DNA from: a virus
Taxonomy: Duplodnaviria; Caudoviricetes
Length of the DNA stretch: 55,283 nt
Direction: 5' to 3' (one strand)
IMG/VR virus record: IMGVR_UViG_3300032239_000671
Coordinates: 1 to 55,283 of that record
The first letter of the stretch is position 1. The number at the start of each line of letters is the position of its first letter. The notes under the pieces are model-generated. The model did no database searches. It saw only the letters and a program-made list of their open reading frames with translations, and was not told the DNA's origin. Both the position numbers and the translations under genes were made by a program. Of the stretch, positions 1-55,283 are shown one piece after another.

Positions 1-10
1 ACTTGATTAC

Positions 11-349
11 TTGGAAAAAGAACAAAAAGCTCTTCGTCTAGAACTATTTGAAGTTTTAGATATTGAAGGAGAAGAAGACGATAAAGGTAATATAGTTTTA
101 GAACTTCCAGAAGAAGTAGATGGATACAGTGCTGTAGTTAAGCAACGTCGTGTATCTCGCAAAATTGATGAGTTCCGAGCAGAAGAACTTATCATTGAAA
201 AAGGAATGGAAGACACTCTTTACAAAACAATTCGTGTTGTTGACGAAGACGCTTTGATGGCTGCTTTGTATAACGATGAATTAACAGAAGCAGAAGTTGA
301 TGAGATGTACCCATCTTCAGTTACTTGGGCGCTTGTCTTAAAGAAGTAA
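11..349 (+). CDS. Hypothetical phage protein, probably 5'-truncated by the window edge
   Basis: Acidic helical ORF directly upstream of the HTH gene; no recognisable motif. Confidence 0.6.
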   Translation: MEKEQKALRLELFEVLDIEGEEDDKGNIVLELPEEVDGYSAVVKQRRVSRKIDEFRAEELIIEKGMEDTLYKTIRVVDEDALMAALYNDELTEAEVDEMYPSSVTWALVLKK

Positions 350-352
350 CCT

Positions 353-829
353 ATGGCTGGTCTACGTAGCGATGATGAGATTGAAAAAGCATTTGCTGAT
401 TTAGAGTTCATACCTGGTTCTAAAAAGAAACGCAGAGAACCAGACCCAAAAGTTTCCCGTCGTAAGGCGGGAGAAACAAATGGTTGGGATTCAACCCCAA
501 TTATTAAAAGATTAGGAGGAGTAGACACGGAAGTATTTACCATTGGTGCGTTAGCGCAAGCTTTGGAAAAATCTATTGTGTCTGTCCGCCTATGGGAGCG
601 TAAAGGGTATATTCCTAGAGCGCCGTACAGACTTCGTGCCAAAACTCTTGGCGGGAAAAAAACTGGCGGCAATCGTGTGTATACTCGGGCGCTCATAGAA
701 GCCACGATTGACGAATTCGCCAAAAGAGGCTTACTAGGTACTGCTCGTGTAGAGTGGGGCCAGCACGAAGACCTTACAGAGGCATTAATAAGCCGCTGGA
801 AGGCAGTTACATCCACCGAGAGCCGTTAG
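353..829 (+). CDS. MerR-like helix-turn-helix DNA-binding protein
   Basis: FTIGALAQALEKSIVSVRLWERKGYIP...GNRVYT matches the MerR winged-HTH pattern. Confidence 0.75.
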   Translation: MAGLRSDDEIEKAFADLEFIPGSKKKRREPDPKVSRRKAGETNGWDSTPIIKRLGGVDTEVFTIGALAQALEKSIVSVRLWERKGYIPRAPYRLRAKTLGGKKTGGNRVYTRALIEATIDEFAKRGLLGTARVEWGQHEDLTEALISRWKAVTSTESR

Positions 830-851
830 GCCTCATTACCTAAGGAACCAA

Positions 852-1502
852 ATGACAATCACAAAGCCGTCAGTTGATGCTGACACATATCTCGCTGAAG
901 ACAGCGAAGACCTCCAACCTAAAGTTGGAACAACAGTTCAAGAAGGTTGGGATGCAGTAGAAGCTTTGCTTTCCGCAAACAACTCTGAGTTTCCAACAGA
1001 TTTCCGTTTTGCCGATGAGCCACAGCTCATTAAGTTTTTGCAAGACCGCCCATTTGCAACTTATGAACAGCATTGGATTGAACGCCCAAAGGGTAAGAAA
1101 TCTTTTGTATGTCTTGGCGATAGTTGCCCACTCTGCGAGATACTTGGTGACAAGCCTCGTGGAAAGTTTGCGTTCAATATTCTTGTACTTGTTGGCGATA
1201 CAGTTGGCGTACAGGTTTTGACTGCACCACCTTCACTTGCTCGTCAGATTAAGAAAGCACATGATGATGAGCGTAAGGGACCACTTGACCGTGAGTTCTG
1301 GGAAATTTCTCGCATGGGTACAGGGCCAACTACGCAGTACACATTAAACTACGTACGTGGTCGTGACCTTGCTGAGGAGTGGAAGTTGTCTTTGGACAAC
1401 GTTAACGAACAAATTGCAGCCGCTGTACCCTTCACAGCGGACGAAGTAGTACGTGAGACCCCTCGCTCCGAACTCCTTGAAATTGCTCGTTCAATAGCGT
1501 AA
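852..1502 (+). CDS. Single-stranded DNA-binding protein, T4 gp32-like
   Basis: IKFL..QHW..FVC..CPLC Zn motif, RMGTGPTTQY; lies directly before the DNA polymerase; RBS AAGGA. Confidence 0.7.
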   Translation: MTITKPSVDADTYLAEDSEDLQPKVGTTVQEGWDAVEALLSANNSEFPTDFRFADEPQLIKFLQDRPFATYEQHWIERPKGKKSFVCLGDSCPLCEILGDKPRGKFAFNILVLVGDTVGVQVLTAPPSLARQIKKAHDDERKGPLDREFWEISRMGTGPTTQYTLNYVRGRDLAEEWKLSLDNVNEQIAAAVPFTADEVVRETPRSELLEIARSIA

Positions 1503-1512
1503 AGCTTCCACA

Positions 1513-1559
1513 GTAGTGGGGGGTCTGTCTTCCGTTTCCAGACCCCCCATTACATTTTC
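1513..1559 (+). terminator. Hairpin / intrinsic terminator after ssb (15-bp stem, 11-nt CU-rich loop)
   Basis: GTAGTGGGGGGTCTG-tcttccgtttc-CAGACCCCCCATTAC followed by ATTTT. Confidence 0.7.
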
Positions 1560-1573
1560 TAGAGGGGATTTTA

Positions 1574-3571
1574 ATGAACATAATTACCACAAAAGAACAG
1601 TTACAAGACCTTGTTGAGTTTTACTCTAAGGTAAGTGGGTTTGCATTTGACGTTGAAACTATTGGTGAAAATAGGATTCAACCCGTAGTAAATGATGTGT
1701 TGTGGATTTCATTTGCTACAGATGGTAGAACAGACGTTATTCCTATGGGGCATCCTAATGGCGATTTTTTGCATTGGGATAAAGAGTTGCTGTTAAGTGG
1801 GCAAAAGAAACTTGCTGTTGGAAAAGAAATAAAAGAAACTGATTACTCTAAAAATCAAGCAAAGTGGAATCCGGTGTTTGATGCACCTCCTGTTCAGTTG
1901 CTTCCCGGAGATGTGTTCAAGGCTCTTAAACCTTTGTTTTTTAGTAACAAATTAAAAGTTGGACATAATGTTAAGTTTGATTTGAAGTCAATTGCTAAGT
2001 ATTACCGAGGCGTTGTTCCTCAAAAACCTTTTTTTGATACTTTGATGGCTGCATTTATTTTAGATAACCGTAACCGAGGAAAACTTGGGTTAAAAGATTG
2101 TGCAGAAAAATATTTAAAAATTAAAGTTGAAAAAGGAATTGGTGCAATGGTTGAAGCTCATTCTTTTTCTGACGTTGCTTATTATTCAGGGTTTGATTCT
2201 GAGGTAACTTGGAAACTATACAAAGAGTTGTCTCCAAAATTAACCGGAAGTCTTGCCCGTGTATGGGGATTAGAGATGGATGTAGTAGGTGCACTTTGTG
2301 ATATGGAGTTAGCTGGTGCAACCGTTGACGTAGAAGAGCTTGAAAATTTAAAGAAAAGATTAGAAGTTGATATTGATGATGCTAAAGCTCGTGCTTGGAA
2401 ACTAGCAGGTAAAGCATTTTCTATGAACTCTGTACAAGAAAAGCAACAAATTTTGTTTTCTCCTAAACCAGAAGGTAGAGGAATTAAACCTAACTTAAAA
2501 GTAAAAATTGCTTTGACTAGCAAAGGTCAAGACATGTTAGCTGCAGGACAACTTCCAACTATTAATCAATATTCCGTATCGTCTGATGCTTTGGAATTTT
2601 ATCGTTCTAAAGACGAATTAGTTGATGCTATTTTAGATTATCAAGATTTAAACAAGCTTATGACCACTTATGTAATGCCATATTTAGGTGGAGAAATTAC
2701 TAGGACCAGCCTTGGTAAATCTCGTATTGTGGAAAAAAAGTCACTTATGATTGATGGAAAAGTACACACAAGTTTTAAATCGCATGGAGCAGAGACTGGA
2801 AGATTTTCTAGTAGCGACCCAAATTTACAAAATATTCCAAGTAGCGGTAAATACGGTAAATTAATTCGCAACCTGTTCGTTGCTCCTCCAGGTTATAAGT
2901 TAGTTGTTGCAGACTATTCACAGATTGAACCTCGTATTGTGGCATCGTTTTCTAACGACCCCATCATGATGGATAATTATTTAAATGGTAAAGACATATA
3001 CACAACTATTGGTGACACTGTTGGTTTAGACCGTAAAGCAGGTAAAGTATTAGTTTTAGCAATGACTTATGGTGTTGGGCCAGACAAAATTGCTTCTTCT
3101 TTGGGGTTGTCTGTAGACGCAGCAAAAAAACTTTTAAATGATTTTACTAAACAATTTAATGATATTGATAAATATAAAGCAAAAGTAATTAGGTTGGCTT
3201 CTCAACGTGGGCCAACTCCTTATGTAGAAACATTATTTGGTCGTCGTAGATACATTTCAGATTTAAAAAGTTCTGATAGAGGGTTAAAAAGTAGAGCAGA
3301 CCGTCAAGCTTTTAATACCGTTATTCAAGGTTCTGCAGCAGATATTATGAAATTAGCCATTGTTAGGGCACATTCGTGTTTCGTAAAAGAGCCAGATGTT
3401 AATGTACTATTGACTGTGCACGATGAACTCGTTACTGTTACCCGTGAAGACCTAGTACAAGAAACAGCTGAAGCGATTCGGGAGTCTATGGAAAACATTA
3501 AATTGCCAGAGATTACAGTGCCGTTAATTGCTGACGTAAAAATTGTAGACAAGTGGGGAGAAGCTAAATGA
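1574..3571 (+). CDS. polA: DNA polymerase, family A (3'-5' exonuclease plus polymerase, no 5'-3' exonuclease)
   Basis: FDVET (ExoI), GHNVKFD (ExoII), TGRFSSSDPNLQNIP, ADYSQIEPR (motif A), RKAGK..TYG (motif B), VHDEL (motif C). Confidence 0.97.
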   Translation: MNIITTKEQLQDLVEFYSKVSGFAFDVETIGENRIQPVVNDVLWISFATDGRTDVIPMGHPNGDFLHWDKELLLSGQKKLAVGKEIKETDYSKNQAKWNPVFDAPPVQLLPGDVFKALKPLFFSNKLKVGHNVKFDLKSIAKYYRGVVPQKPFFDTLMAAFILDNRNRGKLGLKDCAEKYLKIKVEKGIGAMVEAHSFSDVAYYSGFDSEVTWKLYKELSPKLTGSLARVWGLEMDVVGALCDMELAGATVDVEELENLKKRLEVDIDDAKARAWKLAGKAFSMNSVQEKQQILFSPKPEGRGIKPNLKVKIALTSKGQDMLAAGQLPTINQYSVSSDALEFYRSKDELVDAILDYQDLNKLMTTYVMPYLGGEITRTSLGKSRIVEKKSLMIDGKVHTSFKSHGAETGRFSSSDPNLQNIPSSGKYGKLIRNLFVAPPGYKLVVADYSQIEPRIVASFSNDPIMMDNYLNGKDIYTTIGDTVGLDRKAGKVLVLAMTYGVGPDKIASSLGLSVDAAKKLLNDFTKQFNDIDKYKAKVIRLASQRGPTPYVETLFGRRRYISDLKSSDRGLKSRADRQAFNTVIQGSAADIMKLAIVRAHSCFVKEPDVNVLLTVHDELVTVTREDLVQETAEAIRESMENIKLPEITVPLIADVKIVDKWGEAK

Positions 3572-3954
3572 GTAATGCAGACTGGTGGGCCAAACAACTT
3601 GGGACTAAACCTCAAGCACCGGTTCAACGTCCAACAAACAACCCAATGCCACCTACACAACAGCCTATGACGCAGTATGTCCCACCCCAACCTAAGGTGA
3701 CGCAAACAACTGCGCAAAGCGCATCTCAAACAGCTCGTTGTCCAGAATGTTCTGGAAACAATTATTTAGCAGTACAAAATGCAGCCCCACGTTGCTACGA
3801 CTGTGGTTACCCAATTAGCCAATCGGGAAGCCGTTATGGAGCATTAACTGGAGCAAAAGTAGAAGGCGCTGCAAAAGGCGCAATTGGAAATGATGTAAGA
3901 AATAACTTTAACCCAATGCCAGATGGATACAATGCGGACGGAAGTAAGAGATGA
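3568..3954 (+). CDS. Hypothetical Zn-ribbon protein
   Basis: CPEC...CYDC; ATGA overlaps with both neighbours. Confidence 0.7.
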   Translation: MSNADWWAKQLGTKPQAPVQRPTNNPMPPTQQPMTQYVPPQPKVTQTTAQSASQTARCPECSGNNYLAVQNAAPRCYDCGYPISQSGSRYGALTGAKVEGAAKGAIGNDVRNNFNPMPDGYNADGSKR

Positions 3955-5000
3955 TAAATGCTGAAGCACGTAAACTTATCGCACAACTTAACAAAAAGTT
4001 TAAAAGTGATGTTGTTGTTATGGCGTCTGATATTCGTGGCGATATTATTCCCCGTATTACTAGTGGTAGTACCACTTTGGATTACGTTTTGGGCGGTGGT
4101 TTCCCGGGTAATCAATGGAACGAACTTATTGGAGAACCGTCACACGGTAAAACAGCTCTCGCTCTTAAAACTATTGCGGCAAATCAAGCGTTAAACCCTG
4201 ATTACACCACTGTATGGGTAGCAGCAGAACAATGGGTTCCTGAATATGCTCATATGTGCGGAGTTGATACTGAAAGAGTTATTGTAATTGAAACGTCTAT
4301 TATGGAAGAGGCTTATCAAGCAGTCATTGAGTTTGCTGAATCAAAATCTGTAGATGCAATCGTCATTGATTCATTGCCAGCACTGTCTCCGATGCCAGAA
4401 ATGGAAAAAGATATGAGTGAAGCCACTGTTGGTCGTGGAGCACTCCTTACCAATAAGTTTTTCCGTGTAGTTGGAACAGCAATGAAGCGTTCTCTTACAG
4501 AAGATGAGCGTCCCGTATTGGGCCTTATCATCAATCAATACCGTATGAAAATTGGTGTGATGCACGGAGACCCCCGCACAACCCCTGGTGGAGAAGGTAA
4601 GAACTACGCTTTCTTTACTCGTTGTGAGGTACGACGTAAGGAATGGATTGAGATTGGTTCCGGTACCAATAAAACTCGTGTAGGTCAACAAATTGTTGTA
4701 CGTACATTGAAGAATAAAACTGCACCACCACAGCGTGTTGCATATTTTGATTTCTACTTTGCAGAAGGTGGTTCCTGTGCTCCAGGAGAATTTGATTTCG
4801 CTAAAGAAATTGCTTCTCTTGCTGTAATTATGGGGGTCGTTGACCGCAAAGGTGGTTGGTTCTATCTTGGTGAACGCAAATGGCAGGGTATTGAATCTGT
4901 CATTGCTAGTATCCGTGAAGAAGTTGACCTTAAAGAAGAGTTACAAAAAGCTGTACTTTCATCGGATGCCGCACCGTTGTTGGCGGATGATGAAGACTGA
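3951..5000 (+). CDS. recA: RecA-like recombinase
   Basis: Walker A GEPSHGKT, IVIDS, INQYRMKIGVMHGDPRTTPGG, KNKTAPP. Confidence 0.95.
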   Translation: MINAEARKLIAQLNKKFKSDVVVMASDIRGDIIPRITSGSTTLDYVLGGGFPGNQWNELIGEPSHGKTALALKTIAANQALNPDYTTVWVAAEQWVPEYAHMCGVDTERVIVIETSIMEEAYQAVIEFAESKSVDAIVIDSLPALSPMPEMEKDMSEATVGRGALLTNKFFRVVGTAMKRSLTEDERPVLGLIINQYRMKIGVMHGDPRTTPGGEGKNYAFFTRCEVRRKEWIEIGSGTNKTRVGQQIVVRTLKNKTAPPQRVAYFDFYFAEGGSCAPGEFDFAKEIASLAVIMGVVDRKGGWFYLGERKWQGIESVIASIREEVDLKEELQKAVLSSDAAPLLADDED

Positions 5001-5307
5001 AGGACAAAAACAATCTCAGAAACACGAGAAGAGACTTGCCAAAAAAATTGGCGGTAAAACTATGGCTGCATCTGGAGCGTTTTGGTCTCACAAAGGAGAT
5101 GTTCGGTCAAGCGACCTCTTGATTGAACACAAATTTACTGGAAAAAAGTCTTTTTCAGTAAAATCGGAGGTGTTGAAAAAAATAACCAGAGAGGCAATCC
5201 TTGATGGACGTATGCCCGTATTGGGTGTTCATCTGGACGGGGAGAATTATGTAATTCTTCTTGAAGACGATTTCTTAGAGATGAGGGACCGACTAAAGGA
5301 TGCCTAA
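4987..5307 (+). CDS. PD-(D/E)XK nuclease, Hjc-type Holliday junction resolvase-like
   Basis: HEKRLAK..SGA..KGDV..LIEHK; start re-assigned to the ATG overlapping the recA end. Confidence 0.65.
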   Translation: MMKTEGQKQSQKHEKRLAKKIGGKTMAASGAFWSHKGDVRSSDLLIEHKFTGKKSFSVKSEVLKKITREAILDGRMPVLGVHLDGENYVILLEDDFLEMRDRLKDA

Positions 5308-5310
5308 TAC

Positions 5311-5643
5311 ATGTATGAAGAAGAATCACCATGGTGGTCTAAAGCTCGTTGCTTTGGAGCCGCTCCCAAACACCGGGGAGAAGAAGATATTTTCTACCCG
5401 CCTAGAGATAAAGAGAAATACAAATCCATAGCTGAACAAGCAAAAGTTTATTGCTTTGGAGAAAATGGCAAAAATCCATGTCCAGTATTGAAAGATTGTT
5501 TGTGGGATGCGGTTAGCCGTGACGAACCACATGGAATCTGGGGCGGATTGAGTCACAGAGAAAGAAATGCTTTAATACGTAAGTGGAAAAAAACATTCGC
5601 TAAGAAGATGACACTAAAAGAGTACATTTTCAGTAAGGACTAA
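5311..5643 (+). CDS. whiB: WhiB-family transcription factor
   Basis: W..ARC..IF..AK..C...CPV..CL..A..GIWGG..ER. Confidence 0.88.
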   Translation: MYEEESPWWSKARCFGAAPKHRGEEDIFYPPRDKEKYKSIAEQAKVYCFGENGKNPCPVLKDCLWDAVSRDEPHGIWGGLSHRERNALIRKWKKTFAKKMTLKEYIFSKD

Positions 5644-5644
5644 A

Positions 5645-6502
5645 ATGGCAACAGAACTTAAGAAGTTCTTAGATGCAAAGAAAACGACAACACGCTTATT
5701 GGGCGATGTTGAACGGCACCTTATGCGCCGTCCGCTGGATGACCGTCGTCAGGATGTTCTCCACCCGTCAGAAATTATTAAACCTGACTGGTGTCACCGT
5801 TATTCATATTACCTGTTAACGGGTGGAGAGGCGACAAGAGACAGGCCAAACCTACGATTGCAAAACATTTTTGATGAAGGACATTACATCCATGCTAAAT
5901 GGCAATCTCGTTTTCACGAGATGGGAGTTTTGTATGGCAAGTTCCAGTGCCAACATTGTGGACTTGCTGTTACCGGTGTATCCCCAAAGTGGTGCATGAA
6001 CTGTGAAGACCGTCGCATGGAGTACAAGGAAGTCACTCTAGTAGATGAAACTTTACGAATTGCTGGGCATACTGATGGCTGGCTTAAGGGTCTTGGTGAA
6101 GATTGCCTGATTGAGATTAAGTCTATTGGAGCAGGAACATTACGCTTTGAAGCTCCAGAGATTTTGGCTGATGCTGATGGGGATATTGCTAAAGCATTTA
6201 ACAATATTCGCCGCCCATTTCGTTCTCACCTATTGCAAGGTCAAATGTATTTAGAGCTATCTCGCCGTATGTTTGGAGATGCAGCTCCTAAAGAAATTGT
6301 CTTTTTGTACGAAAATAAAGCTGACCAAGCTACAAAAGAATTTACAGTACGAGCAGATTACGAGATTGTAGAACGTATCTTCTTTAAGGCTGAAAAGCTT
6401 ATGAAGGCTGTTGAAAACAAAGAAATGCCTGAATGCAACGTTAGCTCTGATGGGTGTAAACAGTGTAACAAACTTGTAGATTTAGGAGATTGGGATGCTT
6501 AA
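5645..6502 (+). CDS. Cas4-like PD-(D/E)XK exonuclease
   Basis: HPSE..WCHR, EGHYIH, GHTDG, IEIKS, QGQMY, C-terminal C..CKQC. Confidence 0.8.
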   Translation: MATELKKFLDAKKTTTRLLGDVERHLMRRPLDDRRQDVLHPSEIIKPDWCHRYSYYLLTGGEATRDRPNLRLQNIFDEGHYIHAKWQSRFHEMGVLYGKFQCQHCGLAVTGVSPKWCMNCEDRRMEYKEVTLVDETLRIAGHTDGWLKGLGEDCLIEIKSIGAGTLRFEAPEILADADGDIAKAFNNIRRPFRSHLLQGQMYLELSRRMFGDAAPKEIVFLYENKADQATKEFTVRADYEIVERIFFKAEKLMKAVENKEMPECNVSSDGCKQCNKLVDLGDWDA

Positions 6503-6983
6503 TTTAGGACCAATGTCCGATTTAGCCGTAAAAAAAATGGCTGAGCAGAATATCAATATGTGGCCTGACCAGTCAGACCAGCCTAAGATGCCAAAAGACA
6601 TTTCAATTCTAGATAGCGATGAACTAAGTGCATTGTTTACTCAGCTTACAGCGTGGTCCAACTATGTAGCAGGACAGCTAGCTGCAGCTCAAGTAGACGA
6701 GCATGTATTAAACAAAAAGAAAGATTCTTTAGAAGCTAAATTGTTCTTAGATAAAGACAATACAAAAGTTAAAGGTGAACGGGTTACGCTTATAAAAGCA
6801 CAAGTAGCCGCCGATTCTCGTGTAGAAGATTTGGAAAATCAACTTACTCACGCTTATGCTTATCGCAAGATGGTTGAAGTTGTAGCCAACAACTTTGAGA
6901 GGGATGTGGCGTTAGTTTCAAGAGAAATTACACGCCGAACAAACGATATACGTATGTCACGGAAGGACAGACTAAGCACATGA
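6495..6983 (+). CDS. Hypothetical coiled-coil protein (possible recombination mediator)
   Basis: Helical ORF coupled to the exonuclease gene; function inferred only from context. Confidence 0.55.
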   Translation: MLNLGPMSDLAVKKMAEQNINMWPDQSDQPKMPKDISILDSDELSALFTQLTAWSNYVAGQLAAAQVDEHVLNKKKDSLEAKLFLDKDNTKVKGERVTLIKAQVAADSRVEDLENQLTHAYAYRKMVEVVANNFERDVALVSREITRRTNDIRMSRKDRLST

Positions 6984-7834
6984 GAAAAGCATTATTTTTA
7001 TTTGTAACAGTTCTTGGGGCAACAGTTACCCCTGCACAAGCAGCACCGGAACCTTCAATTGTTGTTATTGATTCCGGAATGAACACTTCTTTGTTTAAAA
7101 ATGTTATAGCTGAGTACTGCGTGGTAGAGATGTTTACTTGCCCTAACGGTAAACCACAGATGGAAGGTATTGGAGCAGCAAACATTCCCGTTTCTACCAA
7201 TGTCACCCTTACACATGGAACAGAAATGGCTTCAGTTATTGCTCAAGTAAACCCAACTGCAAACATCATTCCAATAAGGATTGTAGGAATTGCTTCCAAT
7301 GGTTACCCAGGGTTGTATAGTAATAATGCTGTTAAATCAGCATTAGATTGGGTACTAGTTAATGTAACAAAATATAACATTCGTATTGTTAATATTTCAC
7401 AAGGCAAAATATTTGCTAATTGTGGTGTGCCAGAAGGTATGGCAGCAGATGTTTCTCAATTAAAAACATTGGGCGTAACAGTTGTAGCAGCTACAGGTAA
7501 CGACTCTAATAGAACTGCAATGATGAGCCCAGCATGTCTTCCAAATGTAGTTTCGGTTGGAGCAACTGATAATCCAGATTCTGGAACAACTGGAAAAACT
7601 TGGAATCCAACAGCAAAACCTTACATTGCTAGATATAGTAATGGAACTGCACAAACTACCTATTACACAAATGCACGTTTTAAAGTATTGCAACCTAACG
7701 GAACAACAAAATTTATGGTTGGCACATCTAATTCTGCAGCAGCAATATCTGCATGGTTATTAACTCATCCAACACCTGACACAACTACAGCAAGTAATGA
7801 ATGGTTAACGGGAAGGTATGTATTCATTCCATGA
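6980..7834 (+). CDS. Secreted subtilisin-like serine protease (S8)
   Basis: Signal peptide ending AQA; VIDSG (Asp), HGT (His), ATGN (oxyanion Asn), GTS (Ser). Confidence 0.88.
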   Translation: MRKALFLFVTVLGATVTPAQAAPEPSIVVIDSGMNTSLFKNVIAEYCVVEMFTCPNGKPQMEGIGAANIPVSTNVTLTHGTEMASVIAQVNPTANIIPIRIVGIASNGYPGLYSNNAVKSALDWVLVNVTKYNIRIVNISQGKIFANCGVPEGMAADVSQLKTLGVTVVAATGNDSNRTAMMSPACLPNVVSVGATDNPDSGTTGKTWNPTAKPYIARYSNGTAQTTYYTNARFKVLQPNGTTKFMVGTSNSAAAISAWLLTHPTPDTTTASNEWLTGRYVFIP

Positions 7835-8367
7835 TTATTGGGCTAACAGGGTATGCACGTTCCGGAAAAGATACTGTTGCAAATATTCTTGTAGAGAATT
7901 ATGGGTATAAACGAATTGCATTTGCCGATAAAATACGGGAATTATTATATGAAACTAATCCACAAGTAGGTGGAAATAGATTGCAACATTTAATATCTAC
8001 TTATGGATGGGAAGTTGCTAAATCACAACCAGAGGTAAGGCATTTGCTGCAATCTTTGGGGGTTGGTGCTCGTAAAACTTTTGGAGACAATCATTGGATT
8101 GTTGAAGCGTTAAAAAACATAACCCGTGAAGGCAATTACGTAATAACAGATGTACGATTTAAAAACGAAGCGGAATGGTTAAAAGATATTTACAATGCAG
8201 AAATTTGGCGGGTTACACGACCAGGAGTAAAAGCAATTAATTCCCACATTTCTGAAACTCAATTAGACGATTATAAATTTGATTTTACTTTACACAACGA
8301 GGGCACACTTGAAGAACTAGGATGGCTAGTTCAAACAAGAATGGGTTCCCTCAAAAATGACCAGTAA
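7831..8367 (+). CDS. Deoxynucleoside monophosphate kinase
   Basis: IIGLTGYARSGKDT P-loop, FAD, ITDVRFKNE, HISE; start at ATGA overlap. Confidence 0.88.
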   Translation: MIIGLTGYARSGKDTVANILVENYGYKRIAFADKIRELLYETNPQVGGNRLQHLISTYGWEVAKSQPEVRHLLQSLGVGARKTFGDNHWIVEALKNITREGNYVITDVRFKNEAEWLKDIYNAEIWRVTRPGVKAINSHISETQLDDYKFDFTLHNEGTLEELGWLVQTRMGSLKNDQ

Positions 8368-8950
8368 ATTAATTGACGGCGGTTTAGAAAAAACAGGCAA
8401 CGTAACTATTGGTATTGACCAATCGTTAACGGGGTTTGCGTTAACTGTACTATCTGCAGATGACCCAACAAAACATTTAACATGGGTATATAAATCTCCT
8501 TATTTTGGTATTGAGCGTCTTGTAGATATCCGTCAATGGTTAACTGACACACTTAATTACATTGAAATGGAAATTGAGATGAACATTGTGGACATTGCCA
8601 TGGAAGGCACTGTTCTTGCAAGTCAAGCAGCGTTGGTTCTTGGTGAGTTGTCTGCCACAGTAAGACTTGCTATTTATGATTTATTTGACGATGACGGGGA
8701 TTGCCGTCGTTATCCTTTAAAAGTTCCTCCAATGACATTAAAAAAGTACGCAGCAGGTAAAGGTAACGCCAAAAAACAGGAAATGCTTTTACAAATTTAT
8801 AAACGATGGGGCGTAGAGTTTAACGACGATAATGCTGCTGATTCCTATGCTTTGGCACGCCTTGTAGGAAAATTTTCAATTAATGAGGTTGAAAAGGCAG
8901 TAGTCGTTCAAATGTCAGACCCCAAATACAGAGACGCATCAAGGTTTTAA
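8357..8950 (+). CDS. ruvC: RuvC-like Holliday junction resolvase
   Basis: IGIDQSLTG, AMEG, LKKYAAGKGNAKK, DDNAADSYAL. Confidence 0.85.
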   Translation: MTSKLIDGGLEKTGNVTIGIDQSLTGFALTVLSADDPTKHLTWVYKSPYFGIERLVDIRQWLTDTLNYIEMEIEMNIVDIAMEGTVLASQAALVLGELSATVRLAIYDLFDDDGDCRRYPLKVPPMTLKKYAAGKGNAKKQEMLLQIYKRWGVEFNDDNAADSYALARLVGKFSINEVEKAVVVQMSDPKYRDASRF

Positions 8951-9003
8951 ACGTATCCTTAAGTTTGGGAGTGGCATACCAAACCGAACTAAAGGACTAA
9001 CAA

Positions 9004-9297
9004 TTGAACGACACACCTGAGGTAGTACCGGCTGAAGAGCCATTCCTACGAGTTAGCGCATCATCTAATCCACAAAGCGTTGCATCAGCAATTGCTCACG
9101 CAATCTACGATAAGCGTGAAGTTAAACTTCGTGCTGTAGGTGCAGGCGCTGTAAACCAAGCAGTAAAAGCCATCGCTATTGCCCGTGGGTACGTGGCACC
9201 TCGTGGCATGGATTTAACTGATAAGCCAGGATTTACCACCATTGAATCACGAGATGGTGAAATTTCTGCAATTGTTTTTCACATTACAGCGAGCTAA
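9004..9297 (+). CDS. spoVS: SpoVS-family (Alba-like) protein
   Basis: LRVSASSNPQSVASAIA..RAVGAGAVNQAVKAIAIARGY; TTG start with RBS AAAGGA. Confidence 0.92.
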   Translation: MNDTPEVVPAEEPFLRVSASSNPQSVASAIAHAIYDKREVKLRAVGAGAVNQAVKAIAIARGYVAPRGMDLTDKPGFTTIESRDGEISAIVFHITAS

Positions 9298-9333
9298 AAC
9301 CGCCGTATCCTTATACCAACGCAAGGAGTCAAA

Positions 9334-9783
9334 ATGGCTAAATGGACAGACTTAGGTCACGCTATGCGTCGTCGCATGGGCGCCCCATCATCACATCTAG
9401 AGGCAGCAGGTAAATCTATGACAAGAAATCACATGACACCAGAAGAAGTAATTGCTTCTGCAGAACACGCTAACAGCGCACGTCGTTACATGAGCATGGA
9501 TGCAGCAAAATCTGCATCTCCTGTTATGCCAGAACGTGGCACAGCTATTGCAAAGAAGAATACACAAGCATCTGACCCAACATCGGGTGGAAAAGCAAAT
9601 CGTAAAAATATTTCTGCAGGTAATGCAGTTCAATCTGAACGTATGGGTGCTAAGTTCCGTGTTATCGCTTCTGTTCCAAGTGTTGACCCAGCAGCGGGTC
9701 CAACTATGGCAAACGCAAAGACTGTTCCATCAGTTATGGGTCAATCAGGTAATTTTGATACAGGTATGAATTCAGCACGATAA
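9334..9783 (+). CDS. Hypothetical low-complexity protein
   Basis: RBS AAGGAG; TAATG coupling to the next ORF. Confidence 0.7.
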   Translation: MAKWTDLGHAMRRRMGAPSSHLEAAGKSMTRNHMTPEEVIASAEHANSARRYMSMDAAKSASPVMPERGTAIAKKNTQASDPTSGGKANRKNISAGNAVQSERMGAKFRVIASVPSVDPAAGPTMANAKTVPSVMGQSGNFDTGMNSAR

Positions 9784-10013
9784 TGGCTGATATTAAATAC
9801 AACGATTACGGAACACCGCATCACGACCCACAAGTTGATTTGCCGTTATCTTTAAGCGACCAAACAAACACCACAACTAAAAAGAATAGAGTGTGGAAAA
9901 GTGTTAGTGGTGTTCTGTCATCTCAGAACTTTGGTAGTGTTCAAAGTTTTGACGACAAGGCGCCAACTCAAGCGCCAGAGTCTGACAAAGGGGCTCGTTT
10001 CGGAGGAGCTTAA
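9783..10013 (+). CDS. Hypothetical protein
   Basis: Translationally coupled ORF. Confidence 0.6.
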   Translation: MADIKYNDYGTPHHDPQVDLPLSLSDQTNTTTKKNRVWKSVSGVLSSQNFGSVQSFDDKAPTQAPESDKGARFGGA

Positions 10014-10177
10014 TCTTCATTTTCAGGAGTAAGCCCATGGAGGGCACAATGTTTTTCGTACCGTTGGTCAATTAAATCCCCGTCAATTGTGGGCTCACCA
10101 ATACGAGCATCACAAATTTCGCACTCAAGCACCCAAAGTGTTGGGTTATAGTCTATGGCAACAACATCTACTGACAT
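10010..10177 (-). CDS. Small Zn-finger-like protein (55 aa, not in ORF track)
   Basis: MSVDVV..CEIC..HCALH..; RBS AAAGGAG; shares a TTAA stop overlap with the convergent gene. Confidence 0.7.
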   Translation of the reverse strand: MSVDVVAIDYNPTLWVLECEICDARIGEPTIDGDLIDQRYEKHCALHGLTPENED

Positions 10178-10227
10178 TTGAACTCCTTTACACTGACATT
10201 TAACTCGTTAAGAAGGAAAATAGTAAC

Positions 10228-10797
10228 ATGAGTACTAGACCTGGTCAGCCACCTGAAGGGCTAATGGATGTTGTAAAAACCCGTCCTTCGTACTCTAAGG
10301 AAGAAGTACGAGTTTTAGCAAGTAATCCAAATGGCGCTCAAAATTTTATTGATTCTACAAATAATTATGGTGGGGCTACCATAAACCTAAAGAGTGGACA
10401 AGTAGCTAACCCTGGAGACAGACTTCATTTAGTTGGTAAAGAACCATCAAAACTTAGCGGACATCCAGTTGACACAGAGTTTGAAAGTGTTGGAAAATCT
10501 CACCCAAAATTAAGCGCAAAACAATTTGCTTCTCATTTTGTACGCTTAAGTGCACATGCTGCAGATGACAAAGCAAGTATGGGTAGTTGGGTAGATAACA
10601 AAAGTAACAAATCAAGAAAAAAAGGTGTACAGATTGATTTGTCTACTGGTCATAGATATAAAAGAACTGCGGAAAAGAAGATGATTTCTCGTAATGAAGA
10701 TGCAATCTTTAGTATGCACAATATGCGTGCAACTCGCAATGAAGCTGCTCGTAAACGACACGGAATTACTGAACCTCGTCCACCAAAGGTAAACTAA
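10228..10797 (+). CDS. Hypothetical basic protein
   Basis: Long ORF with an apparent leaderless start (CTGACA-17-GAAAAT-6-ATG). Confidence 0.7.
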   Translation: MSTRPGQPPEGLMDVVKTRPSYSKEEVRVLASNPNGAQNFIDSTNNYGGATINLKSGQVANPGDRLHLVGKEPSKLSGHPVDTEFESVGKSHPKLSAKQFASHFVRLSAHAADDKASMGSWVDNKSNKSRKKGVQIDLSTGHRYKRTAEKKMISRNEDAIFSMHNMRATRNEAARKRHGITEPRPPKVN

Positions 10798-11330
10798 TGG
10801 CAGGCGGCCCTAACAACTTTTCCCCACAACAAAATTGGCAATCATTAGGTGGTAATGGTCTATACGGCTATAACAACCAAGGTGGTGCAGGAACTCCTGT
10901 AGCTCGTGACTCTATGGATGCGTCACGCATTGGTGTGGGCAGAATTCCATCTGCAGAATATCCAGATGGGTACCTTGGCACTATCCGCTCACGTCGTGAT
11001 GACCGTTTGTTGGATAGTATCAAGAACCGTGTCAACCAAAAAGCGTATCAACGTGGAGTGCACAAAGGTGAGCGTATTGAGCCATCTATGTACTTTTGGC
11101 CTATGGGCATGAGTGATATGTCAGGTATTGAACGTCAGATGAAAGCTGCTTACGTAAATGTCAATGGAGTAAATGTATTCCAAACAATGCGCAATGCACC
11201 AGAGGTAAGTTTGGTTCCTGCCCCACACTTGGTTAACGATGGCAAAGCAAACACTATTGCTACAGAGCCGGGACAAATTAATGAACGCCGTCAAGCGATG
11301 CTTGCATATTTGAAACCAGCGTGGCGTTAA
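10797..11330 (+). CDS. Hypothetical protein
   Basis: TAATG-coupled ORF. Confidence 0.7.
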   Translation: MAGGPNNFSPQQNWQSLGGNGLYGYNNQGGAGTPVARDSMDASRIGVGRIPSAEYPDGYLGTIRSRRDDRLLDSIKNRVNQKAYQRGVHKGERIEPSMYFWPMGMSDMSGIERQMKAAYVNVNGVNVFQTMRNAPEVSLVPAPHLVNDGKANTIATEPGQINERRQAMLAYLKPAWR

Positions 11331-11557
11331 TGGACAACTTAAATCCTAATCAATTCACTAAGTCAGGCAAGCGCCGCCACAAGATGATGAAGTTTACAAC
11401 GTATGGTGGAACTAACCTTTTCTGTGAGCACTGCGACCAAACTGTCAAGCATCCAACTAAGACAAATAAACTTGGTGAACCTATTGGTATGTGGGATTAC
11501 AGAGATAAAGAAGGAATGAAAGAAGCTTGGGAAGCTCATAAGGCGGAGAACCAGTGA
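11330..11557 (+). CDS. Hypothetical protein (CxxC; N-terminal DNLNPNQF tag)
   Basis: TAATG-coupled start. Confidence 0.6.
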   Translation: MDNLNPNQFTKSGKRRHKMMKFTTYGGTNLFCEHCDQTVKHPTKTNKLGEPIGMWDYRDKEGMKEAWEAHKAENQ

Positions 11558-11916
11558 CACAAAAATTTGATGGAGTTTATGACCACACCAAACCATGGCG
11601 AGCACCCGTACAACCTGACCAAGTTGCAAAACGCTGGTCGTACTTGGGCCCATGGGCAACCAACATGGAGCGCCTAACACAACAGGCCCTGATGGTTGCC
11701 ACTATTCCAGGAGCAGATATTCAAGCCATGGTGCGACCACCGTTACCGCAAATCCAATTATTTCCAGCACGTTACGGATACGGAGACCGTCGTTCACCAG
11801 GAATTGAAGATGTAGTAACTATTGACCGTCAATACCATGAGCCACGTATTTCTTGGTTCTCTGGTAGCCCAGCAGGGTATGGCGGAACAGCTCGTAATGA
11901 TATTGGAGGTATCTGA
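11554..11916 (+). CDS. Hypothetical protein
   Basis: GTGA overlap, RBS GGAG. Confidence 0.65.
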   Translation: MTQKFDGVYDHTKPWRAPVQPDQVAKRWSYLGPWATNMERLTQQALMVATIPGADIQAMVRPPLPQIQLFPARYGYGDRRSPGIEDVVTIDRQYHEPRISWFSGSPAGYGGTARNDIGGI

Positions 11917-12116
11917 TGTTTGATGGCGATGGCGCAGAGATGATGGAATTACAAGCAAAACAAATTGCCGATAATGCAACCAAATACCGAGGTTCTCACC
12001 CTTGCCCTACTTGTGGGGTTATTTTAAATCCAGTAGAAGCTCTATACAGTAAAGGCATGTGCCAATCTTGTTACGCTCAAAAAATGTCTGACCGTATAAA
12101 GCGGAAAATGGTGTAA
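11916..12116 (+). CDS. Small Zn-finger protein
   Basis: CPTC...CQSC; RBS GGAGG. Confidence 0.65.
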   Translation: MFDGDGAEMMELQAKQIADNATKYRGSHPCPTCGVILNPVEALYSKGMCQSCYAQKMSDRIKRKMV

Positions 12117-12118
12117 CC

Positions 12119-12805
12119 ATGCCACGTAAAAAGAAAGCACCTGTACCGTCAGTTGTACGTAACTCAAAAACTGGTCGTGCAGAAAAGCCAACTCCCCCTA
12201 CTGGAGTTCCTAATTTTGTTAAACCAAAAGAAAAACCTCAACTTAAATCCTCTTTAAAGAAGACACGCACAGGAAAGAAAATTTCTGGGGGAAAAGTAGC
12301 AGTACCAGCAGTCAAAATTGACCCAGAGACAAAACGACTTCGTGCCACTACTGAAGCAGAGAAGACTGAAGCAAGAACCACTGTTCTTCCAGATGCACCT
12401 ATCCCACAAGAGCCAAGACCACAAGGTGTTATGGGTATGGGGGCAACTCCTATCAGAAAAGGCGCAGCAGTTAGTTACCCAGTAATAAAAGCAGCAGTAG
12501 ATGCAGCTAGGACTCACCTCACTGCAATGCAAAACAATCCTCCGGGTTCGCCGGAGCACCACGCAGCACATGAAGCATTTAATGCTATCCATGCCAATAT
12601 AGGTCGGATGTCGCCAGAGCTCCATGTTACTTTAGGTCAAGCAAAACACTTTGTAACTAACCCCGGAAAGGGAAGTGATGAGATGTTAGCCATGACCCAT
12701 AAAGCAATAAATACTAGACTTGGCATTATACGAACAGCACATGAAGATAACCTCCGACGGTCTGCCGAAGGTCGCACTAAGAAAGCAGGAAAAAATGGCA
12801 GTTAA
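12119..12805 (+). CDS. Hypothetical Lys/Pro-rich protein
   Basis: Long ORF in a tightly packed operon. Confidence 0.65.
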   Translation: MPRKKKAPVPSVVRNSKTGRAEKPTPPTGVPNFVKPKEKPQLKSSLKKTRTGKKISGGKVAVPAVKIDPETKRLRATTEAEKTEARTTVLPDAPIPQEPRPQGVMGMGATPIRKGAAVSYPVIKAAVDAARTHLTAMQNNPPGSPEHHAAHEAFNAIHANIGRMSPELHVTLGQAKHFVTNPGKGSDEMLAMTHKAINTRLGIIRTAHEDNLRRSAEGRTKKAGKNGS

Positions 12806-13001
12806 CTCATCTCGTTCAATGAACACCTCATTGAATGAAGGCTCAACAGACGGTAAGTACCGCAAAGTTCGCCCAGATACAGAGGTAATCCCTGGTCTTG
12901 GAGACGAAGCAACGCTTGATAACCGTCAATCACTTCATCCATTTTACGGTTATGGGTTTATTACATCTGAATACCCAAACAAAGTGAATCCAGGTAAGTA
13001 A
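12795..13001 (+). CDS. Hypothetical protein
   Basis: Start re-assigned to the ATG after RBS AGGA (MAVNSSRS...). Confidence 0.6.
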   Translation: MAVNSSRSMNTSLNEGSTDGKYRKVRPDTEVIPGLGDEATLDNRQSLHPFYGYGFITSEYPNKVNPGK

Positions 13002-13003
13002 TC

Positions 13004-13183
13004 ATGGTTCGCAAAGTTGTTTCTATGAAGTCAGCACAGTTCCAAGATGCTATTACGAAGGTACATCCACAAGGAATGACTGTTAATCCAAAAAATCAAA
13101 CTGTTAAATATTTTAACGATGGAAAAGTTGTTATTTCCAATAAAGACAGTTTTCTTAATAGAACTAAGAGAAAAGGCAAGTAA
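13004..13183 (+). CDS. Hypothetical protein (59 aa, not in ORF track)
   Basis: MVRKVVSMKSAQF...KRKGK; fills the gap exactly between neighbours. Confidence 0.6.
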   Translation: MVRKVVSMKSAQFQDAITKVHPQGMTVNPKNQTVKYFNDGKVVISNKDSFLNRTKRKGK

Positions 13184-13185
13184 TC

Positions 13186-13497
13186 ATGGCTATCATTCGT
13201 AAAGGCGACAAGGTTGCAGAAGAAGCACTAAAAAAGCGTGCAAGAGAACAACACCGCAATAGACTATTGGCTTCTGATGAAACAAAACGTAAAGCAGGTT
13301 TAGAAACGGTTGCTGGAAAAAGAGTCAAAAAAACTCAAGACGGAAAAACAAAAGCAACTAAAGTAAATAAAAATGCTAATATCACAAAATCCGAATCTCC
13401 AGTAAGTGGAAGCGCTATTACTAAAGCAAAAATTCATCAAATTAAAGACCCAGTAAAAAGAAAAGCTGCTTTAGATAAATTTAATGGATGGGACTAA
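13186..13497 (+). CDS. Hypothetical highly basic protein
   Basis: Lys-rich ORF in operon. Confidence 0.6.
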   Translation: MAIIRKGDKVAEEALKKRAREQHRNRLLASDETKRKAGLETVAGKRVKKTQDGKTKATKVNKNANITKSESPVSGSAITKAKIHQIKDPVKRKAALDKFNGWD

Positions 13498-13499
13498 TA

Positions 13500-13889
13500 G
13501 TGGCTAAGCCAAAGCGTACTTCTAACCGTAATGCAGGCCCACTTATTGCTGCTCGTATTCCTTTTAAAGGCAATAATTTTGAAGGACACGAAGGAGGACC
13601 CGTTTCAGCAGGTTGGCTTCGTGGAACTGAATTTCACGAACAAATTAAGCGTTTAAAAAATCCCGATTACACAGTTAATGACCCACGTTCTAACACACCT
13701 TTAGCTGTACACCATGAAGATGGTTGGTATTACCCAGACACGTTCCATAGCCCAACCACTGCACAGAAACAAGCCGTTACTCGTCGTGCGATTAATGTAA
13801 AAAGTGGTCGTGAGCAACTTATGGAAAAACGTGCAGCAAAACGTAAGGCTAAAGCAGACGCAGCAGAACAGGGTCTTTGGAACAAGTAA
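13500..13889 (+). CDS. Hypothetical protein
   Basis: GTG start after the upstream stop; ends EQGLWNK. Confidence 0.6.
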   Translation: MAKPKRTSNRNAGPLIAARIPFKGNNFEGHEGGPVSAGWLRGTEFHEQIKRLKNPDYTVNDPRSNTPLAVHHEDGWYYPDTFHSPTTAQKQAVTRRAINVKSGREQLMEKRAAKRKAKADAAEQGLWNK

Positions 13890-14090
13890 ATGGCAAGCCA
13901 ATTTGAACCTATTGGACATGATTACGTTTCTCGTAATTTTAACGATAGACGCAAAGGTAACCAGCATTATGGAAAAGGTCAAGAACCACCTAAAGGTGGT
14001 AACTACCGTCCCGATGCTGGGGGAACAATGGTCCCTAGAAAACCTAAACCAAAGTTTCCTGCAGCACCTTCAGCTATAAAACTTAAGTAA
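13890..14090 (+). CDS. Hypothetical protein
   Basis: Abuts the upstream stop codon. Confidence 0.55.
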   Translation: MASQFEPIGHDYVSRNFNDRRKGNQHYGKGQEPPKGGNYRPDAGGTMVPRKPKPKFPAAPSAIKLK

Positions 14091-14125
14091 TCTGTTAGGA
14101 TACCTGGACTACTACAAGGAGCACA

Positions 14126-14674
14126 ATGAGTAACGTACCTATTCTTGGCGAAAAGAAAATGGACAATGAACCGATGTTTCGGTTGTTATATTGTCTTGTT
14201 TGTCAAACTTTAGAAGAACTTCCACCGTACGATGGCGACCCAGAATTAGATATGTTATTGGCTGTTGCTTGTGAAACTCACGTATTTCCTTCCGGAGAAC
14301 CTCACAAAGGCAAATTGTTTGTATTGCCATTGCGAGTTTGGGCAAAACCTGAATCTAAAAAAGAAGTAATACGACAAATTAAAGGTGGAGGCTCTGCAGG
14401 TCTTGCAGAAATTGACGACACTTTTTATGAATCTCGTTCCACATTTATGGAAGGAGCTATGGAGTGCTACAAACGTCATAACAAACCTAAAGACGGATGT
14501 ACAGATTGGCGCAATAAAGAAAAATTACTTGTACCAAATACAGTAAAAGAACGTAAAGCAGAAGGTATGGCAAAGTATACGGAAGAATCTGGTCCAAAAA
14601 CTTACCTATGTGACTTCTGTCCAGTAGCAATTGGCGTAGCCCAACGAAAAAGAAAGTTGATGGGAATAGAATGA
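14126..14674 (+). CDS. Hypothetical Cys/His-rich (Zn-binding) protein
   Basis: CLVC, H..H, C..H..C, CDFC; RBS AAGGAG. Confidence 0.7.
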   Translation: MSNVPILGEKKMDNEPMFRLLYCLVCQTLEELPPYDGDPELDMLLAVACETHVFPSGEPHKGKLFVLPLRVWAKPESKKEVIRQIKGGGSAGLAEIDDTFYESRSTFMEGAMECYKRHNKPKDGCTDWRNKEKLLVPNTVKERKAEGMAKYTEESGPKTYLCDFCPVAIGVAQRKRKLMGIE

Positions 14675-14961
14675 GCGAAGATATAAAGCCACAATCAGCA
14701 TTTACTGTTGTATTAAACCCTGACGGTAGTTTCTTTACCCAACCAGCAGAAGCCGGAGAATTTGTAGAGCGAACAGCAACTACCTTTGATATTTACCGTG
14801 CTTGCAAAGAAATTGCTACGGAAATTGAAAATCAGATATTAGCTGACAGAGTTGCTAAAACAGTTATTGCTGCTTTACAGCCTGCAGACCTTTCTTCTGA
14901 AAATAAAACAAAGATAATTGACGCTTTAAGCGATAGAGGCATCGTACCGCCTCTAAACTAG
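14671..14961 (+). CDS. Hypothetical protein
   Basis: ATGA overlap. Confidence 0.65.
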   Translation: MSEDIKPQSAFTVVLNPDGSFFTQPAEAGEFVERTATTFDIYRACKEIATEIENQILADRVAKTVIAALQPADLSSENKTKIIDALSDRGIVPPLN

Positions 14962-14965
14962 GGAT

Positions 14966-15898
14966 ATGTTTAGAAACTTAGAGAGTAACTCCAACCCTAT
15001 ACACATTCAGGGTTCGGCTACTTCATACTTTTCTGCCCCTGAAAAAGAATTAGACCCAAAGTTGTTTGATGGAACAACTTTAAAAGGTTGGGTACGTAAC
15101 GGTATTTTGCAGTTGTTATTTGGGTTTCTCAACGAACAATACCGTCACCCAGATTTGTGGGCACATGTATGGATTGCTGGCTCTGGGGTGTCTTACCAAT
15201 GGTCGGCAGCCCGTGAACCAGGAGATTTAGATGTTCTTATAGGAGTTAACTACATCCAATTTCGTAAAGCACATCCAGAGTTTAATGGTCTTGGCGATGT
15301 AGAAATTAGCAAAATGTTAAATGAAGATTTTCGTGAACATTTGCAACCTGAAACAGAAAACTGGAATGGTTTTGAAGTTACTTTTTACGTAAATCCTGGG
15401 GCTACAGATATTCGTTCTATCAATCCTTATGCAGCCTACGATTTAACTCACAATGAGTGGACAGTTCACCCTGCACAATCCACAGCACCTGAAAACCGTG
15501 TGTGGGATGAAGTAGCAAAACGTGATTTATCACGAGCAATGGATGTGGTTACACGTTACACCAGTGCTCTAAATGAAGTACATAATGCACAAAACGATGC
15601 AGCACGTCGCAATGCTGAAACAAGACTACACACAGCAATGATTCAAGGTTCAGCAATGTATGATGACATTCATGGAGCCCGTAAGTTTGCTTTCCGCCCT
15701 GAAGGAGAGGGTTACTCAGATTTTTACAACTACAGATGGCAGGCCGGAAAGAAGTACGGAACCGTACCTGCCCTACGAAAGATGTCTGAGTACTGGTCAG
15801 CATACAAAGCGCAACAAGCAGATGATACCTATGGCGTTGAACTGCCAGATACTCAGACCCTAATTAGAAGAGCGGCAACGTACCGAGCAAAGGGATAG
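14966..15898 (+). CDS. Pol-beta-superfamily nucleotidyltransferase
   Basis: hG[S]..DxD motif: WIAGSGVSYQW..GDLDVLI, third acidic strand FEVTFYV, AAYDL..W. Confidence 0.75.
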   Translation: MFRNLESNSNPIHIQGSATSYFSAPEKELDPKLFDGTTLKGWVRNGILQLLFGFLNEQYRHPDLWAHVWIAGSGVSYQWSAAREPGDLDVLIGVNYIQFRKAHPEFNGLGDVEISKMLNEDFREHLQPETENWNGFEVTFYVNPGATDIRSINPYAAYDLTHNEWTVHPAQSTAPENRVWDEVAKRDLSRAMDVVTRYTSALNEVHNAQNDAARRNAETRLHTAMIQGSAMYDDIHGARKFAFRPEGEGYSDFYNYRWQAGKKYGTVPALRKMSEYWSAYKAQQADDTYGVELPDTQTLIRRAATYRAKG

Positions 15899-16387
15899 AT
15901 GAACATACTCGTATCACTAGATGGCGTACTAAGTTCGGAATCAGGGGAACCAATCCGAGCAGGAGTAGCGCTTTACTATGCTCTTAACATCAACAATCGT
16001 GTAGCAATTATGACTTCTCGTGGAGAAACAGATGCTAAACACTGGCTACAGTCGCACGGAATTATCAACTATGACGATTTGATTGATTCTTCTTTTGCAT
16101 TGGAAGGTGAAGACCTAAAGAAGAGACAGTTTATTATGTCTCGTTCACGAGCCCCTATTGAGATGTATGTAGACGCTGACCCCAGCATGTGTGCTTGGGT
16201 GTTTGAAGAACAACGAGTACCAGCACTCCTCTTTAACCATCCAGGATTTGCTGTTGTTGAGAATAGGCCAGATGCTCCAAAGAAAGTACGACGCTGGTCA
16301 GACATTGAAGCGTCAATTAATCGTGTCAATATATCTCGTTCAGAACAAGCCCAAAAGCCAAAAGAAACGGAACTCTGGTCTGACTAA
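15899..16387 (+). CDS. HAD-fold protein with a degenerate motif I
   Basis: ILVSLDGVL (Ser where the nucleophile Asp is expected), IMTSR, YVDADP. Confidence 0.6.
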   Translation: MNILVSLDGVLSSESGEPIRAGVALYYALNINNRVAIMTSRGETDAKHWLQSHGIINYDDLIDSSFALEGEDLKKRQFIMSRSRAPIEMYVDADPSMCAWVFEEQRVPALLFNHPGFAVVENRPDAPKKVRRWSDIEASINRVNISRSEQAQKPKETELWSD

Positions 16388-17880
16388 TGAACCTCATCTT
16401 CTCCGGGTCTGAAGTAGGTTCCAACCGTAATCTTCTTTTAGGTCAAAAAGTTGAGTCAATGGGACTCAACTATTGGACTTTACGCAAAAGAGGTTTGCCT
16501 ACAACCAAAAGATGGTTGATTAGTGAGCACTATGACTCTCAAGTAAAGGTTTACATTGAGTCAGGTGCAGCTCAAGCTGAGAAGGCGGGACTATCAAAAG
16601 AAGAATTAACTTCTTTAGCAGCTGATTATCAAGAGTTCCTGGTTGATAACAGCGAACGAGCTGCAGCTTACATGGAGTTTGATTCGTTGATTTTGGGAAA
16701 AGAATGGGTAGAAGCCCAACGTCCATTTTATGAACATGACCCCAAGTTTTGGGTTGTTTGGCATGAAGAATACGGGCTTCCAGCCCTTAAAACCATGTCT
16801 CAAACTTACAAAAATGTAGTTGTACCCAACGACGAGATTGAGTCTGTAACCAGCCTAGCAGCCCTTACACGGGGTTATCAGAGGCAGTTTGGAACCGCTT
16901 ACCACGCCTTAGCCTGTGCCAAGCCAGACAACCTACGACAGGTACCATTTAACACCGCCAGCACATTGTCATGGCTTTCCCCCATGAGAAGAGGCGAAAC
17001 AATCGTTTGGGATGGCACTCAGATTAAACGATACCCAAAGCGCATGAAAGCCCAAGCAAGACCTCGCTATAAGACAATAGTAGAGAAAGCGGGATTAGAC
17101 TATTTGGGGTTTAGCCAAGATAACACCCTAGAAGCAACTAAAGTTGCTGTCTGGTCGTACCTACAGTTGGAGTCATCTATGGACAAGAAATCACCTAATT
17201 TCCACATCATTGATGGGGGTAAAGAACCCGTAGTATCTGATAACAACGACACCTTGTACACAGGGTTAGGCATGGAACTAGGGGGGTACTCTTCTGATAA
17301 CAGTGTGCCTGAAGTGCGGAAAGAGTTGATAGAAAGAGACGCTTCAGAAGTTCAAAATTTACCTGTATTTGGGTACAAAATGAAGACTGTAGTTGAGACG
17401 GATGATAACGGCAAAGATATTTTGATGGACATCCCCGTAGTCCAAACTCAACAATCTTCTTTAAGACAATGCGACACTTGCTTTGTTGCCGCCAACTGCC
17501 CAGCCTTTAAACCTTCTAACACTTGCGCTTTTAACTTGCCAATTGAGGTAAAGACTAAAGAACAATTAAAGGCTTTGATGACTTCAATGATTGAAATGCA
17601 GGGTCAAAGAGTGGCTTTTATGCGCTTTGCTGAAGAAATGAACGGTGGCTATGCAGACCCTAACGTTTCTCAAGAAGTTGACCGCCTTATAAAAATGGTT
17701 AAAGAAGTTAATGACATGGCATCTGATAAAGAGTTTGTGCAGATTACAGCCAGCCGTCAATCTTCAGGCGGAGTTCTTTCTGCCATCTTTGGTGACAAAG
17801 CTCAAGCTCTAAGAGAGTTACCTGAAGCCCTTAAAGAAGATACAGTTACAAAAATTATTCAGTCTTCAATAGAAGACTAG
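16387..17880 (+). CDS. Divergent TGT/DpdA-like barrel fused to a Cys4 domain and helical C-terminus
   Basis: VYIESGA, FWVVWH, YHALAC, PFNTASTLSW resemble the DSG / PVxH / HxLG / SxDSxSW motifs of TGT-like proteins; CDTC-x5-C-x8-C; ORF certain, fold tentative. Confidence 0.45.
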   Translation: MNLIFSGSEVGSNRNLLLGQKVESMGLNYWTLRKRGLPTTKRWLISEHYDSQVKVYIESGAAQAEKAGLSKEELTSLAADYQEFLVDNSERAAAYMEFDSLILGKEWVEAQRPFYEHDPKFWVVWHEEYGLPALKTMSQTYKNVVVPNDEIESVTSLAALTRGYQRQFGTAYHALACAKPDNLRQVPFNTASTLSWLSPMRRGETIVWDGTQIKRYPKRMKAQARPRYKTIVEKAGLDYLGFSQDNTLEATKVAVWSYLQLESSMDKKSPNFHIIDGGKEPVVSDNNDTLYTGLGMELGGYSSDNSVPEVRKELIERDASEVQNLPVFGYKMKTVVETDDNGKDILMDIPVVQTQQSSLRQCDTCFVAANCPAFKPSNTCAFNLPIEVKTKEQLKALMTSMIEMQGQRVAFMRFAEEMNGGYADPNVSQEVDRLIKMVKEVNDMASDKEFVQITASRQSSGGVLSAIFGDKAQALRELPEALKEDTVTKIIQSSIED

Positions 17881-18042
17881 TTACCTGATAACAGCAATGT
17901 GAGGTGAACGAAACATGGTTCACCCTGTATCTTGCTAAAAAGCAGTAAACCAAGTTAACAAGTGCATGGTAGGTTTTCTTCCGTCACAATAGGGCTCCCT
18001 GTTGAGGGGTATTTAATCAAAATAAGAAATGGTGGTATAAAA

Positions 18043-20058
18043 ATGGGTCTGTTTTCTTTTGAACTAGCCAATGAATTTGTGGAGGCATACAAAGGTAAGA
18101 AGGCTCCTTTTGGGTACCGAGATGCTGCAGGTAACTCGGTAGGAGAAATCACATTCTTACGCACCTATTCTCGCTTGAAAGCAGATGGTACTAAAGAAAC
18201 GTGGGTTGAGGTGTGCCAGCGAGTTATCAACGGCATGTACTCCCTACAGAAAGACCATGCCAAATTGAACCGCTTGCCTTGGTCAGATGCTAAAGCAGCA
18301 GCCTCGGCTAAAGAAGCTTTTGACCGTCTTTTTAATTTGAAATGGACTCCACCCGGACGTGGGCTTTGGGTTATGGGAACCCCATTAGTTAATGAACAGC
18401 GTAACTCCGCTGCCCTACAGAATTGTGCCTTCGTATCAACGGGGTCAATGACCAAGACAGACCCAGCAAAACCATTCGCTTTCCTCATGGAAGCCTCAAT
18501 GCTCGGAGTGGGCGTTGGCTTTGATGACAAGGGAGCAGACAAGGATTTCACAATATATGCGCCAAAAGAAACTTACGAATACATCATCCCAGACACCCGA
18601 GAAGGTTGGGTTGAATCAACAGCCTCCCTCATCAATGCTTACCTCAAGCCAGATACGAAGGCTCCATTATTTGACTACAAAGAAATCCGCCCAGCAGGTG
18701 TTCCAATCAAAACCTTCGGTGGTACCGCAGCAGGGCACGAACCCCTAAAGAAGTTACATGAGCATATTGTCTCTATGTTTACCGGTAGAGCTGGTGAGAA
18801 GTTAACTCGCAGAGACTTGGCTGACATTGGAAACATGATTGGTGTGTGCGTTGTTTCTGGAAACGTTCGTCGTAGTGCCGAACTTCTTATGGGACGAATT
18901 GATGACCAGAATTTCTTAGACCTAAAGAACTATGACAAGAACCCTGACCGTATGGCCTATGGTTGGATGTCTAACAACTCTGTAGAGGTATCAGTAGGGC
19001 AAGACTTCTCTGCAATCATTGACGGAATTATTCGTAATGGTGAACCAGGAGTCATTTGGATGGATGTGACTCGTAAGTATGGTCGTTTGTGTGAGCCTGA
19101 AAACAACAAAGATTGGCGTGTAGCAGGTTACAACCCATGTGCTGAACAATCTCTTGAATCATATGAGTGCTGTACTTTGGTTGAGACTTATTTAAATCGT
19201 CATGATTCTTTAGAGGACTTCAAAAGAACATTGAAGTTTGCTTATCTTTACGCAAAAACTGTAACTCTTATTCCCACACATTGGCAAGAAACCAACGCAA
19301 TCATGCAACGCAACCGTCGTATCGGTACTTCTGTATCAGGTGTGGCTAACTTTGCAGACAATAAAGGTTGGTCAGAACTTCGTATATGGATGAAGGAAGG
19401 TTACAACTCCATCAAGAACCATGATACCAACTACTCAGAATGGCTTGGTATTCGTGAATCCATCAAGATGACAACTGTTAAGCCATCAGGCACAGTATCT
19501 ATTCTTGCTGGTGAGTCTCCGGGAGTTCACTGGGCTTCAGGTGGAAAGTTCTTTAACAGAGCAATTCGTTTTTCAAACAACGACCCAATGCTTCCTCTAT
19601 TCAAGATGGCTAACTACACGGTAGAACCAGCGTCAGAATCGCCTGAAACTACTAGTGTTGTTTTCTTTCCTGTAAAGACCGATGCCAAAAGAGCCGAAAA
19701 AGAAGTTTCAATTTATGAAAAAGTTGCTCTTGCAGCTACAGCTCAGAAGTATTGGTCCGATAACTCTGTGTCTGTAACCGTTACTTTTGACGCTGATAAA
19801 GAAGCAAGTTCTATTGCACCAGCTTTGCATATGCACGACGGTGACCTAAAGACGATTAGTTTTCTTCCTATGGGCAACCAGGTATACCCACAGATGCCTT
19901 ACACACAAATTACTGAGCAGGAATATGAGGACGCAACTATGAAGTTGTTTCCAATTGACCTTTCAGGCGTGTATGCAGGTATGGCTTCTGACGCTATTGG
20001 TGAGGCTTACTGCACTACTGATGCTTGTGAAGTTAAGTTAATTAAAGACAATCAATAA
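18043..20058 (+). CDS. nrdJ: Class II (adenosylcobalamin-dependent) ribonucleotide reductase
   Basis: PPGRGLW, LQNC, GNVRRSAE, NPCAEQ, TTVKPSGT, C-terminal CTTDAC. Confidence 0.95.
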   Translation: MGLFSFELANEFVEAYKGKKAPFGYRDAAGNSVGEITFLRTYSRLKADGTKETWVEVCQRVINGMYSLQKDHAKLNRLPWSDAKAAASAKEAFDRLFNLKWTPPGRGLWVMGTPLVNEQRNSAALQNCAFVSTGSMTKTDPAKPFAFLMEASMLGVGVGFDDKGADKDFTIYAPKETYEYIIPDTREGWVESTASLINAYLKPDTKAPLFDYKEIRPAGVPIKTFGGTAAGHEPLKKLHEHIVSMFTGRAGEKLTRRDLADIGNMIGVCVVSGNVRRSAELLMGRIDDQNFLDLKNYDKNPDRMAYGWMSNNSVEVSVGQDFSAIIDGIIRNGEPGVIWMDVTRKYGRLCEPENNKDWRVAGYNPCAEQSLESYECCTLVETYLNRHDSLEDFKRTLKFAYLYAKTVTLIPTHWQETNAIMQRNRRIGTSVSGVANFADNKGWSELRIWMKEGYNSIKNHDTNYSEWLGIRESIKMTTVKPSGTVSILAGESPGVHWASGGKFFNRAIRFSNNDPMLPLFKMANYTVEPASESPETTSVVFFPVKTDAKRAEKEVSIYEKVALAATAQKYWSDNSVSVTVTFDADKEASSIAPALHMHDGDLKTISFLPMGNQVYPQMPYTQITEQEYEDATMKLFPIDLSGVYAGMASDAIGEAYCTTDACEVKLIKDNQ

Positions 20059-20063
20059 GTTCT

Positions 20064-20108
20064 AAAGAAGAAAGCCCCCTAACCGTTATGGTTAGGGGGC
20101 TTCTTTAT
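20064..20108. terminator. Bidirectional intrinsic terminator
   Basis: AAGCCCCCTAACC-gttat-GGTTAGGGGGCTT between convergent genes with A/T-rich flanks. Confidence 0.85.
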
Positions 20109-20140
20109 GCACCTGCTTTTGCTATGGCTTTTGCTTTTGG

Positions 20141-20680
20141 CTACGATTTTTGCTTAGAAGGAAATTTAGACATCCAGTACTTAACTACTTTTGTCTTTGT
20201 TCCTTTCCATGCGCTCCAATCTTTGCCGCCATCGCTCATGTGATAAGCGATTTGGGCATTTACCACAGGGTTGAACAGTTCAGCATTAGAAGCCAAATTG
20301 AACTTATCCCGTCTATCAGCACCCATTGAACCAAGCATATTTACTTGGAATAGACCGTAGGAGTTATCCCCAGTCTTGCGATTACCATTGTGGTTTAGAG
20401 GGTTACCATGTGATTCTTTCTTTGCTACAGCCCATGCTTCTTTAAGGTCTTCACCTTTGAAGCCCACTGCACTTAGTAGTTCAACCAACTGAATATCGGT
20501 CAAACTATCTGCGTTCGCATACTTGGCTAGGGTACGAACTTGCAGGTTTTTCTTAGTAGTTAGTGCTTCGGCTTTTGTAGGACTAAAGGCTGTTGGTAAC
20601 CCAACCATTCCTTGAATCAAAACAAACATTCCTGTAAAGAACGTTCCGAATACTATCTTTCCTTTTTTTGTTAGTTTCAT
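20141..20680 (-). CDS. Membrane-anchored lysozyme-like / lytic transglycosylase (SLT family)
   Basis: N-terminal hydrophobic segment; AVAKKES (catalytic Glu), YGLFQVN, NAQIA, WSAW. Confidence 0.85.
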   Translation of the reverse strand: MKLTKKGKIVFGTFFTGMFVLIQGMVGLPTAFSPTKAEALTTKKNLQVRTLAKYANADSLTDIQLVELLSAVGFKGEDLKEAWAVAKKESHGNPLNHNGNRKTGDNSYGLFQVNMLGSMGADRRDKFNLASNAELFNPVVNAQIAYHMSDGGKDWSAWKGTKTKVVKYWMSKFPSKQKS

Positions 20681-20682
20681 AA

Positions 20683-22008
20683 TCACTCCAAATAGTCATT
20701 AACAACCTCGGCTGCCTTTGACTGCTGGTGACGGATACGGTGCAGATACCTCTCCGTCGTTACGATTGACTGGTGACCTAACCTTTCCTTAACCTCATGC
20801 ACATCTACTCCGTTCTTTAACAACTGAGTAGCGTTAGCGTGCCGAAGGTCGTGAGTGGTGGGATACCAACCAATACCTGACTTGTTGATGGCTTCGTTCC
20901 AAATGGCTCTCCATTTGTCACGAGGTAGGTGGCTTTCGCTAAGGCTTTTGCTATGGCTTTTGCTAGTGCTTCTGCTATGGCTTTCCCTTTTGCTAAGGCT
21001 TTCTACTTTGCCCTTTCCCTTGTCCTTTCTATAGTGACTACGGTATTCCTTTACCGCTTGCTTACACGCTTCACACCGACAACCGCCCACATTGTACGAA
21101 TACGCTGTTGCGTGTTGGAATGTTCTGCTCCCAACGGTGTAAGGCTTCCCTACGCTTGTCGTAGGGCTTCCTATTTTACTAGGCTTCTCAATTAACTGCT
21201 TTGAGAAGACTAATGCTTCTTTTGATAGGTCTTTTGTCTTTACAAAGGCTTTTATTTCTGCTACGAGTTTCTGAGATAGGACTACAGTTCTTTTGTTGCC
21301 GTTCTTGGTAGCAGGCACTACTAGGAATCTTTGCACCTCGGAATGATACTTATACCCTACATCACTAACAGTTCGTCTTACATAGACTTCTTTTGATTGA
21401 AAGTTAAAATCTTTTACTCTTAGTTCTGTTGCTTCCCCATATCGGCAGCCAGAAGCAATGAGGAAACGAGCCAAAAGACGACTCCCCTCTGTTGGAAGTT
21501 CTTTTAGAATCTTTTGGAAGTCTTCAGGCTCTAGTGAGTATGTGGGGTCAGGCTTTGGTACGGCTATCTTTATGCGGTGTGTGGGATTGGTGGCTATCGC
21601 TTCATCTTCTATGGCGAGCCTAAAGAGAGAACCTAAAGAAGTCTTTAAGTGTGAGAGAGTGCTTGGACTTAACCCTTTGCTTGCTAGGGTATCTAGTAAT
21701 GCTTTAATATCTTTCTTGGTAATGGCGGAGATGCGCCGAGTACCTAAAGAAGGTTGAGCATACTTCTTTAACAGGGTTAAATAAGTTTTGCGGGTGATTA
21801 CACGAATCTCTGTGTTGTTCGTAAGTTGTTCAAGATAATTGTTGAATGTCTTTTGATTTTCGGGCATTAGATTAAACTCACCTTCTTCGGCAAGTAATCC
21901 AGCGTTGAGTGCTTTAGCCCTAGAGTTGAAAGTTCCTACCGATTTGACTTTTCCATCTTTTCGGTAATAGGCGGTAAATCTGCCATTTCTTGCTACTGTG
22001 TAAGCCAT
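20683..22008 (-). CDS. int: Tyrosine recombinase / integrase with an internal Zn-finger and repeat insertion
   Basis: SGCRYGE (R), ATK (K), HDLRH, LGHQS, TERY; N-terminal arm-binding and core-binding regions. Confidence 0.9.
   Translation of the reverse strand: MAYTVARNGRFTAYYRKDGKVKSVGTFNSRAKALNAGLLAEEGEFNLMPENQKTFNNYLEQLTNNTEIRVITRKTYLTLLKKYAQPSLGTRRISAITKKDIKALLDTLASKGLSPSTLSHLKTSLGSLFRLAIEDEAIATNPTHRIKIAVPKPDPTYSLEPEDFQKILKELPTEGSRLLARFLIASGCRYGEATELRVKDFNFQSKEVYVRRTVSDVGYKYHSEVQRFLVVPATKNGNKRTVVLSQKLVAEIKAFVKTKDLSKEALVFSKQLIEKPSKIGSPTTSVGKPYTVGSRTFQHATAYSYNVGGCRCEACKQAVKEYRSHYRKDKGKGKVESLSKRESHSRSTSKSHSKSLSESHLPRDKWRAIWNEAINKSGIGWYPTTHDLRHANATQLLKNGVDVHEVKERLGHQSIVTTERYLHRIRHQQSKAAEVVNDYLE
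20931..21003 (-). repeat. Degenerate 12-bp tandem repeat AAAGCC(A/T)TAGCA inside the recombinase gene
   Basis: About 5 units encoding ESLSKRESHSRSTSKSHSKSLSESH; the same AAAAGCCATAGCAAAAGC recurs in non-coding DNA at ~20116-20133. Confidence 0.75.
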
Positions 22009-22041
22009 GCTGCCAGCCTACCAGCAAGTAACATATAGAAC

Positions 22042-22085
22042 AAAAAAAGGGGAACAGATTGCCATTTGGCAACCTGTTCCCCTTT
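22042..22085 (-). terminator. Intrinsic terminator ending the leftward early operon
   Basis: GGGGAACAGATTGCC-attt-GGCAACCTGTTCCCC with a T7 tract on the minus strand. Confidence 0.85.
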
Positions 22086-22088
22086 AGT

Positions 22089-22211
22089 TTATTTTATTTG
22101 TGTATCTTCTTTTGCAAGCCTATGCAACCAAGTATTGCGTTCAGCGTGTGTTTTCTTTCGGTGGTGATTGGAACATAGCACTACACACTTAGCAAGTTTT
22201 AGTTCTGTGTG
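22089..22211 (-). pseudogene. C-terminal remnant of an HNH endonuclease
   Basis: Frame reads ELKLAKCVVLCSNHHRKKTH, resembling EKCELVCANCHAERTH of the HNH at 37753; preceded by an in-frame TAG with no proper start. Confidence 0.6.
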
Positions 22212-22393
22212 CTATTTGTAGTTTCTCGTCTTTGTGCTTGGCTAGTTAAATGCCACTTACCACAGATATTGCATTTGTAAGTAGCGCATGGCTTTTTTCT
22301 AGCGTTGTTTAACCAATGATTTTTCCAAATAAGATTCATGGCTCTTTCTGCTTTGTATCGTGTTGGATACGCTGTTTTATTTTCGCACTTCAT
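22199..22393 (-). CDS. Small Zn-binding phage protein
   Basis: MKC..K..Y...YKCNICGKWHLTS; TGATG coupling. Confidence 0.7.
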   Translation of the reverse strand: MKCENKTAYPTRYKAERAMNLIWKNHWLNNARKKPCATYKCNICGKWHLTSQAQRRETTNSTQN

Positions 22394-22554
22394 CAGCGTA
22401 ATGTCTTTTGGACACAGTTGTAACAAAACCACATTACAACTTCATTATTGCTATTTATATCTTTGCCATTTGCTCGGATACCTTCTTGTCCACAATCGTC
22501 GCATACCCATAACTGGTCTGCTTCTGTTAGTTTGCGGATTATTAGTTCGCCCAT
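22393..22554 (-). CDS. Small Zn-finger protein (53 aa, not in track)
   Basis: MGELII..CDDC..CYNC; RBS AAAGGA. Confidence 0.7.
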   Translation of the reverse strand: MGELIIRKLTEADQLWVCDDCGQEGIRANGKDINSNNEVVMWFCYNCVQKTLR

Positions 22555-22709
22555 TATCGTTCCTTTCGTCTTTCATCTCGTAATGACACTTGAAGTATGC
22601 GTACTTTCTTGTGTAGTTCTTTGTTCTCTGACATAAGAAATACGATTGTTATGCACGCACCACAGAGTGCGATTATGAACGCTGTTAATGTTCCTGTGTC
22701 TAGTGTCAT
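22554..22709 (-). CDS. Small membrane protein (51 aa, not in track)
   Basis: MTLDTGTLTAFIIALCGACITIVFL then coiled coil; coupled start and stop. Confidence 0.65.
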   Translation of the reverse strand: MTLDTGTLTAFIIALCGACITIVFLMSENKELHKKVRILQVSLRDERRKER

Positions 22710-22855
22710 TCTTTATTTTCCTTTTCTATTAGTTCTTTAACGCTTGCATAGGTATTTGCACATAGGTAACAGATTTTTTCTGTTGGTACTCCAAACAAAA
22801 AAGCGTCCACTCCCGACCAAATAACTTCTTTTGAATCGCATAATTTACAGTTCAT
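22706..22855 (-). CDS. Small Zn-finger protein (49 aa, not in track)
   Basis: MNCKLC...ICYLC; ATGA overlap. Confidence 0.65.
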   Translation of the reverse strand: MNCKLCDSKEVIWSGVDAFLFGVPTEKICYLCANTYASVKELIEKENKE

Positions 22856-22861
22856 TTTTCT

Positions 22862-23092
22862 TTATCCTTCCCATAGTTCTTGCTCTTGGTTGTTTTGGTT
22901 TTGTTCTGCTTGCACACATCTTACGACCCACGCTCTTGTTTTATACTTTCTTTTATCTTTAATTATCCATTGAACGCCGTCGCTTACTTGCCATGACCAA
23001 CCCTTATCATCTTTGATAATTAAGTAATGGCTATCTTCTGTTAGGTATTGCCCTTGTGTTACTTTACGCAACTTCACAGGTTTTACCTTCAT
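22862..23092 (-). CDS. Hypothetical protein
   Basis: RBS AAAGGAG before MKVKPV; ends EQELWEG. Confidence 0.65.
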   Translation of the reverse strand: MKVKPVKLRKVTQGQYLTEDSHYLIIKDDKGWSWQVSDGVQWIIKDKRKYKTRAWVVRCVQAEQNQNNQEQELWEG

Positions 23093-23687
23093 TTGGTTCT
23101 CCTTTCCATAGTTCATTTTCGGTTGCTTCTACCTTCAACTTACATTCTTCGCATACCTCAGAAGTTTTATCTCCTTCGCATGATATTTGTTCCCAACAAT
23201 CTGAGCATTGGTGGTGTTCACCCATTAGATATTCCAGCCGTTCACAACCTGCGTCGTTTAGTGAGCCGCCCTCATACGAAGTTTCTTTACCCTTCATATA
23301 CTCATGTTCTCCCCAAAAGTCAGAACCACTTTCCCAGTAGGTGTAAGTAAAAGAAAGTTTCTTATGTTCTTTTGCTAGTGCAGAGATAACTTGAATAACA
23401 GGACTCCACGCCGTAGAAAAACAGTAAGTAAGTTTTCCGTTTTCCCATTCTGAATCATCTCTTTCAAGGTCGTTTAAATCCCATTTGCTACCCCAGTTTT
23501 CTATATTCCATTCGTACCAATCGCTATCTTTAATAGCAGGTCTTGGAATAACTCTGTGACATGAAAACACCTGTGCGTAGTGACTACCTGTTTCTTCGCT
23601 TGGTGTTATCTCAACCTTCTTCATCAACTTACTAAGTTCTTTTGGAGAACCTTCTATGATTAGTTCATTCAAACACCAATTAGGCAT
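23064..23687 (-). CDS. DUF1281/YubB-like ferredoxin-fold protein
   Basis: MPNWCxN start, WYEWNIENWGSKW, FSTAWSP. Confidence 0.75.
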   Translation of the reverse strand: MPNWCLNELIIEGSPKELSKLMKKVEITPSEETGSHYAQVFSCHRVIPRPAIKDSDWYEWNIENWGSKWDLNDLERDDSEWENGKLTYCFSTAWSPVIQVISALAKEHKKLSFTYTYWESGSDFWGEHEYMKGKETSYEGGSLNDAGCERLEYLMGEHHQCSDCWEQISCEGDKTSEVCEECKLKVEATENELWKGEPNEGKTCEVA

Positions 23688-24288
23688 TTTCTTCTTCTCT
23701 CTTTCTGTGTGTTAGTTGTCGGTAGGTATGCGATTTTCCTGTGGTAGTTGTGTATCCATACCGCACTAATCTAAATAAAAGTGCGCTATGGGTTACATTA
23801 AGTTCTTTTGCAAGACGATAACCCGATACACCGCTTTGCATAGTTTCATAAAGAAGTTTTGTGTATTGCTCTGCTTCTTCACGATTGGCTTTGCCTTTGC
23901 CTCTTACTAAAGTTGCTTTGGCTTGAAGTTCTTTTAGTTTTGCCAATACCTCAGCAGAAGGTAAGACTTTAATTACTTTGTCTTTATAGATTTCTACCAT
24001 AGGTACTTCGGGTATTGGTAAGTGGCTAACCTTTGATAAGTATTCTCCTGTGTGTTCTTCAACCGCATAAAGACGAATGGACTCTCTTGTTACATTGAGT
24101 TCTGTTGCTATGGCTTGAAGAGTCCACCCAGCCTTCCGCAATAGGCTTGCGTATGCTTTGCGTTCTTTAATTGGAAGACTTCTTAACGCTTCTCCAACTT
24201 CTTTAGGAAGAGTCATGTCTGTCTTTTGTATTTTTTTAGTGACAAGCACCCGTTCTTTTTGCACATTGGATTTATTATTTTGGTTCAA
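23680..24288 (-). CDS. Double helix-turn-helix DNA-binding protein
   Basis: GWTLQAIATELNVTRESIR and GVSGYRLAKELNVTHSAL. Confidence 0.75.
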   Translation of the reverse strand: MNQNNKSNVQKERVLVTKKIQKTDMTLPKEVGEALRSLPIKERKAYASLLRKAGWTLQAIATELNVTRESIRLYAVEEHTGEYLSKVSHLPIPEVPMVEIYKDKVIKVLPSAEVLAKLKELQAKATLVRGKGKANREEAEQYTKLLYETMQSGVSGYRLAKELNVTHSALLFRLVRYGYTTTTGKSHTYRQLTHRKREEENA

Positions 24289-24721
24289 CTTTTACTCCTT
24301 TGTTGATTAGATTAGTTAGTCGGGTTTGTAGTTTTACAACTTCTTTTGCAAACGCTTCTCTTGCGTAGTTGTGATACTTGTCAGGAATTTGGTCTAAGGT
24401 TTCTTTATCTAAATTATAGAATTGCGTATCTCTATACCTTAAACCGCCGTCTTTCTTAAACCCTCTTACTTGTATTGCATGAAGAGATACTTCCCCTTCA
24501 TGATTGCCATAACCTGTCTGATAAACAAGCCTTTCTAAACGATACTTAGATATAACACCTGTTTTCTTTAGTGTGTAAGTGGTGTTAGACCACACTCCCT
24601 CTGTTTCTTCAATACTAATAATGATTTGTTCTGTGTCTGCAAGAGTCACATAACAATTCACCGATAGGTTGCTACTTAGATTTACTTTTGTTTCTGTGTT
24701 GATTTCTAGTGCTGTTGTCAT
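24275..24721 (-). CDS. Hypothetical protein
   Basis: ATGA-coupled ORF in the early operon. Confidence 0.65.
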   Translation of the reverse strand: MTTALEINTETKVNLSSNLSVNCYVTLADTEQIIISIEETEGVWSNTTYTLKKTGVISKYRLERLVYQTGYGNHEGEVSLHAIQVRGFKKDGGLRYRDTQFYNLDKETLDQIPDKYHNYAREAFAKEVVKLQTRLTNLINKGVKVEPK

Positions 24722-24903
24722 TTTGTTTCCCATAGTTCTTTCTCTAGGTTGTTATCGGATACTTTTTTTATCATTTCGTTTTTTACTGCTTGATAGACTT
24801 CTTTATCATTTGCTCCTGTTGCTGTGGAATAAACAGAAAGAAAGCAAACTAAATCGTCATGGTCTAACGACTCAATAAACTCAATCGTCTTTTGAGGTAG
24901 CAC
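24718..24903 (-). CDS. Hypothetical protein
   Basis: GTG start with RBS AAGGAG; ends EKELWETK. Confidence 0.6.
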   Translation of the reverse strand: MLPQKTIEFIESLDHDDLVCFLSVYSTATGANDKEVYQAVKNEMIKKVSDNNLEKELWETK

Positions 24904-25237
24904 TCTCTTCTCCTTCTATATCCCATAGGTGGCTATCTTCTTTTGCTTTCTCTTTTTCTGCTAACAACTTCTCAAATTCATGTCTTGCCGAATCACGCAA
25001 CTCTTCTGAGAATCTTTCCCAAACATAGTCTGCGTTATCTAAAGAAGACATAACATTTTGATAGAAGTCTTTTGATATATCTGATTTAGTTGCTTCAATA
25101 AGGTTGCCCTCTTTATCTTCGTATTCAGTTTCGTTGATGATTTCAGCAAGGTCACCCTTTGTTTCCCAAATACACCAAACTTCTTCGTCAGGTTCTAATT
25201 GAGAAAAGATTTCTATAAGTTTTTTTGCTGTGTGCAT
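24881..25237 (-). CDS. Hypothetical acidic protein
   Basis: RBS GAAAGGA before MHTAKK. Confidence 0.65.
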   Translation of the reverse strand: MHTAKKLIEIFSQLEPDEEVWCIWETKGDLAEIINETEYEDKEGNLIEATKSDISKDFYQNVMSSLDNADYVWERFSEELRDSARHEFEKLLAEKEKAKEDSHLWDIEGEESATSKDD

Positions 25238-25254
25238 TTTTATTCCTTTCTTTT

Positions 25255-25971
25255 TTATCTGTAACGCTTGGCGCAAATCGGTCCGATACCACCAGCAACA
25301 CTTTTTAATTGTGTAAGTGTGCGACCACAATGGCAACAAACACCAACTTGAACAGAGTATTTGATTGCACTTTCTAATGTCAAACGATTAGAAGGTTGAA
25401 CCTTTTGCAAGATTGAATCTTCTTTTGCCTTGTCTGTTTCTCGTAGATACTTTTTGTAAGTGTCGTTGTATGACCACACTTGCCACTTCTTAGATTGGTT
25501 ACCGATACGAATGGAATAGATAACTTCGTCTAACAAATACGCACCTACTTCTGTTATTGCTATTGGTAAGGCTTTGACTTGTGCCACTTTTAATTCGTTA
25601 ATGATTGCAGATACATCTTTGCGGTCTAACTGCTCTAACGAATTTACTTTGCGGTTAAGAAGGTAGTGATTGAGAGTATCCAACCCACCTTCCTTCTTTT
25701 GAATTAGCGATTGTGCATAAGAAATTTGCTTTTCTGTTGCAGGAATAACTACCCCAGCCTTGTTAGGTAGCACTAACAACTTTGTTATTAGTTCACCAGC
25801 ACCCTGCACATTTAAGTTAGCGACATCAACTTTGCCAAAAGAATGTTCTTTTGTTTCTAGTAATGTCTTAATGAATAGTTGTTGCTTGTCGCTTGCGTGT
25901 CGGACTTGGTATTCCCCGTAGCCATTTGCACCTCGGCTACCCCCTGCTCTGTGTTTAGATAGTGTTGTCAT
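25255..25971 (-). CDS. Protein with repeated A(S/T)xKQ helical modules and a C-terminal DUF6011-like Zn finger
   Basis: ASDKQ / ATEKQ; CCHCGRTLT..S..GGIGPICA. Confidence 0.75.
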   Translation of the reverse strand: MTTLSKHRAGGSRGANGYGEYQVRHASDKQQLFIKTLLETKEHSFGKVDVANLNVQGAGELITKLLVLPNKAGVVIPATEKQISYAQSLIQKKEGGLDTLNHYLLNRKVNSLEQLDRKDVSAIINELKVAQVKALPIAITEVGAYLLDEVIYSIRIGNQSKKWQVWSYNDTYKKYLRETDKAKEDSILQKVQPSNRLTLESAIKYSVQVGVCCHCGRTLTQLKSVAGGIGPICAKRYR

Positions 25972-26380
25972 TTGTATTCTCCTGTTCTTTGTCTGCGTTT
26001 AGGTTTAGTAGTTTAGATAGCGTTGTTGTTTCCCATTCTTGGCGTTGCTTCTTTGCTTGCTTCTTTATCTCTCTTACTTCTTTAGCGGTTATCTGTATTA
26101 GTTCTACGAGTTCATATTCGTACTCAGAGTTTTGTTCAACACCAAACTTCTTTAGGCGATTAAAGTTTCGCTTTGCTAAGTCTTCTCTCCCATGACACCA
26201 GCCATAAGTTTCTATTTGATTAGACCCGAAGTTAGGTGCTTTGCTACACACAACTGCGTGCGTGTAGCAATTTGTTGCACTACCTCTCACAAACTTCATG
26301 CCGTTACTTGTTGTTGCTAAGTAATAGACCCGAGGTTGTCTTGTCCAATTTAGATTTACATTCAATAGTTCTTGACCCAT
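25955..26380 (-). CDS. Hypothetical protein
   Basis: RBS GGAAGG. Confidence 0.65.
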   Translation of the reverse strand: MGQELLNVNLNWTRQPRVYYLATTSNGMKFVRGSATNCYTHAVVCSKAPNFGSNQIETYGWCHGREDLAKRNFNRLKKFGVEQNSEYEYELVELIQITAKEVREIKKQAKKQRQEWETTTLSKLLNLNADKEQENTNDNTI

Positions 26381-26382
26381 TT

Positions 26383-26526
26383 TTATTTACCTTCCTTTAT
26401 CTTTTGTTGTAGTTCTGTTACTGCATGAGCAGACTCTCTCAACCCTTGCGAGTTGAGATACGCCTTCTCTTTACCGAGTGCTTGAAGAATTACTGCGAGT
26501 TCTGTGTTAGTTAGTTCTGTATTCAT
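26383..26526 (-). CDS. Hypothetical protein (47 aa, not in track)
   Basis: MNTELTNTELAVILQAL...; TAATG coupling. Confidence 0.6.
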   Translation of the reverse strand: MNTELTNTELAVILQALGKEKAYLNSQGLRESAHAVTELQQKIKEGK

Positions 26527-27110
26527 TAGTAGTTATCCTTTCCTGCATATGCCATTTCAATTAGTTGTTCAAACTCTTTGAGTGATACAGATACGAAGGC
26601 TTTAACCTCTATGCCGTAGCCTTTTGAATCAACCTCAACAGAAGTCTGCTCACCTAAGAGTTCTTTTGCTGTTGCGATTACAGAATTGCGTGAGCGATTT
26701 ACTTCCTCTTCTGCAATACGGCGTACCTCTCGTTCTTTGTTCTGCCTCTCTTCACGCTCTACACGCTCTTCTTCTTCTTTTGTCTTTTGTGCTTTCCACT
26801 TTGGTTCTAATACAGACCATTCAGCAACAACATCAGTAAGTCTTGAAGTCCAATGGAAGTCATTTCCATTGTTGTCTGTTGCTTTGACCAAAATACCTAC
26901 TGAGCGATTGCCTACTTGTGCCTTTACAAAATCAGCAGAAGATTGCTTGCGATTGCTTGGCTCATACTCATACTTATCAAGAGAAATTACTGTTGCTTTA
27001 ACAACATCATTCTCTCTTACCTTTGCTATGTCACGACTTTCTTTGTTGTTGTATGTCCATGAAGGTACGATTGCATAATCACCATTCAACTTGATTTCAG
27101 ATAGTTTCAT
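26526..27110 (-). CDS. Hypothetical protein
   Basis: Preceded by GAAACGGAG-N-ATAAATAAA-ATG. Confidence 0.7.
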   Translation of the reverse strand: MKLSEIKLNGDYAIVPSWTYNNKESRDIAKVRENDVVKATVISLDKYEYEPSNRKQSSADFVKAQVGNRSVGILVKATDNNGNDFHWTSRLTDVVAEWSVLEPKWKAQKTKEEEERVEREERQNKEREVRRIAEEEVNRSRNSVIATAKELLGEQTSVEVDSKGYGIEVKAFVSVSLKEFEQLIEMAYAGKDNY

Positions 27111-27141
27111 TTTATTTATTGCTCCGTTTCGTATTTGTTAT

Positions 27142-27168
27142 TGGGGGCAACCGATTTGATTGCCCCCA
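27142..27168. other. Intergenic GC hairpin (processing, stability or attenuation site)
   Basis: TGGGGGCAA-ccgatttga-TTGCCCCCA; no U-tract on the coding (minus) strand. Confidence 0.55.
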
Positions 27169-27181
27169 TTTTGTAACTTCT

Positions 27182-29218
27182 TTATGCACTTACTAAGTTG
27201 CGTGCGATTGAGAGTCGCACCAACTCTTTACCGAGAATGAGAATGTCTTTTGCAGATTTGATTGAGGTCATCAACTCAAACCCATGTCGGTAGTTATTTA
27301 GTTGCTCTGCACTTATGTCATAGCCTGTAATGAGTGCTTGACAGGTCAGAACACCTGCTTGCTTCATCTCTTGAATCGCTTGCTCTCCCTCTTCTGTGTT
27401 CCATGAGCCGTCAGTAATCATGAATAGAATCTTGATTGCTTTGTCGCTCTCTGCAAGCACACGCTTTGCATAAAGAAGAGAATCGTGCGGATTTGTACCG
27501 CCGTCTGCGCCCGAATCTTTTATGAAGTTGCCAGCCTTTTCATCTGCACCATAAAGAAGATTGGTGCGAGAATCAAAAGTTACAACAGTTGTTCTCGCTT
27601 CAACTCTTTCAAGAGATTTCTTTATAGCCCACATTGACTTGTAAGCATTATCGGCGTTCTTCCCAGCCATGCTTCCGCTTCGGTCTAAGAGAATCACGCT
27701 TTCAATACTGCAAACATCATCACGCCCCTCTGTCCATTCATCAAATACAGAATCTAAATCTGCACCCAATAAATAGCGTTGTGCGTTTAGTTTTCCTGCA
27801 CGCTCTCCCCCGACCCATGCAGGGTCAAACTCAGCACGCAAGCGTTCTAGTTCTATACCGAATTGCTTGGCAAGGATTACTAAGTCAGCAGGTACAGGTA
27901 CTTCTGTGTAGCGTGCTTGCTCAGGTGTCTTTGCGTTGCCCCCGTCTAAGTCACTAATGACACCAATTTGCTTTGCTATGTCGTTAATGTCTTTTGAGAG
28001 TGACTCAATAACGGAATTGAGAATGTCATTGAGAGTATCGGTAACTTGTTGATTGCTACCTGTCTTTCCTGCTTGGTTGCCAGCGTTGCGACTAGAAGAA
28101 GGATTGCTAACAGGAGAATCATCAAAAGAATCATCAAACGAATCATCAAAAGAATCATCAAACGAATCATCAAACGAATCATCAAAAGAATCATCAAACG
28201 AATCATCAAACGAATCATCAAAAGAATCTTCTTTTGACTTGTCTGCTTTGTTGCCTTCAGAGTTTTGCACCTCGGAAGGTTGATTGTTTTTATTTGCAGA
28301 CTCTTCTTTTGTATCTTCTTTTGGTGTTGTATCTAATACGACTTCAACAACGCCTTGATTTGCTTGCTGTTGATTGCGTTCTTGTTCCTTCTTGCTTGCA
28401 GGGCGAACACTACTGCTCTCGTATCCCTGTGTAGGTCGTGAATCGTGACCATGAGGATTTCGTATGCAAACAACAGTAGTGCCTTCACCTTCACCACTAC
28501 CATTTCCATTTGGGTCTTGCGGTAGTGCAGGTAACTCTTCAAGCAACTTAGCAAATTGCTTAATGAGATTGAAAGCACGCTCTGTGTTTTCATCATTACC
28601 TGTAATGATTAGAGAGTTGTATTCGTCAATGACAACTGCAAAATCATTAAGAAGTTCGGGCTTAATGAATGAATCACTTGCTAGTTGTCGCAATTCAATA
28701 GGCAGATACTTGCGCCCATAAACTAACGGGAACGCTCTATCTATTGAATCGCTATCACTTAGTAAGTAGTCCACGATAGTCGCTGTAAGCCATGACTTAA
28801 TTGAAGGTAGCCAACCTGTCAAAAGAAACTCAATGCGAGAATCTTCTAGGCAATTAAATGCTTGCCATAGTTCATTCTTCTTTTGGTTCTCTTGAATTAG
28901 TTGTACCAACTTAGAGCCGTTTCTTGCGGTGTAACGCAAATGCCCTAACTCATGGAATGACAACCCATTGAGGCTTGTGATTGAACGAGAAGAGAAGTCA
29001 TCTTTAATCTGCGGAAGATTAAACCAAACTTCTTTAGTGCTACTCCATGCAGGGGCAGACATTTCTTTTCTATCAACAACATTCACAGTTATTTTATGAG
29101 TTGTTAATACCGAAAGAGTTTTTGCAACTACTGAGCCAAAAGAAGTAACACGATTACGCTTTAGTGCTTCCTTCTTGATTGCCTCTTCTTCATCTTCCTT
29201 AAAGAATAATGAAGTCAT
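27182..29218 (-). CDS. vWA-domain protein with an N-terminal zincin-like domain (CobT-like partner of the AAA ATPase)
   Basis: HELGH, NCLEDSRIE, acidic linker, MIDAS LLDRSGSM..GGT..ITDG. Confidence 0.88.
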   Translation of the reverse strand: MTSLFFKEDEEEAIKKEALKRNRVTSFGSVVAKTLSVLTTHKITVNVVDRKEMSAPAWSSTKEVWFNLPQIKDDFSSRSITSLNGLSFHELGHLRYTARNGSKLVQLIQENQKKNELWQAFNCLEDSRIEFLLTGWLPSIKSWLTATIVDYLLSDSDSIDRAFPLVYGRKYLPIELRQLASDSFIKPELLNDFAVVIDEYNSLIITGNDENTERAFNLIKQFAKLLEELPALPQDPNGNGSGEGEGTTVVCIRNPHGHDSRPTQGYESSSVRPASKKEQERNQQQANQGVVEVVLDTTPKEDTKEESANKNNQPSEVQNSEGNKADKSKEDSFDDSFDDSFDDSFDDSFDDSFDDSFDDSFDDSFDDSPVSNPSSSRNAGNQAGKTGSNQQVTDTLNDILNSVIESLSKDINDIAKQIGVISDLDGGNAKTPEQARYTEVPVPADLVILAKQFGIELERLRAEFDPAWVGGERAGKLNAQRYLLGADLDSVFDEWTEGRDDVCSIESVILLDRSGSMAGKNADNAYKSMWAIKKSLERVEARTTVVTFDSRTNLLYGADEKAGNFIKDSGADGGTNPHDSLLYAKRVLAESDKAIKILFMITDGSWNTEEGEQAIQEMKQAGVLTCQALITGYDISAEQLNNYRHGFELMTSIKSAKDILILGKELVRLSIARNLVSA
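28116..28228 (-). repeat. 12-bp tandem repeat x9 encoding (DDSF)n
   Basis: GAATCATCAAA(A/C) units from 28116 with a 36-bp higher-order pattern. Confidence 0.95.
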
Positions 29219-29220
29219 TT

Positions 29221-30561
29221 TTACTCACCTGCCTTTCCTATTAGTTCTAGTTCTAAGTTATGTCGTTGTGAATCCAAAAGAAGTTTTACAGAAGAGCGTT
29301 CGTCATCACGAAAGTTATTAACGAAATTTTCTACTGCAAAATCGTATGAAAGATTTTGTGCTAAGTCCACAAAATTCTTTAGCAAACGAGTTGATACAGG
29401 CGTTTCATAAATACCTGCGATTGAATCTGCTCTCATTGACTTTGCAAGGTCAAGAAGAGTAGAAGAAGGAATAAACTTCTTTTCAATTTCGGTATCGTAA
29501 TCAAAAGTTAATTTGATACCGAATCGGTCAGAAAAGGCTTCATTCATCTTAGAAGTTCCTTTGTATGAATTGCCATTCCAACAGATAGCGATAAGAAGAT
29601 TTGGGTGCGCCTTGATTACTTCCCCTTCGTGTTCAAGAAGAGTTAGCAAACGGCGGTCATCAACTGAGCCATGAAGAACAGAAGCAATTTTCTGCGGAAG
29701 AAAATCGCCTTCGTCAATGACTAGAATCCCACCATGTCGGAAGAAGTGAGTAAAAATTCCGTCACGCCAAACTAACTTTCCGTCAGTATCGGGCACTAAC
29801 CTTCCGAAGAATTGTGAAGGCTCTACACCTGCATTACAACTCATTGAGCCAAACTCCAAACCCTTCTTAGAAGCGTAAGTCATCAACGAAGTTGTTTTTC
29901 CAGTTCCAGCGTGACCATGCAGAGAAACATTTTTCTTATTTGTAATCGCATAATCGTAGATTTGCTCTTCTGTTAATCCGTTGAAGGTACGGGGAATATA
30001 AGTCCGTACTGCTTCTAGTGTTGGAGAAGGAATGAATGAAAGTGTGTTCTCTTCCTTTTCTTCTGCAACAACTGTGTTAAAGACGATTGGTTCATACTTT
30101 GTCTTAATTATTTTTTGCACTGCGGGCTCTCCTTTGTTTGTTGCTGTTCTATCTGAGCGACCATCACTCCGATACTTACTAAGTAATGCAGGGTCTTGTT
30201 CAATGAGTTGCAACACTTCACTAACAACATCTTGAATTGTTCGTGTTGTATCTAAGTTTGTATGGCGCAAGCGATACTGCTTAGTGAGTTTTTGAATCAG
30301 AACGCTTGGTGCTTCACCATTTGTAATTGCTTCAATATCAACACTTGTTAATGGTGTTGATAGCACTTCACCAATGAGGGGGAAGTCCAATGCGCTAGTG
30401 ATAATCGTTGAATAGTTATCACTTGACCATGCGTTGCTCTCACCACGACCACCATTTGTTGTGCGTGCGTATCCGTAGTGATTGCCACCATGACTTGCGA
30501 TAATGATTTGTTTTGTATCGGTTGAATTAACTTGACCACTTATGAGGATTGCATATGACAT
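29221..30561 (-). CDS. MoxR/CobS-like AAA+ ATPase
   Basis: GHAGTGKT, LVIDEGD, N..YKGT..MNEAFSDRF, STRLL; adjacent to the vWA gene. Confidence 0.9.
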   Translation of the reverse strand: MSYAILISGQVNSTDTKQIIIASHGGNHYGYARTTNGGRGESNAWSSDNYSTIITSALDFPLIGEVLSTPLTSVDIEAITNGEAPSVLIQKLTKQYRLRHTNLDTTRTIQDVVSEVLQLIEQDPALLSKYRSDGRSDRTATNKGEPAVQKIIKTKYEPIVFNTVVAEEKEENTLSFIPSPTLEAVRTYIPRTFNGLTEEQIYDYAITNKKNVSLHGHAGTGKTTSLMTYASKKGLEFGSMSCNAGVEPSQFFGRLVPDTDGKLVWRDGIFTHFFRHGGILVIDEGDFLPQKIASVLHGSVDDRRLLTLLEHEGEVIKAHPNLLIAICWNGNSYKGTSKMNEAFSDRFGIKLTFDYDTEIEKKFIPSSTLLDLAKSMRADSIAGIYETPVSTRLLKNFVDLAQNLSYDFAVENFVNNFRDDERSSVKLLLDSQRHNLELELIGKAGE

Positions 30562-30587
30562 TTTATTTATTCCGTTTCTATTTGTTG

Positions 30588-30848
30588 TTAGTTGTTTATG
30601 TCGGTTGTTAGTTGTAGTTGATTATTAAGTTGTAATACCTCGCCCTGTTTATCTAGTGCGAGTTTGCAGATACCTGCGATTTCTTTAGTTAGTTGTTTAT
30701 GGTTCTTGCAATTTCGTGCAAGGTGTGCGGAATTAAATAGCAACTCTTCCTTATCCCACTCAGGGTGCAGATATTCATTCGCACTTAGAAGTGCAGAGAA
30801 TAAATCTTCAATGGGTGGTAGTGATTGTCGCTTAAAGAAGTTACGCAT
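30588..30848 (-). CDS. Hypothetical protein
   Basis: RBS AAGGAG. Confidence 0.6.
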   Translation of the reverse strand: MRNFFKRQSLPPIEDLFSALLSANEYLHPEWDKEELLFNSAHLARNCKNHKQLTKEIAGICKLALDKQGEVLQLNNQLQLTTDINN

Positions 30849-31089
30849 TTTTATTCTCCTTTACTAATTGGATTATGTATTCAGGGTCTTTCGTAAGTCC
30901 AACATCAACAACACGAATGTCGTTGCCGTAGTTTGCAACTACAACATGGTCTGAGATTGCCCTTGTAATACAGAGGTCATACTCATAGATACCTTCATCA
31001 GCGAGTGCCTCGTTAGTATCCAGTACGAATTCGTTTTGCCCCTCGGCTTCTTCATAATAAACAGTTACTAAGAATGATTTTGATTTCAT
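30841..31089 (-). CDS. Hypothetical acidic protein
   Basis: ORF in operon with RBS GGAG. Confidence 0.6.
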   Translation of the reverse strand: MKSKSFLVTVYYEEAEGQNEFVLDTNEALADEGIYEYDLCITRAISDHVVVANYGNDIRVVDVGLTKDPEYIIQLVKENKNA

Positions 31090-31234
31090 TTCTTTTTTTC
31101 TCCATTTCTATTTCGTAGTTGTCGTTAGGTTCACTCAATGTATCTTCGTTGATATAACGGAGAGTTTCCATTTCGTGTTGGATATTTGTAATGAGTGCGT
31201 CTTGCCACATTTCATCTGTGATTGTGATTGCCAT
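31052..31234 (-). CDS. Hypothetical protein
   Basis: RBS GAAAGGA. Confidence 0.55.
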   Translation of the reverse strand: MAITITDEMWQDALITNIQHEMETLRYINEDTLSEPNDNYEIEMEKKRNEIKIILSNCLL

Positions 31235-31411
31235 TTAGTTATTCCTTTCGTAGTGGAATGAGCAAACTGTTTTTTCAATGTCACTTTGATAGTGACAAGA
31301 TTTTTTATCTATCACTATATGGTGAGTGCTAAAGAAGATTGCTGTTGTTGCAAATACAGCACCGATAATGAATCCGACAACTAAGTTGCCTCGTTTATTT
31401 AGTGATTGCAT
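31235..31411 (-). CDS. Small membrane protein (58 aa, not in track)
   Basis: MQSLNKRGNLVVGFIIGAVFATTAIFF; RBS GAAAGGA. Confidence 0.65.
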   Translation of the reverse strand: MQSLNKRGNLVVGFIIGAVFATTAIFFSTHHIVIDKKSCHYQSDIEKTVCSFHYERNN

Positions 31412-31499
31412 TTATTTATTCCTTTCTTCTTTGTAAAGGTTAATGAGTATTGGTGACCATAACAAAAGAACAAAAACACAATAAGCAATAAACATTTTG

Positions 31500-31871
31500 T
31501 TACTCCTTCTCGTTTAGTAGTGAAGTGATGATTTGTTCATATTCGTTAATGAGTTTGTTGTAGTCGTGACGAGCATTGGCACACTCAATGTCAAAAGAAG
31601 ATTGAGAAAAGCGATTGCATGGCGTAGTGCGAATAACTCTTGCGAATAAGTCACCGAAGATTGAACCGATTGACTTTTCAATTACGAAGTTGTTACTAAT
31701 CTCAAAAGAAACAACAGAAACATAAGTGCGATAATGCTTTCGCTCTTTGTCGTGTGTTGTAGTGACATTCACACGAAACTTATCGTTGTAAGTAATCGTG
31801 TGTTTTTGTTTGCGTTCTGTCTGTCGTGTTGAAGTGTTGGTGATAACTGGTGTGATTGTTGTTGTTGTCAT
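31500..31871 (-). CDS. Hypothetical protein, first gene of the leftward operon
   Basis: GAAACGGAATAACAAA-ATG. Confidence 0.7.
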   Translation of the reverse strand: MTTTTITPVITNTSTRQTERKQKHTITYNDKFRVNVTTTHDKERKHYRTYVSVVSFEISNNFVIEKSIGSIFGDLFARVIRTTPCNRFSQSSFDIECANARHDYNKLINEYEQIITSLLNEKE

Positions 31872-31889
31872 TTTGTTATTCCGTTTCGT

Positions 31890-32235
31890 AGTTGAGTTGG
31901 GTTAGTGTGTCAAAAGAATAAACACACAACCCCATTCACTAATCGCTCATAACAATTAGTGAATGAGATTGCATTTTTATTTGCGTTGTTTAAAATTTAA
32001 ATAGTTGTATAAAAAATCATGTCGTAAGGATTAAGTTTTACGATACCTACTTGCTTAATGACTCATTGGTGTTTCGGTATTTACAACTTACGATTTAGAG
32101 TTTTTAATTTGTGCCGAGAGTGATTGTTAATGTCGGAATAAGTAATTCGTAGATTAAGTAATCTCGTAATTAGATAATCGCAAAAGACGATTAACACTTC
32201 TGTCGGACTAACTCAGCCTTTCGGGTGGTTCATCT
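31890..32235 (-). ncRNA. Candidate structured 5' leader / ncRNA (~360 nt)
   Basis: ORF-free region between the promoter and first gene with several complementary stems (see findings). Confidence 0.4.
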
Positions 32236-32241
32236 GGTGTA

Positions 32242-32271
32242 AGCGTAATGCACCCTAAAGAAGAATGTCAA
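32242..32271 (-). promoter_or_regulatory. Sigma70/SigA-type early promoter
   Basis: TTGACA (32271-32266), 18-nt spacer, TACGCT (32247-32242). Confidence 0.8.
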
Positions 32272-32346
32272 ACACCAAAAGAAGGTTAATTTTGAGCGTG
32301 TTGTGAGCGTGGAATTGAAGAAATTGGTCGGTATGGGTGGGGGTTT

Positions 32347-32365
32347 AAGGGGGCGTAGCCCCCTT
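32347..32365. other. GC hairpin in the non-coding control region
   Basis: AAGGGGGC-gta-GCCCCCTT. Confidence 0.6.
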
Positions 32366-32512
32366 CAATAAAGAATGAATAGTGAGTGACAATTACTAAT
32401 AGAGAATAGATATAGATAAAGAATATAGATATAACTATGAGTGTGATTGAAGAAGTGAATCATTTAATTATTGAAACATAATTGTTAAAGAAGAATAAAT
32501 AGTGTGCGATAA

Positions 32513-32555
32513 ACAATGCAATTAGTAAGTGAAACACAATGCAATTAGTAAGTGA
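32513..32555 (+). repeat. Direct repeat ACAATGCAATTAGTAAGTGA x2
   Basis: Exact 20-bp tandem copies in the AT-rich intergenic region. Confidence 0.85.
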
Positions 32556-32853
32556 TTAGTACCTGATAACAGCGCAATAAGTGTGCCGATAGTCTGGTGT
32601 TGGTCGCACAATGATTGCAATAAAAATAAACAGTAGCCAATAGTTATTTCATCACGCTATCAAAAGTGCTATCAAACAATAGTTATTTTAATTATTTACG
32701 CAGAGATAGAACAATTAAAACTTCTTTTAGAAACAAGTTGCGAGGTTAATCGCACAACACCCCCCACAGTTAGATTGAATCACGCACAAGTCAGGCCAGG
32801 TGACAGCCATGGTTGAGGGTTACAGTGCTAGGCAGTAGCCCTAAAATAGCCAC

Positions 32854-33159
32854 ATGGCTAAAAAATACTCATTAGGTGGCTTTGCAGGCAAAATACACGA
32901 AACCACCAATCCCCACACAGGGACCCGTGTAAGCGTCTACCACTCTGACCAAGCTGGCATGGACTCCTCAGATGGCGCCAAATACCACGCTGTCTGTGAG
33001 GAACATTCTATGACCATGCCTGCAAGCTCAATTGCTGGGGCTAAGTCAGCCGCAATTGACTCTCCCTCTTGGTGTGATGACTGTAGGGAGTTAGAAACTG
33101 AAAAATTGAAGAGAAAACAACAGCATTTTGACGAAGGTCAATCTACAGCACGTAATTAA
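32854..33159 (+). CDS. Hypothetical protein (CEEH..CDDC Zn site), leaderless
   Basis: TAAAAT-6nt-ATG. Confidence 0.7.
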   Translation: MAKKYSLGGFAGKIHETTNPHTGTRVSVYHSDQAGMDSSDGAKYHAVCEEHSMTMPASSIAGAKSAAIDSPSWCDDCRELETEKLKRKQQHFDEGQSTARN

Positions 33160-33208
33160 TATTTTTTTCTCCAGAAAAAGCCAGGCAGTAGCTCTATTCT
33201 TAGCCTAT

Positions 33209-33313
33209 ATGCGCCATGACCCATGGATATGCAAGGGATGTGGGAAGACTTTTGTCGTCCCTACCCTGGCACGGCAATGCGAAGAGAGACACGAGGAGGA
33301 TAACGCCCTATGA
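33209..33313 (+). CDS. Tiny C2HC/C2H2-like Zn-finger peptide
   Basis: MRHDPWICKGCGKTF..LARQCEERH; ATGA overlap with the next gene. Confidence 0.55.
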   Translation: MRHDPWICKGCGKTFVVPTLARQCEERHEEDNAL

Positions 33314-33645
33314 GCAGTCGTAACCTCTCTGCAGTCTTGTTTCACGGCACCAATGTGGTCTTAAACCCAGGAGATATGATTACTCCCCCTAAGTCTGGCC
33401 CACGTAGTTTGGTTTTTGCAACGGAGAGCCCGGAGCACGCAGCAGCTCATGCTGAGAGTGCCGCAGCAAATGCACCCCTAAAAGCAAAGCACAAGGATAG
33501 AGCTAAAGCAACACTCTCAGATAAGGGCATTGTCTATAAGGTTGAGAACGTAGGAGACGCACGTAGAGACCCTCTCTCAGGTGGAAAAGCCGGTGGTGTT
33601 TGGGTTTCTAAGACCGGCTTCAGAGTTATAGGCAGGCACAAATGA
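33310..33645 (+). CDS. ADP-ribosyltransferase-like protein (Arr-like fold)
   Basis: LFHGT..LNPGD.I, VFAT..A..A, GIVYKVE. Confidence 0.65.
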   Translation: MSSRNLSAVLFHGTNVVLNPGDMITPPKSGPRSLVFATESPEHAAAHAESAAANAPLKAKHKDRAKATLSDKGIVYKVENVGDARRDPLSGGKAGGVWVSKTGFRVIGRHK

Positions 33646-34043
33646 GCGAAGAGACCCCTCAGCCACAACCCGCCTCCTGGATAGCGGGAGACCATAGAAT
33701 TGACTATCACCCATGGTTTCACAAGGCTGCTCCTCATTTTTACGTCCTGTCACATAAAGACACAGGACAAATGCTCTCTAATCTAACCTTAAACCAAGAA
33801 GGTGAAGTAGCTGGAGTTGAAACACACCCTAAGCATCAGCGAGAGGGTTTAGCAACAAAGCTTTGGAACGTGGCAAAGATGCACTCAGAGACAACTCCGG
33901 GAGTTCCTACCCCTAAACACTCAAGGTCTCGTACCCGCAAGGGCGATGCATGGGCTAAAAAGGTTGGCGGCGATGTTCCTCCGGTTCCAAGAGACCGTCT
34001 ACTCAGCGCACGTCAGATGCAGGGAATGTTGAGGTTTGACTAA
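33642..34043 (+). CDS. GNAT-family acetyltransferase
   Basis: VETHPKHQREGLATKLW (motif A Q/RxxGxA), HS..RT..G.AW. Confidence 0.75.
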   Translation: MSEETPQPQPASWIAGDHRIDYHPWFHKAAPHFYVLSHKDTGQMLSNLTLNQEGEVAGVETHPKHQREGLATKLWNVAKMHSETTPGVPTPKHSRSRTRKGDAWAKKVGGDVPPVPRDRLLSARQMQGMLRFD

Positions 34044-34366
34044 TGAGCTTTGCAAATATGTCTTTAGAGCAGATGGAAGCCTATCTTGCTCAAGATAAAG
34101 CTGAGCAAAAGCAGGAGCGCTCAAAGAAAAAAGCCGAACGTAAAGCGGCTACTCCTGTCACTTCCGGTGACTGGTCAAAAGAACACGATGACAACTCAGG
34201 CATTACCTACCACGTTCATGGCCCTAGCGGTGCCAAGGTCTTTAACAACTTGACTGGCTCCTACAAGTGGGAGGTTAAGGGCTCAGGTATTACTGGGCGT
34301 ATCCATAAGACCTTGCAAGAGGCCAAGAACGCTGTAGAGACCGAACACGCAAAGGGGTTAAATTGA
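34043..34366 (+). CDS. Hypothetical protein
   Basis: TAATG-coupled; HKTLQEAK motif. Confidence 0.65.
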   Translation: MSFANMSLEQMEAYLAQDKAEQKQERSKKKAERKAATPVTSGDWSKEHDDNSGITYHVHGPSGAKVFNNLTGSYKWEVKGSGITGRIHKTLQEAKNAVETEHAKGLN

Positions 34367-34755
34367 GCGCAGAAGATAACTTGTCTGGTAACCAGTTTAA
34401 ACTCTACCATGGAAGCAATACTCACATCAAGGTACCAGGCATGGTAGAGGCTAGGCTTCAAGGCTTTGACAATAATAAAGACATAGTAGGAAAACACGTG
34501 GCTTTTGCGACAACGGATTTATCGGAAGCACAACTCTACGGTAAGAACGTGTACGAGGTTGAGCCAGACGAGCACACTGAGAAGTTTTCAATGCCTAACG
34601 TCTATATCAGTAAAAAAGGTTTTAAGATTAAAAGCAAACTCCCATATCCAGCGTCTCGTTCACGTATCTACCCAGAACCAAAAGATGTTGAACCACGTGG
34701 AAGAGTCAAAAAAGCCGTAGTAAAACGCACTCCACCTAAAGAGGCTAAAGAATGA
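34363..34755 (+). CDS. ADP-ribosyltransferase-like protein (second copy)
   Basis: LYHGS, AFATTDLSEAQLYG.NVYEVEP. Confidence 0.65.
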   Translation: MSAEDNLSGNQFKLYHGSNTHIKVPGMVEARLQGFDNNKDIVGKHVAFATTDLSEAQLYGKNVYEVEPDEHTEKFSMPNVYISKKGFKIKSKLPYPASRSRIYPEPKDVEPRGRVKKAVVKRTPPKEAKE

Positions 34756-35186
34756 GCGCATCAGACCACCTTTCTGCAAGACAGTTCAATAGGCCTTTAG
34801 TGCGCCCTGCCGAGATGACAGAGGAAGATATGCGTCCAAAGGCTAAGAACTACCCTCGCAAAAAGTTTAACGTCCATGCAGAGATGGGTAAGTCATGGAA
34901 AGCCGTGACACCACCTAATGCTTTTGATATGAAGACAGGTGCTCCGCTTCCTGTACAGCCAGGGGCCATCTCTATCGTCACACCTGAAAACGGAGATGCG
35001 TGGACTAATTGGCCTGAACACACTGCCCCAGATAAAATTCGCATGGCTAAGAAGTTAGTTAAGAACAACTTGACTCGTGAAGCCCAAAAAAGCAAAAACC
35101 CAAAGGTTCGTATGCAGGCCCGTCAAGCCTCTTACAAGGCTAACCAGATTCAATCTGCCATTCAAAAACGTACCTCCCCTAAGTAA
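34752..35186 (+). CDS. Hypothetical basic protein
   Basis: ATGA overlap; N-terminal DHLSARQF tag. Confidence 0.65.
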   Translation: MSASDHLSARQFNRPLVRPAEMTEEDMRPKAKNYPRKKFNVHAEMGKSWKAVTPPNAFDMKTGAPLPVQPGAISIVTPENGDAWTNWPEHTAPDKIRMAKKLVKNNLTREAQKSKNPKVRMQARQASYKANQIQSAIQKRTSPK

Positions 35187-35221
35187 TATTTTTTTTCTTT
35201 TGTAAAAGCTAAGCAGTAGCC

Positions 35222-35926
35222 TTACTTATACTCTTTACGCTTCCACCAGAACTTCTTATAAGCATCAAAGAAGACAGTCATATGTTTACGAAGGTCGGAA
35301 TGGGCCTTTGCTACCTCTTTTTGACCGCCAAGTTCAGATTCCCAAGATTCTCTCTTAAATGGGATAACTTGAACTAGAGGAGTTCCCGCAGGAATCATTC
35401 CTTCAAACTTATGGTCACGAAGCTTAATAAAGATATTCATTGGCAATGAGAACTCATCAGTGTCCACAATGCCGCTGGAGCAAATGAGCGGGCCTGGCTC
35501 CTGGTGTTGTGGCTCCATAACCATTACCGACCAGCCCTTAGGTGTCTTGATAGACCAAGGATGGTTAATTCGTATGGCGTAGTTAATATCTCTAAAGTAA
35601 GGGTGCTTCTGCACCTGTCCCATTGATTGAAAAGCAATCGCTTGAATATTGCCCCATTGAAACTCCGGACCCGTTGGAGTCTGACGGATATAGATATCAT
35701 AAGGCGAAGTGATGATATAGCCAGCAGTCATCATGTCCCAAAGAGGCATACAGCGCTTTATAGTCGCCAAAGGAGAGCCATCGCGTGGCGGAGCCTTTTT
35801 ACCAGATGGGTCTAGGTAAGGCTTAGACTCTTTATACCATTCAGGGATATATTCACTAGCGGGCTTTGGTTTTTCTAGTACGCCTTCAGGGTTATCCATA
35901 TCTGTAAAAATAATCTTGTTGGTCAT
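35222..35926 (-). CDS. DUF6065-like protein (dUTPase-like beta fold)
   Basis: PEWYK, TIKRCMP..D.MTAGY, PWSIKTPKGWS, GIVDTD, GTPLVQVIPFKRE; leaderless TACGAT-6-ATG. Confidence 0.7.
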   Translation of the reverse strand: MTNKIIFTDMDNPEGVLEKPKPASEYIPEWYKESKPYLDPSGKKAPPRDGSPLATIKRCMPLWDMMTAGYIITSPYDIYIRQTPTGPEFQWGNIQAIAFQSMGQVQKHPYFRDINYAIRINHPWSIKTPKGWSVMVMEPQHQEPGPLICSSGIVDTDEFSLPMNIFIKLRDHKFEGMIPAGTPLVQVIPFKRESWESELGGQKEVAKAHSDLRKHMTVFFDAYKKFWWKRKEYK

Positions 35927-35985
35927 AGCCACATCGTACTACGACTTCACCAAAATAGTAAAAGCTTGATAGGGTCAGCTCACAT

Positions 35986-36060
35986 TCCTCGTTCGTCCAA
36001 CCGGCAGGACAACGCCCTTTGAAGGCGTGAATCGTGGTCCGAATCCACGGCGGGGAGCCA
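35986..36060 (+). tRNA. tRNA-Gln (UUG)
   Basis: Cloverleaf: acceptor TCCTCGT/GCGGGGA, D stem GTCC/GGAC, anticodon arm ACGCC-CT TTG AA-GGCGT, T arm CGTGG-TCCGAAT-CCACG, encoded CCA. Confidence 0.92.
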
Positions 36061-36091
36061 AAATGGGATATTACAAGGAGAAAAGAAAAAA

Positions 36092-36253
36092 ATGGAAAAA
36101 ACATGGGAAGTAAAAGAGCAAGAGCTACGTGAAGCCATAGCGACTAAAATTGAAAATTGGATAGAGTCAGTTATGCCACCTGTTGATGAAAAAGAACTAG
36201 CTGTATATGATGCATTGCATCAGGCAGCAGCAATAGCCCGAGGTACAAAATGA
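36092..36253 (+). CDS. Hypothetical protein (53 aa, not in track)
   Basis: RBS AAGGAG; MEKTWEVKEQELRE..AAAIARG. Confidence 0.65.
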   Translation: MEKTWEVKEQELREAIATKIENWIESVMPPVDEKELAVYDALHQAAAIARGTK

Positions 36254-36366
36254 CACAGACTAAAGGCTACTGCAGTACCTGTGGTAACTGGGCAACTGAT
36301 TGTAAGACTATTATTGTTTACAGCATTCCAGAGAAGGTTTGCGCAGAGTGTAGGGAGGAACAGTGA
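36250..36366 (+). CDS. Tiny Zn-finger protein (38 aa, not in track)
   Basis: CSTC...CAEC; ATGA/GTGA overlaps. Confidence 0.6.
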   Translation: MTQTKGYCSTCGNWATDCKTIIVYSIPEKVCAECREEQ

Positions 36367-36806
36367 ACTTCTTAGATAAGAAGCTAGATGCCAAAGAAGA
36401 AGCTCGTCTTCGTGAAAAAGGGTGGATGACCACCAAAGAGTTTATAGACAAGGTGATACCGGGTCTTCGTGAGTACTTGGAGCGCTACACCTATCTAGGC
36501 AGTGATAATCAACTTAATCATCCTGAAGATATGATGCTTAATGTTCAAACTTACTTTGAGGTTGCATACCATGTGATTGCGGATTTTGGTGTGGCGGGCG
36601 AAAAACCTGCGTCGGTTGTTAAAGAGAAAAAAACATCATCCGGCGTTGAGCCATATAGCGGTTCTGCCTATTGTGTTATTTGCAAAGTAAATGTGAACTT
36701 TGATGGCTTCGTGCGGGTTTCGGACTCAGGTCGTAAAATGGCTCAAGGAACATGTGACAACTGCGGCACAAAAGTTAATCGGATACTTGGGGAAGCTCTT
36801 GGATGA
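36363..36806 (+). CDS. Protein with a C-terminal DUF5679-like Zn ribbon
   Basis: AYCVICK..SGRKMAQGTCDNCGTKVNRILG. Confidence 0.7.
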   Translation: MNFLDKKLDAKEEARLREKGWMTTKEFIDKVIPGLREYLERYTYLGSDNQLNHPEDMMLNVQTYFEVAYHVIADFGVAGEKPASVVKEKKTSSGVEPYSGSAYCVICKVNVNFDGFVRVSDSGRKMAQGTCDNCGTKVNRILGEALG

Positions 36807-37009
36807 ACTACGCACAATTCCCGAATACACACGCACATGAACCAGAGAAGGTAAAAGAGAAAAAAGTTAAAGGGTATCCTCAAGCAAACCCCCATCAGAT
36901 TTCAAGGAGCGAAGAGTTTTCCTCTCAGATACCTAAAAAGAAACGTAAACCCGACCCAGCAACCGTTGAGGCCGAACTACAACGTGAAGAAGATTTGTGG
37001 AACTCATGA
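36803..37009 (+). CDS. Hypothetical protein
   Basis: ATGA overlaps; ends EEDLWNS. Confidence 0.55.
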   Translation: MNYAQFPNTHAHEPEKVKEKKVKGYPQANPHQISRSEEFSSQIPKKKRKPDPATVEAELQREEDLWNS

Positions 37010-37497
37010 GATTTGATTATCACAAAGCTATGACCGAAGGTCACTCATATAACAAATACGTCGCTAATCGCTTACGTATTGCTGGCATTAGTTGCACTGT
37101 TCCTGAGTTGGAACTCGTCAGTACTCAGGAAGAGATTCAGCGAATGACTGAGAATGAAAAAGACATCATCTTAGATAACGGGTTAGTCCTAGAGGTTAAG
37201 TCACGTAACTTAGGCTTCTCAGAAATCCCAGAACTATTCTGGCAAAAAGATATCTATGTAGATACCGTCTCGGGATATGAAGCTAAAAAGGTAAAGCCCT
37301 ATGCTTATGTAATGGTGAGCCAGAAGAGTTTAAATATGTTGGTTGTCCATTCAAACACTAAAGACAAATGGTTTAAGAAAACCGTCACTGACCCTTACAG
37401 GAATGTGACAGATAGTTTTTACAAAATAGAAAAACAACATCTAACAGCTTGGCCCGAGTTAATTTACGATTTGAGAAAGGCATGTAGTGGAGAGTAA
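37006..37497 (+). CDS. Putative PD-(D/E)XK nuclease
   Basis: KDII...VLEVKSR. Confidence 0.55.
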   Translation: MRFDYHKAMTEGHSYNKYVANRLRIAGISCTVPELELVSTQEEIQRMTENEKDIILDNGLVLEVKSRNLGFSEIPELFWQKDIYVDTVSGYEAKKVKPYAYVMVSQKSLNMLVVHSNTKDKWFKKTVTDPYRNVTDSFYKIEKQHLTAWPELIYDLRKACSGE

Positions 37498-37756
37498 GCC
37501 TCTATTTGAGTTATACATTGATAAGGGCGATATGGATTGGTACAGCAAAGCTAGGTGTCAAAATTCTGATACCGAAGCATTTTTTGTTGAAGAACGAGGT
37601 ATGAGTTATGAAGAACCTGTTGCTCGCATTTGTAACAGTTGTTCTGTAAAGAACGAGTGTTTAAACTTTGCAATAAAATATAAGATGCAAGGGTTTTGGG
37701 GAGGAACTACAGAACAACAGCGCCGCACAATGCGACGCAGAAACTACGTTGCTTAG
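37487..37756 (+). CDS. whiB: WhiB-family transcription factor (second copy)
   Basis: W.SKARC..D.EAFF..ICNSCSVK.ECL.FA..GFWGGTT..QR. Confidence 0.92.
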   Translation: MESKPLFELYIDKGDMDWYSKARCQNSDTEAFFVEERGMSYEEPVARICNSCSVKNECLNFAIKYKMQGFWGGTTEQQRRTMRRRNYVA

Positions 37757-38097
37757 TCTTGTTCTCCGTGGGTTCGTTCTGCATGGCAATTAGCGCACAC
37801 CAACTCGCACTTCTCAATCTCTAGCCGAATGTTCTCTAGAGATACTCCAGACCGTACCAAGTCCGAGACATTGGCTCTTTTGCCCTCAATAATGTGGTCA
37901 AACTGCATCACATAGGGAGGGTAGCTTACGCCACAGTCAGCACAGGGGGTATTGCCTTTGACCTCTATGACATAGTCTCGGTTGCGCTGGCGTATGAGGC
38001 GATTGCTTACAATGGTTCTTTCTTTTATGGCCTCTTTATTCTTTTCGTAATGCTTACGAGAAGATTCTCTTTGTTTGGCTTTATTAAGAAATGGCAT
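37753..38097 (-). CDS. HNH endonuclease
   Basis: CADC..FDH..CELVCANCH. Confidence 0.85.
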   Translation of the reverse strand: MPFLNKAKQRESSRKHYEKNKEAIKERTIVSNRLIRQRNRDYVIEVKGNTPCADCGVSYPPYVMQFDHIIEGKRANVSDLVRSGVSLENIRLEIEKCELVCANCHAERTHGEQD

Positions 38098-38121
38098 AGC
38101 AGACACCTTACACTATTACAC

Positions 38122-38232
38122 ATGAATTGCATTAAATGTGACCACGCACTGGATATGGGGGTCTGCGTCGTAGACACCTGTAAGTGCATCTGTATGGACC
38201 GAGAGATAGAGAGACAACGAGATGACCGTTAA
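38122..38232 (+). CDS. Tiny Cys-rich peptide
   Basis: MNCIKCDH..C..CKC; TACACT-7-ATG leaderless start. Confidence 0.5.
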   Translation: MNCIKCDHALDMGVCVVDTCKCICMDREIERQRDDR

Positions 38233-38488
38233 AGTTTATGGGCCTTATCCTGACAAGGAAAAGGGTGGACGAAAGCGGATGGTTACCCTTAACACTTCAA
38301 CCGGAAAAATGAGCTCTACTCATGCTGCCCGTTACAAGAAAGAACAAGAATTAGGGCGAAAGTTAAAAAAGAGTGAGCACGTTGACCACTCTGATAACAA
38401 CAAGAAGAATGACAGTTCAAGCAACCTTAAAGTTATGAAAGCCTCTGACAACATTGCCAAGGGCAACAAAAACAGAAAGAAGAAGTAA
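38222..38488 (+). CDS. HNH-motif protein
   Basis: LGRKL..EHVDHSDNNKKND..SNL. Confidence 0.75.
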   Translation: MTVKVYGPYPDKEKGGRKRMVTLNTSTGKMSSTHAARYKKEQELGRKLKKSEHVDHSDNNKKNDSSSNLKVMKASDNIAKGNKNRKKK

Positions 38489-38489
38489 A

Positions 38490-39236
38490 ATGGCAGCAAA
38501 AGGCACAGCCGCTTTAATGGTAGAAATTGCTCTTAAAGAAGAAGGTTATGTAGAAGGACCAAAAGATAACGAAACTAAATACGGCGCTTTTACAAAGGCT
38601 AACTTTCTCCCATGGTGCGGAAGTTTCTGTATGTGGGTAGCAAATGCCGCTGGCGTAACTATTCCCAACACCGTATCTACAATGGCAGGTGCAGCAGCAT
38701 TTAAGAAACTTGGCACTTGGACAGATGCAGAAAAAGCTGACCCACAACCAGGCGATATTGTCTACTTTGATTTTGTTGCAGGTGGTGCTCCTATTGAGCA
38801 TGTTGGAATTGTTGTTAAGAACAACGGAGACGGCACAGTAACCACTATGGAAGGTAACACTTCAGGTGATAAGAAGAAGTCTGGCTCTCAAGCTAATGGC
38901 GGAGAAGCTGTAAAGAAAATTCGTGCCTACAAGCGTAACGCTAAGGGAATTCCAAGTTTTATAGTTGGCTTTGGACGACCTAATTACAAAGGCAATGAGG
39001 TCACTGCTGTAGTGGCCCCTACAACTCCTCCAGCCTTCCCAGGAACCGTTAAACCGGGCGACAAGGGTGAGGCTGTCAAACTCCTTCAACACGCCCTTAC
39101 ACTGGTTGAGGACGGCGATTATGGCCCTGCTACAAAAGCAAAGGTAATCGCTTTTCAGGACAACCATGACAATTTGGACTCAAATGGCATCGTGGGCCCT
39201 AAGACCTGGGCTGCTTTGATGTCTACTGCGCTCTAA
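38490..39236 (+). CDS. Endolysin: CHAP amidase plus peptidoglycan-binding domain
   Basis: PWCGSF, PGDIVYF, HVGIV, EGNT; C-terminal GD.GEAVK.LQ..DG.YGP.T..GIVGPKTW. Confidence 0.92.
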   Translation: MAAKGTAALMVEIALKEEGYVEGPKDNETKYGAFTKANFLPWCGSFCMWVANAAGVTIPNTVSTMAGAAAFKKLGTWTDAEKADPQPGDIVYFDFVAGGAPIEHVGIVVKNNGDGTVTTMEGNTSGDKKKSGSQANGGEAVKKIRAYKRNAKGIPSFIVGFGRPNYKGNEVTAVVAPTTPPAFPGTVKPGDKGEAVKLLQHALTLVEDGDYGPATKAKVIAFQDNHDNLDSNGIVGPKTWAALMSTAL

Positions 39237-39254
39237 AGAACATAGGCTTGTTTG

Positions 39255-39298
39255 ACCCCTCTAGGGGACCGTCTGGTAACCTAGAGGGGTTCTTATTT
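39255..39298 (+). terminator. Hairpin / terminator after the endolysin
   Basis: ACCCCTCTAGG ... CCTAGAGGGGT followed by TCTTATTT. Confidence 0.65.
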
Positions 39299-39311
39299 GG
39301 AAGGGGTAGCC

Positions 39312-39860
39312 ATGACAACAATCGTCGCAGTTCAATACAAAGACAAGTGCGTCATTGCTGCAGATAACCAAGTTACAGGTGGAAACGGACGTCGCTATAA
39401 CCACCCGGATATGAAAAAGATTTCACAACGTGGGTCTTTTTTAATTGCGGGTAGTGGTGAGGTTCAACCATGCGATGTAGTTCAACACATTTGGAATCCC
39501 CCAAAGTTAACCGCTAAAGATGCTGACGATGTTTATCATTTCATGATTACTAAAGCTATGCCATCACTTCGTAAGTGCTTAACAGATAATGGCTACGATT
39601 TTCAAGAAGGTAAAGGCGAAGGTAAAGCTGATGAAAATAGGTTTAACTTTATTCTTGCAGTAGGTGGAGAAGTCTTTGATATTGCAGACGACCTTTCTGT
39701 CTGTCGTTCAGAAGATGGCATATATGGCGTAGGTTCCGGTTCTGATTACGCTATTGGGGCTTTGCATGCTGGAGCTAAGCCAAAACAAGCTGTAGAAATT
39801 GCATCTAAGTTAGATGTCAACACCTCAGGACCAGTACAAATTGTTGAACAATACAAATAA
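39312..39860 (+). CDS. Proteasome-beta/HslV-like Ntn threonine peptidase
   Basis: M-TTIV (N-terminal Thr), AAD.Q.T, KKI, AGSG, GVGSGS.YA.GA, D..T. Confidence 0.85.
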   Translation: MTTIVAVQYKDKCVIAADNQVTGGNGRRYNHPDMKKISQRGSFLIAGSGEVQPCDVVQHIWNPPKLTAKDADDVYHFMITKAMPSLRKCLTDNGYDFQEGKGEGKADENRFNFILAVGGEVFDIADDLSVCRSEDGIYGVGSGSDYAIGALHAGAKPKQAVEIASKLDVNTSGPVQIVEQYK

Positions 39861-39875
39861 CGATAAGGTGAGAGC

Positions 39876-40190
39876 ATGGATGAAGTACTGTATCAATCAA
39901 AATCTGAAAAACGACGCATTGAAAGACAGCTAGAAGCAGAAGGTTTCATTAAGGAAAAAAAAGAAAAAGCAATTTTAGACCGTTGGGAAGCATCTCAAGT
40001 AACTGCTGCTGGATGGCAGTCGGTGTTAGACCACGCAACAACCATTTATCAAGAACATAAAGCAGAACTGGACGAAGAAACAATTACTAAAACTGAAGAA
40101 CAGATTGCTGAAAGACAAAAACAAATTAAAGATTTTCTTATGGCTGAAAAAGACCTTTACTTAGAAGATATGGGAATACAAGCGGACTAA
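39876..40190 (+). CDS. Hypothetical coiled-coil protein
   Basis: TAAGGT-6-ATG leaderless start. Confidence 0.65.
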   Translation: MDEVLYQSKSEKRRIERQLEAEGFIKEKKEKAILDRWEASQVTAAGWQSVLDHATTIYQEHKAELDEETITKTEEQIAERQKQIKDFLMAEKDLYLEDMGIQAD

Positions 40191-40217
40191 GTCTTTTTTC
40201 TGCCCCATACTTAAGAA

Positions 40218-40571
40218 GTGAGAAAAGCTAAGCCAAAAGCCGTCGTATACGATTTAGACCACACTCTTACAAAAAAGAAAGTGGCTCATAATGCTCGTAG
40301 GGATGCCGCTAAAGGAGAAAAAGTTTTGGTTCTTACCTCTCGTCCCTCATCTCAACGCAAGAGCACAGAAAAGTTTTTAAAAGATAACAAAATTCCAGAT
40401 TCTAAACTTGTAATGCGTCCTAAGGGCGATACCAGGAAAGACTCTGTTTCTAAAAAAGACCAGTACGAAAAGAAGATTAAGGGAAAATACAACGTCAAGA
40501 AAGCCTACGACGACAAGCCTTCTAATGTTAAAATGCTCCGTAACGAGGGAATTAAAACAAAGAAGGTATAA
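40218..40571 (+). CDS. HAD-family phosphatase (PNKP phosphatase-domain-like), very basic
   Basis: YDLDHTL, LTSRP, MRPKGD.RKD..K, YDD.P.NV.ML. Confidence 0.75.
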   Translation: MRKAKPKAVVYDLDHTLTKKKVAHNARRDAAKGEKVLVLTSRPSSQRKSTEKFLKDNKIPDSKLVMRPKGDTRKDSVSKKDQYEKKIKGKYNVKKAYDDKPSNVKMLRNEGIKTKKV

Positions 40572-40574
40572 CAT

Positions 40575-40964
40575 ATGAAAGACGGAATAAAACTATTTGG
40601 CAACATCCTTCTGCGTATTGTCGCAGTGTTTGCTGCATCAGGTTTGTCAGTTATTGGTGCCGGCTCTGTTGCAGGTATCTCAGTACTAAAGGCAATCACA
40701 GTTGCTGGTCTTACAGCAGTTGCAGCAGTTGTTGAGAAACTTGCTCGTGGGTTTATGAACGATGGCAAGTTGTCACTAGACGAAATCAATTCAGCATTTG
40801 CTGCGGTAGATGTTAATTCTAAGACAGCTGCAGACCTACAGGTTGAAGCAAATCAAACAGGCCACGACATTGTAATTGCTGCAGAGTCTGTAAAGAAGCT
40901 TGGTGGTCTTGTTGAGGTTGCTGCACCAGCAGTTGCTAAAGAAGACGACCCAAACTACAACTAA
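40575..40964 (+). CDS. Membrane protein (holin-like)
   Basis: Two hydrophobic segments then DGKLSLDEIN. Confidence 0.6.
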   Translation: MKDGIKLFGNILLRIVAVFAASGLSVIGAGSVAGISVLKAITVAGLTAVAAVVEKLARGFMNDGKLSLDEINSAFAAVDVNSKTAADLQVEANQTGHDIVIAAESVKKLGGLVEVAAPAVAKEDDPNYN

Positions 40965-41137
40965 CCGCCAGTTTTATAAAAGCCCCCGCCTTTAAACTGG
41001 AGGCCAAACGAATTGTAAACACGAATAAGAGCGTAGCCACATTTGTCGCAGGAGTACGTAGGTTCTGCTTCATGAATGCTACGCTCTTTTTCGTAGTCAA
41101 GGTCGCAGTTTAAACAGGAGTATTCATACTTTGGCAT
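40961..41137 (-). CDS. FmdB-family zinc-ribbon protein
   Basis: MPKYEYSC..C...C.KCG...FKGGGFYKT. Confidence 0.88.
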   Translation of the reverse strand: MPKYEYSCLNCDLDYEKERSIHEAEPTYSCDKCGYALIRVYNSFGLQFKGGGFYKTGG

Positions 41138-41170
41138 GGAGAGCATCCTACACGAGAGTAGACTTAAGAG

Positions 41171-41338
41171 ATGATATCTCAGAACGAGTTTGGCTCAGAG
41201 TCTATTACGACTTCTAAACAAGCTATGCCTGAAAAAAATAAATTTGACGGACCTGGTGGTTTGGACGTTTCTAGTTCAGACAATAAGTTTGCTGCAAACT
41301 CAACTTCTTCTTTACCAAAACCAGGGTTTAGTTCATGA
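41171..41338 (+). CDS. Hypothetical protein (55 aa, not in track)
   Basis: TAGACT-6-ATG; MISQNEFG...; ATGA overlap with the next gene. Confidence 0.6.
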   Translation: MISQNEFGSESITTSKQAMPEKNKFDGPGGLDVSSSDNKFAANSTSSLPKPGFSS

Positions 41339-41535
41339 CACTTGTTCAACTAGAGAATTTAACTGTTCAAGATAGATGTGACCAATGCAGTGCAAGAGCT
41401 ATGGTTCGTGCAACTTTTTCTACTGGAGACCTGTATTTTTGCGGACATCATGCCCGAGAAACTGGTTACACCTTAGTATTAAAAGCAAAACGTATTTATG
41501 ACCCAGAAGGATTGTTAGACCATGCAAATTACTAA
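41335..41535 (+). CDS. Small actinobacterial-type Zn-binding protein
   Basis: LT..DRCD.C.A.A.V......L.FCGHH. Confidence 0.7.
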   Translation: MTLVQLENLTVQDRCDQCSARAMVRATFSTGDLYFCGHHARETGYTLVLKAKRIYDPEGLLDHANY

Positions 41536-41704
41536 TGGTCAAGACCCAACTCCATTAACAACCACACGGTACTACTACTCTCATGACCACCCATCTAGCC
41601 CTTTGTCTGCCATACAAAACGACCACATAAGTCACGGCATGTACGGTGGCCCTAAAGGTGACTATGGACATTACAATGAAGGAAACATCAATGAGCAATC
41701 TTAG
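41522..41704 (+). CDS. Hypothetical protein
   Basis: Short overlapping ORF filling an operon gap. Confidence 0.45.
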   Translation: MQITNGQDPTPLTTTRYYYSHDHPSSPLSAIQNDHISHGMYGGPKGDYGHYNEGNINEQS

Positions 41705-41987
41705 TCATCAATTTGACGGAGCTTTAGAGGCCTATGAAGATTCACAACGTCGTCGGTATGCTCGTAAACAAGGTGTATCCGGATTCATCGGTAATGGTTA
41801 CGGATATATGAATGGCACTCTAATGCTAGGAACTTTATTAGCAGGAACGCCTTTGCAAACGCAATCAGAGCAATACGAAAATCCTGTTCAAGAACTTGGT
41901 GAAAACACAGGACAAACAGCAAATGCAGGAACCGGCATGGGAGAAGGCGGTACTGCTACTGGCGCTGCAGGTGGTTCTCCTGCATGA
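41691..41987 (+). CDS. Hypothetical Gly-rich protein (N-terminal SNLSHQF tag)
   Basis: RBS AAGGA before ATG. Confidence 0.6.
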   Translation: MSNLSHQFDGALEAYEDSQRRRYARKQGVSGFIGNGYGYMNGTLMLGTLLAGTPLQTQSEQYENPVQELGENTGQTANAGTGMGEGGTATGAAGGSPA

Positions 41988-42196
41988 GCAAACAATTAAA
42001 CCGCAAAATTTTAAAAGTTAATAACAGAGACATTGCAGACCAACAATTCATTCCTACACGTCCAGTGGTAAAAGGAACTAGTCGTGCATCTATATTTTCT
42101 TGGGCAAGTGCAGGAAAAGGCGTAGAAGGCGAATCAACTAATGCACAGGATTTAGGTTCAAAACAAATAATTAATAAACGCAGAAAACCAATGTAA
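41984..42196 (+). CDS. Hypothetical protein
   Basis: ATGA overlap. Confidence 0.55.
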   Translation: MSKQLNRKILKVNNRDIADQQFIPTRPVVKGTSRASIFSWASAGKGVEGESTNAQDLGSKQIINKRRKPM

Positions 42197-42246
42197 CTTC
42201 TGCTTTAATAGGTATTTAGAGGGCAATAAAGTTTCTGAGGGGTTAC

Positions 42247-44757
42247 TTGAAAACACTGCGTAAAATCGCAGCACTATTCGTATTCCTAGCCGCTATTGGT
42301 TTACCAGCGGTATTCGTACCATCAAGCCATGCTGTTACTCTTGAAGAGTACAATGCTCAAGTTGCTGCTGCACAAGCAGAGGTGACTGCTGCACAAGCAG
42401 CCGTAAACACAGCACAGTTAAACTACGATACACAGCTCATTTCTGACGGGTCTACTGTCACGACTGGTATTACCGCAAAGGTATACAACAATACGATGAG
42501 CCGTAACCCAAATGAAGAAAATCTATGTACTACAACTACGCTCTCTCAAATAGCAGCTAACTGGGGCAGTGGCTCAATACTCGGCTGTAATAGTGACCGT
42601 GTAACTATTCACTACTTTGGAACCTTAACTGTTCCAGATACTGGGGCATATCGGTTTAGAAACATTGCTGATGACGGATTTTATTTAACTATTAATGGTC
42701 AAGTAGTCATTGATGAGTGGCGTGATAAAGGGTGTAACGGCTCTTGGGGTGCTCCAATCACTCTTACTGCTGGCACTGCTTACTCTATTGATGGCTGGTA
42801 CTATGAAAATGGTGGAGGAGCTTGTTCTACTCTCTATGTTTCTCAACCATCAGGTAACTGGCAAGTAACTCCAGCATCTTGGTTCGGCACTCCATCCGGA
42901 CAGATGATAAAGGACCCTGCTCTATTAGCCATCTTACAAACTGCTCAACAACGATTGGCTAATGCTCAAGCGGCTTTAGCAGCAATTCCAGCCTATGTCC
43001 CCCCAATTAATCCTCCTACCAGTTTAATCGGTCAAGTAGACAGCGGAACAGTGACCCTAAGTTGGACACCACCAAGTGACGGCACTCTTCCAGAGCGTTA
43101 TGCAATTTTCTTTAGTAATGGGACCTCTGCCGGATGGGGAGTTGCAACCGGCAATGTAGGCGACGCTAATGCTCTCAATACAACCATCACATTAAGTCAA
43201 GACGTATTTGCTGGCAGTGGTGGTTTGGATTCAACATACACTTTTTCAATTCGTTCAGATAACGACACTTTACATATGTATTCAACTCAATCAAACACAT
43301 TAACTTTGTTGGTACCTAACATGGCTCGGATTGCATCCGAACAAGCTGCGGCTGCTGCAGCAGAAGCAGCAAGAATAGCTGCTGAACAAGCAGCTGCTGC
43401 TGAAGCAGCACGTGTTGCAGCAGAACAAGCAGCAGCCGCAGCAGCAGAAGCAGCACGTGTTGCAGCAGAACAAGCAGCTGTTGTTGAAGCAGCACGACAA
43501 GCAGAAGCGGAACGTGTAGCTGCGATTGCAAGGCAGGAAGAACTAAACAGACAAGCAGCTATTGCAGCCGAGTTAGCACGACAATCTGAGGTTGCTCGTC
43601 AAGCAGAGCTAGCACGACAAGCTGCAGCAGCAGAGCAAGCACGTCAAGCAGAGATTGCAAAGCAAGCTGCAGAAGCAGAAGCTGCACGTGTTGCAGCTGA
43701 AAAAGCCGCAGCAGAAGAATCTGCTCGTGTTGCTGCAGAAGCTGCAGCTAAGGCAGAAGCCGAACGAATTGCAGCAGAAGCGGCAAAAGCCAAAGCCGAA
43801 GCTGAAGCAAAAGCTGCAGAAGAAGCAGCAGCTAAAGCAGCAGCTGAAAAAGCGGCAGCAGAAGCCGCTGCAGCTAAGGCGGAAGAAGACCGTTTAGCAG
43901 CAGAAGCCGCTGCAAAAGCACAAGCTGAAGCAGATGCTAAAGCAGAGGCAGATAGACTTGCAGCTGAAAAAATTGCAGCAGAACAAGCAGCTAAAGACAA
44001 AGCTGCTGCAGAAGCAGCTGCAAAGGCAGAAGCTGACCGAATTGCTGCAGAAGATGCAGCAAAAGCTAAAGCAGCAGCAGACAAAGCAGCAGCAGACAAA
44101 GCAGCGGCAGACAAAGCAGCAGCAGATAAAGCAGCGGCAGACAAAGCAGCGGCAGATAAAGCAGCGGCAGACAAAGCAGCGGCAGATAAAGCAGCGGCAG
44201 ACAAAGCAGCGGCAGATAAAGCAGCGGCAGACAAAGCAGCGGCAGATAAAGCAGCAGCCGATAAAGCAGCAGCCGATGCAATCGGTGTAACACTTAATAA
44301 TCCAAGTCAGCTATCTGACACTGTGGTAAAAGAAGCTCCAAAAGAAATTCTTGTCCCTCACGTACAAGAAGATAAATCTGGAGTTGAAAATGGCGGTATT
44401 GAATTTTTTGGAACAAAATCTGCACCACAGATTGTTGGAGAAGACGGACAACTAACCCCACCTGCACCACCACCGGGGTCTGGACTACCAATTCCTCCAG
44501 AAGCAATTACTACATCTGATACATTTATTGGACAACCAGGAGGAACAACTTTTAATGCACCCGACATTGCAGTTCCTGTAATACTTGTTCCTTTAGAAGG
44601 AGCAATTGCAGCAGTGCCTGGAGCAGAAGCACTAAATCATGCATTCGTCGCAATGGCGAACATCGGAAACGACATGTCCCCAGTTACAAGAAAGAAAGCC
44701 AAAAAGATTTTGGTTATAACCGTTGCCGTTGCCGCTATACGAAGGAGATTTAAATAA
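42247..44757 (+). CDS. Exported surface protein: signal peptide, PA14 domain, FN3 domain, long Ala-rich coiled-coil stalk, C-terminal anchor
   Basis: SHA cleavage site; NWGSG..G.LTVP.TG.Y.F..ADDG..L.ING..VIDEW..YYENGGGA (PA14); PPTSL..VTLSWTPP..YTFSIR (FN3); ILVITVAVAAIRRR. Confidence 0.8.
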   Translation: MKTLRKIAALFVFLAAIGLPAVFVPSSHAVTLEEYNAQVAAAQAEVTAAQAAVNTAQLNYDTQLISDGSTVTTGITAKVYNNTMSRNPNEENLCTTTTLSQIAANWGSGSILGCNSDRVTIHYFGTLTVPDTGAYRFRNIADDGFYLTINGQVVIDEWRDKGCNGSWGAPITLTAGTAYSIDGWYYENGGGACSTLYVSQPSGNWQVTPASWFGTPSGQMIKDPALLAILQTAQQRLANAQAALAAIPAYVPPINPPTSLIGQVDSGTVTLSWTPPSDGTLPERYAIFFSNGTSAGWGVATGNVGDANALNTTITLSQDVFAGSGGLDSTYTFSIRSDNDTLHMYSTQSNTLTLLVPNMARIASEQAAAAAAEAARIAAEQAAAAEAARVAAEQAAAAAAEAARVAAEQAAVVEAARQAEAERVAAIARQEELNRQAAIAAELARQSEVARQAELARQAAAAEQARQAEIAKQAAEAEAARVAAEKAAAEESARVAAEAAAKAEAERIAAEAAKAKAEAEAKAAEEAAAKAAAEKAAAEAAAAKAEEDRLAAEAAAKAQAEADAKAEADRLAAEKIAAEQAAKDKAAAEAAAKAEADRIAAEDAAKAKAAADKAAADKAAADKAAADKAAADKAAADKAAADKAAADKAAADKAAADKAAADKAAADKAAADKAAADAIGVTLNNPSQLSDTVVKEAPKEILVPHVQEDKSGVENGGIEFFGTKSAPQIVGEDGQLTPPAPPPGSGLPIPPEAITTSDTFIGQPGGTTFNAPDIAVPVILVPLEGAIAAVPGAEALNHAFVAMANIGNDMSPVTRKKAKKILVITVAVAAIRRRFK
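44071..44277 (+). repeat. 15-bp tandem repeat x13-14 encoding (AAADK)n
   Basis: GCAGC(A/G)GCAGA(C/T)AAA units. Confidence 0.95.
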
Positions 44758-44936
44758 TGAAACAATTTTTTAAAGATGTATCAAAAGACTTTTTTTCAGA
44801 GATTTGGACTTTTGTTGGGTTATTCTCAGCATGGTTAGTTCTTACAGGAAGTGCTAAAACTGTTATCGGAAAGGTAACTTTGGCATCTTTCATTGTTTGG
44901 ATTATCACACTTAGACTGCGTAATCCAAAAGAATAA
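44757..44936 (+). CDS. Small two-TM membrane protein (59 aa, not in track)
   Basis: RBS AAGGAG, TAATG coupling; IWTFVGLFSAWLVL..LASFIVWIITL. Confidence 0.75.
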   Translation: MKQFFKDVSKDFFSEIWTFVGLFSAWLVLTGSAKTVIGKVTLASFIVWIITLRLRNPKE

Positions 44937-44972
44937 AAGAGAATTAGGTAAGGGCAATTAGCAAGGAGAAAC

Positions 44973-45161
44973 ATGAACGCAAAGTTAAAAGCTGCAGCAG
45001 CATCATATGCTCGTACCGCAGCGTCAGCAGCAATTGCTATGTACATGGCTGGTCACACAGACCCTAAGTCACTTGGCATGGCAGCAGTAGGCGCAGTAGC
45101 TGGTCCAGCACTTCGTGCACTCAATAAAAACGATGCCGCTTTCGGTCTCGGGTCTAAGTAA
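44973..45161 (+). CDS. Putative holin
   Basis: Small Ala-rich membrane protein SYAR..A...GPALRALN..D.AFG; RBS AAGGAG. Confidence 0.6.
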   Translation: MNAKLKAAAASYARTAASAAIAMYMAGHTDPKSLGMAAVGAVAGPALRALNKNDAAFGLGSK

Positions 45162-45181
45162 TTAACTAAGGAGTAGCACCA

Positions 45182-45535
45182 GTGACAATGTTTTTTACGA
45201 CTATTGGCGTTGTTACTGGTGCTCTTCTTGGGGTAGGAATTCTTTTAAGTCCTTTGTATAAAAAGATAAAGCGTTGGGCTAATTGGATGGAACGATTTAT
45301 GCGGGATTGGGAAGGCGAAGAAGAAGAACCTGGTCGTGACCGTGTACCTGGCGTAATGGAACGTCTTAACAACATGGATGGCGAGCTAAGCAACAACGGT
45401 GGTTTTAGTACAGTCAAAGACCGCGTAGATAGACTCTATGAGAACCAAACCGTCTTAATGGATGCTTTTGTAGAAATGGGTGACCGGTTAATTTCTATTG
45501 AAAATTGCCTTACAGATAACAAGACTGAGTCGTAA
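45182..45535 (+). CDS. Membrane protein (lysis-cassette type)
   Basis: N-terminal TM, DW.GE..PGVMERL..NGG.S.KD coiled coil. Confidence 0.65.
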   Translation: MTMFFTTIGVVTGALLGVGILLSPLYKKIKRWANWMERFMRDWEGEEEEPGRDRVPGVMERLNNMDGELSNNGGFSTVKDRVDRLYENQTVLMDAFVEMGDRLISIENCLTDNKTES

Positions 45536-45555
45536 AAGTAAGAGAAGATATACCC

Positions 45556-46203
45556 ATGCCAGAAATGAACAAGATGAATATTGATATACCTGCCCATAAT
45601 TGGAATCCTGCGTCTTCTATTTCTAACAAATTAAACAAAGGGGCAAGTTCTTTGAACTCTAGAGGAGCAAGTTTTATAGGTATGGCCCAAGCTGCCAAAA
45701 TGCAAGGCAAACAACATGAGCACGAACGCATCATGCAAAGTGCTCAGCATGGTCATGAAATTCACAGCATTATTGCTCAGGGCGCCGTTGACATGGAAAA
45801 CAACGCAGCAAACAACCGGCATGAACGTCGTCAAGCTATTCTTATTCATAATAATGAATTAGAAAAAGCAGCACAAGAACATAATAACGCTACTGGATTT
45901 TTGCAGACACTTCGTTCAAATGCAGAGCCTGGAACTGAAGCAGCGTTTACTCACGGGAACATTAAAGCAAGTTTTACTTTAAAAAATAAAGAAACAAAAG
46001 CTCAAAAACCAGAAGCTCCTACAACTTCATCGGTTCCTCCAACTCCAGCTCCTACTGCTCCAGTTCCGTCTTCAACAGGAGTTGTAGACCGTGATGCTAA
46101 GGGTCGTGCAGTTTCAAGAGACCCAGTAAAACGAGCTGCATCAGAAGCTAAAGCTAAAGCAAAAACAGCAGCAAAAAAACAGACTACAAAAAGGAAAAAG
46201 TAA
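45556..46203 (+). CDS. Hypothetical His/Gln-rich protein
   Basis: Long ORF with a leaderless-type start. Confidence 0.65.
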   Translation: MPEMNKMNIDIPAHNWNPASSISNKLNKGASSLNSRGASFIGMAQAAKMQGKQHEHERIMQSAQHGHEIHSIIAQGAVDMENNAANNRHERRQAILIHNNELEKAAQEHNNATGFLQTLRSNAEPGTEAAFTHGNIKASFTLKNKETKAQKPEAPTTSSVPPTPAPTAPVPSSTGVVDRDAKGRAVSRDPVKRAASEAKAKAKTAAKKQTTKRKK

Positions 46204-46467
46204 ATGAAGTGTGCAAACTGCAATGAAGTTGCTTGGTATGAGTACAAACTAACTTTAGACAAAAGCTTGTATTTTTGCGAAAAAGACCTTCCTTCTTTTC
46301 TTGCAAAAGCAAAACTTGCTAATCTTCTTGAAAAAACAGACAAACTAAAAGAGATGATTGAAGATGGATTGCAGAGTATTTCTGCTCCAGAACAACCTTC
46401 TGCAGAACCTACACCGGAAACTAAAACGACTAAAAAGGCTGCAGCAAAAGATGCCAATAATTCGTAA
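46204..46467 (+). CDS. Hypothetical Zn-binding protein
   Basis: MKCANC...YFC..LP.FL. Confidence 0.65.
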   Translation: MKCANCNEVAWYEYKLTLDKSLYFCEKDLPSFLAKAKLANLLEKTDKLKEMIEDGLQSISAPEQPSAEPTPETKTTKKAAAKDANNS

Positions 46468-46681
46468 GTTTGCTATTCAAGGTCACGAAATCCCAGCAGT
46501 TGCTCATTCTCCTAGAGGTCCTTTTCCCCCAGAAATACTAGAACAACCTCGTATGGAGTACGACCCAGAGCATTCTGATTCTTTGCACGTTGGATTAGAT
46601 GACGTAAGATTTTTTAAATGCCGTGATTGCAGCGAGATTCTTTTAGAAGAACATCTAAACATGCACGAGTGTGAAGACTAA
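46451..46681 (+). CDS. Hypothetical Zn-finger protein
   Basis: Start at MPIIRKF; C-terminal CRDC...H.C. Confidence 0.6.
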   Translation: MPIIRKFAIQGHEIPAVAHSPRGPFPPEILEQPRMEYDPEHSDSLHVGLDDVRFFKCRDCSEILLEEHLNMHECED

Positions 46682-46685
46682 ACCC

Positions 46686-46714
46686 TGACAGTAGTCAAAA
46701 AGTCTTGGATACTA
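46686..46714 (+). promoter_or_regulatory. Putative late-type promoter
   Basis: CTGACA-17nt-GATACT; same geometry as CTGACA-17-GAAAAT at ~10193-10221. Confidence 0.45.
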
Positions 46715-46775
46715 GACGCAAGGGTTCCCCTAAGCGCATAGGGAAAATTACAACCTCTCTAGAGAAAGAAGAAAA

Positions 46776-47432
46776 ATGGCTACAAATAACAACGGAAATC
46801 TTTTAGATACCGCAGGAAACATTGCAGTTGATTTTGTATGGGGAAATTTTCCTATGCAACCAAACGACGTTCGCCCAGATACAGCAACAGGTCGTCTAGA
46901 CCCAGCACTTGATAACCACATCATTGCTCTTTCAGGTTGGGGCGGATACCCACAGTTTGTGGCAAACTCAGCAGGTGAAGATGTAGCAGGTCCAATTGAT
47001 TACATCCTTACTCCAAATGTTCTTGGTCTTACAACAGCACTTGCACAAGATGCGTTGAAGGATGCTTCATTTGCAACAATCACTGTTAACTCAGCAGCAA
47101 CAAACGCTGCTAAATCAATTACAGACGTTGACCGTGCTGAGGGCTCAACAGTTGCTCGCATTACAGGAACAGGCTTTGCCGCAGCGTACCCAGCAGGTAC
47201 AAAGATTACAATTGCCTCAACTGGAACTGTAGATGGTACATGGACTGTAAACAACGTGGAAAGCACAGACAAGGTTTACTTTGTCTCAAATGCAACCACA
47301 GCTTTGTCTACAGGAACTGGTTCAGTTATCGGTGTTCCAGGAACAATCAAGGCACAGTCTATCGCAGCAGGACAAAACAACATTGTTCCAGGTTCAGTAA
47401 TTAACATTACACCTTGGGCAGCAGCGTCCTAA
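46776..47432 (+). CDS. Probable virion structural protein with a PASTA-like segment
   Basis: Thr/Ala/Gly-rich, biased codon use; TPNVLGLTTALAQDAL. Confidence 0.55.
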   Translation: MATNNNGNLLDTAGNIAVDFVWGNFPMQPNDVRPDTATGRLDPALDNHIIALSGWGGYPQFVANSAGEDVAGPIDYILTPNVLGLTTALAQDALKDASFATITVNSAATNAAKSITDVDRAEGSTVARITGTGFAAAYPAGTKITIASTGTVDGTWTVNNVESTDKVYFVSNATTALSTGTGSVIGVPGTIKAQSIAAGQNNIVPGSVINITPWAAAS

Positions 47433-47439
47433 TTAGCTG

Positions 47440-48246
47440 ATGGCAAAAACAACAGGTGGAGGAGCTCGGCGTAATACACGCCGGGCTGCTCCGTCTGCAA
47501 ATGAACTATTAAATTCTTTAGGTAAACAAGTTTTTGGAAATGACTTTAAAGGAGCTGTAACGGCTGCTTCTAAGGGTGAGTTCAACAAAATTACTGACGT
47601 CATGTACGATGACATGGAAACTATGGACAGATATTACGGTCCAAATTCGTACAACAATCTTGCTGCAACAATGAAAAAAGATGGTTCAACTGGTAAGTTT
47701 ACCTCGTTTAACCAAGATACTAGTAGGTCACGTGCTTTTTATGAAGTTATTGATTTAAACACAGATTTAGATTTACCTTCTAATTTACGAGTCCCAGGAT
47801 ACAAAGGACCTCAAAGTGAGGAAGATAGTTCTCCGGCAGATTTAACTGTTGTGCCAACTTCAACAACCAACTATCAACGTCCCCGCACCGTGGCTGCAGG
47901 TTACGATGAAGAGGAAGAAAAACTTACTGTTATGTTCCGAGATGGAACCCTGTACAACTATTACGAAGTAGACAAAAATGAATGGAAAGCCTTTAAAGCA
48001 AATCGTTCTAAGGGTGCTATCATTGCTCAAATGCTTGACTACAAGCCCCGTGGTGAAGCAGATTCTATTTCAGATAAAGCACAACAAGCTTTTTACCGAT
48101 TTAGCCGTGGAGCTCAAATTCACGTTAAAGGAACCGTTAGAGGCCAGAACAAAGTCATATTTAAAACAGAAGGTCAATCAAAACGAACAGCAAAAGCATC
48201 AGGTAAAAATCCATCTAAAGGTGGAAAAGCACCGAAAAGGAAATAA
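47440..48246 (+). CDS. KTSC-domain protein
   Basis: AAGYD....LTVMFRDGTLY.Y..V....W..F....SKG. Confidence 0.75.
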   Translation: MAKTTGGGARRNTRRAAPSANELLNSLGKQVFGNDFKGAVTAASKGEFNKITDVMYDDMETMDRYYGPNSYNNLAATMKKDGSTGKFTSFNQDTSRSRAFYEVIDLNTDLDLPSNLRVPGYKGPQSEEDSSPADLTVVPTSTTNYQRPRTVAAGYDEEEEKLTVMFRDGTLYNYYEVDKNEWKAFKANRSKGAIIAQMLDYKPRGEADSISDKAQQAFYRFSRGAQIHVKGTVRGQNKVIFKTEGQSKRTAKASGKNPSKGGKAPKRK

Positions 48247-48645
48247 ATGCCAAAGGTACACAACATTGGACCAAAACACTTTGTACAGTTTATGCACTTT
48301 CCTGTTATTTGGGGAAAAAAAGTTGTTGTACGTGGTTGGACTCAAGAAATAGACGAACCATTTAGAACTTCTACTCCTTATTTGCTAAGACTTCCAAAAC
48401 ACAAAGCATTAGCATTTGGAAAATGGACCGGCTTTAAGGAAGAAGAAGACGCACTCAATTCGGCACTAGAAACACGGGAAGTTACATACGATGATTTTAC
48501 GGAAAAAGCAGGATGGACGCCAGCCCCAGACTCGGATAGAGAAACGAGTAGCGAAGGTCTCAACTCCAGATTTGATTTTATGGATGGAGCAGTCCATGTA
48601 CACGATTGGCAAACTTATTACAGAATGGCAAAAGAATCAGAGTAA
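48247..48645 (+). CDS. Hypothetical protein
   Basis: RBS AAGGA; abuts the upstream stop. Confidence 0.65.
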   Translation: MPKVHNIGPKHFVQFMHFPVIWGKKVVVRGWTQEIDEPFRTSTPYLLRLPKHKALAFGKWTGFKEEEDALNSALETREVTYDDFTEKAGWTPAPDSDRETSSEGLNSRFDFMDGAVHVHDWQTYYRMAKESE

Positions 48646-48724
48646 TGATGCAGTTCTTGATGAAGTTTTATTAGGAGCAGAAGCTTTTTACGCAATTGCT
48701 AAGGAACTCAAGAAACGTGCATAG
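48491..48724 (+). CDS. Hypothetical helical protein overlapping the upstream gene
   Basis: Amphipathic helical sequence ending just before the terminase leader. Confidence 0.55.
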   Translation: MILRKKQDGRQPQTRIEKRVAKVSTPDLILWMEQSMYTIGKLITEWQKNQSNDAVLDEVLLGAEAFYAIAKELKKRA

Positions 48725-48810
48725 TGTGTGTTACTATTTCCTTGCTTCACCTCTCTCCTGGTCTGGCGATGACCCACAGCAATGTGGGTCTAGTCAATTA
48801 ATGAGGAAAA

Positions 48811-50409
48811 ATGCCTATTGATTTTGATGACAAAAAGTTTGAAGAAATTAATCCTGAGTTTTATTTGCAAGAGGAAGACCCAGAACAAGCGGCTTTAGAA
48901 AAAGAAGAAGTTTTAGATGAACTGTCTCAACAATTTGTAGATAAACTTATTGACAAAATGATGCTCTTTTTAAAAGAGTTAGTTGGTCATGATTTACATC
49001 CATATCAAAAACCACTTGCACGTAGGATTATGGAATCAGTAATTATCAATGATGCTGAAGAAATTACAGCATTAGCTGCACGTCAGTCTGGAAAATCAGA
49101 AACCGTTGCAGACACAGTAGTTACTCTTATGATTCTCCTTCCTCGTCTTGCAAAGCTTTATCCGGACCTTCTTGGAAAGTTTAAAGATGGCGTATGGGTT
49201 GGGTTGTTTGCTCCTACTGAAGGACAAGCTGAAACATTGTTTGGTCGTGCAGTTACACGACTTACGTCAGAACGTGCTTTAGAGATATTAAATGACGTTG
49301 AAATTGATGACAAAGCTGCTCGTGTCGGTGGAGTAACACGCCAAATTAAACTTGCAAACTCAGGTTCTAGCATCACAATGATGACTGCAAACCCAAGAGC
49401 TAAAATTGAATCTAAGTCGTTCCATCTTATTGTTATTGATGAGTGCCAAGAGGCAGACGATTTTGTAGTTTCTAAATCAATTGCACCAATGCTTGCATAT
49501 TACGCAGGAACAATGGTTAAGACTGGCACCCCAACAACCAGCAAAAATAATTTTTATAGAGCAATTCAATTAAATCGTAGACGACAAACTACACGAGGTA
49601 ACAGACAAAACCATTTTCAATGGGATTGGAAAGAAGTTATTAAGTATAACAAAAATTACGAACGCTCAATTAAAAAAGAAATGCTTCGTATTGGAGAAGA
49701 CTCTGATGAGTTTCAAATGTCATATAATTGTAAATGGCTTCTTGAACGAGGAATGTTTATTACCTCATCAAAGATGGATGAACTTGGAGACACGTCACAA
49801 GAGCTAGTAAAATCTTGGCATAAAACTCCTTGCGTTGTGGGTGTTGACCCTGCACGTAAAACAGACTCAACAGTAGTTACAGTTGTTTGGGTTGATTGGG
49901 ACCGTCCAGATGAGTTTGGATATTTTGACCATCGTGTTTTAAATTGGCTTGAACTTCAAGGAGACGATTGGGAAGAACAATATTTTCAAATTGTAAATTT
50001 TTTGGAAAACTACGATGTTCTGGCTGTTGGCGTTGATGCTAACGGAGTTGGAGATGCTGTTGCACAGCGGTTAAAACTTTTAATACCTAGAGCTGAAGTT
50101 ATGTCTATTACATCTTCTCCTTCTGAGCAATCTAAAAGATGGAAACATCTGCAAGCACTAATTCAAAGAGAGATGATTTCTTGGCCTGCTCATGCCAAAA
50201 CTCGCAGACTACGTACCTGGAAACGTTTTTATCAACAAATGACCGATGCAGAAGTTCAGTTTAAAGGTCCAAACTTTATGGTTGCTGCTCCTGATGAAGC
50301 TTACTCTCATGATGACTTTGTGGACTCTTTATCTATTGCCTGCTCTTTAACACAGGATTTAGTAATGCCAGAAGTAGTTGCTTCTAGCAATCCTTTTTTT
50401 GGTAGTTAA
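48811..50409 (+). CDS. terL: Terminase large subunit
   Basis: AARQSGKS (Walker A), IVIDECQ (Walker B), TGTP, VGVDPAR, HDDFVDS. Confidence 0.93.
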   Translation: MPIDFDDKKFEEINPEFYLQEEDPEQAALEKEEVLDELSQQFVDKLIDKMMLFLKELVGHDLHPYQKPLARRIMESVIINDAEEITALAARQSGKSETVADTVVTLMILLPRLAKLYPDLLGKFKDGVWVGLFAPTEGQAETLFGRAVTRLTSERALEILNDVEIDDKAARVGGVTRQIKLANSGSSITMMTANPRAKIESKSFHLIVIDECQEADDFVVSKSIAPMLAYYAGTMVKTGTPTTSKNNFYRAIQLNRRRQTTRGNRQNHFQWDWKEVIKYNKNYERSIKKEMLRIGEDSDEFQMSYNCKWLLERGMFITSSKMDELGDTSQELVKSWHKTPCVVGVDPARKTDSTVVTVVWVDWDRPDEFGYFDHRVLNWLELQGDDWEEQYFQIVNFLENYDVLAVGVDANGVGDAVAQRLKLLIPRAEVMSITSSPSEQSKRWKHLQALIQREMISWPAHAKTRRLRTWKRFYQQMTDAEVQFKGPNFMVAAPDEAYSHDDFVDSLSIACSLTQDLVMPEVVASSNPFFGS

Positions 50410-50487
50410 ACAACACAAACCCTTAAAAAGGCGAGAGACTATTACCTGGAATGGCCTTCCATCTACAAAATATTAAGGAGTCTCCAA

Positions 50488-50883
50488 ATGGGTATTTCCC
50501 CAGCACCACAGTTCCCAGAACGTTCACCAAATATGTATGAGCGTACTGGCGCAGCAAACATGACACGTCGTGGACCACTTCGTTTTGAAGAAGGTATCGC
50601 AACAGATACTGACGTCCCAACTGATTTCCAAAAGGGCATGATGCAAGGAATGATTCCTGCAGCAGGTCGCCCAAACCATAACGCAAACGTATTTGAGAAG
50701 CCAGCTGCAGAGACCCTATCTCAGCGTTCTCACGTGGGTTCTGCTTCATGGGTAGAGGCACCAACATTCCTTGGTGAGTTCGCACACGGAACTTCAAATG
50801 ACTACGCAGCTCAAATCATTGAAACCAAGGTAGTATCAGGCGGACGTTCTCAACGTCAATCTGCAACAGTCGTAAACGACTAG
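50488..50883 (+). CDS. Hypothetical (probable head-associated) protein
   Basis: RBS AAGGAG; between terL and portal. Confidence 0.7.
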   Translation: MGISPAPQFPERSPNMYERTGAANMTRRGPLRFEEGIATDTDVPTDFQKGMMQGMIPAAGRPNHNANVFEKPAAETLSQRSHVGSASWVEAPTFLGEFAHGTSNDYAAQIIETKVVSGGRSQRQSATVVND

Positions 50884-50949
50884 TTTAGACAGACATCCGT
50901 ATGCCCCCACATTAGTGTGGGGGCTATCGGGTTATCAAGAGGAGCTATA

Positions 50950-51213
50950 GTGGCTAGCAAACCAGCTAACGAAAAACTTTACGCAATGATTGTTGCACAG
51001 GCTAAGGCTAAGTATTCTAATTACCCTAACCCTGGCGCAAGCCATTGGGTTCATGAGCGCTACATTCAATCGGGTGGAAAGTTCATTGACACAACTGAAG
51101 ACTCTCGTCGTAAAGACATGATAAAAAAAGCTTTTGTTAATAAAAGGAAAAAAGAAGCAGCAACAGAAAAAACAAAGAAGACTGTTAAGAAAGACAAGAA
51201 GAAAGATAAGTAA
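50950..51213 (+). CDS. Hypothetical basic protein
   Basis: GTG start after GAGGAG; PAN.KLY..AKAKY..YP...W...Y...GG. Confidence 0.65.
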   Translation: MASKPANEKLYAMIVAQAKAKYSNYPNPGASHWVHERYIQSGGKFIDTTEDSRRKDMIKKAFVNKRKKEAATEKTKKTVKKDKKKDK

Positions 51214-52949
51214 TGTCATTTCTTGATTTTTCACCTCCCTCATACAGAGCAGCATCCTCTGATTTAACAATTTCTATTTCGCCTTTAGGACTTGTTGAAC
51301 TTGCTGACGAAGAATTTGAAGTACACGGTCCTAGGTTAAATAGATACTCTCTTAACTGGGCTATGTATCTTGGACACCATTGGGGCTATCGCCGTGAAGC
51401 AGGCGAAATGCAAATTGCAGTTAACTATTACCGTGCATTCAATGATTTTCTTGCACGGTTTGTATTTGGTAAAGGTGTTCACTTTCGTTCTCCTAAAGCA
51501 ACAGAAGCAATTATTCCAGACCGACTAGAGCGCATTTGGGAAGTAGATAACGACAAAAGTCGTGTTCTTCTTGAGATGGCACAGCAGGGTGGAATCACCG
51601 GTGACGTTTTTGTAAAAATTGCATATGAAGAAGCTTGGGTAGATTCAGCAGGTGGAGCACACCCTGGTCGTGTTCGTCTTCTTCCCATGAACTCTTCTTT
51701 TTGTTTTCCAGAGTTTCACCCCCATGACCGTACACGCCTATTACGTTTTAAACAAAAGTATCGTTTCTGGGGAACATCCCTTGAAGGTACACGTCAAGTA
51801 TTTACTTACACAGAAATTCTTACCGACGACACAATTGAGGAATATGTCAATGATGAGCTTATTGACTCCCGTCCTAATCCTTTAGGACTTATTCCTGTAG
51901 TTCATATTCCTAATGTTCCTGTTTCAGGTTCGCCTTGGGGTCTCGCAGACGCACACGACATCATCACAATAAACCGAGCTTACAACGAGATATCAACTGA
52001 CGTAGCAGACATAATTAACTATCACGCTTCCCCTGTGACAGTTATTGTGGGTGCTAAAGCTTCTAACTTAGAAAAAGGTGCTAAAAAGGTTTGGGGCGGT
52101 CTTCCAAAAGATGCTCAAGTCTTTAACTTAGAAGGTGGTGCGCAGGGTATTGACGGAGCCCTAAAGTACTTAGAACTTCTAAAGCGCTCAATGCATGAAA
52201 TCATGAACATCCCAGAAACCGCACTGGGACAAGTTCAACCTATCTCTAATACTTCAGGTGTTGCGTTGTCTATTCAATACCAACCATTGATGAATCGTTA
52301 TTCTCAAAAAGTTGCGCAATACGGCAAAGGCATTGAAAAAATTAATGAAATTGCTTTAAGAACATTGGCTCTTAAAGAACCAATGGAGTTTATGTATGAC
52401 CCAAATAAAGACGGTCCAATAAAAGAAGGTCAACTTACTCAACTAGATTTTGCTGACCCTTTAACTTACATGAACTACGTTCAGTTCCCTCAACCTCTTC
52501 CGTTAGACAAACTTATTGTTCTTAATGAGATTCAAACCAAATTGGGTATGGGTCTTGAGTCTAAAGAAGGTGCTTTACGCACTCTTGGTGAAGAGTTCCC
52601 AGAAGAAAAACTTCAAGAAATTCGTGAAGAGCTTAAGCAAGATAAACTTGCTGACGGTGCTTTACAACTTCTTCAAATCCAAATTCAGAAACAAATTATG
52701 GATATGACAGGCATGATGCCTGGTCCGGATGGGATGTCTGCAGTCCCACTTGCTCCAACACAGTTAGGTGATGGAGATGTTCTTGGAGATGGAATGATGG
52801 GTCCAGAAACCCCACAAAATGCAGCAGACCCTGCAAATCAGCAAGCACACGGTATGGAACAAGGTGCTGAAGCTGAAATTAGAAATAAACTTGTCACTGA
52901 TGCCTACGGAACTAAACTTCCTCAAAGGAGAACAGTAGACAAGGATTAA
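51213..52949 (+). CDS. Portal protein (SPP1 gp6-like)
   Basis: NPLGLIPVVHIPN, SGVAL; size and position after terL. Confidence 0.88.
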   Translation: MSFLDFSPPSYRAASSDLTISISPLGLVELADEEFEVHGPRLNRYSLNWAMYLGHHWGYRREAGEMQIAVNYYRAFNDFLARFVFGKGVHFRSPKATEAIIPDRLERIWEVDNDKSRVLLEMAQQGGITGDVFVKIAYEEAWVDSAGGAHPGRVRLLPMNSSFCFPEFHPHDRTRLLRFKQKYRFWGTSLEGTRQVFTYTEILTDDTIEEYVNDELIDSRPNPLGLIPVVHIPNVPVSGSPWGLADAHDIITINRAYNEISTDVADIINYHASPVTVIVGAKASNLEKGAKKVWGGLPKDAQVFNLEGGAQGIDGALKYLELLKRSMHEIMNIPETALGQVQPISNTSGVALSIQYQPLMNRYSQKVAQYGKGIEKINEIALRTLALKEPMEFMYDPNKDGPIKEGQLTQLDFADPLTYMNYVQFPQPLPLDKLIVLNEIQTKLGMGLESKEGALRTLGEEFPEEKLQEIREELKQDKLADGALQLLQIQIQKQIMDMTGMMPGPDGMSAVPLAPTQLGDGDVLGDGMMGPETPQNAADPANQQAHGMEQGAEAEIRNKLVTDAYGTKLPQRRTVDKD

Positions 52950-53066
52950 AAATAAATACTCATATAGCGAGATTTTTTATAGTAAATGCTATGAAATTAT
53001 CTTGTTAAACCATGTGATACGCCGAAAGGCATACGGACAACGACACAAGAAAGATAAGTGACCAAT

Positions 53067-53828
53067 ATGGCTGATAATCAAGAAGTATTGGATGCAATTG
53101 CAGAACAAACTGTAGCTGCAGTCCAAGGAGAAGTGGAACCACTAATGGCTGGATTTACTGCAGACGACCTTGCAAAAGCTCGTGCGCAAGAAAAGGCAAA
53201 GCTATATCCACAAATGGAAAAGATGCAGGAAGAACTTGCAAAAGCAAAAGCTCTTGCTGAAGGACTTGCTGCTAAAGATGCAGAACGTGAAGCAGAACGT
53301 GCAGCTAAAAGAGCTGAACGTGAAGCTAAACAAAAAGACAAAGAAGAAAAAGAACTTTCATTCAAGGAACTCCTTTCTAAGAAGGAGCAAGAATTTCAGT
53401 CTCAATTAGAGGCAGAACGTCTTGAGAGAGAACGTGCATTTGCACTCCTTGACACAGAACGTAAGTTCCAAGATTTGATGAACTACCGTGCACAACGCAT
53501 TGAAGAAGAGCGTGACAGTATTGTCCCTCAACTCATTGACTTGGTAAGTGGTTCATCGCAAGACGAGATTGAACAGAGCATTGAAACGTTGAAGGCTAAG
53601 TCTGCAGGTATTATGCAAGACGTTCAGCAAGCAACAGCAAATGCAAAGCAATCAATGGCAGGAACCCGTATTACGGCTCCTGCATCAGGACCCCTGGATA
53701 ATGACTCGGAACACAACCCGTTAACAATTGACCCTTCCAAGGGAATTTCTATGGATGACTACATTAAGAACCGCCAGAAGTATCTTGGCGCTGCTGCAAA
53801 CAACCGTGGTCAGGGACTGTTCGGTTAA
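53067..53828 (+). CDS. Capsid scaffolding protein
   Basis: Charged coiled coil (KARAQEKAKLY) immediately before the major capsid gene. Confidence 0.8.
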   Translation: MADNQEVLDAIAEQTVAAVQGEVEPLMAGFTADDLAKARAQEKAKLYPQMEKMQEELAKAKALAEGLAAKDAEREAERAAKRAEREAKQKDKEEKELSFKELLSKKEQEFQSQLEAERLERERAFALLDTERKFQDLMNYRAQRIEEERDSIVPQLIDLVSGSSQDEIEQSIETLKAKSAGIMQDVQQATANAKQSMAGTRITAPASGPLDNDSEHNPLTIDPSKGISMDDYIKNRQKYLGAAANNRGQGLFG

Positions 53829-53865
53829 TCCCCCTCAACTAACTAAAGAAAGGACTTGACCCAAC

Positions 53866-54993
53866 ATGGCAGGTTCAGCAATCACAGGTTCATCCCAACT
53901 AGCGGGTGCACCAACAGCTTATTCAGGCGCTAACAGCTCTTTGAACCAAGCAATTCAAACAATCTGGAGCAAGGAAATCTTGTTCCAAGCAATGCCAATT
54001 CTTCGTTTTGAACAGTTCGCTGTTAAGAAGACTGAACTAGGAGTAGCTCCTGGTCTTCGTGTGAACTTCCTTCGTTACAAGAACTTTGCAGTAGACCCAT
54101 CACCTCTTACTGAAGGTGTACGTATGACAACTAATGCTCTCACAGCAGAGCAGATTGCAATCACAGTTGCAGAACACGGCTACGCAGTAGCAGTTTCTGA
54201 ACTTCTTTTGAATGCATCATTTGATGACGTTATGGCTTCAGCTTCACGTCTTCTTGGTCGTCACATGGCACAATACCTTGATGTACAGGCACGTAACACA
54301 CTCTCAGCTGCAACATCAGCTGTCTTTGGTTATGACCGCTCAGGCATCACAGGTGGCGCTTTTACAAACTACGATGAAGGTACTCCTGGAACTCAAATTT
54401 CAGACCTTGATGGTGCGTACAAGCTAACCACAGGTGCAATCAAGGATGCAGCTCTTACCCTTGCTGGTAAGAACATCCCTCGCCTTGGTGAGACATACGT
54501 ACAGTTCGTACACCCTAAGCAGTCTCGTGACCTCCGCTCTAACCCAGAGTTTATTGAAGTCACAAAGTACGCTGCACCAGGTAACTTCATGCTCGGTGAA
54601 ATTGGACGTCTTTACGACGTAGTCTTCATTGAAACAACACAGGTTAAGAAGCTTGCTGCTAACGCAGGTTACACAACTTCTTCACTCGTTGGTGCTCCTT
54701 CAGACCAGACAACTGTCCCAGTCCTTCCTAACACAGGTCGTGGTCAAGGCGGAAACCCTGAGAACACAGGCGAAACATCTGGTTACTTCACAAACGCAAC
54801 AGGTAATGCTGCTGAAGTTTATGAGTCAATCATGATTGGTGACAACGCATTTGGTCACGCAATCTCTCTCCCAGTTGAACTACGTGACGGTGGCGTTCTT
54901 GACTTCGGTCGTGAGCACGCTCTTGCATGGTACGCAATTTGGGGTCTTGGTGTTATCACCGACCAAGCTATCGTCAAGGTTTACACAAACTAA
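53866..54993 (+). CDS. Major capsid protein (N4-gp56-like family)
   Basis: F.QFA..K, LTEGV, EHG, VHP.Q..DLR, GEIG.LY.V.FIET, DFGR; strongly biased codons. Confidence 0.9.
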   Translation: MAGSAITGSSQLAGAPTAYSGANSSLNQAIQTIWSKEILFQAMPILRFEQFAVKKTELGVAPGLRVNFLRYKNFAVDPSPLTEGVRMTTNALTAEQIAITVAEHGYAVAVSELLLNASFDDVMASASRLLGRHMAQYLDVQARNTLSAATSAVFGYDRSGITGGAFTNYDEGTPGTQISDLDGAYKLTTGAIKDAALTLAGKNIPRLGETYVQFVHPKQSRDLRSNPEFIEVTKYAAPGNFMLGEIGRLYDVVFIETTQVKKLAANAGYTTSSLVGAPSDQTTVPVLPNTGRGQGGNPENTGETSGYFTNATGNAAEVYESIMIGDNAFGHAISLPVELRDGGVLDFGREHALAWYAIWGLGVITDQAIVKVYTN

Positions 54994-55000
54994 GACACCC

Positions 55001-55045
55001 GATGACTGTGGGCCCTACTCCTTCCTGGGCCCACAGTTATCATTT
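55001..55045 (+). terminator. Hairpin after the capsid gene (15-bp stem, 11-nt CU-rich loop)
   Basis: GATGACTGTGGGCCC-tactccttcct-GGGCCCACAGTTATC followed by ATTT. Confidence 0.65.
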
Positions 55046-55074
55046 AACAAAACTAATTTAGGAGAATAATCAAC

Positions 55075-55283
55075 GTGGCAAATACACCAACATCACCGCT
55101 TGACGCAACAGGTCGTGCAGCGGAAGCAGCAGCAAAGAAGAACGCAAAAGCAATTCAAGACCGCAAAGATGAAATTTCTATTGCGGCACAAGTTGAGGCA
55201 GAGAGTCTGGACAGGGATGTTTTTGACCCTAAGAAACCAGATGCTCCACTTGTTCTAGATGAAATTGAAAATATTGGAGTTAC
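55075..55283 (+). CDS. Hypothetical head-region protein (3'-truncated)
   Basis: GTG start after AGGAG; open to the window end. Confidence 0.65.
   Translation, partial: MANTPTSPLDATGRAAEAAAKKNAKAIQDRKDEISIAAQVEAESLDRDVFDPKKPDAPLVLDEIENIGV

Follow-up and report, generated by a model that had tools for sequence, protein, structure and literature searches.

The locus described here raises the question of what a phage gains from a gene set in which a nucleotidyltransferase gene is followed by two genes for apparent pseudo-enzymes, one resembling HAD phosphatases and the other resembling tRNA-guanine transglycosylase (TGT) and the DNA-modifying DpdA. The set lies in the window, i.e. the whole 55,283-nt stretch analysed (IMG/VR record IMGVR_UViG_3300032239_000671, Caudoviricetes), and its three co-directional open reading frames on the + strand, g1 (14966-15898, 310 aa), g2 (15899-16387, 162 aa) and g3 (16387-17880, 497 aa), are tightly packed, with g1 abutting g2, and g2 overlapping g3 by one base. 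All motifs named for these genes in the original prediction are present, and the reading frames and their packing are real, but the unit is larger than the three genes proposed there, and reaches upstream to g0a (14126..14674, +, 182 aa), a Cys/His-rich protein gene with AAGGAG upstream, which is the first of the packed genes. It is followed by g0b (14671..14961, +), coding for a small protein of 96 aa. Since g0b overlaps g0a by 4 nt and g1 starts 4 nt past the g0b stop, the unit comprises at least five genes. The leaderless start assigned to g1 (TAAACT-6-ATG) has to be abandoned, as TAAACT (14954-14959) overlaps the final codons and the TAG stop of g0b, and the 6 nt between it and the ATG, AGGGAT, are Shine-Dalgarno-like. 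We found no published description of this module. The reading that we prefer, and to which we would give an even chance, is that of a conserved gene set in which g3 would be a nucleophile-less descendant of a long-form DpdA, reused for nucleic-acid recognition together with g0a, g2 and g1.

In regard to the fold of g3, residues 1-273 (16387..17205, +) are predicted to build a TGT/DpdA-type (beta/alpha)8 barrel, modelled by AF2 with a pLDDT of about 97 over residues 1-270. A Foldseek comparison of the model with the PDB gave 161 matches at E<=1e-3, the best 50 of which were all Zymomonas mobilis TGT (E about 1e-5, prob 1.00), while VIA-align of residues 1-273 returned Z scores of 17.6 for 1iq8 (arcTGT), 17.5 for 1pud (TGT) and 17.3 for 7ui4 (DpdA), with rmsd of 3.3-3.5 over 254-264 aligned residues. 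In profile comparisons by hhalign, the DpdA of phage CAjan aligned to the 84-sequence g3 family profile over 212 columns (Prob 97.6%, E 3e-12), and the single E. coli TGT sequence over 27 columns around DSGG (Prob 0.5%). The fold call, initially tentative, is thus borne out by the agreement of Foldseek, the VIA Z scores of 17.3-17.6 and the hhalign match to CAjan DpdA, and model and alignment place g3 among the TGT/DpdA-fold barrels, as a homologue of the DpdA proven in that phage. Neither the Pfam TGT model nor the DpdA models of NCBIfam and PADLOC matched g3, the Pfam model being one that also misses the proteins of CAjan, Dp-1, BcepGomr, Rosebush and BCD7.

The barrel is connected by a variable, low-confidence linker (residues 281-329, 17227..17373, +) to a tail domain (residues 330-497, 17374..17880, +) composed of a beta-hairpin, a four-cysteine cluster (17470-17526) and long helices. 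The cluster noticed in the original prediction is confirmed as C362-x2-C365-x5-C371-x8-C380, with the four Cys invariant in 84/84 sequences, and it is followed, within the long helices, by a conserved E-x3-GGY-x-DPN motif. The tail was found solely in phages with long-form DpdA (tblastn, 10 records; PHROGs likewise). A single BFVD match carried the label 'Terminase small subunit [Gordonia phage Jumbo]' (E 5e-7, TM 0.26). Identification of g3, or of its tail, as a terminase small subunit was rejected, as the large subunit gene TerL is located at 48811-50409, 31 kb away, and the tail is confined to long-form DpdA proteins.

The closest described counterpart is gp021 of Bacillus phage BCD7 (YP_007005872), a long-form DpdA which has the same two-domain architecture of a barrel and a four-Cys helical tail. 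Both proteins fall into the same PHROG, phrog_887 (E 1.4e-58 for g3), and the profile built from the g3 family finds gp021 with E-values of 2e-40 and 1e-19. The g3 family and gp021 have in common E9, the DSG-type motif, E97, D99, H126, W196 and the Cys4 cluster. Unlike g3, gp021 retains the nucleophile Asp (GDSTTW) and adjoins folE-queC-queE-queD, and BCD7 is listed as encoding DpdA together with FolE, QueD, QueE plus QueC by Hutinet et al. 2019. On the other hand, g3 differs from gp021 in having Ser192 and Glu58, in belonging to a lineage without QueC, and in the company of g0a, g1 and g2, of which g0a and g1 were not found in BCD7 by tblastn. About 230 aa are inserted in gp021 at the place of the g3 linker, and Bacteroides phage BS162P1 has two genes instead of one, divided at this same linker, with the tail encoded separately. 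In tblastn searches gp021 also links the clade of Streptomyces phage BRock (1e-9) to the CAjan/Seurat DpdA1 group (2e-4). The DpdA1 proteins of CAjan and 9g and the bacterial DpdA (S. Montevideo, 7UI4), DNA guanine/preQ0 transglycosylases with a barrel homologous to that of g3, contrast with g3, which has no nucleophile, carries Glu as the general acid/base and an added Cys4 tail, and is not accompanied by preQ0 genes.

The motifs IESG in place of DSG, and NTASTLSW at the nucleophile place, are both present in g3 as originally read. In the hhalign alignment, Asp63, Asp105 and His132 of CAjan DpdA correspond to E58 (16558-16560), D99 (16681-16683) and H126 (16762-16764), its nucleophile Asp206 corresponds to S192 (16960-16962), and the stacking Phe67 to Ala62; the nucleophile in the bacterial DpdA, Asp256, likewise falls on Ser192, and the nucleophile of Z. 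mobilis TGT is Asp280. Asp63 in CAjan DpdA and Asp95 in the bacterial enzyme are the general acid/base, belonging to the DSG motif, and Asp105 and His132 of CAjan DpdA bind the base. The roles of these four residues in CAjan DpdA follow PMC7544227, while PMC10164549 reports that three Asp are invariant across TGT and DpdA, and that alanine at either catalytic Asp (Asp95 or Asp256, as read there) abolishes exchange. Homologues of g3 also lack the catalytic Asp, as it occupies position 192 in only 2/146 aligned family sequences (P0254 and BCD7) and in 0/82 diverse viral loci; the loss of the nucleophile is, by these alignments, clade-wide. Position 58 is occupied across the family by D (87), E (20), Y (13), H (8), T (3) and N (3). 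In the freshwater subclade, the nearest one and the one to which the window belongs, DSG is replaced by HPG, YPG, HAG or TAK, so that position 58 is H, Y or T, D99 is replaced by N, S, T or A, and the position of H126 varies too. With the nucleophile lost, and the acid/base and base-binding residues of this subclade drifting, g3 would be incapable of base exchange. In the protein of the window the base-binding equivalents D99 and H126 are both present; together with E58, they indicate that a guanine-like pocket may survive in this phage.

Furthermore, the genomes provide no sign of the precursor pathway. As originally noted, the window holds no queuosine-pathway genes, with 0 matches to Pfam QueC and no tblastn match at E<=1e-3 to FolE, QueC, QueE or QueD of BCD7; the window is the whole viral record yet is 56% complete according to CheckV, and absence within it is weak when taken alone. 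QueC was also not found in the complete genome of GiJojo, QueC and FolE were not found in five relatives that are 73-87% complete, and QueC was present in 0/39 records of relatives that are at least 90% complete. These near-complete relatives settle the question of the missing pathway despite the incompleteness of the window, and uphold the view that the locus is not of the standard 7-deazaguanine kind; judged by its gene content, the phage lineage is one without a pathway for the modified base. In BCD7, BS162P1 and CAjan, on the contrary, which are relatives that bear the Asp, the gene lies beside preQ0 genes in 3/3 cases.

It has to be considered that g3 might still exchange bases in DNA or tRNA with the help of an alternative nucleophile, the host supplying the precursor (preQ0, preQ1 or another base), as suggested for phages in which DpdA is a singleton. 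Hutinet et al. 2019 discuss precursor supply by the host, and their supplementary file 4 gives the BRock protein APC46298 as a singleton DpdA; the protein of the window has E58, D99 and H126, and Glu for Asp at position 58 is a conservative change. We nevertheless regard this explanation as improbable, as the nucleophile Asp occurs in none of the viral loci and is missing in 144/146 family sequences, the remaining two Asp are also variable in the closest subclade, and, following PMC10164549, the three Asp are invariant and exchange does not survive alanine at either catalytic one. The replacement nucleophile is not readily found in Asp189 either, a residue of 47/146 sequences situated three residues before position 192, at the start of strand 8 (190-193), and aligned to Tyr in CAjan.

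A different possibility is that g3 acquired a new enzymatic function, in which E9, E97 and D/E204, joined by D99, would form a centre that is hydrolytic or depends on metal. These acidic positions are near-constant in the family (E9 in 79/84, E97 in 75/84, D99 in 70/84 and D/E204 in 80/84), all are located at the C-terminal ends of barrel strands, and E9 and E97, at the catalytic face of the modelled barrel, could have taken over as a catalytic pair; the residue opposite E97 in CAjan DpdA is a valine, which makes E97 a novelty of the g3 clade. Such a protein could act as a glycosylase on DNA, or as a phosphoesterase similar to Endo IV or TatD, to both of which the TGT barrel is structurally akin according to PMC10164549. 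It would serve the breakdown of host DNA or nucleotide salvage beside dNMP kinase and RNR, and the nucleotide products would be processed by g1 and g2. The genomic setting, between DNA polymerase, recombinase, dNMP kinase and class II ribonucleotide reductase (RNR), would suit such a role. However, E9 and E97 are also found in gp021 of BCD7, which has the Asp nucleophile and a preQ0 locus, so they predate the loss of the nucleophile and need not replace the Asp. In addition, among the 83 diverse loci in which position 9 is occupied, 9 have His and 2 have Asp in place of Glu, and no nuclease or glycosylase family was matched in Pfam, PHROGs, NCBIfam or PADLOC. We consider a new catalytic function of g3 unlikely.

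The second apparent pseudo-enzyme, g2, presents a less certain picture. The motif MNILVSLDGV (S6-L-D8-G-V at 15914-15928), with Ser at the place of the HAD nucleophile, is present as originally described, but the HAD fold itself is backed weakly. The first Asp of motif I is missing in 32/32 aligned homologues and the second varies (D/E/N/S/W), with G9 and W133 as the only invariant residues; by this alignment g2 is without the HAD nucleophile across the family. HAD phosphatases, such as the phosphatase domain of phage polynucleotide kinase, show the same order of a motif-II-like stretch (hhhTS), Lys/Arg and a DxDP-like motif, and differ from g2 in possessing the nucleophile Asp in motif I. Weak matches were obtained to the PNK-phosphatase-like ORF of the window (hhalign, Prob 20%, E 0.0011) and to the PDB HAD entry 3u26 (E 0.3), phrog_415 was matched by 2/32 homologues, and the language-model neighbours of g2 are HAD clusters (0.91-0.92). 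Pfam HAD models matched 0/32 family members, and comparison with GmhB gave no match.

The first gene of the originally described trio, g1, consists of a predicted pol-beta-type nucleotidyltransferase domain (residues ~25-165) and a C-terminal helical bundle (~175-310). The GS..DxD signature is kept, as stated before, in the form of G72-S73 ... D87-L-D89 (15179..15232, +), with E137 (15374-15376) as the third carboxylate. G72, S73, D87 and D89 are invariant and E137 is nearly so among 32 diverse homologues, and the catalytic triad of this type is, as far as alignment can tell, intact. In the AF2 model (pLDDT 90), the N-domain (residues 25-164) resembles minimal nucleotidyltransferases, with Z scores of 6.5 for 1ylq, 6.1 for 2rff and 5.9 for 1no5, values that agree with a nucleotidyltransferase core but fall short of a confident assignment. 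The Foldseek list consists mostly of CD-NTases, ANT and MNT, rich in DncV, CdnC/D/E/G, ANT(6), AadA and MNT, all as weak matches at E>=0.03 (the best 0.03, none reaching 1e-3), and no family was matched in Pfam, PHROG, NCBIfam or PADLOC. While the G-S ... D-x-D ... E signature is common to g1 and to MNT/HI0073-type proteins, aminoglycoside ANT and CD-NTases, g1 has features of its own near both ends, namely the conserved motif SGYFSxPxxxLDPxLF in the N-terminal part and H236/R239/N255/W258/Q259/K262 in the C-terminal part.

Co-occurrence of the trio was confirmed, with g1 and g2 upstream of g3 in 63/83 diverse loci (g3 27-60% identity), and in most loci g2 abuts or overlaps g3 directly, including loci without g1. 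The most constant neighbour is g0a, upstream of g3 in 78/83 loci, whose invariant residues in the alignment are C23, C26, H52, C114, C125, C162 and C165, and for which no Pfam, PHROG or PDB match was obtained. The poorly conserved g0b shows 43-90% identity in close relatives and is detectable in 1/83 diverse loci. A search of 50,697 isolate-phage records recovered g0a and g1 from just 6 of them, all of Streptomyces phages, and these are the records whose g3 has Ser or Ala at position 192. Five loci with upstream flank kept g0a and lacked both g1 and g2 (BLAST), and g1 was missing genome-wide in 7/8 complete genomes that had none near g3. Accordingly, g3 does not seem to need the transferase, and g1 is, on gene content, dispensable; the proposed complex centred on the transferase is weakened by this, and by g0a being the more constant neighbour, and the roles suggested for it in tRNA repair, protein NMPylation or anti-defence signalling are speculative. 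Purifying selection acts on g1, g2 and g3 alike (dN/dS 0.04-0.15, 0.05-0.17 and 0.06-0.09, respectively, 0.04-0.17 overall), with 0.10-0.25 for g0b and 0.03-0.10 for the neighbouring RNR.

The loci with the module all come from a single deep lineage of phages whose genomes, about 100-116 kb in size, are collinear, and the linkage may therefore largely be inherited synteny instead of functional coupling. Related to this, the genes could be neighbours by descent only, with g3 acting non-enzymatically, alone or with g0a, and g1 and g2 having unrelated jobs; g3 could then counter a TGT/Dpd-type system of the host, as its decoy or inhibitor, or handle DNA in connection with packaging. The loss of g1 from complete genomes, the retention of g0a in the five loci without g1 and g2, and the weak BFVD match to a terminase small subunit are in line with this. 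A precedent for a non-catalytic TGT paralogue is QTRT2 (QTRTD1), which in the eukaryotic queuine TGT forms a heterodimer with a catalytic paralogue. Compared by description, it resembles g3 as a conserved and functional TGT-fold partner without catalytic residues, and differs in its pairing, the window having no gene for a catalytic TGT or DpdA. We consider neighbourhood by descent quite unlikely, given that g2 adjoins or overlaps g3 even where g1 is missing, that TerL is distant in the window, and that the tail is confined to long-form DpdA proteins.

According to the reading that we prefer, g0a, g0b, g1, g2 and g3 would represent a conserved early set, related to replication and nucleotide metabolism, of a large lineage of ~100-kb actinobacterial phages. 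The ancestor of g3 would have been a long-form phage DpdA of the BCD7 gp021 type, in which the Asp nucleophile was lost and became Ser192; without it, the double-displacement base exchange of TGT and DpdA would not take place, and the lineage lacks a preQ0 pathway that could feed it. The protein is nevertheless kept by strong purifying selection, with its invariant Cys4 tail and the clade-specific acidic E9 and E97, and would serve to recognise nucleic acid, most likely DNA, or to flip its bases, and not to exchange guanine. Recognition is the probable role of g3, and base exchange is not. The presumably metal-binding small protein g0a and the catalytically dead g2 may be its non-enzymatic partners, and g1, where present, may be the sole conventional catalytic centre, transferring NMP. 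A more elaborate version, in which the dead DpdA barrel is a DNA-targeting base-flipping subunit, g0a and g2 are scaffolds and g1 adds NMP to DNA, is in our opinion very improbable. If true, it would mean a DNA modification chemistry unrelated to 7-deazaguanines, and in lineages without g1 the only use of g3 would be as a shield or reader.

According to a proposal in PMC10516641, DpdA marks viral DNA with 7-deazaguanine modification as its signature protein, and the clade of g3 is very large, with 800 representatives at the 50%-identity level (E<=1e-3) and 1604 proteins at the 90% level, labelled in databases as 'queuine tRNA-ribosyltransferase' or 'dpdA-like'. Such labels, or 'DpdA', are misleading here. 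Since this clade has neither the nucleophile nor the precursor pathway, modified DNA is probably predicted wrongly from the genomes of actinophages, including those of the cultured Streptomyces phages BRock, GiJojo, LuckySocke, Alone3 and pSt2308. Cultured relatives exist, which makes the question directly testable, and the family would show cleanly, in nature, how an enzyme fold stays under strong selection after its chemistry was lost, in the company of two more non-catalytic partners.

The protein encoded by the third gene of the unit (g3, 16387-17880, 497 aa) matches over its whole length phrog_887, 'queuine tRNA-ribosyltransferase' (E 1.4e-58). Its AlphaFold2 model, built with 84 diverse homologues, presents an eight-stranded beta/alpha barrel in residues 1-270 (pLDDT ~97), followed by a disordered linker (281-329), a beta-hairpin, a Cys cluster and long helices. 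Every one of the best 50 Foldseek matches of this model in the PDB is the Z. mobilis TGT, and VIA-align of residues 1-273 gave Z values of 17.6 to arcTGT (1iq8), 17.5 to TGT (1pud) and 17.3 to 7ui4, which is DpdA, the DNA preQ0 insertase. The 84-sequence g3 profile was aligned by hhalign with the experimentally studied CAjan DpdA (probability 97.6%, E 3e-12, 212 columns), while the family profile matches gp021 of Bacillus phage BCD7 at E 2e-40, a protein that bridges the BRock clade and the CAjan/Seurat DpdA1 group in plain tblastn. The TGT-like fold, flagged as tentative in the original prediction, is therefore correct, and the proteins related to g3 form one branch within phage DpdA. g1-g3 had no match in Pfam, NCBIfam or PADLOC. 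The Pfam TGT model matched nothing in the window and nothing in five known DpdA phages, so this model is blind to phage DpdA. PDB sequence and profile searches with g3, with the family alignments of g3 (A1), g1 (A5), g2 (A6) and g0a (A8), and with CAjan DpdA returned nothing meaningful.

Matches to g3 were found by tblastn in 9 isolate-phage records, six of them from Streptomyces phages (BRock twice, GiJojo, LuckySocke, Alone3 and pSt2308; 34-35% identity), the others being BCD7 (2 records; 25%) and part of a Bacteroides phage. Among 7999 scored candidates, 1604 proteins belong to the family at E<=1e-3, with 800 representatives at the 50% level and the same E-value. Supplementary file 4 of Hutinet et al. 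2019 catalogues BCD7 YP_007005872 as DpdA accompanied by FolE, QueD, QueE and QueC; for BRock (APC46298) it gives DpdA only. The sole remark of that study on the subject is that singleton DpdAs may have diverged. One supplementary file of PMC10516641 mentions neither BCD7 nor BRock. In BCD7 gp021 (L002 4947-7220), a Lys/Glu/Pro-rich insert of ~230 aa separates barrel and tail at the same place as the disordered linker of g3, while in the Bacteroides phage BS162P1 the long-form DpdA is divided into two adjacent genes (L182 7013-8645), one for a barrel of 275 aa that retains the Asp nucleophile ('SVDSVTW') and one for a Cys4 tail of 251 aa.

In CAjan DpdA, Asp206 is given as the nucleophile and Asp63 as the second catalytic Asp, with Asp105, His132, Ser64, Phe67 and Phe189 in the base pocket (PMC7544227). 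Counted along the hhalign output, Asp206 corresponds to g3 Ser192 and Asp63 to Glu58, while in the pocket Ser64, Asp105 and His132 correspond to Ser59, Asp99 and His126, and Phe67 and Phe189 to Ala62 and Leu175. Three aspartates are invariant across TGT and DpdA, and Ala at either catalytic Asp (apparently Asp95 or Asp256) abolishes exchange, according to PMC10164549. Given this mapping and the reported roles, the motifs ESG for DSG and TAST for xDS, which had been pointed out at the right positions, are indeed replacements at catalytic sites.

The loss extends over the whole clade. In a survey of 153 sequences, made up of 150 representatives plus those of the window, GiJojo and BCD7, Asp occupies position 192 in only 2 of the 146 with a residue there, namely the representative P0254 and BCD7, and in none of 82 diverse viral loci (S 46, A 30, G 5, T 2). 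The genomic context of P0254 was not recovered from viral or metagenome contigs, which held distant relatives only, and the representative P0311 was not found in the contig search either. Asp189, present in 47 of the 146 sequences and aligned to a Tyr of CAjan, was rejected as a shifted nucleophile, because the model places it just ahead of strand 8 (190-193). In the freshwater subclade nearest the window, the DSG motif reads HPG, YPG, HAG or TAK and the Asp99 position is N, S, T or A, which means that constraint on the canonical pocket is relaxed in these phages. Fixed in the family are E9, E97, W125, W196, W208, D/E204 and four Cys. Two of these, E9 and E97, could in principle serve a new enzymatic activity, a reading that has their conservation on its side and that we consider unlikely.

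Precursor synthesis is missing as well, as had been noted for the window. QueC was found neither in the window (56% complete) nor in the complete GiJojo genome, five relatives of 73-87% completeness had neither QueC nor FolE, and among 41 long contigs with nucleophile-less g3, QueC occurred in 0 of the 39 records at least 90% complete, the single match being sub-threshold (E 7.7e-4, 15 bits) in an 89%-complete record. BCD7-like FolE, QueC, QueE and QueD were present in the flanks of 0 of 83 diverse loci. Relatives that retain the Asp lie beside preQ0 genes in 3 of 3 cases, a small sample: folE, queC, queE and queD adjoin DpdA in BCD7, folE and queD in CAjan, and in BS162P1 a QueC gene, annotated just as 'hypothetical', is immediately upstream. 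A residual exchanger fed by a host precursor would need an alternative nucleophile and seems very improbable. What is firmly shown is that g3 belongs to the DpdA lineage and is unable to carry out the known double-displacement exchange, and that the phage lineage carrying it has no preQ0 synthesis.

The window, 55,283 bp long, is an entire IMG/VR viral record with completeness estimated at 56%. Within it, the boundaries of the three genes are exactly as predicted: g1 (14966-15898, 310 aa) abuts g2 (15899-16387, 162 aa), which shares one base with g3. The leaderless start proposed for g1 (TAAACT-6-ATG) did not hold, and a promoter of this type is ruled out, as TAAACT falls in the end of the preceding small ORF (g0b, 14671-14961), whose stop is 4 nt before the g1 start; the six intervening bases are AGGGAT. 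This ORF in turn overlaps g0a (14126-14674, 182 aa), which encodes a Cys/His-rich protein and is preceded by AAGGAG. A scan for sigma-70-like promoters found fewer sites than in shuffles (7 vs 12.7), and blastn of the region against phages gave no match. There is no CTT/CTC purge over 14966-17880, where CTT+CTC amounts to 8-21 per 500 nt, comparable to the remaining plus-strand genes; raw counts dip slightly, to 5-8 per 500 nt in several bins, in part of the upstream plus-strand block 7001-13500 (+), outside the trio.

The trio sits inside a block of replication and nucleotide-metabolism genes, with DNA polymerase, a UvsX-like recombinase, WhiB, a Cas4-like exonuclease, dNMP kinase and RuvC upstream, a class II ribonucleotide reductase (RNR) directly downstream of g3, and TerL, portal and major head genes a further 31 kb on. 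An actinobacterial host is indicated by WhiB and by the label 'Actinobacteria bacterium' on a relative. The window also carries a 441-aa integrase (20683-22008 (-); phrog_1, E 1.6e-57), and several related IMG/VR records have the class 'provirus'; BRock, a cultured relative, is described as lacking lysogeny genes. A lone tRNA-Gln (anticodon TTG) is located at 35986-36060 (+), and BRock has 29 tRNAs. An ORF of 836 aa at 42247-44757 (+), without a PHROG match, probably encodes a repetitive or low-complexity structural protein; at 43501-44500 it shows a strong local excess of AG (86 and 68 per 500 nt) and AAG+GAG (44 and 28), and CTT+CTC is scarce (3 and 5).

In regard to the partners, the Pol-beta GS..DxD motif ascribed to g1 is well preserved: G72, S73, D87 and D89 do not vary, and E137 hardly varies, among 32 aligned homologues (identity down to 31%), which also have in common the motif SGYFSxPxxxLDPxLF near the N-terminus and the residues H236/R239/N255/W258/Q259/K262 in the C-terminal part. 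The model (pLDDT 90) has a nucleotidyltransferase-like N-domain (Z 5.9-6.5 to minimal nucleotidyltransferases) and a C-terminal helical bundle with unspecific, helical matches only, and the Foldseek list contains CD-NTases, ANT, AadA, MNT and CCA enzymes (best E 0.03). g1 is thus plausibly active as a transferase of the pol-beta type and fits no described family.

For g2, described as HAD-like with SLDGV, the absence of the nucleophile Asp proved to be family-wide, while the fold assignment stands on weak links. In close relatives and in GiJojo gp179 the place of the nucleophile is taken by Ser, Thr, Ala, Asn or Val. Among 32 diverse homologues the second Asp is D, E, N, S or W, and G9 and W133 are the sole invariant residues. 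Language-model neighbours fall in HAD clusters (0.91-0.92), the PDB HAD entry 3u26 matches at E 0.3, and 2 of 32 members match phrog_415. The best hhalign link (E 0.0011, Prob 20%, motifs II to IV in order) is to a PNK-phosphatase-like ORF of the window (117 aa, 40218-40568 (+)), which matches just the C-terminal, phosphatase-side part of the PNK PHROGs 505 and 415 and may itself represent a HAD-like fragment, either truncated or standing alone. No alignment was obtained with E. coli GmhB by hhalign, and the Pfam HAD models matched 0 of 32 members. A HAD fold for g2 is thus weakly supported. Complex prediction of g3 with g2 (alignments A1 and A6) scored 0.00 in two runs, which gives no verdict for or against a complex.

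The order g0a-g0b-g1-g2-g3-RNR is retained in 80 close relatives wherever the flank permits, although these form one collinear lineage. In some of the close relatives (L006/L007, L035, L055, L056 and others), insertions of ~0.3-0.7 kb lie between g1/g2 or g2/g3, and the Streptomyces phages have an additional 276-aa gene without a family match (GiJojo gp180) between g2 and g3. In the 83 diverse loci (g3 identity 27-60%; two loci on the same contig), the predicted co-occurrence is common but incomplete: g1 and g2 are both upstream of g3 in 63, g2 only in 11, g1 only in 2 and neither in 7, two of which have no upstream flank. g0a, with invariant C23, C26, H52, C114, C125, C162 and C165, is present in 78 of the 83, among them loci that lack g1 and g2. 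A collection of 50,697 isolate-phage records has g0a nowhere but in the six Streptomyces records with nucleophile-less g3, and the same holds for g1. A complex centred on the transferase, as originally envisaged, is weakened by the dispensability of g1, which is absent genome-wide in 7 of 8 complete (100%) genomes lacking it near g3. The eighth (G041) has a g0a-g1-g2 cluster ~8 kb away from g3; a 614-aa open frame around g1 there is a high-GC run-on frame and not a fusion.

Phages with the module share genome size (100-116 kb) and layout, so part of the linkage is inherited synteny. We regard it as quite unlikely that the genes are merely unrelated neighbours, or g3 a decoy. Values of dN/dS from six comparisons, with saturated pairs dropped, were 0.04-0.15 for g1, 0.05-0.17 for g2, 0.06-0.09 for g3 and 0.03-0.10 for RNR: g1-g3 are all under purifying selection and are working proteins, not decaying genes.

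Full-text literature searches found no description of the nucleophile loss or of the partner genes. With about even confidence, we propose that g3 would work in these phages as a nucleic-acid recognition protein, assisted by two non-catalytic partners, g0a and g2, and by g1 as an enzyme that is optional.
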